Virus record (IMG/VR): IMGVR_UViG_3300009678_000019
Location: 1-46,385 of that record
Origin: a virus
Taxonomy: Duplodnaviria > Caudoviricetes
Length of the DNA: 46,385 nt
Direction: 5' to 3' (one strand)
In this document: positions 1-46,385 of the stretch, piece after piece
How the letters are laid out: each line of letters begins with the position of its first letter
How positions within the stretch are numbered: the stretch's first letter is position 1
Notes under the pieces: model-generated
Told to the model about the DNA's origin: nothing
Database searches by the model: none
The model's input: the letters and a program-made list of their open reading frames with translations, nothing else
Position numbers and translations under genes: made by a program

Positions 1-225
1 AACCTCATCGGCGCGAACCTCATCGGCGCGAACCTCATCGGCGCGAACCTCATCGGCGCGAACCTCATCGGCGCGAACCTCATCGGCGCGAACCTCATCG
101 GCGCGAACCTCATCGGCGCGAACCTCGACGGCGCGGACCTCCGCGGCGCGAACCTCCGCGGCGCGAACCTCGGCGGCGCGAACCTCGGCGGCGCGAACCT
201 CGGCGGCGCGGACCTCCGCGGCGCG
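1..225 (+). repeat. 15-bp tandem repeat AACCTCATCGGCGCG (8 perfect copies, then variants)
   Basis: Read directly. The same unit fills 46305-46385. Confidence 0.95.
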
Positions 226-498
226 AAAAATCTAACATTGCCGACCGGTGAAACCTGGGAGGCGTACTTAACCGAAACGGTGCCCGCGCTGCTCACGGCC
301 GGAGGGAAACCGATGGAATCTTTTGCCGATCATTGGCAGTGCCACGACTGGATTAATTGCCCAATCGCCCACGCGTTCGACGTTCACGAACTCAACGACG
401 TGCCGATCCTGCTGCGGCCGCGAGCAAAGCAGTTTATTGATTTGTTTGATGCAAAACAGATCCCGTGGCCGCTGCCGACGAAAGCAGGCAAAGAGTGA
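1..498 (+). CDS. Pentapeptide-repeat protein, C-terminal part (continues from 46203-46385 across the junction)
   Basis: Frame 1 is open from base 1 and reads (NLIGA)x8 [20 protein letters not shown]..., an A(N/D)LxG repeat. It runs in frame into ORF 238..498. Confidence 0.85.
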
Positions 499-628
499 GC
501 CAAAGAGTGAGCCAAAGAGGCCTCGTCTATGGCTTCAAACGAAACATGGGCTATCCGGTCAGCGATTGAAGCAGAGACGCCAACGATAGGCAAAACCTAT
601 CAATTTAGGTGCGATTTGCACCCGAAGC

Positions 629-690
629 TATAATACCTACGCCTCCTGAAGTTTAGGAGGGCGCGCGGAACCATGATGGTTTCCGCGGGA
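629..690 (+). promoter_or_regulatory. Putative promoter -10 (TATAAT) followed by two hairpins
   Basis: TATAAT at 629-634, then stem-loops CGCCTCCT..AGGAGGGCG and CGCGGAACCAT..ATGGTTTCCGCG upstream of ORF 711. No clear -35. Confidence 0.4.
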
Positions 691-710
691 GATTCAGGAA
701 GCGAGACAGG

Positions 711-995
711 ATGTCAGCGCAACTCAGGCTCTCCTTTGCAGCGCCGCGGCCAATCCGGCCGGGCAGCGCCAACCCGGCCGACCTTTTCATTTCCCCTTCT
801 CTTCGTTCTGACTCAGTGAATCCGTGCCCGTATTCCTACCCCGAATTGGAGCGGAAGCTTCTCGAGCTGATCGATCGCTCGAAGGAGCCAGGGATCCGTC
901 CACGCCGGCGCCGGAAGTTGCAATCGGTTTTAGAGATTTTGGAAGAGCTCGAGGAGAGGGATCACCACAAACAACTTTTGGAGATTTGCGCATGA
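711..995 (+). CDS. Hypothetical protein
   Basis: ORF with ATG; its stop overlaps the next start (ATGA). Confidence 0.55.
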   Translation: MSAQLRLSFAAPRPIRPGSANPADLFISPSLRSDSVNPCPYSYPELERKLLELIDRSKEPGIRPRRRRKLQSVLEILEELEERDHHKQLLEICA

Positions 996-1264
996 CCACA
1001 AAAACAAAAAACAAAATCGCGTTGAAGTTTTTCGCGCAGCAACGGGCCCTCGAGGCCGGCAAGGCCGGTTACGAGCGCGCCAATGTACTCCTCGAGGAAA
1101 TCGTCGGCCTGGTGAAGCCTGGCGAAACGATCACGCTCCCGGACGGATCCACGGGGCAGCTCGTCGACAAATTCGAGAAGAAGAACCGGATCGGGACGGG
1201 CATGGGCGTCAATCGCTACGAAATTGAAGTCAGCCGCGCGAAAGACATTAGCGACAGGCTTTAA
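992..1264 (+). CDS. Hypothetical protein (MTTKTKNKIALKFF...)
   Basis: ATGA coupling with upstream ORF and GGAG RBS. Confidence 0.65.
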   Translation: MTTKTKNKIALKFFAQQRALEAGKAGYERANVLLEEIVGLVKPGETITLPDGSTGQLVDKFEKKNRIGTGMGVNRYEIEVSRAKDISDRL

Positions 1265-1628
1265 TCCGGAGCTCTACCGGGACGCGTTCGGCCGGATCGA
1301 GATCATTGAAGTGCTCGCGCTTCGGATGTTGTCGATCTGCGCCGGACGCCGGCACGTCGAAACGACGCGCGGTTATTCGGACACGCCGGTGCACGACTAT
1401 AGCGACACGCTCGGCCGGCTCGACACGTTGGAAGATTACGCGGACCGCATGAAGCGGCTCTGCGAGGAACGACGACTCAAGGATGAACACGAATTCGAAG
1501 TTTCTGTGCGGCCTCCCCAGCTCGAGCAAGCCCCACCGTCCACACATCCGCCGGCAACACCGCGCGGAACGCCTGGCGCGCAAGATCGGCCGGATACGCG
1601 CCGAATGGGACCGGATCCGCAAGCGTGA
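1224..1628 (+). CDS. Hypothetical protein (start uncertain)
   Basis: ORF track only. Overlaps the alternative ORF 1483..1713. Confidence 0.35.
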   Translation: MKSAARKTLATGFNPELYRDAFGRIEIIEVLALRMLSICAGRRHVETTRGYSDTPVHDYSDTLGRLDTLEDYADRMKRLCEERRLKDEHEFEVSVRPPQLEQAPPSTHPPATPRGTPGAQDRPDTRRMGPDPQA

Positions 1629-1713
1629 CGCTCGAGACGGTGTGATCGTCGTCGGCCGGCTGGCGAGGTTCTGGCTCTGGTTGAAGGCCTGGCTCTCAAG
1701 CTGTATCCGGTAA
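1483..1713 (+). CDS. Hypothetical basic protein
   Basis: Stop directly abuts the recombinase ATG (TAAATG). Confidence 0.4.
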   Translation: MNTNSKFLCGLPSSSKPHRPHIRRQHRAERLARKIGRIRAEWDRIRKRDARDGVIVVGRLARFWLWLKAWLSSCIR

Positions 1714-2310
1714 ATGCGCGTCGCCCTGTACGCTCGAGTCTCCACCAAAGACAAAGGGCAAAACCCGGAAACCCAGCTCGGCCAGCTCCGCGATTTCGCG
1801 CGAGCTCGAGAGTGGGAAATTGTGGGCGAATACGTCGACGTCGGCTGGTCTGGCGCCAAGGATCGCCGGCCACAACTGGATCGACTCATGATGGACGCGA
1901 AGCGCCAGGCCTTCGCCGGCGTCCTGGTGTGGCGCTTCGATCGCTTCGCGCGATCGACACGGCACTTGCTGACGGCAATGGAGGAGTTTCAAAAACTCGG
2001 CCTCCAGTTCGTTAGCTTTACGGAGTCGATCGACACGACGACGGCCGTCGGGCAAATGGTGTTTACGATCCTCGCGGCGGTGGCTCAGATGGAGCGGGCG
2101 CTGATTCAGGACCGGGTCCGCGCCGGCGTCGATCGCGCGAGGCGCGAGGGGAGGAAACTCGGCCGGCCGACGGTCCTGATTAACCGCGGCCGCGTGCTCG
2201 AGCAGCTCGGCGCAGGCATGTCCGTGTCGGAGATCGCACGACAAGCCGGCATTGCTCGATCGACGGTCCGAGCGATCAAAGACGGCGTCCACCGCCAGCA
2301 ATATAGCTGA
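1714..2310 (+). CDS. Small serine recombinase (resolvase/invertase family) with C-terminal HTH
   Basis: N-terminal YARVS catalytic motif, SG..DRRPQL, VWRFDRFARS, ER..I..RV..G, GRKLGRP, and C-terminal HTH (GMSVSEIARQAGIARSTV). Confidence 0.93.
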   Translation: MRVALYARVSTKDKGQNPETQLGQLRDFARAREWEIVGEYVDVGWSGAKDRRPQLDRLMMDAKRQAFAGVLVWRFDRFARSTRHLLTAMEEFQKLGLQFVSFTESIDTTTAVGQMVFTILAAVAQMERALIQDRVRAGVDRARREGRKLGRPTVLINRGRVLEQLGAGMSVSEIARQAGIARSTVRAIKDGVHRQQYS

Positions 2311-2369
2311 CGCGTGCGATTGGGATTAGCACTTATTTTCCGCTGGGATCAATAATCCTGAAATAATAC

Positions 2370-2410
2370 TTGACATACACCTTGACACATGCGATCATTG
2401 CTCATGATCG
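2370..2410 (+). promoter_or_regulatory. Sigma70-type promoter with overlapping palindromic operator
   Basis: TTGACA at 2370 and 2382, AT-rich upstream sequence, and inverted repeat CGATCAT-N5-ATGATCG at 2392-2410. Confidence 0.6.
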
Positions 2411-2427
2411 AGACAAAGGAGACGACA

Positions 2428-2583
2428 ATGACGAAATTCCAGGAAATCATCCGGTACGGATCGTTTGGCCCGATCGTGTGGGCCGATGGAGACACGCGGT
2501 TAGCCACGCAGGAGGACTTAGACACGTTGCCAGTAGGACCCGACTTGACCACGGATGAGGAATCCGAGATCGAGGACGACTGA
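2428..2583 (+). CDS. Small acidic protein (51 aa), candidate anti-defence factor
   Basis: AAGGAG RBS; 14 D/E versus 3 K/R. Confidence 0.7.
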   Translation: MTKFQEIIRYGSFGPIVWADGDTRLATQEDLDTLPVGPDLTTDEESEIEDD

Positions 2584-2606
2584 GATTCGAAACCAAGGAG
2601 ACGACA

Positions 2607-2903
2607 ATGACAATATCAATCAGCCACGACATGAAACCCGGACTATTGACCCGCGAGCAGGCGATCAAAGAGACGAGCGCAGAACTCGTTGACAGGCTGG
2701 ACAATGAGCACTGCGAGCCAACCTCGCGCCTGATGCCGGACGGCTGCGAGCTTGTGGAATTTGCGGCGAGCGTGCACATCCCGGAAACCGATGAGCAATA
2801 CGCCGGCACGTTGACTGCGTACTACTACCAGACTCAGGATGAATCGAATGTGGAAGACCTGTCGGATCTCGATTGGGAGATTGCCGGTTACGAGGTTGTG
2901 TGA
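2607..2903 (+). CDS. Acidic protein (98 aa), candidate anti-defence/DNA-mimic
   Basis: AAGGAG RBS; 22 D/E versus 5 K/R. Confidence 0.8.
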   Translation: MTISISHDMKPGLLTREQAIKETSAELVDRLDNEHCEPTSRLMPDGCELVEFAASVHIPETDEQYAGTLTAYYYQTQDESNVEDLSDLDWEIAGYEVV

Positions 2904-2914
2904 TGCGCACCCCC

Positions 2915-3024
2915 CGCCGCGGCCTCTCGCTCAACGGGCACTCAATGATCAGTAAGAGTCTGCCGGGAGGCTCGCTGCCTCCCACGCGACTGATCGCCAC
3001 GGCACCTCAGTGCTGGATGCGGCG
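2915..3024 (+). ncRNA. Putative structured intergenic RNA
   Basis: Nested pairings CGCCGC/GCGGCG, GATCAGT/ACTGATC, GGGAGGC/GCCTCCC, GGCAC/GTGCT. Confidence 0.35.
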
Positions 3025-3040
3025 CACCAAGGAGACGACA

Positions 3041-3583
3041 ATGGGAAAAGGAAACACGGACATGACGGCATCTAAAATTCACGAAGCTGGAACGACGGTT
3101 GACTTCACTGTGCAATTTGACTGCGAAGCGTTCGGACAGACGCTTAAAACTGGAGACGAAGTAAGCGTGCTCCTCGCGCAAGACTGGAACGAAGAAGATG
3201 GGCAGGGCGACGGTGGGCCGTTCGGATGGGGTGGCTACAGCGAAGAGACGCTTTTCGCTCTCGGAACGGTAGACACTCATTTTGACGACCGAGTTACTGC
3301 CGCGCTCTTCTCTGAGAATTTTGCCAGCGCCGCATCTTGCGAGATTGAAAACAGCGTAGGCACGCTCATCACTGACGAAATAAGTGGGGATATGAGCGGG
3401 GAAGCCGCAGTCCGCATAGCAAACGTGGTTGGCGGCTGGATTCGCTGCTCGATTTCGACCTGCGTTAAATGTCACGACGCGGATTGCATTGAAGATCAGC
3501 ACGAGATTCTGCCGCTCGTGAAACTTGGCGAGGACGTTCTGGTTTCGTGTGAGAAGTGCGGCTCCGCGCTGCATAGAGATTAA
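3041..3583 (+). CDS. Acidic protein with C-terminal CxxC...CxxC zinc ribbon
   Basis: Same AAGGAGACGACAATG start as the two upstream genes; CVKC and CEKC motifs. Confidence 0.75.
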   Translation: MGKGNTDMTASKIHEAGTTVDFTVQFDCEAFGQTLKTGDEVSVLLAQDWNEEDGQGDGGPFGWGGYSEETLFALGTVDTHFDDRVTAALFSENFASAASCEIENSVGTLITDEISGDMSGEAAVRIANVVGGWIRCSISTCVKCHDADCIEDQHEILPLVKLGEDVLVSCEKCGSALHRD

Positions 3584-3586
3584 GTC

Positions 3587-3769
3587 ATGAGCAAAAGCAC
3601 TCTGCGTCGCAACCCTCGCCGCCGCGGCGTCTCGCTCCGCGATTACAACCTGCTCGCAAAGCGCGTCTCGCGCGGGCTCACCACGTGGGCCCAACTGGAG
3701 GCCGAGGGGCTCGTGCTCCCGCCTCAGCCGCGGGGTCGCCCGTTGAAGAAGCTCAGGCCAGTCGCCTGA
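3587..3769 (+). CDS. Small basic putative DNA-binding regulator (PRGRP AT-hook-like tail)
   Basis: 60 aa, Arg-rich, last gene of the acidic-protein operon. Confidence 0.6.
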   Translation: MSKSTLRRNPRRRGVSLRDYNLLAKRVSRGLTTWAQLEAEGLVLPPQPRGRPLKKLRPVA

Positions 3770-3771
3770 AA

Positions 3772-3965
3772 GAGTGGCGATAAAGCGGGACGCCACTCCT
3801 GGCGAAAGCCTGTTTCTCGCCTGATTTGTAAGTGTTGAAGACCGCCCCTACACCGCCACTTTCGCCAGGGGTGGCGACAATCAAATGTTTTCGCCAGGGT
3901 CTAGCAGGCAAACGGGCATTCTTTTAGCCTCCCCAATTTTTCCAATCATCGCCACTTTACGCCAG
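3772..3965. repeat. Cluster of 9 CGCCA/TGGCG motifs in both orientations (TTTCGCCAGG x3)
   Basis: Copies at about 3775, 3791, 3800, 3854, 3863, 3872, 3892, 3950 and 3960 in non-coding DNA. Confidence 0.75.
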
Positions 3966-4002
3966 TTTTCGCGAATCTGTCCGCGATCTAGGGTTGGACT
4001 TT

Positions 4003-4170
4003 ATGGACGCGGTGGACATCGAAGAGCTCCAGGACACCATCAGCGAGATCGATAGCGTGTTCCGCTGCCATCGAGATTTTCTGAATCGGAACGAGCGCAT
4101 CCGCAACCCACTCCACGAAGCATTTTTAGCAGCACAAACGAAGCTCGAGGACGCGCGCTCTCTGTCGTGA
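4003..4170 (+). CDS. Hypothetical protein (55 aa, MDAVDIEELQ...)
   Basis: Hand-translated. Stop overlaps the terS start (GTGA). Confidence 0.5.
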   Translation: MDAVDIEELQDTISEIDSVFRCHRDFLNRNERIRNPLHEAFLAAQTKLEDARSLS

Positions 4171-4613
4171 AGAAGAAGGAAAAGGCGCAAAAAGGTGATC
4201 CGCCTCGCGCGCGCGGAGCGAGCGGCCGGCAACGCAAGTATGTGACCGGCGTGCTCGCGGGGAAGACCAAGAAGAAAGCGGCGACCGACGCCGGCTATTC
4301 GAAGCACACGGCCACGAAGCCGAAGCAAATCGAAGCCAAGCCGGCAGTGCGGCAACTGTTCACGGAGCTCCTCGAGGCGCAAGGGATCACGGACGGGCTC
4401 CTGGCGAAGCGGATTTACCAAGGCCTCTTCGCGATGGAAACGAAAACCGCGTCGTCGGAAGGAAGGATCACCGACAAGGTCCACCTGGTGGCGTTTGCGG
4501 AGCGGAGAGAAATGCTCGAGCTGGCGTTGAAGTTGAAAGGCCATTTGATCGACAAGCACGAGCTCCGCATGGTGCGAACCCTGGAGCAAATCCTCGAGGA
4601 CTCTCATGAATGA
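4167..4613 (+). CDS. terS: Terminase small subunit
   Basis: RQRKY...AA..AGYS..TA HTH-like motif, directly upstream of and coupled to terL. Confidence 0.75.
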   Translation: MKKKEKAQKGDPPRARGASGRQRKYVTGVLAGKTKKKAATDAGYSKHTATKPKQIEAKPAVRQLFTELLEAQGITDGLLAKRIYQGLFAMETKTASSEGRITDKVHLVAFAERREMLELALKLKGHLIDKHELRMVRTLEQILEDSHE

Positions 4614-6124
4614 ATGCCGCATCCGCCAAACTCAAACGCTGGCGCGACAATCCCGTGGCGTTCGTTCACGAGAATTTCAGAGCGGATCCGGATCCCTGGC
4701 AACGCGATCTGCTCGACGCCTTCGCCTCCAAAGATCCCAAGAAAATGCGCATCTCCCTACAGGCCTGCGTGGGCCCGGGGAAAACGGCCGGCCTCGCCTG
4801 GTGTGGCTGGAATTTTCTCGCGTGCTACGGGGAGAAGGGCGAACACCCGAAGGGCGCCGCGGTTTCCGTGAGTTGGAGCAACCTGAAAGCGAACCTCTGG
4901 CCGGAATTCTCGAAGTGGCAGCAACGGAGCGAGTTTCTATCCTCCGCGTTTACCTGGAGCGCGGAGCGGATCTACGCGATCCATCACCCGGAAACGTGGT
5001 TCCTGGACGCGCGGAGCTGGGCGAAAACGGCGGATCCGGAACGGTTGGGAAAAACCCTCTCGGGGTTGCATTCGAGGTTCGTTCTCGGTCTGATCGACGA
5101 AAGCGGCGAGATTCCGATCGAGATCCTCAAGTCCGCCGACCAGGCGCTCTCGAATTGCGTTTTCGGCAAGATCGTGCAAGCCGGCAACCCGTCATCTCAC
5201 GAGGGAATGCTCTACGTGGCGGCGAATGCCCAACGGCATTTGTGGCACGTGATCCGGATCACGGGCGATCCGGACAAACCGAACGCCTGGCAGAAGTCGG
5301 CGCGCGTCATGAAGGAAGCGCCAGGCGCTCTCGAGTGGGCGAAGGAACAAATCCGGATCTACGGTCGCGACGACCCATGGGTGATGTATTCGATCCTCGG
5401 GGAGTTTCCGCCCGCGGCGATCAACGCGCTGCTCAGCGACACGGAAGTCAACGCGGCGATGGAACGGCATTTCCGCAAGGACGAATACGAGTGGGCGCAG
5501 AAGCGCCTCGGGATCGACGCGGCCTGGATGGGCGACGACAAGTGGGTTATTTTTCCACGCCAGGGGCTCGCCTCCTTCAAGCCGGTCGCGATGCGTCATC
5601 CGAAGACCGAAGAGATCGGTGCGCGCGTGATCATGGCGAAGCAACGATTCGGATCGGAGCGCGAGTACTTCGACAACACGGGCGGCTTTGCCGCGGGCGC
5701 GTCGGATTTCTACCAAGCGGCCGGCTACACGCCGATTCGGGTGGATTTCAGCGGGAAGCCGATCGATCCGCGGTTCTTCAACAAGCGCGCCGAAATGTGG
5801 TGGAACGCCGCGCAAGCGATCAAACAGGGCGCCGGCCTGCCTCCGGTTCCGGAGTTGATCGCGGAGCTCACCCAAACGACCTACAGCTACAAGGGCGGGA
5901 AGCTCCTGATCATGCCGAAAGAATTGCTCAAGACAAAGATCGGCCGATCTCCCGACTACGCCGACGGCTACGTGTTGACGTACGCCGAACCGGACATGCC
6001 GCGCGAGCTGGCGAGTCAATTGAAGCAAAGCGGACAGGCCAAAACGGAGTGGGATCCGTTCGCGACGGCGGAAGCATCGGGCGGCCGGGCGATCACCGAA
6101 TGGGATCCGCATCAAAACATTTAA
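4610..6124 (+). CDS. terL: Terminase large subunit
   Basis: PDPWQ Q-motif, Walker A (GPGKT), Walker B (LIDE), GNP, RNase H-like GID..WMGDD, FFNKRAEMW, GRSPDYAD. Confidence 0.95.
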   Translation: MNAASAKLKRWRDNPVAFVHENFRADPDPWQRDLLDAFASKDPKKMRISLQACVGPGKTAGLAWCGWNFLACYGEKGEHPKGAAVSVSWSNLKANLWPEFSKWQQRSEFLSSAFTWSAERIYAIHHPETWFLDARSWAKTADPERLGKTLSGLHSRFVLGLIDESGEIPIEILKSADQALSNCVFGKIVQAGNPSSHEGMLYVAANAQRHLWHVIRITGDPDKPNAWQKSARVMKEAPGALEWAKEQIRIYGRDDPWVMYSILGEFPPAAINALLSDTEVNAAMERHFRKDEYEWAQKRLGIDAAWMGDDKWVIFPRQGLASFKPVAMRHPKTEEIGARVIMAKQRFGSEREYFDNTGGFAAGASDFYQAAGYTPIRVDFSGKPIDPRFFNKRAEMWWNAAQAIKQGAGLPPVPELIAELTQTTYSYKGGKLLIMPKELLKTKIGRSPDYADGYVLTYAEPDMPRELASQLKQSGQAKTEWDPFATAEASGGRAITEWDPHQNI

Positions 6125-6142
6125 AAGAGGGGCGGCTGCGTC

Positions 6143-6376
6143 ATGGATAAACCGGAACAATTCGGCGGCAACGGTCACGGGATCCACACGAACGGTCAGA
6201 ACGATCTCCGCCTGGAGCTCGCGATCATCGACGATCGAGTACTCCTGAACTTCGGCCAGCTCCTCTCGCACGTCAAACTCCCGGCGGCCGTCGCGCGCAA
6301 GCTCGGAAACTCTCTGATCAAACACGCGGACAAGCTCGAGCAATCGCCGATCACGATTCCGACGGGAAGGGCGTAA
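6143..6376 (+). CDS. Hypothetical protein
   Basis: GAGG RBS; stop overlaps next start. Confidence 0.65.
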   Translation: MDKPEQFGGNGHGIHTNGQNDLRLELAIIDDRVLLNFGQLLSHVKLPAAVARKLGNSLIKHADKLEQSPITIPTGRA

Positions 6377-6939
6377 TGGCAACGGGGCGCACGTCCACGA
6401 TCCTGACGACACTCGGCGGTGGGCTGGCCGGCTACTTCATTGCGAAGGGACAGGCCCATCGCAAAGCGGATCAATGGACGCCGTTCCAAACCGAATGGGG
6501 CGACAAAGCGGCCGCGTTCGTCGACGCCCTGATCGGCAAGCGCAAAGCCGGGACGCTCACCTATGACGAATCCACAAAGGCGCTCGAGGACTTCGACCTC
6601 AACGTCGGCGACCTGTGGGATCAAGCGACGCTCTTCGAAGGCCTTGGCGGCGATCAAAAGAAAGTCATCCGTCAGGCGCACACGACATTAGATCCGATCC
6701 TCGCGTCATGGCGCGCGGGGATTCAAAGCCACATCGATGCACTGAAACCGCCGGAGGATCCCGGACCGGATGAAGCCAAGCCTCCAGGCACGCCGGCCGA
6801 TGCAGACGCGCGAGCGAAAGCCGCGGGCGATCGCGTCAGGAAACGGGCGATGGGCGCCGACGGCCGGCAACGCACGATCTTGACCGGCTACACGGCGCCC
6901 GCGCCATCGACGCAACGCACGATTTTGACGGGTTACTGA
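6376..6939 (+). CDS. Putative virion protein of the pre-portal type
   Basis: GR.STILT / GRQRTILTG / RTILTG motifs resemble small proteins encoded before the portal in BPP-1/T7-like podoviruses. Confidence 0.55.
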   Translation: MATGRTSTILTTLGGGLAGYFIAKGQAHRKADQWTPFQTEWGDKAAAFVDALIGKRKAGTLTYDESTKALEDFDLNVGDLWDQATLFEGLGGDQKKVIRQAHTTLDPILASWRAGIQSHIDALKPPEDPGPDEAKPPGTPADADARAKAAGDRVRKRAMGADGRQRTILTGYTAPAPSTQRTILTGY

Positions 6940-6943
6940 GGCG

Positions 6944-7105
6944 ATGGGCGAAACCTTACAGATTCTCAATTTGCTGCTGACCGGAAGCGTGCTGGTCGCC
7001 GTCATTGCGGCCGCCGTCGCCTACGGAAAGCTCACCCAAAAAGTAGAAGACCATGGCCGCCGGCTGGACCGGCTCGAGACGACACACACGGAGGTGTGTA
7101 AATAA
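6944..7105 (+). CDS. Small single-TM protein (holin/antiholin candidate)
   Basis: Hand-translated MGETLQILNLLLTGSVLVAVIAAAVAYGKLTQKVEDHGRRLDRLE..., a TM helix plus coiled coil. Confidence 0.6.
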   Translation: MGETLQILNLLLTGSVLVAVIAAAVAYGKLTQKVEDHGRRLDRLETTHTEVCK

Positions 7106-7106
7106 A

Positions 7107-7307
7107 ATGAAAGGCTGGAAAACGATAGTCTTCAATCTGGCGATGTTGGCCGCGGCCACACCGGACGTGCTGGGCCTTATCCCTCCGCACGTCGCCTTGT
7201 ACGTGATCCCCCTCGGCAACCTGATTTTGCGGGCGATCACGACAACCCCTATTGGTCGCAGCGAGGCGACTCCGGCGACGGAATCCACAAGCGAGAAACC
7301 GGAGTAA
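7107..7307 (+). CDS. Putative holin
   Basis: GGAGG RBS; MKGWKTIVFN...NLILRAITTTP with two hydrophobic segments; near the endolysin. Confidence 0.6.
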   Translation: MKGWKTIVFNLAMLAAATPDVLGLIPPHVALYVIPLGNLILRAITTTPIGRSEATPATESTSEKPE

Positions 7308-7312
7308 CGGCG

Positions 7313-7807
7313 ATGGACACCAAACCAGTAAAGAAACGATGGCAGCGCGGGCCGGAGCTCGCGATCCGGATCATCGCGGAAGGCGACGGCGGACGCGTGC
7401 TGGTCGACGTTCCGCCGGCGGTCGCGTTCGACCTCCTGGGCGATATGCAAAAAATGATTGTCGTCGACGAGCTGCGCAAAGCGGCCGATGACTTGGACGC
7501 AACAATCGATCCGTCGATCGATCGCAAGTACGCGCGATCGAATCGCCCTCCGGTCATCGATGAATTTCCTGAAGCGGATGCACCGGAACCGGTTCCGCCC
7601 GCGGTCGCGGGGCAATCCGAGAGTGGCCCCGAAATCCCCGGCCCCGAAACTGAGACGAAGCCGGCCGAACCTGAAACACCCGCGGTGGATCCTGAAACGA
7701 AACCCGTGGATCTCGAGACTGTCGCTGAAAACACCACTCAGTTGAGTGACGACCTGGTCGTGATCGAATCGAAGGGACCGACTAGCAAAACCGAAATGCG
7801 GCATTGA
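7313..7807 (+). CDS. Hypothetical protein with acidic Pro/Glu-rich C-terminus
   Basis: GGAG RBS; PETETKP/PETKP low-complexity tail. Confidence 0.65.
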   Translation: MDTKPVKKRWQRGPELAIRIIAEGDGGRVLVDVPPAVAFDLLGDMQKMIVVDELRKAADDLDATIDPSIDRKYARSNRPPVIDEFPEADAPEPVPPAVAGQSESGPEIPGPETETKPAEPETPAVDPETKPVDLETVAENTTQLSDDLVVIESKGPTSKTEMRH

Positions 7808-7836
7808 TGCCGCATTTGATCAAAAGGAAGCGAAGC

Positions 7837-8235
7837 ATGGATGCGACGCAAAGCTGGAAAGGAATCCGGCATTTCAGCCCGAAGGAGTTCGACTCTCCTG
7901 ATGCGCCAGGCTCGGGGCTGAACATGGACTTGGCGTTTGTCGCGAAGCTCGACGAGCTGCGCGATCGCTGCGGGTTTCCCTTCTCCGTCAACTCGGGATA
8001 TCGAACGCCGGCCCATAACACCAAAGTCTCCGGCGTTCAGCACTCGGCGCACACCTCCGGCCACGCGGCCGATATCCGCGCGGAATCCTCGGGCGCGAAG
8101 TTTCAAATCATCAAACACGCGATCGCGATGGGGTTCACCCGGATCGGCGTCGGCGCCACGTTCGTGCACGTCGACGACGATGAAACAAAGCCGCAAGAAG
8201 TGGTGTGGCTGTACGCCGTCAGAGGGGAGTCCTAA
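7837..8235 (+). CDS. Endolysin, peptidase M15 family
   Basis: F...EF, NSGYR...HN, SAH..G.AADI and FVHVD zinc-ligand motifs. Confidence 0.9.
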   Translation: MDATQSWKGIRHFSPKEFDSPDAPGSGLNMDLAFVAKLDELRDRCGFPFSVNSGYRTPAHNTKVSGVQHSAHTSGHAADIRAESSGAKFQIIKHAIAMGFTRIGVGATFVHVDDDETKPQEVVWLYAVRGES

Positions 8236-9935
8236 TGGACTACATCAGCAAGCGCCAGCAATACCAGATTCTCTACTCCGCGTTGTCGAACGAACGCTCG
8301 ACGTTTCTCGATCATTGGCGCGATCTGTCCGATCACATCCGTCCGCGGCGCTCCCGCTTTCAAGTGACCGATCGCAACAAAGGCGATCGCCGGAGCTCGC
8401 GGATCGTCGACTCGACGGCCACGTTCGCGGCCCGCACGTTGCAGAGTGGTTTGCATGCCGGCATCACGTCGCCGGCGCGGCAGTGGATGAGACTCACGAC
8501 TCCGGATCCGGAGCTCGCGGAACATGGCCCGGTCAAAGAGTGGCTGCACACCGTCACCCAACGGATGATGACGGTCTTCCTGCGGTCGAACCTATACAAC
8601 GCGCTGCCGATCCTCTACGGCGACGTCGGTGTGTTCGGAACCGGGGTAATGGCGGTTCTCGAGGACGAGCACGATTTTATCCGCTGCGTTCCCTATCCGA
8701 TCGGGAGCTACATGCTCGGCGTCTCCTCGAGGGGCGTCGTCGATACGTGTTTTCGCGAATGGCAAATGACGGTGCGCCAGGTGATCGACTTCTTCGGCCG
8801 GCCGAACGGGCAACCCGAAATCGACTGGTCGCACCTCTCCGACAACGTCAAGAAGCAATACGACGACAAGCATTACGACGCGCTGATCGAGGTCTGCTGG
8901 GTGGTCACGCCTAACCCCGATTTCGATCCGGAGCGCCTGGAACCGAAATACATGCGGTTCCATTCCTGCCACTACGAAAAAGCCATCGAACAAGAAGAGA
9001 AGTTCCTCCGGGAGTCGGGCTTCAACGAATTCCCGGTGCTCGCGCCGCGGTGGGACGTGACCGGCCACGAAGACATTTACGGCACGAGCTGCCCGGGCAT
9101 GGACTGCCTCGGCGACGTCCATTCCCTGATGTTGATGCAAAAGCGCAAGGCGCAACTCGTCGAGATCGGCATCAACCCTTCGGTCCAGGCGCCGACGCAT
9201 TTAAAGAATCAACCCGTGTCGCTTCTGCCTGGCGGGGTGACCTACGCCGACATGACGCAAGGCCACCAGGGGATCCGGCCGATCCGCGAAGTCAACCTGG
9301 CGGCGCTGCAATTCTTGATCTCCGATATTCAGGACACACGGGAAATGATCCGGCGCGCTTTCCATGAGGACCTCTTCCTCATGTTGGCGCAGTCGGACCG
9401 GCGCGAAATCACGGCGCGCGAAATCGAGGAGCGCCACGAAGAGAAGCTTCTCGCCCTGGGGCCGGTACTCGAGCGGATGAATGACGAGCTCCTGGATCCG
9501 CTGATCGATCGCGTCTACGCCATGATGGAGCGCGCCGGCATGATTCCGGAGCCCCCGGACGATCTCAGCGGGATGGCCCTCAAGGTCGAATACACGTCGT
9601 TGATGGCTCAGGCGCAGAAATTGGTGGGAGTCGTCGGCCAGGACCGCTTGCTGCAATCGGTGCTCCCGCTCGCCGACGTGTGGCCGGAAGTGAAATACAA
9701 AATCGATCCGCTGCAGCTCGTCGACGACTACGGCGACATGCTCGGCGTGAATCCCAAGATCATCGTTCCCGACGATGAAGCTCGAGCGGCGATCGATGCG
9801 GCCCAACAGGCGGCCGCCCAACAACGACAAATCGAACAAGAAGCGATGGCGGCGAAGGGCGTCCGGGATCTCAGCCAGGCGCCGACCGACCAACCCAGCG
9901 CGTTGCAACAAATCATGGAAGGGGCCCAAGCATGA
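8235..9935 (+). CDS. Portal / head-to-tail connector (BPP-1 Bbp21 / T7 gp8-like)
   Basis: DSTA..A..L.SGL..GITSP..W, RW....E.YG.S.PG, TAREI.ER.EEKL..LGPV.ER; about 566 aa. Confidence 0.95.
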   Translation: MDYISKRQQYQILYSALSNERSTFLDHWRDLSDHIRPRRSRFQVTDRNKGDRRSSRIVDSTATFAARTLQSGLHAGITSPARQWMRLTTPDPELAEHGPVKEWLHTVTQRMMTVFLRSNLYNALPILYGDVGVFGTGVMAVLEDEHDFIRCVPYPIGSYMLGVSSRGVVDTCFREWQMTVRQVIDFFGRPNGQPEIDWSHLSDNVKKQYDDKHYDALIEVCWVVTPNPDFDPERLEPKYMRFHSCHYEKAIEQEEKFLRESGFNEFPVLAPRWDVTGHEDIYGTSCPGMDCLGDVHSLMLMQKRKAQLVEIGINPSVQAPTHLKNQPVSLLPGGVTYADMTQGHQGIRPIREVNLAALQFLISDIQDTREMIRRAFHEDLFLMLAQSDRREITAREIEERHEEKLLALGPVLERMNDELLDPLIDRVYAMMERAGMIPEPPDDLSGMALKVEYTSLMAQAQKLVGVVGQDRLLQSVLPLADVWPEVKYKIDPLQLVDDYGDMLGVNPKIIVPDDEARAAIDAAQQAAAQQRQIEQEAMAAKGVRDLSQAPTDQPSALQQIMEGAQA

Positions 9936-10813
9936 GCCAAGTCTCGCAATCCTTTAGTGTGGACGGCGTGAGCGCCGCGTTGTCTCTCGCGCCCGGCCAG
10001 TCGGCAACGATCGCGATCACCGGGAGTTTTACGGGAACCATCTATATCGATGAGTCCGCCAACCCGGGCGCGTTCTGGAAGGAAATCATTTCCGCCACGG
10101 CCGCCTTTTCCGGAACCGTGAAAAATGAATGCGCCGGAACGAGGTGGTATCGCGTGCGCGCGGATGTGACGCCAACGCAAACCGTGAGTACTTCCGATGT
10201 TCCGGACGCGGGCGATCTCAATCTCGACTATGACGGGAATCCGATCACCATCGCGAACGATGAAGGCGCGACGGAGCTCCAGGCCGCGATCCGGGAGATC
10301 GAGGGCCTCGAGGAAGTCGTCGTGACAGGAAGCTTCGCCGCGGGATTCGTCATTGTGTTTCACGGAGTCGAGGCTCCCGAAACGCTCACGGATGACAGCT
10401 CGGACCTCGAAGCGGCAATGAGTCCGGTCACCGTCACGATCGACACCTATAGTGCGACGGGATCCCTCTCCGACGTTGCGGATGTGATCCAGGCGTTTGT
10501 GAATAACGAAGGCGTCCGCGTCCTCATGATTACCGACGCCGGCATGGAATCCCCTAGTGTGACGGCCGCTCTCGCGACGCTGACCGCGGCGGTCATCACC
10601 GCGGCGACGATCACAACGCCAACGTTCGCCAACGACATCATGGTCCTCTCCGGATCCGGGGCGCCCGTCGACTACACCGACGGCGATCCCGCGGCAACCG
10701 GTGAAGGCGTCGCCGGGCCGGGCTCGATCTACCTGCGCACATCGAACGGCAAGATGTATCTCAACGGCGGAACGAAGGCCGAACCGCTGTGGAAGCTGGT
10801 GACGAGCGCATGA
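9932..10813 (+). CDS. Putative virion structural protein
   Basis: Coupled to the portal; beta-rich, C-terminal GSIYLRT..GKMY.N motif. Confidence 0.65.
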   Translation: MSQVSQSFSVDGVSAALSLAPGQSATIAITGSFTGTIYIDESANPGAFWKEIISATAAFSGTVKNECAGTRWYRVRADVTPTQTVSTSDVPDAGDLNLDYDGNPITIANDEGATELQAAIREIEGLEEVVVTGSFAAGFVIVFHGVEAPETLTDDSSDLEAAMSPVTVTIDTYSATGSLSDVADVIQAFVNNEGVRVLMITDAGMESPSVTAALATLTAAVITAATITTPTFANDIMVLSGSGAPVDYTDGDPAATGEGVAGPGSIYLRTSNGKMYLNGGTKAEPLWKLVTSA

Positions 10814-11187
10814 GCGACCTCGTCCACAACGCGGCGGATCCGAAACAGGTCCGATTCGCGAAGGAACAAGAGAAGCGCCGGGCGGACCAAGAGGCCGCGG
10901 CGATGCGAGCGGTACTCGCGACGGAGGCCGGCCGACGGGCGATTTGGACGCGACTCGAAAAGTGCGGCGTCTTCCGCTCCAGTTGGGACCTGGATCCGCA
11001 CACGGTCTATTTCAACGAAGGACGCCGGCAAGTCGGCCTCGAGCTGATCGCCGATATTGCCGCGGCCGACGAAACCGCGCTGCTGCACATGATGAGCGAA
11101 GCGCGCCGGCGCGAAGCGGACGAACGGATCGCGCTCGAGAAGGCGCAAAAAAAGAAACAAGAGGGAACGCCCGATGGCAATGGATGA
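10810..11187 (+). CDS. Bbp19-like protein
   Basis: T.AGRR.IW..L..CGVF.SS......FNEGRR.VGL motif and post-portal position. Confidence 0.8.
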   Translation: MSDLVHNAADPKQVRFAKEQEKRRADQEAAAMRAVLATEAGRRAIWTRLEKCGVFRSSWDLDPHTVYFNEGRRQVGLELIADIAAADETALLHMMSEARRREADERIALEKAQKKKQEGTPDGNG

Positions 11188-11779
11188 TGCCGCATTTCAA
11201 GCCTCGTTGAACGAGGACCAAAAAGCATATTTCGGGACCGCGATCACGTCCGCCTCCGAAGCGGCCGTCACGAAGCATAAGACGGACGCCGAAGAGGCCC
11301 GCAAGAAAGGGATCCCGGACAAATACGAACTCAAACCCGCGGAGAAATCCGCGCTTGAAGCGACCGACCTCGAGAGGATTTCGCAATATGCAAAATCGAA
11401 TGGACTCTCCCAAGAGCAAGCGGCCGCACTCCTTAAGCACAGCGAAGAAACCGCGACGTCGATCGTCGGCCGGAAAGACACGGCCGCGAAAACTGAACGC
11501 GAGGCCTGGGCGGAGAAAACCAAAACCGATAAGGAAGTCGGCGGCGAGCATTACGCCCAAACGTTGATTCACGTCAAGCGCGTCGCGGATCGCTTTTTCC
11601 CGAAAGATTCCGCGTTCTCGAAATTCCTCGAGGAAACCGGCTACGGCAATCATCCGGAGTGGGTGCGGTTTATCAACTCGATCGGGAGAGCGATGGGCGA
11701 AGACACACCGGGAAGCGGGCAACCGGCGATCGGCGGCGACAAGAAGCTGAAAGCGGATCACGAGGTCTTCTTCAACTAA
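11174..11779 (+). CDS. Capsid scaffolding/assembly protein
   Basis: GLSQEQA and TG.GNHP..VR....IG..MGED motifs, immediately before the capsid gene. Confidence 0.75.
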   Translation: MAMDDAAFQASLNEDQKAYFGTAITSASEAAVTKHKTDAEEARKKGIPDKYELKPAEKSALEATDLERISQYAKSNGLSQEQAAALLKHSEETATSIVGRKDTAAKTEREAWAEKTKTDKEVGGEHYAQTLIHVKRVADRFFPKDSAFSKFLEETGYGNHPEWVRFINSIGRAMGEDTPGSGQPAIGGDKKLKADHEVFFN

Positions 11780-11828
11780 AGGAATCGCTCCCAAGGACGG
11801 GAGCTAACGAACCACGGAGGGTTCACAC

Positions 11829-12833
11829 ATGGCAGCTCTAGCAAACACACACCCGACTCTTTTGGATTTCCAGGCCACGCTGGGCCCCGACGACAAAGTC
11901 GGCCGCACGATCGGGATCCTGGATGAAGTCAATCCCATGATCGCGGACGTGAACATGATCGAGGGCAACGAGGTCGATTCGCACGTCTCGATGATGGATA
12001 CAGGCATCCCTGAGCCGGCCTTCCGGAAGTACTACGGCTACACCCAGCCGGCGAAAGGAACGCAGGCCAAAGTGCGCGACACCTGCGCGATGGCCGAAGC
12101 CTATCCGGAAGTCGACAAGGCGCTGGCCGATCGCAATAACAACGCGGCCGCGTTCCGGATGAATCAGCTTCGGAAACACATCGAAGGCTTCGGCCAGAAG
12201 TTTTCCACCAGCGTGTTCTATGGAAACAGCGCGACCGAACCCGAAGGCGTGCTCGGCCTGGCGCCGCGCTTCGCCACGAAATCCGGCGCGGTGAATGGCG
12301 AGAACATCATCCTCGGCGGCGGCGCCGGCGCCGACAACGCGAGTATCTGGCTCGTCGTTCACGGGGAAACAAAGGGTCTGCACGGTTTCTATCCGAAAGG
12401 ATCGCAAGCCGGGATCCAGATCAACGACCAAGGCGAGCAGACGAAACCGGATCCGGCAGGAACCGGCGGTTACATGCAGGTGTACCGCAACCACATCCGA
12501 TGGGACTGGGGTTTTGCGGTTCCCGATTGGCGCTACATCGTGAGAATCCCCAACATCGACGTGAGCGACCTCAAGAAAGACCCATCTACCGGAGGCGCCG
12601 ACCTGATCGAAAAGATCACGATGGCGCTCGAGCTCCCGCCGGACCTCAACGGCCGCCCGATCATTTATTGCTGCCGGACGCTCCGCACGTTCCTTCGGTT
12701 GCAAGTCCAGAACGCCGTAAAGAATTCCACGCTCACGATGGAAGACGTCGCGGGCAAGAGGATTCTGATGTTCGACGGCATCCCCGTCAAGCGCGTGGAC
12801 TCGCTTCTCGAGAACGAATCCCTCGTCGCGTAA
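11829..12833 (+). CDS. Major capsid protein (BPP-1 Bbp17-like)
   Basis: GGAGG RBS; TG.P...FR, VDKALAD, FYGN...P....GLA.R, SIWLV, DWRY.VRI.NID, FDGIP....D. Confidence 0.92.
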   Translation: MAALANTHPTLLDFQATLGPDDKVGRTIGILDEVNPMIADVNMIEGNEVDSHVSMMDTGIPEPAFRKYYGYTQPAKGTQAKVRDTCAMAEAYPEVDKALADRNNNAAAFRMNQLRKHIEGFGQKFSTSVFYGNSATEPEGVLGLAPRFATKSGAVNGENIILGGGAGADNASIWLVVHGETKGLHGFYPKGSQAGIQINDQGEQTKPDPAGTGGYMQVYRNHIRWDWGFAVPDWRYIVRIPNIDVSDLKKDPSTGGADLIEKITMALELPPDLNGRPIIYCCRTLRTFLRLQVQNAVKNSTLTMEDVAGKRILMFDGIPVKRVDSLLENESLVA

Positions 12834-12846
12834 ACCGGTCAACCGC

Positions 12847-12870
12847 GCTGGCGTCTTCAAAGACGCCAGC
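12847..12870 (+). promoter_or_regulatory. Perfect 10-bp hairpin after the capsid gene (mRNA stabiliser/attenuator)
   Basis: GCTGGCGTCT-TCAA-AGACGCCAGC with no following U tract. Confidence 0.5.
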
Positions 12871-12902
12871 AAAAACGGACTTCAACCAAGGAGGGTTGAA
12901 TC

Positions 12903-13379
12903 ATGGCTCTTTTGGACAAACTCACAGAATTTTGCGATGCCGTCTCGGTTGCCGGTTCGGCCGGGACCGCCCTGGTCGGTAGTCAAGTGGACCTGAGCGT
13001 CGCGCGCGACCTGGGCAACCTGGGCGAGGCTCTCTATTTCATGATCACCGTGGACACCGAGATCATCACCGGCGGATCTGCCGGCACGATCATTTTCAAG
13101 CTGTCGTCCGACGCGACGGCGGCGATCGCGACGGACGGAACCGCGACCGATCACATCGTCAGTAAGACTTACGTTACTGATGATTCGGCGGCGAACGATT
13201 CGCAGATGAACGCGGGCGGGATTCCCGTCTGTGTGAAGCTGCCGCTCGAGGGACCCGTGTACGAGCAGTTCCTCGGCGTGCTGGTGGTGATCGGAACGAC
13301 CACGGTCACAGCCGGCAAGATCAACGCGTTTTTCACAACCAATCCGCAGGCCTGGAAGGCCTATCCCAACGCGATCTAA
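12903..13379 (+). CDS. Capsid cement/decoration protein (Bbp16-like)
   Basis: LLD...F.D....S..VDL...RDLG.GE.L...TAGKINAF...WKAYP pattern, directly after the capsid gene. Confidence 0.82.
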   Translation: MALLDKLTEFCDAVSVAGSAGTALVGSQVDLSVARDLGNLGEALYFMITVDTEIITGGSAGTIIFKLSSDATAAIATDGTATDHIVSKTYVTDDSAANDSQMNAGGIPVCVKLPLEGPVYEQFLGVLVVIGTTTVTAGKINAFFTTNPQAWKAYPNAI

Positions 13380-13386
13380 CGCGTGA

Positions 13387-13430
13387 CTCGAGTTGAACCC
13401 CCTCCCCCGGGGTTCAGCTCGAGCTTTTTT
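13387..13430 (+). terminator. Rho-independent terminator
   Basis: CTCGAGTTGAACCCC..GGGGTTCAGCTCGAG followed by CTTTTTT. Confidence 0.8.
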
Positions 13431-13454
13431 AAATGCGAGTCAAGGAGGACTCCC

Positions 13455-13652
13455 ATGCGCGTACGAGCGACAAAACGCTGCTTTATTGAAAACTCTCTTC
13501 GTCTACCCGGGAAGGAATTCGCTCTCCTGGATCCGAAGCATTTCAACCCGAAATGCATGGAGAAGCTCGACGGCCGCAAGCCGCCCGCGGCGACCAACGA
13601 ACCAAAGAAACCGGAAACCAGTGCGCCGACCGGATCGCAAGAGGTCATCTAG
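13455..13652 (+). CDS. Small virion-module protein (MRVRATKRCFI...)
   Basis: AAGGAGG RBS; typical post-cement small gene. Confidence 0.7.
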   Translation: MRVRATKRCFIENSLRLPGKEFALLDPKHFNPKCMEKLDGRKPPAATNEPKKPETSAPTGSQEVI

Positions 13653-13654
13653 CC

Positions 13655-14482
13655 ATGAAACGAACACTTACGTTACTGGCGTGCATCCTGGCCTTCGCGA
13701 TCGGGGCGCAGGCGCAGGCCCGGGTGATTCCGCTCCAAACCATCTACGGGACCGGCACGTTCACGACAACGCTCCCGGTTGGCAATCGGTCCCACGAATT
13801 TGTGTACACCGTCGGCCAGGGTATTTCCGCGATCTCCGTTGTGGTGAAGGCCGGCGCTCGAGGCTCGGCCGGATCCCTAACCACGCTGGACACAAAGACC
13901 GCGCTCGATGGCAGCGACAACCATGTGACGTTTTCCGGGGTGTACGACTACCTCGAGGCGACGGTCACCGCAACCGGAGCGGGCCCGATCAATGGGTCGT
14001 ATATCGGCGCGCCGGCGGTGGGCGGCGGGACCGGGTTCACGCTCCTCGACGACATGGGAAATGTGATTTGCATTGACGGCGCCCCGTGTTGGGTGACTTC
14101 GGAGCCTTCAGGCCCCCAACCGAAGGCGGATTCGACGTCGGTCGCGCCGGCGACGGATGCCAGCTTCCCGACAACGCCCGATTACAACTTCACAACACCG
14201 GCGGATTTCTCGCTGCAGTTCGTTCCCGATTCCCTGACGGCCCTGACCGCGAGCGCGGTCCTGGTGATGTCCATCGAATGCAACAACCAAACAACGAGCG
14301 CAGCCACGCTCGGTATTACCAACACGGCAGCAACGCTGTATATCACTGGCACCCTGTTCTCCATACCGCCGAAGGCCAGCTACTCCCGAAGCTTCCCCCA
14401 GGGAATCGTCATGGATGGCATCAAGTGGATCGCGGGCACGGCCAGCGCGATCAACTGCACGGTGCGAGGTAAAACGACATGA
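13655..14482 (+). CDS. Signal-peptide-bearing beta-rich protein
   Basis: MKRTLTLLACILAFAIGAQA|Q Sec-type leader; 4 Cys in the mature part. Confidence 0.75.
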   Translation: MKRTLTLLACILAFAIGAQAQARVIPLQTIYGTGTFTTTLPVGNRSHEFVYTVGQGISAISVVVKAGARGSAGSLTTLDTKTALDGSDNHVTFSGVYDYLEATVTATGAGPINGSYIGAPAVGGGTGFTLLDDMGNVICIDGAPCWVTSEPSGPQPKADSTSVAPATDASFPTTPDYNFTTPADFSLQFVPDSLTALTASAVLVMSIECNNQTTSAATLGITNTAATLYITGTLFSIPPKASYSRSFPQGIVMDGIKWIAGTASAINCTVRGKTT

Positions 14483-15105
14483 GGCGGACCGGTATTCTCG
14501 CTTTGCTTATTGTCGTCGGCCTCGGACTGATCGCGGCGGCGGAACCGCAACTGATTTGCAGCGGCGGGAATTGTCCGTGGAGCGGCACGATTCCGGTTGC
14601 GCTAGGGTCCGACGCTCGCGGCGATGTCTATTTCCGCAACAGCTCAGGGAACCTTGCCCGGCTTGCGCTAGGCGCTGCCGGAACGGTGCTGAAGGGTAGC
14701 GCGACGGATCCGGCGTATGCGGCGGTGTCGTTGACGGCGGACGTCTCGGGAGTCCTCCCGCGGGCGAATGGCGGGACCGCTCACTCCGGCGGGATTACCA
14801 CGGCTGCGGACGGGCCGACCGTCACCTTCGATCTTGTGTCAACGAACAGTCTCCTGCAAGCCCTGACACTCGGCGGCAATCGCACGCTCGTGGTATCGAA
14901 TGACGTGGCGGGCGACATCTTCACGCTTCGCTTGATCCAGGATGGGACAGGCTCGCGGACCGTCACTTGGTTTTCCGGAATCAAGTGGCCAGCAGCGACG
15001 GTTCCGACACTCACCACTACGGCAGCCAAGATCGATATTGTGACCTGCATCGTTATCACGGCGGGCAGCGCGTACGAATGCATGGTTGCGGGACAGAATC
15101 TATGA
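14479..15105 (+). CDS. Signal-peptide-bearing tail-fibre-like protein
   Basis: MRRTGILALLIVVGLGLIAAA leader; fibre motifs VSGVLPRANGGT and TL.LIQDGTGSRTVTW...KW....PTLTTTA..IDI. Confidence 0.75.
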   Translation: MRRTGILALLIVVGLGLIAAAEPQLICSGGNCPWSGTIPVALGSDARGDVYFRNSSGNLARLALGAAGTVLKGSATDPAYAAVSLTADVSGVLPRANGGTAHSGGITTAADGPTVTFDLVSTNSLLQALTLGGNRTLVVSNDVAGDIFTLRLIQDGTGSRTVTWFSGIKWPAATVPTLTTTAAKIDIVTCIVITAGSAYECMVAGQNL

Positions 15106-15878
15106 CGCGGCTTCTCGTGATCCTCGGGGTGTTGTGTTGCGCGTCGCTGGCGCTGGCGCAGGTTGGCTACGACACGTCGAACGGCGCGCACCCGACGGGC
15201 ACCAATCCGGTGACCTTCTCGATGACGACCGCCAACGTCGCGAATCGGTTGCAGCTTGGCTCGACCGCGTCCTTTGCGATGTCCGACCCGGCCCCAACGG
15301 TGAGCGACGGACCGACGTATGCGGCCGTTGGGCTCACAGCGGTGGCCGCGGAATTCACCGCGAATTGTTGCGCGAATGACATGTGGGTTCGAGCGCGGGC
15401 TTATTACTTAGTCGCTCCTGCAACTGGAAGCAACACGTACTCGACAACCTACGCGAGTGTCGCCAATGGCAATCCGGCAAACGCTGCGATCAGCCTAAAC
15501 AACGTCAACCAGTCGACGCCAACACGAACGCCATGCACGGCGTCTTCGTCTTCCGGCGCGACGTCCGCGCAGGTGAGCTGTACCACGACCATCGGTGATG
15601 AGTTGGTATGCTTCGTTTCTCTGTGGGCTTACACGGGCGGACCAGGAACGGTCACGTTTAGCGGCTCCGGTCACACCGTGCGATTTCAGGGCAACACGGC
15701 GACGGACGACTACATAGCCATCTCCACCAAAACCGCGACCACGACCACTACAACCTGTGATTGGAGCTGGGTCAACTCAACGCTGATGTACGCCATCGGG
15801 ATTCCCGTCGTTCCCAATTCGCTGCCGGATGCAGGAACGGCGAAGCCGGCGCTTCTGGTTCACGCCTCGGGGCAATAA
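15102..15878 (+). CDS. Signal-peptide-bearing Thr/Ser-rich beta protein (receptor-binding domain candidate)
   Basis: MTRLLVILGVLCCASLALA|Q leader; 6 mature Cys; ATGA coupling. Confidence 0.72.
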   Translation: MTRLLVILGVLCCASLALAQVGYDTSNGAHPTGTNPVTFSMTTANVANRLQLGSTASFAMSDPAPTVSDGPTYAAVGLTAVAAEFTANCCANDMWVRARAYYLVAPATGSNTYSTTYASVANGNPANAAISLNNVNQSTPTRTPCTASSSSGATSAQVSCTTTIGDELVCFVSLWAYTGGPGTVTFSGSGHTVRFQGNTATDDYIAISTKTATTTTTTCDWSWVNSTLMYAIGIPVVPNSLPDAGTAKPALLVHASGQ

Positions 15879-15890
15879 CAAAGGATTGTT

Positions 15891-18800
15891 ATGTTGAAGC
15901 GATTCGTTCTCCCTGTCCTTCTCGCTCTCGGCTCGTGGAACGCCAGTCCGGCTCACGCGCAAACGCCTCCGCCATTTGCGGATTCCTGGATTGGCCTGCA
16001 CACCTATACGTATTTCGGCGTTATTGGAGTGGACACCGCGGCGGAAGCAAGCGCCCTGTGCCCCCGGGCTTGGCAGTTCGACTTCGGATACTCGACGGGC
16101 GGCGGCTACGACGTGTTGCGGGCGTGCAATCCCAGCTACCAGAACACGCTGTATTTCGATGGCATGCAAGGCGAGGGCTGGTCGACGGCGAACCTGCTCG
16201 CGCAGCATCCGGAATGGGTACTTTATCTCTGCGATCGCGTGACGCCGCTCGAGGAATACGACTATCGAGCGAGCGTTCCGAATTTCATCAACGAGGCCTA
16301 TCGCGAATGGAAGTGGGCGAACATCATCGCCCCGCGCTTGTTCAACAACATCAACACTTTCATATTCGACAACATGCTTTTGACGAACACGGCGAGCCCC
16401 GTGAATCCAGACGAGCCGGACATGCCAAATTACGGAGTCTACGGAGCGGCGTGCGGCTACTACCCCACAGCGACGCCAGCGGATCCGCGGCCTGCGGGCG
16501 GCTGGGTCCAACGTTGGTCCGGAAATATGCACGACGTCCAGTGGGTTGACGACGTTATCGACTGGGCAGACTGGCTCACGACCCGCTTGCATGCGAATGG
16601 GAAAAAGTTCTGCCTGCAAGGGTTTCCCGACGAGATCTACTCCCCGTGGCAAATCGCTTTCGCAAAATACGCGGAATTCGTCGAGAAAATTGAATGCGTA
16701 CACGTGGAAGGCAGTGGGATGACGCCTGTGACCATTGGCGGTGGAAGCTTCCGAGCCAACATGAATTTTATTCGGGACATGAACGCGGTGGGCCACGGCG
16801 TCTATCAACTGACCACTCCGATGTTCAACAACGAAAGCTCCTGGTCGTCTGACGACATTCCGGTTGCACTGCACAAGTTCGCGATTGCCTCTTATCTGAT
16901 GGCGAAGGGCCATCACCACGCGATCGCCGTCATTACACCGCTCCAGTTTTTCTACGGCGACGGCTCGACGTACGAAAACACGACGTGGACGCCGCTTTAT
17001 GATGCGATTCATTCCGGCACGGGCGTGACGGGCGCGCGGGGAATCGGAGCGCCATGCGAGGACTATCAAGTTGTCGGGGTGGATAACGGCGGCGACAACC
17101 AGCTCTTCAAAAGAGAACACACGGGCGGGCTCGTTTACATGAACGGCACGGTCACGCATCCAGGTATCCCGGGCCAAGGTATTCCCGGAGGCACCGGCAC
17201 GACGTTTAATCCGACCTTGCCTACGGGCAATTGGGCGGGCTGGCGAGATCCCGATAATAACGTTGTTGCAGGTCCGACGGTCTCGGTGGGGCCGATTGTC
17301 TACACTGGCAATTTCCCTTGGCAACTCGCGTATCCGACCGACTACCCGGTCACGATCATCTTGAAGACTCAACCTAGCGCCGACGATCCACCGCCCGCCT
17401 GTTCGGGAGGCGGCGATCAAACGGCGCCCGTCATCAGCGCCCTGAACGTGATTGACATTGAAACGGACGAGGCCACGCTCGAGTGGACGACGGACGAAAA
17501 CGCGACGGGTCAGGTGTACCTTGCGACGACGAATCCGCCGGCTATTCTCGTGGATTCCGACGCGACGGCGAACAGCACATCGCACTCCTTCACGGCGTCC
17601 AGCCTGACACCGGGCACGACGTACTTCTATCGCGTCGCGTCCGCGGATTCCGCTGGAAACCTGCGCCAGTCCTCGGTGGGCAGCTACACCACGGATGCGG
17701 CGCCAGACGACGTTGTAATCGTAACGACGTCTCCCCTGCCCGATTGCACGGTAGGCGCGGTCTGCTCTTATCAATTTTCGGCGAGCGGCGGAACGACCGC
17801 CGGCGCGGGCGGTTGGCAGTACGAAGTGCAGGCGGCACTGTTTCAGCCGGCAAGTAATCTCACGAACTTTCCGGTGCTGGTCTCCAAACAGCACGACTCC
17901 TTCAAGAGCGTCGCCAACGGCGGGCGCGTGCAAAGCCCGTCCGGGTACGACATTGTTCCGTTTGCGGCGACCGGCGCCACGACGTCGCTCGATTTCGATT
18001 TTGAATCTTGGGATGGCGCGACGGGAACCTGGACGGGCTGGGTCAAAATACCCACGCTCACGAGCGCCACGCCGACCGTGATTTATTTCGCGGTAGGAAA
18101 CGCGACAGCCACACAGTCGAGCGCAAACGAAGCGGCCACGTGGGGCGCCTACAAAGCGGTCTACCATGGCGGGTCTGGAGCTCCGGACGCGACCGGTGGG
18201 CATGGCGGCTCATTCGTCGGCACGGTGTCGTCCGTCTCCGGGAAAGTGGGCTCCGCCTTCGACCTCGGCGCGGCAGCAGGGCGCATCACGGTGGCGGACC
18301 ATGACGACTTTTCGCCCGGGAATGGCTCGACGGATTCCGCGTTCTCTGTGGAACAGTGGGTGAAGTTCACCAACGCCGATAGCGGTATCGACGATATTGT
18401 CGGCAAGTACATCAACCCGCATCGCGAATGGCTGCTGTTCAAGTCGAACACGACGCTGTTCCTTGTGCTTTTCGATGAGTCCACGAACGCGCAAATCGCC
18501 CGCGGCTATTCCATGGCCTGGGATACCGGATGGCATCACGTCGCGGTCACATCCGCCGGCACGGGCGGCGCGGGCATCATTTTCTACATCGACGGCGCTG
18601 CTGTTGCGCAGAACGCCGACTCCGACGATGGCAGCTACACCGCCGTCGAGAACCTGGCAACCGGGGTTGAGATCGGAGGCCGGAACGGCAACAACAATTT
18701 TCGAGGCTTGCTTGACGAAGTCCGATTCACCACCGGTGTGAAGGCGGCAGCGTGGATTGCCGCCAATTATGCGAATCAGAATAATCCCAGCGGGACGGTC

Positions 18801-19826
18801 ACCCTCGGCTCGGAAGCGTCGCTGGGCGGCGCCGGTGGTTATTCCTGGGAGCGCACCGCCGGGAATCTCTGCGAGCTGACGCTGACTGTGGCGACGGCAA
18901 CCCTCGGCGGCATTCCGTCGACGGCGCAGACCTGCAATTTCACGCTGCGGGTGACGGATGCGGCGATGGGCACGGCCAGCCGGTCCTTCGATCTGACGGT
19001 ACAACCGACGCCCGTCGTCGTGACCGCCCTACCGAACGGGCGGCTGGGCGATCTCTACAACCAGCCGATCGCGCCGACGTTCGGCGTTCCGCCCTATGCG
19101 ATAGCGGTCATCGCTGGCGCGTTCCCGTCGGGGATCAATGCGCAAGCGGGCTCGCTCTCTATTGTCGGGACGCCGACGGTGACAGGTAACTTTGATGTCA
19201 CTCTGCAAATCACCGATTCCCTCGGCGCATCGGGCACTCAAGTCTTCGACCTCACGATCGATGACAACCCGGTCGCGCTCGTCACAAATGTTCTCCCTGA
19301 CGCCAAGGCCGGCGTCGTGTACTCGCACACGCTGCAAGCGACAGGCGGATTGCTGCCGCGGACATTTCTGATCGTCGGATCCCTGCCGGCAGGCCTCGCC
19401 CTGGCGGGCGATCAAATCACCGGAACGCCGACAACGGTCGGACCCTACTCGGTGACCGTGCAAGTGCGGGACTCTTCCGATCCCACGGCATTGACGGATC
19501 AGCGGACGTTTGCGCTCAACGTCAACGCGGTGACCGCGCTCGGCGCGGGTTCTCCGACGCCCTATAAGCCGTCGACCTGCCGGAACTACAATCTGGCGCT
19601 GCGGGTCAATGGTGGCGTTCCGCCTTACGCCTGGTCTTTGGCGCCAGGCTCCGCGGCGCTGCCTCCCGGCCTACAACTGAGTGGAAATAGCATCATCGGG
19701 CGAGCGACTCAGCGGGGAACCTATCCGGTCACGCTGCGCGTCACCGATGCGGAAGACACCACGGACAATTTCGCGACCACGTTTACGGTGGTCGCGTGTA
19801 CGGGGGCCGGCGCGGCGTTGCGCTAA
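15891..19826 (+). CDS. Large exported-type multidomain protein: glycoside-hydrolase-like N domain, FN3, DUF2341-like, LamG, putative Ig (He_PIG-like) repeats
   Basis: Leader MLKRFVLPVLLALGSWNASPAHA|Q; HPEW..Y and FIFDN; WTTDE..LTPGTTYFYRV (FN3); LTNFPVLV..W.GWVKIPTL; WHHVAVT..FYIDG..F.GLLDEVRF (LamG); GG.PPY.W..GSLP.GL repeats. Confidence 0.85.
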   Translation: MLKRFVLPVLLALGSWNASPAHAQTPPPFADSWIGLHTYTYFGVIGVDTAAEASALCPRAWQFDFGYSTGGGYDVLRACNPSYQNTLYFDGMQGEGWSTANLLAQHPEWVLYLCDRVTPLEEYDYRASVPNFINEAYREWKWANIIAPRLFNNINTFIFDNMLLTNTASPVNPDEPDMPNYGVYGAACGYYPTATPADPRPAGGWVQRWSGNMHDVQWVDDVIDWADWLTTRLHANGKKFCLQGFPDEIYSPWQIAFAKYAEFVEKIECVHVEGSGMTPVTIGGGSFRANMNFIRDMNAVGHGVYQLTTPMFNNESSWSSDDIPVALHKFAIASYLMAKGHHHAIAVITPLQFFYGDGSTYENTTWTPLYDAIHSGTGVTGARGIGAPCEDYQVVGVDNGGDNQLFKREHTGGLVYMNGTVTHPGIPGQGIPGGTGTTFNPTLPTGNWAGWRDPDNNVVAGPTVSVGPIVYTGNFPWQLAYPTDYPVTIILKTQPSADDPPPACSGGGDQTAPVISALNVIDIETDEATLEWTTDENATGQVYLATTNPPAILVDSDATANSTSHSFTASSLTPGTTYFYRVASADSAGNLRQSSVGSYTTDAAPDDVVIVTTSPLPDCTVGAVCSYQFSASGGTTAGAGGWQYEVQAALFQPASNLTNFPVLVSKQHDSFKSVANGGRVQSPSGYDIVPFAATGATTSLDFDFESWDGATGTWTGWVKIPTLTSATPTVIYFAVGNATATQSSANEAATWGAYKAVYHGGSGAPDATGGHGGSFVGTVSSVSGKVGSAFDLGAAAGRITVADHDDFSPGNGSTDSAFSVEQWVKFTNADSGIDDIVGKYINPHREWLLFKSNTTLFLVLFDESTNAQIARGYSMAWDTGWHHVAVTSAGTGGAGIIFYIDGAAVAQNADSDDGSYTAVENLATGVEIGGRNGNNNFRGLLDEVRFTTGVKAAAWIAANYANQNNPSGTVTLGSEASLGGAGGYSWERTAGNLCELTLTVATATLGGIPSTAQTCNFTLRVTDAAMGTASRSFDLTVQPTPVVVTALPNGRLGDLYNQPIAPTFGVPPYAIAVIAGAFPSGINAQAGSLSIVGTPTVTGNFDVTLQITDSLGASGTQVFDLTIDDNPVALVTNVLPDAKAGVVYSHTLQATGGLLPRTFLIVGSLPAGLALAGDQITGTPTTVGPYSVTVQVRDSSDPTALTDQRTFALNVNAVTALGAGSPTPYKPSTCRNYNLALRVNGGVPPYAWSLAPGSAALPPGLQLSGNSIIGRATQRGTYPVTLRVTDAEDTTDNFATTFTVVACTGAGAALR

Positions 19827-19854
19827 ACAAGAGAAGAACACGGAGGTTCCGCCA

Positions 19855-21081
19855 ATGGCAAAAAAATTTACGGCGCTGGATGCGCTCGCGAGTCCCGTTT
19901 CCACCGATCTGCTCGCGGTGGTCAGTAGCCCGGCCAGCTCCGCCGTCACCAAGAAGTCCACGATCGCGGCGATCCTGAACACGCCGGGATGCTTCCCCAC
20001 GGGAATGCACTTGGATCTGGCGACGGATGCGCTCTTGGCCAACTCCGTGTTCCGCGCAAAAGGCTACTCGCCGGCGTACGAGCTCCTCGACAAAGACGGC
20101 GCGCAAAACTTCTACATGGGGATCGATGACGACGACGGCAATAAATTCGTCATCGGCCGCGGCTACGGTCCAGGGCAAAAGATCGCCGGCGTTCCGATTG
20201 CGCGATCGATCTCGATCAACCCGACGACTCTTGTCGTCTCGATTGGCTCCTCGGCCCCGACCGCGCCGCAAGGCGTGTTTTCGGTCCAGTCGGATGACAG
20301 CTACGGGGCGAATGATTGGGTGGCCTGGTTCCGCCGGACCGGATCCACGGGCGGCGGCGTCTCCGCGCACATGCGCTTGCAACACTTCCGCGCCGGAGCG
20401 TCTCCGGAACCGGTCTTCTCGTTCCTGGCGGCTCGGGGCTCGCTGGCGTCGCCGTCGGCCGTACTCGCCGGGGATCTCTTGGGTGTGATCGACGCGCGCG
20501 GCTTCGACGGCTCGGCCGTCGATCACACCGAATATGCGGTGGGCTGGTCGGACGGCATGACCGGTTGGGCGATGCACGCGGCGGGCAACTGGAGCGGGAC
20601 CTCACATCCGTCCTATCAGCGGTGGTACGTCACGCCCGACGCAAGCGTGACGGCGGTCACGGCTCTGACTCTCGACTCGGACGGCAACTTTAACTATGGA
20701 ACCAACCCGGCAACAGCCGGACTCCTCCGGCTGCCGAACGCGAAATTGATCGCGTTCCGCAATGCGGCGAATGACGCGAATGTCGAAGGCCTCCAGGTCA
20801 ATTTGTCAAACGTTGTCATTCTCGGCGATACGAGCTTCGACCTTTTGCTGAAGGGCGCGAAGCACGGCTTCTTTGGGACGCCGGCCGTCGTGAAGCAAAC
20901 CTCCGGGGCGGATCTGACGAATAGCGTCACGTCGGGCGGTTCGAGCGATGTGATCGCCAACTACACCGATTTGTCGACGTACGCGACGGACGCCGCGGCG
21001 ATCCGCAACAACATCTATCAACTCGCGCGAAAGGTGAAGCAAATCAACGACGGCCTTCGCGCTTATGGGCTCTTCACCTAA
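19855..21081 (+). CDS. Tail fibre / tail spike protein (no signal peptide)
   Basis: GGAGG RBS; N-terminal MAKKFTAL...DLLAVV...TKK.TI fibre anchor; RGS.ASPSAV..GD.LG repeat; C-terminal GFFG..AV...LRAYGL. Confidence 0.75.
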   Translation: MAKKFTALDALASPVSTDLLAVVSSPASSAVTKKSTIAAILNTPGCFPTGMHLDLATDALLANSVFRAKGYSPAYELLDKDGAQNFYMGIDDDDGNKFVIGRGYGPGQKIAGVPIARSISINPTTLVVSIGSSAPTAPQGVFSVQSDDSYGANDWVAWFRRTGSTGGGVSAHMRLQHFRAGASPEPVFSFLAARGSLASPSAVLAGDLLGVIDARGFDGSAVDHTEYAVGWSDGMTGWAMHAAGNWSGTSHPSYQRWYVTPDASVTAVTALTLDSDGNFNYGTNPATAGLLRLPNAKLIAFRNAANDANVEGLQVNLSNVVILGDTSFDLLLKGAKHGFFGTPAVVKQTSGADLTNSVTSGGSSDVIANYTDLSTYATDAAAIRNNIYQLARKVKQINDGLRAYGLFT

Positions 21082-21083
21082 AA

Positions 21084-21323
21084 ATGAGAACGAAAACAAT
21101 CACTCCAGAAATGCACGCGACGCTGCGCGTGCTGATGGAACAGCGCGATCAGGCGGCCGCCCAACAGAAGGAAGCGGCGGCCGCCGCCGCCGGCTATCAA
21201 CGCTTGATCGACAACTTCCTCGGCATGTGCCGGACGAAATTCAATCTCGCCGAGGATGCGGTCTTCGACGACGGAAAGCTGGTGTTTCACGCCAAACGTC
21301 CAAAGCGCCCCAAAGGGAAATAA
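21084..21323 (+). CDS. Small coiled-coil protein (fibre chaperone candidate)
   Basis: Helical Ala-rich ORF right after the fibre gene. Confidence 0.55.
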   Translation: MRTKTITPEMHATLRVLMEQRDQAAAQQKEAAAAAAGYQRLIDNFLGMCRTKFNLAEDAVFDDGKLVFHAKRPKRPKGK

Positions 21324-23156
21324 GTGGCAACCGAAACACAAATCGGGAACCTCGCGCTCACGCGCGCCGGCATCACGCAATACTTGACCGATCTCGACAC
21401 GGACACGTCGAACGATGCGGCCGCGCTGCGGGCGGTCTTTGACCTCGAGCGGGATTTTGTGTTGCGGGACTACCCCTGGCCCTGGGCCCGGAAACACGCC
21501 ACGCTCGAACTGCTCTCGACCAACCCCAACAGCGATTGGCTGTACAGCTACCGCTATCCCGCCGATTGCGTGCTGGTGCGTCGCCTGGTGACGGCGCTCG
21601 GCCGGCAAGAAACAGATCCGCCGCCATTCTCGGTCGGTCGCGATGGATCGACGCGCGCGATCTTCACGAATGAGGCCTCGGCGAAAGCGGAATACACGCT
21701 CCAGGTCACGGCGGCCGAAGACTTCGATTCGATCTTTGTGTCGATGTTCGCCTGGCGCTTGGCTTCGGAGCTTGCCTTGTCGCGGGCGCGATCGCCGGAG
21801 CTGGCGACAACCTGCCTGCAGGCCTACGCGGCCGAACGGGCGCAAGCGATCACGAAGGCGGCCGCCGAAGCGCAGCACACCTTGCCGGCCGGCGCGGACC
21901 ATGCCCGGATCCGCGAGCTGCTGCAGCTCGCGTTGACGCGGATCGGCGTCTCGAAATCCACAGTGAGCGCCGATATCGAGCTGTCCCTCGAGGCGCTTTG
22001 GCCGCGGATTAATTTCGCGATCGAGCGGGATTTTGTGTTGCGGGATTGCCCCTGGCCCTGGGCCCGAAAGTATGCCGCTCTCGTTTTGATGCAAAGCGCA
22101 CCCAATTCGGATTGGGCCTACAGCTATCGCTATCCCGCCGATTGTCTCTTCGTTCGAAGGATCGTTACGGCGGCCGGCCGCGGCGAGGCGGATCCGCCCG
22201 AATTTGCGATCGGGAGCGACGATTCCGGTCAAATCGTCTACACGAACGAAACGGCCGCGGTCGCCGAATACACGCGCAAGGTCACGGATCCGGATCAATT
22301 CGACGCCCACTTCATTAGCCTGATGGCCTGGCGGATCGGCGCCACGCTCGCGCCTGGTCTTTCGAAAATCGACAAAATGGCGGACGTCGCAATGGAGCGG
22401 TACCAGGCCGAAAAGGCCGCGGCGATCAATCGCGCCATGCTCGAGGGTGAGCGCGCGATCGCGTCGGGATCCTCGCATCCGGTCGGCCGGAAAATCTTCC
22501 ACCTGGCGTTGACGCGTCTCGGGATCACGAAAAACGTCCTCGTCGCCGATTCCGAGTACTCCTTAGAAGCTCTCTGGCCGCGAGTCGATTTTGCAGAGGA
22601 GCGGGATTTCGTGTTGCGGGATTTCGAATGGCCGTTTGCGACCGAATACGCGACGCTCGAACTCCTCGCCGGCAGCTCTACGGAACCGGTCAACGGTCAC
22701 TGGACGTTCGCCCACGCGTTCCCTGCCGACGCGCTGATGGTGCGCCGCATTGTCGGACCGGGCGGCCGGACCGACACCACGCGCGTTCCGTTCCGCATCG
22801 GCCGGGATGCCTCCGCGACCACGCTCACGACCGAAGACGGGGAATCCCTCACGACCGAAGACGGCGAGATCCTCATCACCGAAGGCACGCCGGCGCGGAC
22901 GGTGTTTGCCGACCTGGAGGAACCGGAAGTGGAGTACACAAAGGCGATCACAGATCCGTCGGAATTCGATCCGATCTTCCTCTCGATGATGGCTTGGCGG
23001 ATCGCCGGGCTGGTCGGACCGGGACTGAAGAAACCGAAGGAAGCCGCGGCAGCGATGCAAATGTACGACTACGAAAAACAGCGGGCGCAGTGCCAGGCCT
23101 TGAACGAAGGCCAGGCGGACGACGCGCCGGACGCGGAATGGATCCGCGGGCGCTGA
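21324..23156 (+). CDS. Tail tubular protein A / head-tail adaptor (T7 gp11-like), three tandem domains
   Basis: LALTR.G, ERDFVLRD.PWP.A, W.Y.Y.YPAD and FD..F...AWR occur three times; located before the nozzle gene. Confidence 0.85.
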   Translation: MATETQIGNLALTRAGITQYLTDLDTDTSNDAAALRAVFDLERDFVLRDYPWPWARKHATLELLSTNPNSDWLYSYRYPADCVLVRRLVTALGRQETDPPPFSVGRDGSTRAIFTNEASAKAEYTLQVTAAEDFDSIFVSMFAWRLASELALSRARSPELATTCLQAYAAERAQAITKAAAEAQHTLPAGADHARIRELLQLALTRIGVSKSTVSADIELSLEALWPRINFAIERDFVLRDCPWPWARKYAALVLMQSAPNSDWAYSYRYPADCLFVRRIVTAAGRGEADPPEFAIGSDDSGQIVYTNETAAVAEYTRKVTDPDQFDAHFISLMAWRIGATLAPGLSKIDKMADVAMERYQAEKAAAINRAMLEGERAIASGSSHPVGRKIFHLALTRLGITKNVLVADSEYSLEALWPRVDFAEERDFVLRDFEWPFATEYATLELLAGSSTEPVNGHWTFAHAFPADALMVRRIVGPGGRTDTTRVPFRIGRDASATTLTTEDGESLTTEDGEILITEGTPARTVFADLEEPEVEYTKAITDPSEFDPIFLSMMAWRIAGLVGPGLKKPKEAAAAMQMYDYEKQRAQCQALNEGQADDAPDAEWIRGR

Positions 23157-23203
23157 GGCGCATAAGTAAGCCGTAAATACGACTTAATTAAGCAAAGGCA
23201 CGG

Positions 23204-25711
23204 ATGCCGAACCTTTCACATCTCCGACGATTCCAGGCCGGCGAGATCGCGCCGGAGCTGGGGGCGGGTTCCACGGAGCCGGCGCTCGCGACCTGTCGCA
23301 ATTTCCTGATCACGAAAAGCGGTGGAGCGGATAACCGCGCGGGGACGCAATTCACCAGGGAAGTGAAGGATTCCACCAAGCGCACGCGGCTCATTCCCTT
23401 TATTTTCGGCGCGTCGGACTCTTACCTCGTCGAAATGGGAGAAAGCTATTTCCGCTTCCTCCGCGAAAACGCGATCGTCACCGTGGATAGCGTCGTCTCG
23501 CCGTGGTCGAACGCCGAAACATATGTCGCCGGCGACGTCGTTTCCCGCCTGGGCGTCAACTATTACTGCATCCTCGGGCACATCAACCAACAGCCGCCGA
23601 ACGGCACGTATTGGTACGCGCTGAGCTCGAACATTCTCGAGGTCCCGCACAGCTACACGGCCGCCCAAGTGGCGGTGATCCGGTTCGATCAATCCGGGGA
23701 TGTGATCGATCTCTATCACCCGTCCGTTGCTCCGAAATCGCTCTCGCGGTCGGCGTCACCTGTCCTGCGCTGGGTGTTATCGACCAAGTCCTTCGCCCCC
23801 CGCATTCAGGCGCCGACCTCTCCGAGTGCTACCGAAGGCGTGGCCGGCACAACGGATTGGAACTACCAGGTGACGGCCGTCGCCGACAAAACCTATGAAG
23901 AGTCTCTGCCGACGACAACGTTTGACTGCACGGGCGGACAGCCAACCAAAGAGAATCCGAATCAACTCACCTGGGCTTCGGTGTCTGACGTCTATTGGGG
24001 CGCGGCCGCCAATGCCATCGAGTACAACGTCTATCGGGAGATCACTCCCGGGGGCGCGTTCGGTTTGATCGGCGTCGCCAAAACCACGACGTTTGACGAT
24101 CCCGGCCTCGAGCCTGACGAATCGCAAACCCCGCCCCTCTCGAGAAATCCCTACAGTCTGGTCGGGGCTCCACGCACGGGTACGCATTGCCAGCAACGGC
24201 AATTCGTCGCTGGCGCGACCACGGATCCGGAAACGGTATTCGCCTCGAGGACGGGCCACTATTCGAATTTCACGACGTCGTCGCCCATCCAGGATGATGA
24301 CGCGATCACGTTCCGCCTGGCTGGGAACCAGGTCCAACAGGTCGAACATTTGATCGAAGCCGACGGCCGGCTCGCCATGCTCACCGACGGCGGAATCTGG
24401 TTTCCTCAAGGCGACGACGCCGGCGTCTTGACGCCGGCCGCGATCTATCCGAAGCAACGATCGAGTTTCGGCTCTTACGCGACGCCTCCCGTGGTCGTGC
24501 ACGATTCCCTCATCTATGTCCAGTTTGGCGGAAACACGCTGCGCGACATGCGATGGAACGCCGAAGCGGAAGGATTTACCGGACGCGATCTGATGCGGAT
24601 CGCCTCGCATCTCACGAAAGGCCGGTCGATCGAGCGGCTCGCGTTTGCGGCGGTACCGGATTCAATCGTGTGGGCGCTGCGCGACGACGGCGTCCTGCTC
24701 GGCCTCACGTATCTCCCGGAACTCGAAGCCTTCGGCTGGCATCGTCACGACACGGTGAACGGCGCGATTGAAGACATTGCGGTGATACCCGAAACCACGC
24801 CTCCGCCTCCCGGATCCGCGACGCGCGGGAAAGTGGAGCACGTGCTCTATCTCGTCGTCAACCGCACGATCAACGGATCGACGAAGCGATACATCGAACG
24901 CATGTCTTCCCGCAACATTGAAGACTATCGTCTCGATGCGACGCTGCTCGATTCCTTCCTGAGCTACAACGGCGCGAACGCCGGCGCGACCACGGTCACG
25001 CTCTCGACGGCCGGCGGCTGGACTGAAGCGGATTTGATTACCGTCACGGCGAGCGGCGCCACGTTTTCCGCCGGAGACGTCGGGAACGGCATCACGGTAT
25101 GGGTTCAGGGCGGCGCCGTCGCGCGGATCCGCGTCACGCAATACATTTCCGACACGGTCGTCAAAGGAAACCCGATCGACGACGTCGACGAAACCCTGCA
25201 AGGGGTCGCGACAACCAATTGGTCGCGCGCCGTCGACGAAGTCTCTGGTCTCTCGCATCTTGAGGGCGAGGACGTCGTCGTTCTGGCGAACGGCGTTGTG
25301 CTTGCCGCGACCGTCTCGGCCGGCGCGATCGCGCTCGATGATGTGTACGACGTGATCCATGTCGGTCTGCCAATCACCGCGGATTTCGAAACCCTCGACC
25401 TGGACGTCGCTCCGGATCCAGGCCTGCGCGACAGGCAAAAGTTAGTGAAATCCGTCTCCGTCTTGGTAAAGCGATCGCGCGGCATCATGGCGGGCCCGGA
25501 CGCCAAGCATCTTCATGAATTCCATCCGATCGCCGGCCAGGCGCTCGGCCTCGATGTGTTCACGCCGGCGTCGGGAGTCCTGCGAACGGAGATCCTCGAG
25601 CTCGACGTCAACGCCACCTGGGAGAAACCAGGGCGAGTCTTCATCCGGCAAACCGCCCCGCTGCCGCTCTCGATCCTCGGAGTCCTGCCCTTTGGTGAGG
25701 TGGGTAACTGA
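23204..25711 (+). CDS. Tail tubular protein B / nozzle (T7 gp12-like)
   Basis: F.AGEI.P, CRNF....GG..NR.GT, RLIPF.F, QSGDV, QQR, SRTG.Y.NF, W.RHDT, Q..PLPL.IL. Confidence 0.9.
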   Translation: MPNLSHLRRFQAGEIAPELGAGSTEPALATCRNFLITKSGGADNRAGTQFTREVKDSTKRTRLIPFIFGASDSYLVEMGESYFRFLRENAIVTVDSVVSPWSNAETYVAGDVVSRLGVNYYCILGHINQQPPNGTYWYALSSNILEVPHSYTAAQVAVIRFDQSGDVIDLYHPSVAPKSLSRSASPVLRWVLSTKSFAPRIQAPTSPSATEGVAGTTDWNYQVTAVADKTYEESLPTTTFDCTGGQPTKENPNQLTWASVSDVYWGAAANAIEYNVYREITPGGAFGLIGVAKTTTFDDPGLEPDESQTPPLSRNPYSLVGAPRTGTHCQQRQFVAGATTDPETVFASRTGHYSNFTTSSPIQDDDAITFRLAGNQVQQVEHLIEADGRLAMLTDGGIWFPQGDDAGVLTPAAIYPKQRSSFGSYATPPVVVHDSLIYVQFGGNTLRDMRWNAEAEGFTGRDLMRIASHLTKGRSIERLAFAAVPDSIVWALRDDGVLLGLTYLPELEAFGWHRHDTVNGAIEDIAVIPETTPPPPGSATRGKVEHVLYLVVNRTINGSTKRYIERMSSRNIEDYRLDATLLDSFLSYNGANAGATTVTLSTAGGWTEADLITVTASGATFSAGDVGNGITVWVQGGAVARIRVTQYISDTVVKGNPIDDVDETLQGVATTNWSRAVDEVSGLSHLEGEDVVVLANGVVLAATVSAGAIALDDVYDVIHVGLPITADFETLDLDVAPDPGLRDRQKLVKSVSVLVKRSRGIMAGPDAKHLHEFHPIAGQALGLDVFTPASGVLRTEILELDVNATWEKPGRVFIRQTAPLPLSILGVLPFGEVGN

Positions 25712-26148
25712 TGGCCACCGTCCGGGAACGACAAGGCCGCCGGCATTTCACCGATCGCAAGGTCCGGTTGTCAGGCCCCGATTTCTCGAAGGCCTGGCCG
25801 ATCGGCTCGGTGTTTATCACCGTCGCGGAAACGGATCCGTCGATTCAGCTCGGGTTCGGGGAGTGGGAAGCGTTCGCCGCCGGCCGCTGCCTGGTTGGAC
25901 TCGACGCCGGCGACGCGGATTTCGACACGATCGAGCAAGAGGGTGGGGCCAAACAACACACCTTAACCGTTGCAGAAATGCCCGCCCATCACCACGAGTA
26001 CACCGCGCCGGCCGCCGGCGACGCGGAAGAAACGACGGGAACGGTCGGCGGTACCGTGACGGCGGATACGGAAGACACCGGCGGCGGGGATCCTCACAAC
26101 AACTTGCAACCGTACATCGTCGTGCGGTTCTGGAAACGGGTGGCATAG
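25711..26148 (+). CDS. Tail-associated protein with baseplate/collar-like domain
   Basis: WPIGSVF, G.WE.F..GR.LVG, GG.K.HTLT..EMP.H.H, PHNNLQPY..V..WKR. Confidence 0.75.
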   Translation: MATVRERQGRRHFTDRKVRLSGPDFSKAWPIGSVFITVAETDPSIQLGFGEWEAFAAGRCLVGLDAGDADFDTIEQEGGAKQHTLTVAEMPAHHHEYTAPAAGDAEETTGTVGGTVTADTEDTGGGDPHNNLQPYIVVRFWKRVA

Positions 26149-26784
26149 ATGGCACTGCCGGCAATTTTGACGGGAATCGGTTTGGGCATCGACGCGTTCG
26201 CCAGGCTGCGCGCCGGCTCGGCCGCGAAAGCGACAGCTCGAGCGAACGCCCGGACGGCGATCGAATTCGGATCGAAAAACGCGAAGCTCATCCTCGAGGG
26301 TTCGAATATCAACGCCGGTATCGACGAATTCAACGCCGGCGTCTACGAGGGCCAGGCGACAGACGCGGTCACCCGGGGCCAGGAAACGGAAAAGCGGTTC
26401 CGGGTACAAATCAAAGGGCTGATCGGATCCCAGCGCGCAAGCTATGCCGGCCAGGGGCTCGACGTCTCGAGCGGATCCGCCGTCGACGTCCAGGAGGACA
26501 CGGCGCGACAAGGGGAACTCGACGCGATCGCGATCCAGGTCAATGCCGCGCGCGAAGCCTGGGGCTACCAAGTGCAGGCGAAAGGCCTCCGCCGGCGGGC
26601 GGACGCCACACGGAAACTCGGAAAACTCCAGGCCGATAACGTGCGCGACGTCGCCCGGGCGCAGGCCTCGAACTACCTCGCCGGCGGGAATATGCAGTCT
26701 GCGGCTGCAAATTGGGGCGCCGCGTCAACGATTGCGACCGGCGCGGCAAACCTCTACATGCTTAACAAATATGGGGTTAAGTGA
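26149..26784 (+). CDS. Internal virion (ejection) protein, T7 gp14-like
   Basis: A.DA..RG..E......G.QRA..A..G.DV..GSA.DV motif; position after the nozzle. Confidence 0.75.
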   Translation: MALPAILTGIGLGIDAFARLRAGSAAKATARANARTAIEFGSKNAKLILEGSNINAGIDEFNAGVYEGQATDAVTRGQETEKRFRVQIKGLIGSQRASYAGQGLDVSSGSAVDVQEDTARQGELDAIAIQVNAAREAWGYQVQAKGLRRRADATRKLGKLQADNVRDVARAQASNYLAGGNMQSAAANWGAASTIATGAANLYMLNKYGVK

Positions 26785-26785
26785 A

Positions 26786-26980
26786 ATGTGGGGCGTTTAT
26801 CTATTGGAGCATGCGGTCGATCGCGAAGTGCACGTCGCGCCCACCGAAGAAGTTCACGACTTTGATGGTTTGTGTTCCTGCGCGCCGTCGATCCGCATCG
26901 GCGAGCGGATCGACGGCCGCGATCTGTTTGGTGCGCCTTATTTTTTGATCGTTCACGAAGCATTCGAGGAAGGAAGTTAA
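26786..26980 (+). CDS. Small His/Cys protein
   Basis: HVAP...H....CSC.P...IVH; stop overlaps the next ATG. Confidence 0.55.
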   Translation: MWGVYLLEHAVDREVHVAPTEEVHDFDGLCSCAPSIRIGERIDGRDLFGAPYFLIVHEAFEEGS

Positions 26981-28848
26981 TGCCCGTCGTCCGCTATCAA
27001 CGACAAATCGGAATCGGGGCCGCGCCGACGCCGCAACAGGATCACCTACCGATCGGTCAGTTACAGACGCCTCCCCCTCGAGTCGCGCCGCCTGCAGAAA
27101 GCTATGGCGCCGAATTTGGGGAAGCGGTCGCACGGATCGGGACGGGCCTCCAGGCGCAAGAGATCGCGCGCCAGGATCTTGTCCGGATTACGCAGGCGGA
27201 GCGGAAGCTTTCGGATTGGGAGCTCGATCGCATCTATCACCCGGAACACGGGGCCCTGAATGTCCAAGGGGAAGGCGTGTATGGCCTACCGGATAAGCTC
27301 GGCGAGGACTACGACAAAACCGCCGGTGACATCGCCTCTGGACTCAACGAACGGCAACGGGCCCGTTTTAGTCCCGTCATCCAGGCCAGGCGGTCGTCGA
27401 TGCTCGCGCGCGTCGACTCCCACGTGGCGCAGCAAAGCCGTCTCATTGATGGCAACGAAACGAAAACCTATCTCGCGAATGAAACCTCGATTGCGGTCTC
27501 GAACGTCGACGATCCGCATCGCGTCGGCTTGGCGATCGGCAACATTCGCCGACAGGTCGGCCTCTATGGCGCCCGCAACGGCTGGGGCCCGGAGCAAACC
27601 AAGGAAGCGATCGACGACGCCGTGAGCGGGGTTCACGTCGGCGTGGTGGATCGCTTCCTGGCGCTCGGCCAGGACATCCAAGCGGAAGTGTATTTCGAGC
27701 ACGCGAAGGATGAAATCCGTGGTCAGGAGATCGCCCAAGTCGAAAAGGCTCTCGAGGAAGGATCCCTCCGCGGCCAGTCCCAACGCCAGGCGGATACGCT
27801 CTGGCAAGTCCACGCCGGCGCGACGTTGTCCCAACTCCTGGACGAAGCGAAGAAAATCAAGGATCCGAAACTGCGCGAACGTGTCGAGCAACGTCTCAGC
27901 TCGAGATGGTCCGTTCAGAAACAGGATGAACAAATGGAGGAGCGCGATCGCGCCGCCGCGGCGAAGCAAGCGATCGATGACGGCATGCAAGCCGCGATGA
28001 ATGCCATCGACAGGGGAATCCCGCGCGACATGGTCCAGGTTCATCAACTCGTCGATCAGGTCGCGCCGGATCTGTGGGCGCAACTCGACGGCCCCCATCG
28101 GGCGGAGCTTGATCGATATGCGCAACAGCTCTTCACCAACGATCGACCGACGGAGCAGGAACACTTTTACCGGATCACGCAACAGGCGACATGGGATCCG
28201 GACGCCTTCATGCGGCGCGATCTTTTCCTCTCCTTGTCCAAGTTGAGCAACTCTGATTTTCAGCAACTCGCGATGCTGCAAAACATGATGCAAGAGAATC
28301 GTCGCAAGGAAGCGCAAGTCATCGTGGATGACTACCGCACGTCGGATCAGGTCATCAACAACGCGCTGCGGGAATTCAACATCGACCCGTCACCGAAAGA
28401 AGGCACGCCGGAATCGAAGGCGATTGCGAGACTCCGGCAGATGGCGGGCGAGGCCGCGCTCGCGTGGCAGCGGGAGAACGGCAAAAAGCAGACGCCGAAT
28501 GATGTGCTGCAGAAGATCGTGGACGACCTCCTCCAACAGGACGTGACGGTCCCGGGATCCTGGTGGGGTCTGTGGCCGGGGAGCGGTCAATCGGTCTTCG
28601 ATCAGAACAAACGCATTATCGATTTGACGATCGCCGACGTGCCGGCGGCAGAGCGGACGAAGATCGAGGACGCGCTCAGCGGTGCGGGACGGCCGATCAC
28701 CGACGACGCGATTCTGACGCTCTACGTGCGGACTCAAGAGCGATTGCGTAATGCGAACCGCAATACACGGCCGCGCGTGGTTCCGGCGCCGTCGGGAGTC
28801 ACGCCGACAAAGCCGGCCGATTTCGCGCGGCCGACAAGGGGCAACTGA
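26980..28848 (+). CDS. Internal virion (ejection) protein, gp15-like
   Basis: MP.V.Y.RQ start, long helical protein, synteny. Confidence 0.7.
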   Translation: MPVVRYQRQIGIGAAPTPQQDHLPIGQLQTPPPRVAPPAESYGAEFGEAVARIGTGLQAQEIARQDLVRITQAERKLSDWELDRIYHPEHGALNVQGEGVYGLPDKLGEDYDKTAGDIASGLNERQRARFSPVIQARRSSMLARVDSHVAQQSRLIDGNETKTYLANETSIAVSNVDDPHRVGLAIGNIRRQVGLYGARNGWGPEQTKEAIDDAVSGVHVGVVDRFLALGQDIQAEVYFEHAKDEIRGQEIAQVEKALEEGSLRGQSQRQADTLWQVHAGATLSQLLDEAKKIKDPKLRERVEQRLSSRWSVQKQDEQMEERDRAAAAKQAIDDGMQAAMNAIDRGIPRDMVQVHQLVDQVAPDLWAQLDGPHRAELDRYAQQLFTNDRPTEQEHFYRITQQATWDPDAFMRRDLFLSLSKLSNSDFQQLAMLQNMMQENRRKEAQVIVDDYRTSDQVINNALREFNIDPSPKEGTPESKAIARLRQMAGEAALAWQRENGKKQTPNDVLQKIVDDLLQQDVTVPGSWWGLWPGSGQSVFDQNKRIIDLTIADVPAAERTKIEDALSGAGRPITDDAILTLYVRTQERLRNANRNTRPRVVPAPSGVTPTKPADFARPTRGN

Positions 28849-31800
28849 TGCCGCTGTCACCCTACGAAGAAGAGCTCCTCCAGGAGGACGATAACCCGTA
28901 TCGCCAAACCTTGCGCGAGCAACGCCAGTCTCAAGAGGTAGAGCTCCGCAAAGCGGCCGCGAAAGCCTCCGGACGGACGCCCCAACGCCAGGCGCAATTG
29001 ATCGATCTCTCAAAACGGACCGGCCTCCCGGCGGATCTCGTCGATCGCAATTTTGACGCGGTCCAGAAGCGCGCCGACGTCGCAAGCAACCCCTATTCCG
29101 CGATGCTCCGCGATACGCCAGGCGTCGCGGCTTTTCTCAAGGATCCGGAGAACGCGGCGATCGCCAAAGGCGACGAAGAGCAACTCGGCGCGATCGAACG
29201 GATGTTGCATTACGCCGGCAACGGCGCCCGCGCGATCGGCTCCTCGTTCTTTTCCACCAACGCCGGACTCTGGGGCATGTTCCAGGCTCCCGTCGACGCC
29301 GTTTCCGAATACATCACCAAGCCGGTGCTCGGTGAGGCGGATCCGCTCGCGAAGCTCTCGAGAAGATTCCAGGACTACCAGCGCCAGCAAGAGGGCGTGA
29401 AAGCAAAGGTCATGCCGAATCTTGAGGGCCTCGGCTTTACCGAGCTCAACGTGTATCAGGGCCTCGAGTCGCTCGGCCAAAACACCCTAATGATGCTGCT
29501 GGCGGCCCTCAGTGGCGGCGCGTCGGAAGTGGTGATGCTCGGCGGCATGGGCGGCGTGTCGGGCGGTCAGTCCTACGGCCAGGCCAAAGGGCAGGGCGTG
29601 CCGACGGGCCAGGCCTTGATGTTCGGGTTGTCTCAGGGATTGATCGAGATCGCGACCGAAAAGATACCCGTATCCACCCTTTTCAAAGGGATGAAGGGTA
29701 ACGCCGGCCTGGTGAAGCTGCTCACGGCGCAACTCTCGGCCGAAATCCCGGGCGAACAAGTGGCGACGGTTCTCCAGGATCTCAACGAGTGGGCGGTGCT
29801 TCCCGAAAACGCGACGAAAACGTTTCAGGACTACTGGGACGAGCGACCCTCGGCGGCGGCGGCGACGCTGATCGCGACAGTCGTCGGCACGATCGGCCAG
29901 GCCAGCGTCGGCCGGGTGGTCAGTAAAACATTCCTGCAGTCCGCCGGCGAAGCGGTGAAGAATTCGAAAACCGGGCAAGTGATGCCGGACAAGCTCCGGG
30001 AGTTTATCGCCGCGGCCGCGGCGGACGGACCGATCGAAAACGTCTACGTTTCGGCCGATGACATCCGGACCTATAGCCAGGATCACAAGCTCGATCCGGA
30101 AGAGTTTCTGGACGGCGTCACCTCCGAAGGCGGCCGGCGGTACCGGCAAGCTCTCGAGGCCGGCGCGGACGTCGAAATCCCGCTCGCCGACTACGTCACC
30201 AAGATTGCTAATTCGGACGCCGCTCCATTCTTTAACGACGTCGCGCGCGTCGGGGATCCGGAGCGGATGAGCTCCCGGGATCTGGACGCGTTCACGGCGG
30301 CCGCGCTCGAGGAATCGACGCCGTCGACGTCGATCGAGGAATCGGCGACGCGCGTCGGTGAGGACATCCGGGGCCAGCTCCAGGGCCAAGGGTTCAACCC
30401 GGCGACGATCGACGCCTACGCCCAGCTCTACGCCACCACGTTCCACGCCCTGGGCGAGCGCGCCGGCGTGGATCCGTTCGCGCTCTACGAACCATATCGG
30501 CTGAAGATTGCGCGGCCGCTGCCGGCGGTTCTCGCATCGCTGCCCAACATCGACACGCAACTCGACACGTTGATCGATCGACTCCGCTCCGGCCGGCGGC
30601 CAGGACAAGCGGAAATGTTCGGGACGTCGCTCGTCGAATTCATCCGCGAAAAAGGTGGGGTCATCGATGAAGGCGGCGATCTCGCCTCTCGAGAAGCCGA
30701 CAAGGAACGGAAGCCGTATCAGAAACGGATCATCAACCCGAAAGGCCTCGCGCTCGATCGCGCGCGCGAGCTCGCGGCCGAAGCCGGCTATTTGGATCCG
30801 CAGTCCTCGATCGCGGACTTCCTCGACAAGATTTCGGATGAACTCCGAGGGGCGCCCGTCTTCACGGCCGCCCAACACAACCAGGACGCGATCGAGCAAA
30901 ACACCGTGCTCGAGCAACTCGACGCCTATTTGAAATCGAAGGACGTCGACCTCAAGACAGCATCCAACGAGGAAGTGAAGAAGCTGCTCCAGGAAGCGGC
31001 GAAACTCCCTGAGGCCGGCGGTGAAGGTCTAGAGCAAGTGCTCCGACAAGATGCGGCGCGGCAAGCATTGGCCCAAGGCCGAATCACGGATCTCCATCTC
31101 GACGAGCGCGGCCGGATTGCGTTTCCCAAAAACCGGAAACCGTTCACGGGACCCGTCCAGATTGACATCCTGGAGCGTGGAGACTTGTCGAGTTTTCTCC
31201 ATGAATCGGGCCATTTGTACTTGGAAATATTTGGGGATCTCGTCGAGGACCTGGCCACGCGTCCGGACGGCCGCACGGCGCCACAGCAACAAATGGTCGA
31301 CGACTACGCGACGGTGTTGAAGTGGTTCGGCGTCGACTCTCGCGACAGTATCGACACGCCCCAGCACGAGCAATGGGCCCGCGGGTTCGAAGCGTACCTG
31401 CGCGAGGGCAAGTCTCCGAGCCCTGAGCTGCGTCCCATCTTTGCGCGCTTCCGCGCCTGGCTCGTCAATATCTATCGATCCCTGACGCAGCTGAACGTCA
31501 ACCTCACTCCCGAGGTGACAGCCGTCTTCGATCGCCTGGTCGCCTCCGATGAACAAATCGCACAAGCCCGGCAAGAGGCGAAACTCCAGGCGCTCGCCGA
31601 AAACGAGGAGCAAGCGAAACATCTCGGCATGACGCCGACGGAATACCGGGCCTATGGGGAAACGGTCCGGGACGCGCGCGATCGCCAACAGGACCAACTC
31701 CTCGGCGAGTACATGGATGAATACAACCGGGCGCAGTCGGAATGGTACGCAGCGCGCAGGCGGGAGATGCTCGAGAATGTCGCGCGCGAAGTCCACCAAC

Positions 31801-34800
31801 AGCGGGAATACATCGCGATGGCCTTCCTGCAGAAAGGGACGCTGCCCGACGGCTCGGCGCTGCCGGCGGTCATTCAAGCGGTCAAGCTCGACAAGAAGGC
31901 GCTCGAGGCGCAATACGGAAAAGCCAGTCGCACGGCGGGCCAGGGGTCCACGGTCACCAACAAGCTCCTGGAGCTCGGCGTCTACCGGCGCGAGGGCGGG
32001 ATCTCGCCCGACGTCGTCGCGGACCTGTTCGGTTATTCCTCCGGTGATGAGCTCGTCCAGGCGCTCGTGAACGCGCGGCCGATGGCGGAATTGCTCAACG
32101 CCGAAACCGACGACCGGATGCGCGAAACCTACGGCGACATGTTGACCGATGGCACGGCGCCGGAAAAAGCCCGGGATGCGGTGATGACGGTCGGCCGCGT
32201 CGAAGTGATCAAGGCGGAAATCAAAGCTCTCGAGAAGAAGGTCCGCGAGACGGCGCCCTTCGTGGCGGTGGGCCGCGAACAGGTGCGGACCGAAGACCGC
32301 GCGAAACGCAATCTCGGCATCGATACCGTGCGGCGCTTCCTCCCCTCGGTGGCGCTGGCGCGATCGCTTGCCGAACAGCGGATCGCGGGACAGAAGATCC
32401 GGGACATCCGGCCAGGCCTCCACTATGCCGCGGCCCGGCGCGAAGGCCTGCGCGCGCTCGAAGCCGTTAACAAGGGGAACTTTCCGGCCGCGCTGAACGC
32501 GAAGCAAAAAGAGTTGATCCAAATCGAAATGTATCGGGCGGCCCGGGCGGCACAAGAGGAATCCGAAAAGATCCGAAATTACATGCGCACGTTCGACGAA
32601 CGGGCGAAGCGCGAGCGGATCGGGAAAGCCGGCGGCGACTACCTCGAGCAAATCGACGCGCTGCGGGAGCGGTTCGCCTTTGCCCGGGATACGAACATCG
32701 CGATCGACAAGAAAAAGTCTTTGCTCGAGTGGGTCGCCGATCGCCAGGCGGAAGGGTTACCGATCGAGATCGCGCCGGAGCTGGTGAACGAAGCGCGCCG
32801 GCAGAACTACAGAGAAATGTCGCTCGAGGAATTGCGCGGCCTGAAGGACGGCGTCGAGATGATCGCGCACCTGGCGCGGCTCAAAAACAAATTACTCAAG
32901 GCGCGGGATCAACGGGAATTCGAAGCGATCCGCACGGAAATCGTTTCCTCGATCGAGGCCAACCTCAAGCCCGGGACTCGGGATCTCCGCACACGGGAAA
33001 ACGCCGGCGGGAAAGTTGGCGACGCCATGCGGCAGTACGCCGCCAACCATCGCAAAATGTCCAGTCTCGTACGAGAGTTCGACGGGTTCAAAGACGGCGG
33101 CCCCCTGTGGGAACACTTCATCCGACCCATGAACGAGTCGGGTAGTCGCGAAGCCATGATGATCGAGGCGGCAACGGAAAAGTTGATGACACTCATCCGG
33201 CCCGTGCTGAAGGAAGGCAGGCTGGGCGGCAAAGGTGAGTTTTTCCCGACCGTCGGGAAATCATTCAACCGTGAGGAGCGGATCGCCATGGCGCTCAATC
33301 TGGGTAATCGGTCGAATGAGCAACGGCTGCTCGATGGCGAGGGGTGGACGCGACAACAGATTCAACCGATTCTCGACACGCTCACCAAAGCGGATTGGGA
33401 TTTCGTGCAAGCGGTATGGGATCACTTTGAAACCTATCGACCGGCGATCGGCGAGCTCGAGCGCAAGGTAACCGGCATCGAGCCTAAATGGCTAGATCCG
33501 ACTCCGGTGTCGACGAAGCACGGTATTTACCGCGGCGGGTACTATTCGGTGAAATATGACGCGCAACGCTCCGCGCCGGCGGAAGAGCACGCGGCCGCGG
33601 AAGAGGCGAAGCAACTCCTGAGAGGCGCTTACACCGCGGCGACAACCCGGCGCAGCTTCACGAAGGAACGCGTCGATGAAGTCCACGGCCGGCCCCTCCA
33701 GTATTCCTTCCGTGGCCTCTACCAGGGCACCACCGAAGTCATCCATGATTTGACCTGGCGCGAGTGGCTGATCGATGCCAACCGACTGATCAAGAGCCAC
33801 GACGTCGATCAGGCGATCCGTACGCGTTACGGTCCGGAGGGTGTGCAGGTCTTTAAATCAGGAATCCAGGACATCGCCAAGTCGGATATGGGCGCGGTCA
33901 ACGGATTGGAAAAGGCGCTGAACTACTTTCGCAACGGGGCGACGGTCGCAGGCCTGGGATGGAATGCCGTCTCCGGATTAAAACAGCTTCCGGCGCTCGG
34001 CGTCTCCGCAGTACGCATCGGTAAAGGCTGGATGGCCCGGGCTATGGTTCAGTCGCTCGCGTCGCCGAAGGCCACAATGGACTTGGTGAACAGATCGGAT
34101 GTCATGCAGCTCCGCGCGAAGACGCAGAACCGCGAAATCAATGACGTGCGCAACAAAGTCAAAGGCCAGAGCGGCGCGCGCCAGGCGATCGAAGGGTCTC
34201 TGTTCTGGATAATCGGCGCAGGGCAGCGGCTCGTCGACGTCCCGACCTGGGTCGCGCAATACAACAAATCGATCGCCGCCGGCGAATCGGAGGAACGCGC
34301 GATCGCGCTCGCCGACCAGGCGGTCATCGACACGCAAGGCGGCGGGCAAACCAAGGATCTTGCCCAAATCCAGCGGGGGCACCCGGCGCTGAAGCTCTTC
34401 ACGAATTTCTATTCGGGATTTGCGGCGCAATACAACATCTCGGTCGAACGGGTGAAGCAGGCGCAGTTCACCAACCCGTTCGCGCATCCGGTGGAAAACG
34501 CGGTCAAGGCGGTTGCGCTCGGAACGGATTTCCTCCTGATCAACGGCATGCAAGCCCTGTATGCGGTCGCGATCGCGAAATGGTTCCAGGACGACGACGA
34601 GGAGTGGGCGACGGCGCTCGCACGCGAGGGATTATCCAGCTTCCTCGGACTCCTGGTGGGCGTGCGGGAGTTGGAAGGTTTTGCCGAAAAACTCGCCGGT
34701 ATCGAGCAGTACCACCGCGGCTACAGCGGGCCGGCAGGGCTGCGGATTCTGAGTGAACTCGATAAGTTGGGTGCGCAGATTCAGCAGGGCGAATTGGATC

Positions 34801-34949
34801 GCGCTTTAATCCGCGCTGGAATCAATGTTGCTGGAATCACGCTGCACCTCCCATCGGCGCAGGTGAATCGGACGCTCGACGGAGTCCTTGCCGTGATGGA
34901 CGGACAGGCCGGGCCGGCCGCGGCCGTGTTCGGGCCGCCCCGGCAATAG
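28848..34949 (+). CDS. Large internal virion / polyvalent ejection protein (2033 aa) with zincin-like motif
   Basis: SFLHESGH (HExxH)...HEQWARGFEAYL.EGK.P..L...F.RF..WL; last gene of the virion operon. Confidence 0.8.
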   Translation: MPLSPYEEELLQEDDNPYRQTLREQRQSQEVELRKAAAKASGRTPQRQAQLIDLSKRTGLPADLVDRNFDAVQKRADVASNPYSAMLRDTPGVAAFLKDPENAAIAKGDEEQLGAIERMLHYAGNGARAIGSSFFSTNAGLWGMFQAPVDAVSEYITKPVLGEADPLAKLSRRFQDYQRQQEGVKAKVMPNLEGLGFTELNVYQGLESLGQNTLMMLLAALSGGASEVVMLGGMGGVSGGQSYGQAKGQGVPTGQALMFGLSQGLIEIATEKIPVSTLFKGMKGNAGLVKLLTAQLSAEIPGEQVATVLQDLNEWAVLPENATKTFQDYWDERPSAAAATLIATVVGTIGQASVGRVVSKTFLQSAGEAVKNSKTGQVMPDKLREFIAAAAADGPIENVYVSADDIRTYSQDHKLDPEEFLDGVTSEGGRRYRQALEAGADVEIPLADYVTKIANSDAAPFFNDVARVGDPERMSSRDLDAFTAAALEESTPSTSIEESATRVGEDIRGQLQGQGFNPATIDAYAQLYATTFHALGERAGVDPFALYEPYRLKIARPLPAVLASLPNIDTQLDTLIDRLRSGRRPGQAEMFGTSLVEFIREKGGVIDEGGDLASREADKERKPYQKRIINPKGLALDRARELAAEAGYLDPQSSIADFLDKISDELRGAPVFTAAQHNQDAIEQNTVLEQLDAYLKSKDVDLKTASNEEVKKLLQEAAKLPEAGGEGLEQVLRQDAARQALAQGRITDLHLDERGRIAFPKNRKPFTGPVQIDILERGDLSSFLHESGHLYLEIFGDLVEDLATRPDGRTAPQQQMVDDYATVLKWFGVDSRDSIDTPQHEQWARGFEAYLREGKSPSPELRPIFARFRAWLVNIYRSLTQLNVNLTPEVTAVFDRLVASDEQIAQARQEAKLQALAENEEQAKHLGMTPTEYRAYGETVRDARDRQQDQLLGEYMDEYNRAQSEWYAARRREMLENVAREVHQQREYIAMAFLQKGTLPDGSALPAVIQAVKLDKKALEAQYGKASRTAGQGSTVTNKLLELGVYRREGGISPDVVADLFGYSSGDELVQALVNARPMAELLNAETDDRMRETYGDMLTDGTAPEKARDAVMTVGRVEVIKAEIKALEKKVRETAPFVAVGREQVRTEDRAKRNLGIDTVRRFLPSVALARSLAEQRIAGQKIRDIRPGLHYAAARREGLRALEAVNKGNFPAALNAKQKELIQIEMYRAARAAQEESEKIRNYMRTFDERAKRERIGKAGGDYLEQIDALRERFAFARDTNIAIDKKKSLLEWVADRQAEGLPIEIAPELVNEARRQNYREMSLEELRGLKDGVEMIAHLARLKNKLLKARDQREFEAIRTEIVSSIEANLKPGTRDLRTRENAGGKVGDAMRQYAANHRKMSSLVREFDGFKDGGPLWEHFIRPMNESGSREAMMIEAATEKLMTLIRPVLKEGRLGGKGEFFPTVGKSFNREERIAMALNLGNRSNEQRLLDGEGWTRQQIQPILDTLTKADWDFVQAVWDHFETYRPAIGELERKVTGIEPKWLDPTPVSTKHGIYRGGYYSVKYDAQRSAPAEEHAAAEEAKQLLRGAYTAATTRRSFTKERVDEVHGRPLQYSFRGLYQGTTEVIHDLTWREWLIDANRLIKSHDVDQAIRTRYGPEGVQVFKSGIQDIAKSDMGAVNGLEKALNYFRNGATVAGLGWNAVSGLKQLPALGVSAVRIGKGWMARAMVQSLASPKATMDLVNRSDVMQLRAKTQNREINDVRNKVKGQSGARQAIEGSLFWIIGAGQRLVDVPTWVAQYNKSIAAGESEERAIALADQAVIDTQGGGQTKDLAQIQRGHPALKLFTNFYSGFAAQYNISVERVKQAQFTNPFAHPVENAVKAVALGTDFLLINGMQALYAVAIAKWFQDDDEEWATALAREGLSSFLGLLVGVRELEGFAEKLAGIEQYHRGYSGPAGLRILSELDKLGAQIQQGELDRALIRAGINVAGITLHLPSAQVNRTLDGVLAVMDGQAGPAAAVFGPPRQ

Positions 34950-34999
34950 TTGTTAAAGCGCAACTGTTGTCCGATGACAACTACGACAAGGATGTCGAG

Positions 35000-35245
35000 A
35001 TGAAGTATGTCTTCATTTTCCTGCTAACTCTCCTGGCCTCATGCGCCCCGAAAACGGTCCATCCGAAAACGATCCTCGATCGAGGAACCTGGTGGGCGAG
35101 GGAAGACAAACCCGGGCAGTGGTTCGTTCTGGTGGGCAACGGATCGGAAGCGGAAGTCATGGCGGAAGTCTGCGCGCCGCGGAAGTTCATCTGCCAGGTG
35201 GACACGGCGGGAAAGATTCTGCGGATCGATCGCGTGCGGAAGTGA
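35000..35245 (+). CDS. Small lipoprotein (superinfection exclusion or o-spanin candidate)
   Basis: MKYVFIFLLTLLASC lipobox. Confidence 0.7.
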   Translation: MKYVFIFLLTLLASCAPKTVHPKTILDRGTWWAREDKPGQWFVLVGNGSEAEVMAEVCAPRKFICQVDTAGKILRIDRVRK

Positions 35246-35291
35246 AAGGCCGCGCACTGGCAAGGAACGCGGCCGATCGGGAGCGGGCGGC

Positions 35292-35351
35292 TTACTTCTT
35301 TCTGGTGCCCGACATCTTCGCTTTCTTTGCTGGAGCTTTCTTTGTAGCCAT
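35292..35351 (-). CDS. 19-aa Lys-rich micro-protein MATKKAPAKKAKMSGTRKK
   Basis: GGAGG RBS 8 nt upstream; hand-translated. Confidence 0.55.
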   Translation of the reverse strand: MATKKAPAKKAKMSGTRKK

Positions 35352-35416
35352 CTGCTAAACCTCCGATCCTTTCTAGTCTCTAACGAGACCGGAGCTAGAT
35401 TAGCACGCGCTGTAAT

Positions 35417-35662
35417 TCAACGCTTCCTCCGGAATCGTTCCGCATGGGGACAGACCGCGAAGTGCGGTTCGTAGCGTGTCATGGATGGTGATGGGTAAAT
35501 CGAATCTTCCCCGACGCGGATCTCCTGTTTCAAACTCATCGGCATTTTGCGGTTCCTTGGCGTCCAGAACCATTCGAGGCGCGCCCCGCAGGCCTGGCAG
35601 TGCCCGGATCCGTCGAGGCGATAGCCGGCTTCGGCGAGCTCGGGGAGGGTTTCCGGAATCAT
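35417..35662 (-). CDS. Small Zn-binding phage protein
   Basis: CQACG..LEW..T....MP ... HFAVCP pattern. Confidence 0.75.
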   Translation of the reverse strand: MIPETLPELAEAGYRLDGSGHCQACGARLEWFWTPRNRKMPMSLKQEIRVGEDSIYPSPSMTRYEPHFAVCPHAERFRRKR

Positions 35663-36024
35663 CGCGCCAGCTCGAGCCGCGCCTGGTCCCGCGCCTTCAT
35701 GAGTCGATGGAACATTTCCGCGTCGCCGCCATGATCTGGATGAAAGGCAAACGCGAGCTTTTTAAAGGCAGTCTTCATGTCGTCCCTTGAAAATGAAAAA
35801 GTCCCGGACCGGGACAGCCGACCTTGGCGCCCGATCCGGGTTCGTTTCTGATTAGCGGAATTGGAGAGATCGGAAGGACCGCGGTTCGAAATTTTCGATT
35901 CGTCTATAGGGTAACGACCGAAGGTTTCCGCGATCCTCCCTTTCCCGTGGTTGCCGGATTGGTCATGTGTTACCGGGGCCGGCGCCCGTTTCGCCCGGAA
36001 CGAATGCGCATTCGGAGCGGGCAA
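35659..36024 (-). CDS. J-domain (DnaJ-like) protein, start uncertain
   Basis: C-terminal MKTAFKKLAFAFHPDHGGD.E.F..L with HPD motif. Confidence 0.7.
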   Translation of the reverse strand: MPAPNAHSFRAKRAPAPVTHDQSGNHGKGRIAETFGRYPIDESKISNRGPSDLSNSANQKRTRIGRQGRLSRSGTFSFSRDDMKTAFKKLAFAFHPDHGGDAEMFHRLMKARDQARLELAR

Positions 36025-36027
36025 AAT

Positions 36028-36360
36028 TCATAAATCATCGTCAAATGGCTTCTCCGTCTGGAATCCGGCCATGCAAAGGCCCTCGTGACCGGCCCCGCAG
36101 AGCAACTCCACAAACAAGCCCGACTCGTCGACAACCTTCCATGAGCCACTTCCGCACTTGCAGCGGAGCGGTTTCCATTGCCCTTCGATCCGCTGCCAAA
36201 TCGGTACATGGCGCGGCCGCGGCTTCGCTTTCCGTCGCACGCGGACCGGGATCCGGATCTTGCGCGGCTTGATCGGTCCGCGTTGTTCGATCCATTTCGG
36301 ATCCCCGAAAACGGGGCGGGTGTTGTCTTTGTCGTCCGTGTTGTCTTTGTCGTCCGGCAC
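36028..36360 (-). CDS. Hypothetical basic protein with Cys/His cluster
   Basis: CKCG...C..GH..C; GTG start adjacent to the upstream stop. Confidence 0.55.
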   Translation of the reverse strand: MPDDKDNTDDKDNTRPVFGDPKWIEQRGPIKPRKIRIPVRVRRKAKPRPRHVPIWQRIEGQWKPLRCKCGSGSWKVVDESGLFVELLCGAGHEGLCMAGFQTEKPFDDDL

Positions 36361-36459
36361 TCACAACCCCGCGGATCCCCAAAGCAAAACAACGATCACG
36401 CCGGCGACCATGACGGCAAAAACAAAGACGCCGGCGGCCGTGGTTTTGATCGTTTCCAT
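36361..36459 (-). CDS. 32-aa single-TM peptide
   Basis: GGAGG RBS; METIKTTAAGVFVFAVMVAGVIVVLLWGSAGL. Confidence 0.6.
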   Translation of the reverse strand: METIKTTAAGVFVFAVMVAGVIVVLLWGSAGL

Positions 36460-36556
36460 AAAACCTCCATCTCGTTTCGAGAGGGGCGGCTTTTCAGCCA
36501 GGGACGGTAGCGAAAGCGGCCGCCCCTCTCTATTGCCACGCGTCGAAAGGAGTCAC

Positions 36557-36760
36557 TCAAAAGACGCGCGACAAAATGCGTTTCACCCGGCCGCGTTTTT
36601 TCCGCAACCGGTTCTCGAGCTCGTCGATCCGCGCCTGAAGGCGCTTCAACTCCAATAGCCGGCGGTCCGCGATCACCTGGGTCAAGCGGAGCTCTTCCAG
36701 GGCCCACGTGATGTCGGGCGTGAGGGCTTCGAATTTCTTCTGAAGGTCCTGAACGTTCAC
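36557..36760 (-). CDS. Small coiled-coil protein
   Basis: GTGA coupling with the upstream gene. Confidence 0.6.
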   Translation of the reverse strand: MNVQDLQKKFEALTPDITWALEELRLTQVIADRRLLELKRLQARIDELENRLRKKRGRVKRILSRVF

Positions 36761-37002
36761 TGCTGAATCTTCTCCAAGGCTGCGACGAGTTTCTCAATTG
36801 CCATGCGCTCGGACATTTCCACGGGATTCGTCTCGAGAACCGATAGCGCGAAGGCGGCCGCCTCGATTAGCACGTCCATTCCACAGGCCGACATGGCAGC
36901 ACGGTAAATCTTCGGCGCATGCCAATCGGGCGTACTGATGATCGTCGTCGGGCCGGGGTAATTCTTCCGGAAATACTGCATGAATTGATCTGGTACTTTC
37001 AT
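36757..37002 (-). CDS. Hypothetical protein (MKVPDQFMQYFRKNYPGP...)
   Basis: ATGA coupling with the upstream gene. Confidence 0.6.
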   Translation of the reverse strand: MKVPDQFMQYFRKNYPGPTTIISTPDWHAPKIYRAAMSACGMDVLIEAAAFALSVLETNPVEMSERMAIEKLVAALEKIQQ

Positions 37003-37337
37003 CGCGCCCCCAAATCCGCGCCCTCTTTGAGCGCCGAAATGTACATTTCCAAAAACCGAACCTGTTCGAGATCGAGATCGACTTTGTGCAGGGCTTCGAA
37101 TTTCTCGCGCCCCAACGCGTGCAGAGACTTCCGCCCCTTCCAATGCAAAGCGGCGGATAACGGGACCGTCCGGTAGTCGGATACCTTGGATCCCGTTTTG
37201 CCGAAGCCGGGCGGGATGATGTGCGCCGCCTCGGCCGCCGTTCCGGTGAGGATGCACGGCTGCCGGCGGATGAAGCGGAGATAGTCCCGGTCTTCCATCC
37301 GGACCGGTTTGGGAAAGGCCAGGACGGGGCGGCTCAT
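36999..37337 (-). CDS. DUF968-like putative HNH-type nuclease
   Basis: YL.FIR.QPC...G...EAAH.....G.K.SDY..VPL...H...H..G...FE; GGAGG RBS. Confidence 0.75.
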   Translation of the reverse strand: MSRPVLAFPKPVRMEDRDYLRFIRRQPCILTGTAAEAAHIIPPGFGKTGSKVSDYRTVPLSAALHWKGRKSLHALGREKFEALHKVDLDLEQVRFLEMYISALKEGADLGAR

Positions 37338-37567
37338 GCGGTGACCTCCAAGCTGAGCTGCTCGGCGGCGGGCGCCAGATCGGCCGGCCGGAAATAGAAC
37401 TTCCGGCCGCCCTGGGGAAACTCGACGATCGCGTAAGGCGTACCGACCGCGCCCTTCGACCATCGAAGAAACGTGCATGACTGCCCGGCCCGGGCGATCG
37501 CCTCGGGATCGAGACGATCGGACGGACGGACAATCAACGAATCGCCGGCGCGGGGGCTGCCTACCAC
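37334..37567 (-). CDS. Small hypothetical protein
   Basis: Coupled on both sides. Confidence 0.5.
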   Translation of the reverse strand: MVGSPRAGDSLIVRPSDRLDPEAIARAGQSCTFLRWSKGAVGTPYAIVEFPQGGRKFYFRPADLAPAAEQLSLEVTA

Positions 37568-38802
37568 GGCAACACTCCTTCCATGGCGACGGCCGCTTCT
37601 TCGCCGTCCCCGGGCAGGGCCTTGATATCCTCCAGCGCGCTCAAGGTGCGATCCTTCTCCGTCAACAACCGCTCGTCTTTTTTCGCGAGCGTTTCGAACA
37701 ATTGCAGGACCTTCAACGCGTACTCCAGCTCCTCAAGGCTCTTCGCCTGGATCGCTTCCCAGCTCCGCGTGCCGAACACGCATTCGCTCACACTGCGTTT
37801 CATGTCCTTGGCCTTGTCGGTGTGACCGGGCCACATCGCAACCATGGACTCCTGGATCTCGTCGAGCACGATCCGCAACCGTTTGATGCGCTCGGCGTAG
37901 GCCGAATCGCCGTTACTGCTGATCAATTCCTGACTGCTGGTATTGGTGGCAATGCGGACGTGGGCGGTGGCCTGGAGCGCGTCCCAATGGGGCTTGATCG
38001 CTTCCCATACCTGGCGATATCCGCCGGGCTCATAGCCGGGCTTGTCGCTAAAGCGGAGAACTTTTCCGTTGAGGGCCCAGGTGCGGTCTTTCAATACGTC
38101 GGCGCGGTGGACCATGCGGCCGTCGCCTTCTCTACGGGATCCGCGGACTGTCTTCGCCTTACGCTCCGTCGACATTTCCAAAAGCAGGTGCGGCTCGTAT
38201 CCAAAATCCTCGCCGCCGCCGGCCTTGAAGCGCGTTCCCACTTTGACCAGTTTGGTTTTGTCCGAATTGTTCTCGTCCTGGATTTCCTCGGTCACATTGC
38301 CCAGCCGGCCCAACGCCTGGCAGCACATCGGCGTATTGAGGAAAAACGCGACATAGTCCTTGTTCCACATCTCGCGGATGTCGCCCCATTTCTCAATGGG
38401 GATAAAGCCGCGATTCTTCCCTTTGAAGCTCTGCATCAACTCCGACCAAATGATCGTGAGCGTATCCACGTTCCACACGCACGCCCCGATACGCTCGGCC
38501 TCGCGCTGATCGTTGGTCATCCCTTTAAAGGTTGGGTCGGTGCGCTGGATCAACTCGACGCCTTCCTTTTGGAACATCGGCCGAAGGAATTGCCAACCGG
38601 GCTCGGTGTCGGTCACGAAGACCGGCGCGCCGTTGTAGATTTCTTTCGATAGCGCGATCGACAGTAAGGCGGCGGTGGTCGTCTTGCCGGAACCTTGCGG
38701 GCCAAACCATCCGGCCTTTAGTGGCACGACATGACGGCCCGTTTCGAACGGTTGAATAGGGGGATGCTGCGTTGACGGTTGATTGACGTTAAGAGATTGC
38801 AT
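37561..38802 (-). CDS. P-loop ATPase, AAA_24/Sak4-like recombination protein
   Basis: Walker A GPQGSGKT, DTE.G, Walker B VDTLT..W, YEP.L..EM, VLKDR; AAGGAG RBS. Confidence 0.8.
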   Translation of the reverse strand: MQSLNVNQPSTQHPPIQPFETGRHVVPLKAGWFGPQGSGKTTTAALLSIALSKEIYNGAPVFVTDTEPGWQFLRPMFQKEGVELIQRTDPTFKGMTNDQREAERIGACVWNVDTLTIIWSELMQSFKGKNRGFIPIEKWGDIREMWNKDYVAFFLNTPMCCQALGRLGNVTEEIQDENNSDKTKLVKVGTRFKAGGGEDFGYEPHLLLEMSTERKAKTVRGSRREGDGRMVHRADVLKDRTWALNGKVLRFSDKPGYEPGGYRQVWEAIKPHWDALQATAHVRIATNTSSQELISSNGDSAYAERIKRLRIVLDEIQESMVAMWPGHTDKAKDMKRSVSECVFGTRSWEAIQAKSLEELEYALKVLQLFETLAKKDERLLTEKDRTLSALEDIKALPGDGEEAAVAMEGVLPW

Positions 38803-38880
38803 ACGATGGACTCCTTTTTGTTTGTGTGTTGAGTTTTCGCCGGCGGGCTCCTTGCGACAGGGTCCGCCGGCATTTTGTTG

Positions 38881-39177
38881 TTACAGGCCACGCCGGCGAA
38901 AACCCTCCGGCGATCTTCCAATCAATTCGACATTCGCCGACCGGCGCTCGGCCGCGGCGCTGAATAGCTTCGCGCCCAACTCGCGGACGCTGGCCTCGAG
39001 CTGCTCCTCGAGGCGCACGCGTTGCATGTCGGCAAGCTCGGCGCTGATCTCGACGCAGTGCCGCCGAAGCTGCTCGACGTAGGCGGACACCACGCGGTTG
39101 TCCTGGCGCTGCCCGTAGGCCTCCAGGCGATCTACCAGACCCTCGAGACGCCCCAATACGGCATACAGACCTTTCAT
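38881..39177 (-). CDS. Hypothetical helical protein
   Basis: AAGGA RBS; ATGA coupling. Confidence 0.6.
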   Translation of the reverse strand: MKGLYAVLGRLEGLVDRLEAYGQRQDNRVVSAYVEQLRRHCVEISAELADMQRVRLEEQLEASVRELGAKLFSAAAERRSANVELIGRSPEGFRRRGL

Positions 39178-39332
39178 GAGCGATCCTTTCTGCGCCGCTC
39201 GCGGCGCTCGAGCCAGTTCTTGATCCGTGGGGCAAAAAACAGAATGGCGTACCAAATCAGCACGTAGGCGAACACTAGAAGGCCGGCCATGGCCAGCATG
39301 AGGCGGAGGTTCGCGCCGATGTAATCAGGCAT
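39174..39332 (-). CDS. Small single-TM protein
   Basis: AAGGAG RBS; hydrophobic helix followed by a basic tail. Confidence 0.6.
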   Translation of the reverse strand: MPDYIGANLRLMLAMAGLLVFAYVLIWYAILFFAPRIKNWLERRERRRKDRS

Positions 39333-39798
39333 GACGCGTTCTCCTTTCCCGTTCCTCGTGCTCCTGGATCGCTTCGGCTTCGAAGCTTCGTCCACAGGTG
39401 GAACACTCGCGGCATTCCTGGCACTGCGTCCACTGATTGCACGCCCAATGCAGGACAAGGGGCGCGGCGCAACAGTCGGACGGAAATCCGAGAGATTGCT
39501 GCACGGGCAACGGCTGAACGGGTTGGCGCTCGGATTCCGTCACGACATGGTCGAAGCACACGTCGCAGACCCGTTTCCCGTTCAACTGATGCAGCCGCTC
39601 GCGGGGCATCTCGCAACTCGCGCACTCCATGGATTGCTGCGGGACGCCCGTGGTCACAAGCGTCCCGCTCTTGCCAAAAGAGGGTGGGATTGCAGCATCG
39701 TGGATGCTGGCGGATACACGAGCGGATGAAGGCGCGTTGTGAGGCGCGCCGGGGGAGGAATGAAAACTTGTTCCGTAAAACCAGGTGCGGGCGTTCAT
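39325..39798 (-). CDS. Cys-rich putative zinc-finger protein
   Basis: GGAGG RBS; CASC, CDVC, CC, CQEC and CSTC motifs. Confidence 0.65.
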   Translation of the reverse strand: MNARTWFYGTSFHSSPGAPHNAPSSARVSASIHDAAIPPSFGKSGTLVTTGVPQQSMECASCEMPRERLHQLNGKRVCDVCFDHVVTESERQPVQPLPVQQSLGFPSDCCAAPLVLHWACNQWTQCQECRECSTCGRSFEAEAIQEHEERERRTRHA

Positions 39799-39839
39799 CG
39801 TTGAACCTCCCCACGCGACGGGGTGGTATCCTTGTCGCC

Positions 39840-40151
39840 ATGAGCGACGCCGAAGAGGACGAGATCATCGGACGGATGGTCCGCGAGCGACGAACATTGC
39901 AGCGCCGGATCGCGATGATCCGCCAGGCCTGCGCCGACGAAGCGGTCTTGTACTTGAAAGTGGGAAGCGCCCTTCAGGCTCAACCCGAAAACGCCTGGTT
40001 CGATCCGCCAGGCAGCTTCATCGGTTCCGGCGAATGCTTCCGCAACGACTGGATTCATTTCGACAAACTCGCCGATCTGACCGAAGAACTGCGGTCCGTT
40101 CTCACCCGATTGGCCGATATCGAACGCACATTGAAGACCGCCGGGATCTAA
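39840..40151 (+). CDS. Hypothetical protein, opposite to the surrounding operon, probably leaderless
   Basis: TG-G-TATCCT extended -10 ending 7 nt before the ATG; no RBS. Confidence 0.55.
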   Translation: MSDAEEDEIIGRMVRERRTLQRRIAMIRQACADEAVLYLKVGSALQAQPENAWFDPPGSFIGSGECFRNDWIHFDKLADLTEELRSVLTRLADIERTLKTAGI

Positions 40152-40167
40152 TCCGTTTCTCGACATT

Positions 40168-40416
40168 TCAATTGCTCCCCGAAAAGACGAAGCGCACCGG
40201 CAACAATCCGCGCATCTGTTCAAACTCCCGGATCGCCGCGCGCAATTGATCGTGGGTGTTCACCAGGTGGCCGTCGGCGAGGGCTTTGATCTCCTCATCG
40301 GCGAGCCGTCGCGCATCGTCGCGCTTATAGCCAGAGGGAAGGATCACGACGATTTCGATCTGAGCGGCGGGTTGGCCGTCCTGCCATTTGCGGTATGCAA
40401 AGAAGTGTTTTTGCAT
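40168..40416 (-). CDS. First gene of the leftward early operon
   Basis: AAGGAGAG RBS just downstream of the leftward promoter. Confidence 0.6.
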   Translation of the reverse strand: MQKHFFAYRKWQDGQPAAQIEIVVILPSGYKRDDARRLADEEIKALADGHLVNTHDQLRAAIREFEQMRGLLPVRFVFSGSN

Positions 40417-40440
40417 GTTCACTCTCTCCTTGTCGAACCA

Positions 40441-40470
40441 CAATCTACAATGTCGAATAGTAGTCGTCAA
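40441..40470 (-). promoter_or_regulatory. Leftward early promoter/operator (PL-like)
   Basis: TTGACG-17-TAGATT; 29/30 identical to 41612-41641 in inverted orientation. Confidence 0.85.
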
Positions 40471-40543
40471 GAAAAATGTTCAAGAAAAGGAATTGGGTGA
40501 GCTTTGAGGTGACGTGATAGGTTGCCGCCGGGATCAAAAGGAA

Positions 40544-41032
40544 ATGAAAGATCGTCAACCTGTCGGAGTTGGTGGCTGGCTCGCCTTGCTGACCATCGGA
40601 CTCATGGTGCTGGGCCCGATGGTGTCATTAGGGAACTTGCTAAACCTCATTCGGACTGTGGAAGATTCAGCAATCGGACCGCTAAAGCCCGAGTGGGGAA
40701 CGTTCAAGCTGGTGGCGTGGAGTATTGTTGCGACCGCAGCGGCTCTCAGTGTAATGACGGGCTACAGGCTACGGGCGGATCACAGACCAGAGTCGGTGAA
40801 GCTAGCCAAAAAGGCATTGTGGCTCATAGGGCCGATGAGCAATGCGCTCCTGAATGTGTCAATGATTGTGGTTTTACAACTCAATCCGACTCCTGAATTT
40901 ATCGGCTCGGCAATTGGTGGGCTGGCGGGGGGCTGCATAGTCGCCTTTATCTGGACAGTGTATCTTTCTCGTTCCCGTAGAGTGCGAAACACTTACCTGC
41001 TGGACAATGATGCCATGCTGACCGGCGGGTAA
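40544..41032 (+). CDS. DUF2569-like multi-pass membrane protein (moron)
   Basis: GVGGWL N-terminus, about 4 TM segments, W..YL..S.RV.NT C-terminus; visibly lower GC. Confidence 0.75.
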   Translation: MKDRQPVGVGGWLALLTIGLMVLGPMVSLGNLLNLIRTVEDSAIGPLKPEWGTFKLVAWSIVATAAALSVMTGYRLRADHRPESVKLAKKALWLIGPMSNALLNVSMIVVLQLNPTPEFIGSAIGGLAGGCIVAFIWTVYLSRSRRVRNTYLLDNDAMLTGG

Positions 41033-41058
41033 GTTCCGCTCCGGAAGCGGAGCGGAAC
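41033..41058. terminator. Hairpin between convergent genes
   Basis: GTTCCGCTCCG-GAAG-CGGAGCGGAAC, perfect 11-bp stem. Confidence 0.6.
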
Positions 41059-41098
41059 TGTTAAACCTCTCGGCTGGCCAACCATTCAATTAAATCGA

Positions 41099-41560
41099 TC
41101 ACTTGTGCTTTTGTTTTTGGCGGCGTCCTGCCGCGCTCCCGACCGTGGAATCCTTCCCCTCCCCCATGGCGGGGTTCGGGCTATCCCTAGCTTTGAGCAG
41201 GCGCGCGACCTTTTCGGAAATCGCCTCGAGGTTGATCCGGATTCCCTGAACCTGCTCCTTGATGCCGCTCCTTAAAATTTGGTTCAACATGTCATGGCAA
41301 GCAAGGTCCTCATCGGGAATATCGCTCATTTGAAAGCCGCGAAGGAATTCGCCCAGGTCGGTGCCGTAGTGAGATAGAAGCTTTGCGAAAAGATTGATGC
41401 TGAAATTGATCTTTCCGGACTCGATGCCGTTGATCGTGCTCCGGTGAATTTTCAGGGCTTCCGCGACACTGATCACGCTCAAGCTCGCACCTTCCCGGTA
41501 CGACTTTAGGCGGTTGCCCATCAGCTTCCTAGCCTGCTCGATTCTGGTGTCGACTGCCAT
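41099..41560 (-). CDS. XRE-family repressor (CI-like)
   Basis: MGNRLKSYRE...S...VAEAL.IHRSTI..IESG HTH; divergent from cro; no S24 autoprotease domain evident. Confidence 0.85.
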   Translation of the reverse strand: MAVDTRIEQARKLMGNRLKSYREGASLSVISVAEALKIHRSTINGIESGKINFSINLFAKLLSHYGTDLGEFLRGFQMSDIPDEDLACHDMLNQILRSGIKEQVQGIRINLEAISEKVARLLKARDSPNPAMGEGKDSTVGSAAGRRQKQKHK

Positions 41561-41611
41561 CAGACAGGAATTGTGGAGAACCAGACCAGGCGTGGATTAG
41601 AAATATTTTCT

Positions 41612-41641
41612 TTGACGACTACTATTCGCCATTGTAGATTG
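41612..41641 (+). promoter_or_regulatory. Rightward early promoter/operator (PR-like)
   Basis: TTGACG-17-TAGATT, 11 nt before the cro ATG. Confidence 0.85.
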
Positions 41642-41651
41642 TGTCTCACTT

Positions 41652-41942
41652 ATGACTTTTTCAGCGAAAGTCCGAGAGGCCGTCGGCGCCAACGTTAAAG
41701 CGATTCGAGAAAGTATCGGTAAATCGGTCACAGAGTGCGCGGAAGCAGCGCGCATTCATCGGAGCTATTGGAACTATCTCGAAAACGGTCATGTCAATTT
41801 CACGATCGACAAGCTCGAAGTGGTTGCGGGCGTGATCGGCGCTCGCGTCGGTGACTTGTTTGCGGAGCCCGAAACCGTCTTCGCCCAATCCGGCGCGCCG
41901 GCGCGTAAAGCCAAGCGCCCGAAGAGGGGCAAGGTCGCCTGA
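41652..41942 (+). CDS. XRE-family Cro-like regulator
   Basis: VGANVKAIRE..G.S..ECAEAA.IHRSY...LENG..N.TIDKL HTH. Confidence 0.85.
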   Translation: MTFSAKVREAVGANVKAIRESIGKSVTECAEAARIHRSYWNYLENGHVNFTIDKLEVVAGVIGARVGDLFAEPETVFAQSGAPARKAKRPKRGKVA

Positions 41943-42076
41943 TGAATTCAAAATCCACGGCGATCGACTACTACGAACGGGAGCGGTTGAAGCAGATCGG
42001 CCGACGTCTGGCCATGGCGCTGCGCGATCGGGAGTACCGGCGCAAAACGGACGTCCGGCGAAAGGGCAAACGATGA
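41942..42076 (+). CDS. 44-aa basic protein
   Basis: Hand-translated MNSKSTAIDYYERERLKQIG...; overlapping stop/start on both sides. Confidence 0.55.
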   Translation: MNSKSTAIDYYERERLKQIGRRLAMALRDREYRRKTDVRRKGKR

Positions 42077-42420
42077 TCGGCGGACCGATCGCCTCGCCTC
42101 TCGCGCGGCCGCGGCCGACGCGATTTGTGAAAGTCGGCCTGGTCGTGTGGCTCTTGCTTGCGAGCACAAACGTCGGCCTGGTGGTCTATCGGTTGCGGCA
42201 CACTCCCGCGATTCTCTTAGGACCGGCCCTCAATCTGACGCACGAGCAAGCTAAAGACGCCTGGACCTGGTGCGAGCAGATTTCGACGATCTTGCGCACG
42301 AGCCAGTCCGCCCTGGGCCCTTCTGAGGTTTCGGCGGGGGACCTGGTTTCGGCGTGTGTGGCGGGATATGCCGCCGGGGTGGTTGAGGGTGAGGCTTCGA
42401 AGGCGAAGCCGGATTTGTGA
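42073..42420 (+). CDS. Hypothetical membrane-anchored protein
   Basis: ATGA coupling; hydrophobic VGLVVWLLLASTNVGLVVY. Confidence 0.55.
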   Translation: MIGGPIASPLARPRPTRFVKVGLVVWLLLASTNVGLVVYRLRHTPAILLGPALNLTHEQAKDAWTWCEQISTILRTSQSALGPSEVSAGDLVSACVAGYAAGVVEGEASKAKPDL

Positions 42421-42436
42421 GAGGGGGTCGCTACAA

Positions 42437-42634
42437 ATGAGTCGCGCTCTTCAAAGCTTTCTCGGTGGGTTGTACGCGCACTGTCAGCGCAAGCAGCCCT
42501 ATCGTGAATTCTGGCAAGCCTTGCGAAAAGTGAAGGAAGCCCGAAAGCGCGGAGAGAAGAATCTTCGCGTGTACCAATGTGTAGCGTGTCGGCATTTCCA
42601 TATCGGACACCGACGCCGGTTTAGGGACTCTTAG
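42437..42634 (+). CDS. Small Zn-finger protein
   Basis: C..K..Y...YQCVACRHFHIG. Confidence 0.7.
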   Translation: MSRALQSFLGGLYAHCQRKQPYREFWQALRKVKEARKRGEKNLRVYQCVACRHFHIGHRRRFRDS

Positions 42635-42640
42635 ATTTAT

Positions 42641-42712
42641 CGCCGCGTAGAGCAGTGGCAGCTCGCCGGGCTCATAACCCGGAGGCCGTGGGTTCAAATC
42701 CCATCGCGGCAA
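42641..42712 (+). tRNA. Initiator tRNA-fMet (CAT), CCA not encoded
   Basis: Full cloverleaf; C1:A72 mismatch, A11-U24, GGG/CCC anticodon stem, loop CTCATAA, T-loop TTCAAAT. Confidence 0.93.
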
Positions 42713-42713
42713 T

Positions 42714-42789
42714 CGGACCGTGCGGGTTCTCCTTGGGAACGGCCAGGCTGTTAGGCGCAGTCCACCGGAACACCGATCCGCACGGTCCG
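42714..42789 (+). ncRNA. Structured RNA with C4-antisense-like architecture
   Basis: Perfect 12-bp closing stem CGGACCGTGCGG/CCGCACGGTCCG enclosing two hairpins and a 3' single-stranded stretch. Confidence 0.5.
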
Positions 42790-42816
42790 TATTCGTTTCT
42801 TCAAGGAGGTTTCACA

Positions 42817-43041
42817 ATGGCAAGTCTTCGCAAGATGTCCGCGAACGGCGACGACAAAATCGCCGAATGGGATCCGCAAACCGTCTCTCCGGAGCAGCTC
42901 CACAAGATCGAAGCGGAATACAACGCACTCGCCGCGAAGGGGTATTTCGTCGCCGATATCACCGACGGCCGCAACGTGCTGGTGAAGGACTTTGATCCGA
43001 ACGCGGATCTGTTGATGATTCCCCGGGTGCAAGGTGGCTGA
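42817..43041 (+). CDS. 74-aa protein ending in Gly-Gly (ubiquitin/ThiS-like modifier candidate)
   Basis: AAGGAGGT RBS; C-terminus LLMIPRVQGG-stop. Confidence 0.75.
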   Translation: MASLRKMSANGDDKIAEWDPQTVSPEQLHKIEAEYNALAAKGYFVADITDGRNVLVKDFDPNADLLMIPRVQGG

Positions 43042-43522
43042 GATTGTCGAGCGTGATGGGGTCCTGTATCGCGACGCGGGATCTGCGGGTTTGATGCCGC
43101 TCTCGCCAATCGAAGTCGATCTCTTCGCCTGCAACGGTGCGGCCCGGTGCGCGCGGGACCTGCTGCAACGCGTGATCCCCGCGGCGCGAGGCTACGCGAC
43201 GATCGACACGATCCAGGTCCGCGCGCGAAGCGGGTCGGTGTACAAGATCGACCGGGCGGGACAAACGGCGATCTATCAGGGCGACAAGTTGATCGGCCAT
43301 TGCTGCCTGCAGTTGTCGATTCCGGCGCCATCCTACGACCGGATGCTCGCGGAGTATCTGTTGATCGTCAACGATGAGGATCGGTATCGATCGATCGCCA
43401 ATTTCTTTAAAAAGGGTCGGCGGCAACTAAGCCCTCGCGACAAGTTCGTGGCGTTTTGGCTGGGTGGTCTGGCTGGCCTTGTGTTGATTTGGGTCGGCGC
43501 TTTGGTTGCGGCTGTCTTTTAG
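43034..43522 (+). CDS. Cys-containing protein with C-terminal TM anchor, coupled to the GG protein
   Basis: Overlapping start; HCCLQ..P.P..D.MLA..L....DE..Y...AN; terminal hydrophobic helix. Confidence 0.7.
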   Translation: MAEIVERDGVLYRDAGSAGLMPLSPIEVDLFACNGAARCARDLLQRVIPAARGYATIDTIQVRARSGSVYKIDRAGQTAIYQGDKLIGHCCLQLSIPAPSYDRMLAEYLLIVNDEDRYRSIANFFKKGRRQLSPRDKFVAFWLGGLAGLVLIWVGALVAAVF

Positions 43523-43536
43523 CGGATTTGAAATTC

Positions 43537-43562
43537 GCCCGGGAGCTGCAACTCCCGGGCGA
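43537..43562 (+). terminator. Strong hairpin, terminator candidate
   Basis: CGCCCGGGAG-CTGCAA-CTCCCGGGCG; no U tract. Confidence 0.5.
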
Positions 43563-43612
43563 GTGGCTCGTAGTGAAGCGTTACAAACTGACAGGTCCCT
43601 CGTGTCTCTAGA

Positions 43613-43894
43613 ATGGCACAGACGGGGCCGGAAAAGGTCCGGTCGATGAGAGCTCAACCGTCCGGCGCGATCGGCGACCCGCCGTCCCGCGATGAACTCG
43701 AACTCCTGACGCCGGAGGAGCTCGCTGAACTCTTCAAGGTCCCGCTCTCCTGGGTGCGCAGCGCGACGCGCAGCCGCTCGCCTCATCCGATCCCGCACGT
43801 CAAGATTGGTCACTACGTCCGCTTTGAAGAAGAAGCGGTGCGTGAGTGGTTTCACAAACAGAAACGCGGCTATCGCCCTAAACGGCTGCAATGA
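43613..43894 (+). CDS. xis: Excisionase (HTH_17/MerR-like), start uncertain
   Basis: LLTPEELAELFKVPLSWV...IPHVKIG.YVRF....V.EW, adjacent to int. Confidence 0.85.
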   Translation: MAQTGPEKVRSMRAQPSGAIGDPPSRDELELLTPEELAELFKVPLSWVRSATRSRSPHPIPHVKIGHYVRFEEEAVREWFHKQKRGYRPKRLQ

Positions 43895-43944
43895 ATACAA
43901 TCTCCCGCACACCAAGGCAACGGCAGCCAGAAGAAGGAGACTTC

Positions 43945-45150
43945 ATGGCTCAACACAAACGCAAACGGCAGTGCGGGACCGGCTCGATCGTTCAGGAGGA
44001 ATCCGGCTTGGCGATCCGGTGGCCGGAATATGTCGTGCTTCCGGATGGTCAACGAAGGCGCAAGATGCGCTACGAGCTTCTCGAGGGCGCAACCGCTCGA
44101 GAGGCGAACGACAAACTTCTCGAGCGCATCACGAAGGCGCGCCGGGATGGACCGAAGCCGCTCGAAGTAAAAGCGGCTACGACGTTCCAGGATCACGTCG
44201 CCCGCTGGCAGAAAGATTTTCTCGAATCGGCCGGCGCGGGGACCGAGGATCTCTACAAATTTTCCGTTCGTTCCGTCTGGCTGGGCATCATCAAGGCCAG
44301 ACTCAGCCCTCGTTTCGGCAAGTTCCGTTTAACGGAAATCTCCGCGGCTCTGATCCAGGAATGGATCACCGAACTCCGCCGGGAAGGCCTCGCGGCGGCG
44401 ACGATTCGCCAGTATTACAAACCGCTGCGGGTCATTTTGGCGCGGGCGGTCCTCTGGAAAGAGATCGCGGAGAATCCAGCAAATCCAGTGGAGTTGCCGA
44501 AGATTCGCAAAAAGGAGCAATCGCAAAAAAAATGGGCGCTGACGCCGGAACAAGCCGGGGCGCTGCTCGGAAAGATCAAGCCATTGAGACCGCGGGCGAT
44601 GATCGCCCTCGCCATTACTGCAGGCCTCCGACGGGGGGAGCTGCTCGCAGCACGTTGGAAGAGTCTTGACGAAGCCTCTTCTGAAATTGCGGTAGTGGAA
44701 GCGTCATATCGAGGACACATCGACACACCGAAAACCGAAGCTGGAGAACGGAAGGTCCCGCTCGATCAATGGACGATGCATATCTTAAAGCAGTGGCGCG
44801 GCCTGTCGAAGCACACGCGACCGATCGATTTCATCTTTTCAACCCGGACGGGCAAACAGGAAACCCCGGGCAACATCCTCCGGCGCTACGTCTTTCCGGC
44901 GTGCGACGCGATGAAGTTGCGGCGGGCCACCTGGAACACCTTCCGGCGAACATTTTCAACCTGGCTCCATCACCACGCGATTCCCGGTAAGACGATCGCG
45001 ACGATGATGGGCCATGCCGACGAGAAAACCCAATTCATCTACATCCAACCGGATGAGGATATGAAACGGGTGGCGGCGGGCAAGATTGGCGACGAATTGT
45101 CCAGATACTGTCCAGATGAGAATCAAATGGGGCTCCCGTGGTTGAACTGA
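43945..45150 (+). CDS. int: Tyrosine integrase
   Basis: AAGGAG RBS; GLRRGELLA..W, PKT, NTFRRTF (HxxR box variant), MMGH, terminal Y (FIY). Confidence 0.93.
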   Translation: MAQHKRKRQCGTGSIVQEESGLAIRWPEYVVLPDGQRRRKMRYELLEGATAREANDKLLERITKARRDGPKPLEVKAATTFQDHVARWQKDFLESAGAGTEDLYKFSVRSVWLGIIKARLSPRFGKFRLTEISAALIQEWITELRREGLAAATIRQYYKPLRVILARAVLWKEIAENPANPVELPKIRKKEQSQKKWALTPEQAGALLGKIKPLRPRAMIALAITAGLRRGELLAARWKSLDEASSEIAVVEASYRGHIDTPKTEAGERKVPLDQWTMHILKQWRGLSKHTRPIDFIFSTRTGKQETPGNILRRYVFPACDAMKLRRATWNTFRRTFSTWLHHHAIPGKTIATMMGHADEKTQFIYIQPDEDMKRVAAGKIGDELSRYCPDENQMGLPWLN

Positions 45151-45342
45151 CGGGAGGGTACAAGGTAGTGCGAATCGAGAGGGTTGCGGCTAAGTGGGCG
45201 CGACCGGGATCGAACCGATGACCTCTACCGTGTCAAGAAAGATCAAACCAGCTATGTGATTGGGCTGCCGTTGTTTTGGTTGACGGTCTGCGCCATTAAT
45301 AGCCCTCATTCGGCAATCTACTGTCCAGATAACTGTCCAGAT
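45098..45342. repeat. Integrase arm-type sites TGTCCAGAT x4 flanking the att core
   Basis: Direct copies at 45098, 45109, 45322 and 45334. Confidence 0.8.
45194..45237 (-). mobile_element. attP core: 3' half of tRNA-Val(GAC)
   Basis: Minus strand reads CTTGACACGGTAGAGGTCATCGGTTCGATCCCGGTCGCGCCCAC (anticodon loop, T arm, acceptor); 5' half absent; next to int. Confidence 0.88.
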
Positions 45343-45379
45343 TGAATCCAGCTCTCGGCTCGCTATTTCAAGGCTCGGA

Positions 45380-45673
45380 GTGTGTCTGATGGCAGTCACG
45401 ATTATCAGGACTCGATATCGAGATATCTCGTTCGAAGAAGCTTCGAAGTGTGTAACGGCGGAATTCCGCGCGATAACCTCGCCGGCAGGGTGGGAACTGT
45501 ATCGCGGCAAGTCGATCGAGATTGTGACCCCTGCGCTGCCGGCTGAAGGATTCAACCGGCGGTTTCATTGCTGCGAAGGGCCGTTTTACTGCGTGATTTC
45601 GGTTGATGGCGTACGGTATGAATCGCCAACCGAATACTCAGTGCGCCCCCACATCGCGGAGATCGGCGACTGA
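45380..45673 (+). CDS. Hypothetical protein
   Basis: ORF whose stop overlaps the next start (TGATG). Confidence 0.5.
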   Translation: MCLMAVTIIRTRYRDISFEEASKCVTAEFRAITSPAGWELYRGKSIEIVTPALPAEGFNRRFHCCEGPFYCVISVDGVRYESPTEYSVRPHIAEIGD

Positions 45674-46206
45674 TGGGAACCGACGCCGTCCGCTACGCCT
45701 TCGCGTTGACCGGCCTCACGTCGACGCAGCAATGCATCGTCCAGCGCGTCGCCTGGCACTGCATGGACGATAGCGGTTTTTTCAAGTGCTCACATACCTG
45801 GCTCGCGCATCGGTGCGATCTGAGTCTCCGATCGCTCGAGCGCCACTTGCCCCAGCTCGCGAAGCTGGGGATCTTGGTCCGCGGCGATGACGGGTTCCGG
45901 CTGGCGGGATTTGTCACCGCCAAATTGGCGGTGCGATGCGACAAATTGTCCGCCAAATTGGCGGCCCCCTCACACTCCCCTATTAGGAAGGATTCCAATA
46001 GAAAAGAATTCCACCAGGGACCGGCCGACGATTGGGCGAACTACCGGGAATTCTATTTTGCGCGGTGTGAGTTGTGTGCGACGTCTCACGATTGGCCCGT
46101 CCAGGAAAGCTATTACGACACCGGGCTGCGGGCGCTCGCATGTCCGGAATTCCGGGCCCGGTTAAAAAGTTCACAAATTTCCAACCTGCAGGAGAAAACA
46201 AAATGA
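45673..46206 (+). CDS. Putative replication initiator (N-terminal winged HTH, C-terminal Cys cluster)
   Basis: S...LA..C.LS.RSL.R.L..L...G.L.R HTH, followed by internal iteron-like repeats as in lambda O-type genes. Confidence 0.65.
   Translation: MGTDAVRYAFALTGLTSTQQCIVQRVAWHCMDDSGFFKCSHTWLAHRCDLSLRSLERHLPQLAKLGILVRGDDGFRLAGFVTAKLAVRCDKLSAKLAAPSHSPIRKDSNRKEFHQGPADDWANYREFYFARCELCATSHDWPVQESYYDTGLRALACPEFRARLKSSQISNLQEKTK
45917..45964. repeat. Iteron-like palindromes, candidate replication origin
   Basis: CCGCCAAATTGGCGG at 45917 and 45950, with GACAAATTGTC between, followed by an AT-richer stretch. Confidence 0.65.
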
Positions 46207-46385
46207 AATTAGAAGTGAAACAGTCGGTCACCGGTAAGGTTCTCTTTAGCATCGAAACGGAGTCGTTCAAGCTGGCTATGGAAGCGGCCGTTAAGAGCGG
46301 CGCGAACCTCATCGGCGCGAACCTCATCGGCGCGAACCTCATCGGCGCGAACCTCATCGGCGCGAACCTCATCGGCGCGAACCTC
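46203..46385 (+). CDS. Pentapeptide-repeat protein, N-terminal part
   Basis: AGGAG RBS; MKLEVKQSVTGKVLFSIE...[15 protein letters not shown] running off the end. Confidence 0.85.
   Translation, partial: MKLEVKQSVTGKVLFSIETESFKLAMEAAVKSGANLIGANLIGANLIGANLIGANLIGANL

Follow-up and report, generated by a model that had tools for sequence, protein, structure and literature searches.

Four consecutive genes with Sec-type leaders in the virion operon of a BPP-1-like podovirus, and the possible docking of their products on virions at lysis

Genes between the cement and the adaptor

The window, that is, the whole stretch of 46,385 nt analysed here, is a complete temperate podovirus of the BPP-1-like type. 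Pfam, PHROG and a comparison with Bordetella phage BPP-1 show that the BPP-1 gene order is kept: portal (PF12236), Bbp19, scaffold, GP7-type capsid, Bbp16, adaptor, nozzle, and internal and ejection proteins. Between the cement and the adaptor lies an insertion of 7.9 kb comprising the genes denoted here A-F, of which A-D bear leaders (Table 1).

Table 1. Features of the slot, its borders and the integration module.
Feature	Position	Strand	Basis or remark
Major capsid (GP7) and Bbp16 cement, left border of the slot	11829..13379	+	Pfam PF20911, PF21190; 48% to BPP-1 capsid
Strong intrinsic-terminator-like hairpin, 3' of the cement gene	13387-13423	+	15-pair stem plus T run
Leaderless gene, 65 aa, in the position of BPP-1 bbp15	13455..13652	+	position only
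A, 275 aa: Sec-type leader of about 20-22 aa, two beta-rich parts, Pro/Thr-rich linker	13655..14482	+	
B, 208 aa: 21-aa leader, short fibre shaft, C-terminal beta-sandwich knob	14479..15105	+	PHROG, fold
C, 258 aa: 19-aa leader, Ser/Thr-rich, 6 mature Cys	15102..15878	+	
D, 1311 aa: 23-aa leader, 14 mature Cys, multidomain	15891..19826	+	
E, 408 aa: leaderless, fibre-like	19855..21081	+	N-terminus matches leaderless B-family fibres
F, 79 aa: leaderless	21084..21323	+	no family match (Pfam, PHROG)
Adaptor (three phrog_394 stretches) and nozzle (phrog_376), right border of the slot	21324..25711	+	PHROG
Tyrosine integrase and adjoining attP-like site	43891..45237	+	temperate lifestyle
attP-like 44-nt 3' half of tRNA-Val(gac)	45194-45237	-	host clue

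The coordinates, the four leaders and the ATGA coupling of the first three genes given in a preliminary description of this DNA are correct on recount: A-B and B-C overlap in ATGA, and the C-D spacing is 12 nt. The same description set four genes between the cement and the fibre/adaptor genes; the slot is right, but the 65-aa gene and the terminator precede A, and E and F follow D. A-D are found downstream of the hairpin, together with the neck and tail genes. A scan with the sigma-70 consensus, which may miss host promoters, yields no promoter-like site 5' of A, there is no T-rich terminator 3' of D, and the GC and GC3 of A-D resemble those of core genes; thus, the block is presumably not a self-contained moron. 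The codon fit to core genes is lower for B (0.53) and C (0.55), as against 0.64-0.75. None of 17 non-identical capsid relatives has a leader block, and in the 13 of them showing both borders the gap between cement and adaptor is 270-774 bp.

Residues 3-60 of E match a fibre from another locus (L083, E 6e-4), and residues 4-44 match a B-family fibre (P0103, E 6.5e-5), making E a candidate cytoplasm-built fibre and a candidate docking site. Since this fibre-like protein is leaderless, infection need not depend on A-D. F is possibly a fibre chaperone, a guess from its position and helical look.

The phage and its host

No large gene occupies the position of BPP-1 bbp9/mtd after the giant ejection gene: downstream of 34949 there is just an 81-aa lipoprotein-like gene, followed by genes on the opposite strand. 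As a fibre plus Mtd/DGR cassette is absent from this end of the operon, the phage is BPP-1-like and not a member of Rauchvirus. The 44-nt tRNA-Val match points to Acidobacteriota as the likely host. The capsid, portal and integrase have no matches in genome contigs, hence no named prophage relative, while D and the nozzle retrieve only identical copies from viral contigs. Contigs of four public runs, one of them possibly the source, cover the A-D region, and their listings show no differing letters or indels, although none of these contigs reaches across the whole region; no RNA data sets carrying it are listed.

Leaders and start sites

Leaders were called with our own basic/hydrophobic/AxA rule and not with SignalP. 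The rule flags 5 of 263 ATG starts of at least 100 aa on both strands, namely A-D and a membrane protein at 40544, and leaves unflagged the 15 further virion-operon proteins to which it was applied. According to this heuristic, each of A-D starts with a basic n-region, a hydrophobic h-region and an AxA c-region, followed by Gln or Glu (C and D have Gln at +1, as does A in one reading). The longer starts proposed by the ORF finder for A (13553) and C (14967) fall within upstream genes, and it is the leader starts of A-D that are translationally coupled or backed by an RBS; in B and D the leader start already takes in 0.99 and 1.0 of the open frame, leaving hardly any space for another start further upstream. 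No lipobox Cys is present at the cut sites of A-D, the leader Cys at 10 (A) and 12-13 (C) being inside the h-region, and A-D have no further transmembrane segment (best 19-residue hydropathy at most 1.6). Tat export was rejected by eye, as the two arginines of B do not form the consensus Tat motif. As regards the Q-rule, glutaminyl cyclase of the PF05096 type is over the cut-off in none of the five candidate-host genomes, and Acidobacteria are not mentioned in the Q-rule paper.

The fibre gene B

B matches the PHROG tail fibre (E 2e-9) and belongs to a huge, normally leaderless family of phage fibres (11,304 representatives). In its model (pLDDT 80) the knob resembles the Pa223 capsid spike (Z 8.2, rmsd 2.9, 95 aligned), and among the listed chains with Z of at least 5.6, five of seven are phage spike, tailspike or baseplate proteins, Z-scores of 6-8 being middling by the tool's own note. 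There are 208 BFVD matches, and none at E<=0.001 when Foldseek is run against PDB. The preliminary description noted fibre motifs in one of the four proteins; the view of B as a virion-type fibre is backed by both sequence (PHROG) and fold (Pa223 knob, BFVD). The B profile finds nothing in the five candidate-host genomes.

Leaders are absent from B relatives in all 83 viral loci and from 116 of 120 Met-starting representatives. Leaderless homologues had been named beforehand as evidence against export, and the B family does consist largely of such proteins; these, however, are cytoplasmic fibres of other phages, and the pattern would mean that a virion family has been sent along another route, not that the leader is spurious. 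In one leader-bearing homologue (P0119) the leader appears, by eye, to be placed before an ordinary fibre N-terminus. Moreover, leaderless LamG or C-like genes adjoin B homologues, so the module exists in a cytoplasmic form elsewhere.

The Cys pairs of B are 27/32 and 190/201. The latter stand where the family has a conserved pair, Phe in 118 of 130 members and Gly in 113. Besides B, the Cys pair is seen in just one further leader-bearing protein and in a fragment truncated at its 5' end; none of 116 leaderless proteins has it (association with the leader p 0.025, query excluded), nor do two of the three other leader-bearing homologues. Two heuristic leader calls among homologues (P0100, P0102) had been rejected by eye ahead of this count. 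Mature B is devoid of the N-terminal anchor that E has in common with some leaderless B-family fibres, but may have a short anchor of another kind. A predicted complex of three B tips with C scores 0.34, and one control 0.47.

Genes A, C and D

In a search of 5.8 billion proteins within a near-length range, A, C and residues 24-505 of D retrieve themselves or nothing (for A, only a 100%-identical fragment; for C, only itself). A, with Cys at 139/145 and 209/268, has no matches in Pfam, PHROG or NCBIfam, but its ESM Atlas features give 0.92-0.93 to viral clusters, and its residues 180-275 align with a 106-aa viral cluster (TM 0.73 by target); it is likely a capsid decoration or spike protein. 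C, a likely adhesin, weakly matches a leaderless gene directly 3' of a B homologue (locus L094, E 0.0026 over 2,418 ORFs), and the profile built from this match did not grow.

The Pfam domains of D are Fn3, DUF2341, LamG lectin and He_PIG Ig repeats; the LamG domain matches leaderless genes beside B homologues, and the Ig repeats match phage tail proteins. A putative GHL15-like glycoside hydrolase part at residues 24-505 is a lead only: the ESM features give 0.95 to PF14885 clusters, yet there is no HMM match, and the single-sequence model has pLDDT 32. D resembles a secreted bacterial glycoside hydrolase as much as a virion part, and may be a free enzyme.

Cysteine content

The mature proteins A and B have 4 Cys each, and the even counts noted initially for all four proteins (4, 4, 6 and 14) were confirmed. 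Four even counts occur by chance in 1 case of 16, and hence the parity argument needs a wider survey. Among proteins of at least 200 aa from 42 metagenome loci (a set that leaves out four near-duplicate loci and any ORF that is under 200 aa or runs open at its 3' end), counts are even in 39 of the 48 leader-bearing proteins and in 76 of the 145 remaining ones (Fisher p 3.5e-4), and, in neighbours alone, in 21 of 24 vs 76 of 147 (p 8e-4). VKOR genes are present in all five candidate-host genomes, and DsbB in none of them. Disulfides are not a general reason for export, since Cys-poor leader proteins exist: gp085-087 of Cellulophaga phage phi18:3 contain 0, 1 and 3 Cys, and a single one is left in mature Tunturi gp16.

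Leader-bearing blocks in other phages

Two other BPP-1-like phages (L218, L219), which encode homologues of the portal, capsid, adaptor and nozzle, also carry leader genes in the stretch from capsid to adaptor, one of the genes in this slot being a PHROG tail fibre; for L218 gene 6403 no cultured match was found. In the cultured phage phi18:3 (KC821620), gp085-087 bear leaders and are annotated as structural from MS/MS, while the other nine MS/MS-structural genes examined have none; the annotation could also mean a co-purifying protein. Consecutive leader-bearing proteins and Gln after the apparent cut site are features shared with the window, from which phi18:3 differs by its Bacteroidota host, another virion family and few Cys; its record is silent on leaders.

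The cultured podoviruses Tunturi 1 and 2 each have five leader genes in the virion operon, including those annotated as tail fibre and tail spike/pectin lyase. Their gp12-17 (PP887698, PP885685) resemble the window in the host phylum, Acidobacteriota (likely for the window), and in a Cys-rich leader-bearing fibre/spike block after capsid and neck genes, but there is no significant sequence match to A-D. In Tunturi 3, which infects the same host strain, none of 28 genes examined has a leader. The main text of the Tunturi paper contains neither "signal peptide" nor "mass spectrometry" (PMC11924767).

Possible assembly route and alternatives

We suggest that A-D are late proteins that would be exported via the host Sec system and signal peptidase I and disulfide-bonded in the periplasm by a host system of the VKOR/DsbA type. 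At lysis, the mixing of the two compartments would let the exported parts dock on particles built in the cytoplasm, B as a fibre, C and D as adhesins and A as decoration, with leaderless E or the capsid as candidate partners; the likely gain would be stable, disulfide-locked host-recognition gear. Judged from sequence, the export of A-D is very probable and oxidation by the host system quite likely. Incorporation of at least B into virions seems reasonably probable, and the whole route, docking included, somewhat probable. Export with periplasmic folding, as initially proposed, is well supported indirectly by the specific leaders, the even-Cys bias, the replacement of Phe and Gly by two Cys in B, and VKOR in all five genomes. 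It is conceivable, if tentative, that many tailed phages of soil, sediment and water divide particle building between two compartments: the cytoplasm would yield the capsid, the neck and a single anchor fibre, and the periplasm would supply fibres, adhesins, enzymes and decoration locked by disulfides, the two sets being joined as the cell lyses. All of A-D would then belong to the periplasmic set, with B as a docking stalk for the lectin C and the glycosidase-lectin D.

Exported A-D could instead be freed at lysis, possibly as a free B-C-D lectin/glycosidase complex, and loosen capsule or biofilm or mark new hosts, leaving E as the sole true fibre. The domain layout of D is that of a secreted enzyme, an anchor is evident in E but not in B, and no virion partner is identified, all of which agrees with free release. 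Still, we regard it as unlikely, given the family and fold of B, which are those of virion appendages, the MS/MS annotation of the phi18:3 leader proteins, and the fact that in Tunturi 1/2 it is the large fibre/spike candidates of the virion operon that bear leaders. A role of A-D as lysogenic-conversion or host-envelope factors, altering the host surface or excluding superinfection, would fit a temperate phage, and lambda lom is a lysogenic-conversion gene embedded in a late operon. Matrishin et al. take leader genes of P. gingivalis phages as modifiers of the host outer membrane (PMC10367356). For A-D this seems very improbable: the block has neither promoter-like site nor terminator and its GC is core-like, lipobox and second hydrophobic segment are absent, B is of fibre ancestry, and the isolates Tunturi 1/2 have such blocks too.

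The N-terminal segments might also not be working export signals, being virion-binding or chaperone peptides cut in the cytoplasm, or preceding a downstream translation start. The leaders are calls of our own heuristic, most B relatives are cytoplasmic, and Matrishin et al. propose that prohead proteases cut capsid "signal peptides" (PMC10367356). Against this stand the four unrelated proteins that each carry a textbook leader of three parts, with Gln/Glu after AxA, the coupled starts, the apparent addition of the P0119 leader to a fibre, and an even-Cys bias that tracks the leader, as a reducing cytoplasm would not select for parity; we therefore find this explanation highly doubtful.

Tailed-phage particles are held to be complete in the cytoplasm before lysis, and we have not found late joining of exported parts described for tailed phages. 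If docking at lysis is true, exported appendages would add an assembly step there, and infectivity would depend on Sec and on disulfide formation in the host. Many virome genes that bear leaders and are now read as "secreted enzyme" or auxiliary genes would need re-reading, and such receptor-binding proteins would have to be expressed in another way. The question is open to direct test in culture, as Tunturi 1/2, with their leader block, and the leaderless Tunturi 3 share a host strain.

Comparison with known systems

BPP-1 (Rauchvirus) and its kin share with the window the gene order and families, the GP7 capsid (48%) and a tRNA-derived att site. In BPP-1, bbp16 and the adaptor lie 295 bp apart, and the operon ends with the fibre bbp9 and Mtd, whereas in the window A-F fill this gap and the end slot is without a large gene.

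The C-terminal fold of B is shared with the Pa223 gp52 knob and the T4 gp10-like and CBA120 TSP4 XD domains (Z 8.2, 7.7 and 6.7). B aligns with TSP4 residues 79-180, which we take to be the first XD domain. This differs from the domains singled out for protein binding, XD2 and XD3 (PMC8825819). Pa223 gp52 is described as a trimeric capsid appendage (bioRxiv 10.1101/2025.06.11.659172). Unlike B, it is modelled from residue 2 and anchored by its own N-terminus.

Phage genes using host Sec export include the lambda Lom/Bor morons. The Q-rule genes of P. gingivalis phages likewise take the host Sec route, but are read as host-surface modifiers of unknown fold (PMC10367356). B, on the contrary, is a fibre encoded within the virion operon and has no separate promoter-like site. 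The pIII of the filamentous phage M13 is a receptor-binding protein that is Sec-exported, loses its leader, forms disulfides in the periplasm and is the last to join the virion. However, pIII is membrane-anchored and added in non-lytic extrusion, whereas A-D are anchorless and their particle would be a tailed virion built in the cytoplasm.

Leader-bearing genes in the capsid-adaptor interval

As in the preliminary description, re-reading of the window gives four consecutive genes with Sec-type leaders (A to D), two ATGA overlaps between them, and mature Cys counts of 4, 4, 6 and 14, respectively. Our own leader rule, a heuristic for basic/hydrophobic/AxA N-termini, flags 5 of the 263 ATG starts in the window, namely A-D and one membrane protein. 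The A-D region is covered by contigs of four runs, with no differences listed. The gap between the cement and adaptor genes is 7.9 kb, compared to 295 bp in BPP-1 and 270-774 bp in the 13 capsid relatives having both borders, and therefore A-F are an insertion. It lies downstream of a strong terminator-like hairpin following the cement gene; the scan of the window yielded neither a promoter-like site upstream of A nor a T-rich terminator after D. GC and GC3 content is similar to that of the core genes; in codon usage, B and C fit somewhat less well.

Features of the window
Feature	Coordinates	Strand	Remarks
Serine recombinase/resolvase	1714-2310		co-occurs with tyrosine integrase
Lysis genes, first part	6944-8235		upstream of portal; small hydrophobic genes, M15 peptidase endolysin; lysis genes apparently split
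Beta-rich gene, 293 aa	9932-10813		leaderless; placed as bbp20 is in BPP-1, with the portal on one side and Bbp19 on the other; L009 and L019 have homologues; possible decoration protein
GP7 capsid, Bbp16 cement	11829-13379
A	13655-14482	+	leader
B	14479-15105	+	leader
C	15102-15878	+	leader
D	15891-19826	+	leader
E	19855-21081	+	fibre-like
F	21084-21323	+	leaderless
Adaptor and nozzle	21324-25711
Adaptor	21324-23156		610 aa, about 3x BPP-1 length; three phrog_394 stretches; fused triple adaptor
Lysis genes, second part	35000-35245		after ejection gene; lipoprotein-like, 81 aa
tRNA-Met	42640-42714
Tyrosine integrase	43891-45150
44-nt tRNA-Val end	45194-45237
ORF	45983-46372	-	a five-residue unit is repeated five times at its start
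Short tandem repeat	46300-46372		near genome end

Phage and host

The window constitutes a single, complete virus record and carries direct terminal repeats. It matches the BPP-1 families of portal, Bbp19, GP7 capsid (48% identity to the BPP-1 capsid), Bbp16 cement, adaptor, nozzle and internal proteins, and the BPP-1 order of these genes is preserved. The phage also encodes a tyrosine integrase along with an HTH regulator. The 44-nt stretch adjoining the integrase has 28 exact matches in the genome collection, 27 of them in tRNA-Val(gac) genes; by title, 24 are from Acidobacteriota or their subgroups and four from Acidimicrobiia. Given these titles and the tRNA identity, the host is likely an Acidobacteriota species. 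Window DNA is present in freshwater sediment and groundwater metagenomes.

On one Solibacteraceae contig, two copies of the tRNA-Val end (L052/L068) are about 21 kb apart, one in a full tRNA and one bare, the pattern expected of an element integrated at this site.

Encoded proteins

PHROG tail-fibre matches, the homologue family (11,304 representatives at E<=0.001) and the structural model (mean pLDDT 80) identify B as a predicted fibre. The best fold match of its C-terminal domain is the Pa223 capsid spike knob (Z 8.2, a middling value like those of the other matches, rmsd 2.9, 95 residues), followed by a non-phage chain, a T4-like baseplate protein, a tailspike and CBA120 TSP4. Among 208 BFVD matches at E<=0.001, several are named fibres. 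Pa223 gp52 is reported to form a trimer that decorates the capsid and is held there through its N-terminus (bioRxiv 10.1101/2025.06.11.659172).

Features, and the fold of its C-terminal part, liken A to viral proteins. C weakly matches (E 0.0026) a leaderless gene immediately 3' of the B homologue in locus L094. D contains Fn3, DUF2341, LamG and He_PIG domains, preceded by a part whose likeness to GHL15 is one of language-model features only; its LamG matches leaderless genes neighbouring B homologues in many loci. E is leaderless and has an N-terminal segment in common with leaderless B-family fibres, which mature B lacks.

Leaders and cysteines among relatives

A survey of homologues for conserved leaders had been suggested. 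The B family is almost wholly leaderless: none of 83 viral loci, of which 8 are open at the 5' end, shows a leader, and among the best 150 matches 116 of the 120 representatives that start with Met lack one. L218 and L219, whose portal, capsid, adaptor and nozzle verify them as BPP-1-like, have leader genes between capsid and adaptor (four flagged and one seen by eye in L218, two in L219), one of them a PHROG tail fibre. L218 also encodes, at 11104-12000, a leader-bearing sialate O-acetylesterase-family protein (PF03629) within the virion operon.

Cys190 and Cys201 of B, on neighbouring strands of the model, are a candidate disulfide. These positions are Phe in 118 and Gly in 113 of 130 aligned proteins, respectively, and Cys at both is seen only in B, P0091 (leader starting at Met8) and one 5'-truncated fragment. 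Excluding the query, the pair occurs in 1/3 leader-bearing and 0/116 leaderless proteins (p 0.025), being absent from two leader-bearing homologues. In P0119, another B-family fibre, the leader is apparently set straight before an ordinary cytoplasmic fibre N-terminus.

Scanning metagenomes with P0091 yielded 72 loci, 46 of which were analysed. The matched ORFs bear a leader in 28 of 44 cases, lack it in 12 and are cut in four; at least two leader genes occur in 20 of 42 non-duplicate loci. Based on rough gene calls, with a minority of contigs verified as phage, even Cys counts are found in 39/48 leader-bearing proteins versus 76/145 others (p 3.5e-4), and in 21/24 leader-bearing neighbours not picked by the query versus 76/147 (p 8e-4). 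Such a bias is a signature of disulfide-bonded exported proteins. Each of the five candidate-host genomes carries a pair of VKOR genes, and DsbB was found in none of them.

Among cultured phages, phi18:3 (bases 24000-71443) has 12 genes annotated as structural from MS/MS, with leaders on the consecutive gp085-087 and none on the other nine; Gln follows the apparent cut sites, and the Cys counts are 0, 1 and 3. In Tunturi 1 and 2, podoviruses of Acidobacteriota, gp12, 13, 14, 16 and 17 bear leaders (mature Cys 20, 10, 20, 1, and 32 or 34), and gp14 and gp17 of Tunturi 2 contain pectate-lyase-like or beta-helix domains. Tunturi 3, from the same host strain, has no leader in 28 genes, and Tunturi 5 has one in 13, on an annotated lipoprotein. 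In the main text of the Tunturi paper (PMC11924767), the terms "signal peptide" and "mass spectrometry" do not occur.

Possible routing of the proteins

We infer with fair confidence that A-D are exported and oxidized, and lean towards a reading in which they then dock on finished particles. Late transcription would run past the terminator into A-D, the products would be exported by Sec, with leader cleavage, and oxidized in the periplasm, and, once holin and endolysin open the envelope, would bind finished particles. Heads that are already complete can take up P22 tailspikes or T4 Hoc/Soc in vitro, which makes spontaneous late binding plausible.

Several observations count against this reading: the leaderless fibre E, the anchor missing from B, the Cys-poor leader proteins of phi18:3, and the enzyme-like layout of D. 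A free exported lectin or glycosidase is an unlikely candidate for A-D. Leader-bearing phage genes have been noted by Matrishin et al., who interpret them as host-surface factors (PMC10367356); a host-surface moron seems quite improbable for A-D, and leaders devoid of export function are similarly improbable.

The virion type and the family of B are known, and their routing appears to be new. Among the listings and abstract openings from a full-text literature search, with subscription papers mostly outside it, no paper describes exported appendages of a tailed phage, and these would surprise phage structural biologists. M13 pIII, a functional receptor-binding protein, is a precedent that Sec export and disulfide bonding are compatible with this role.
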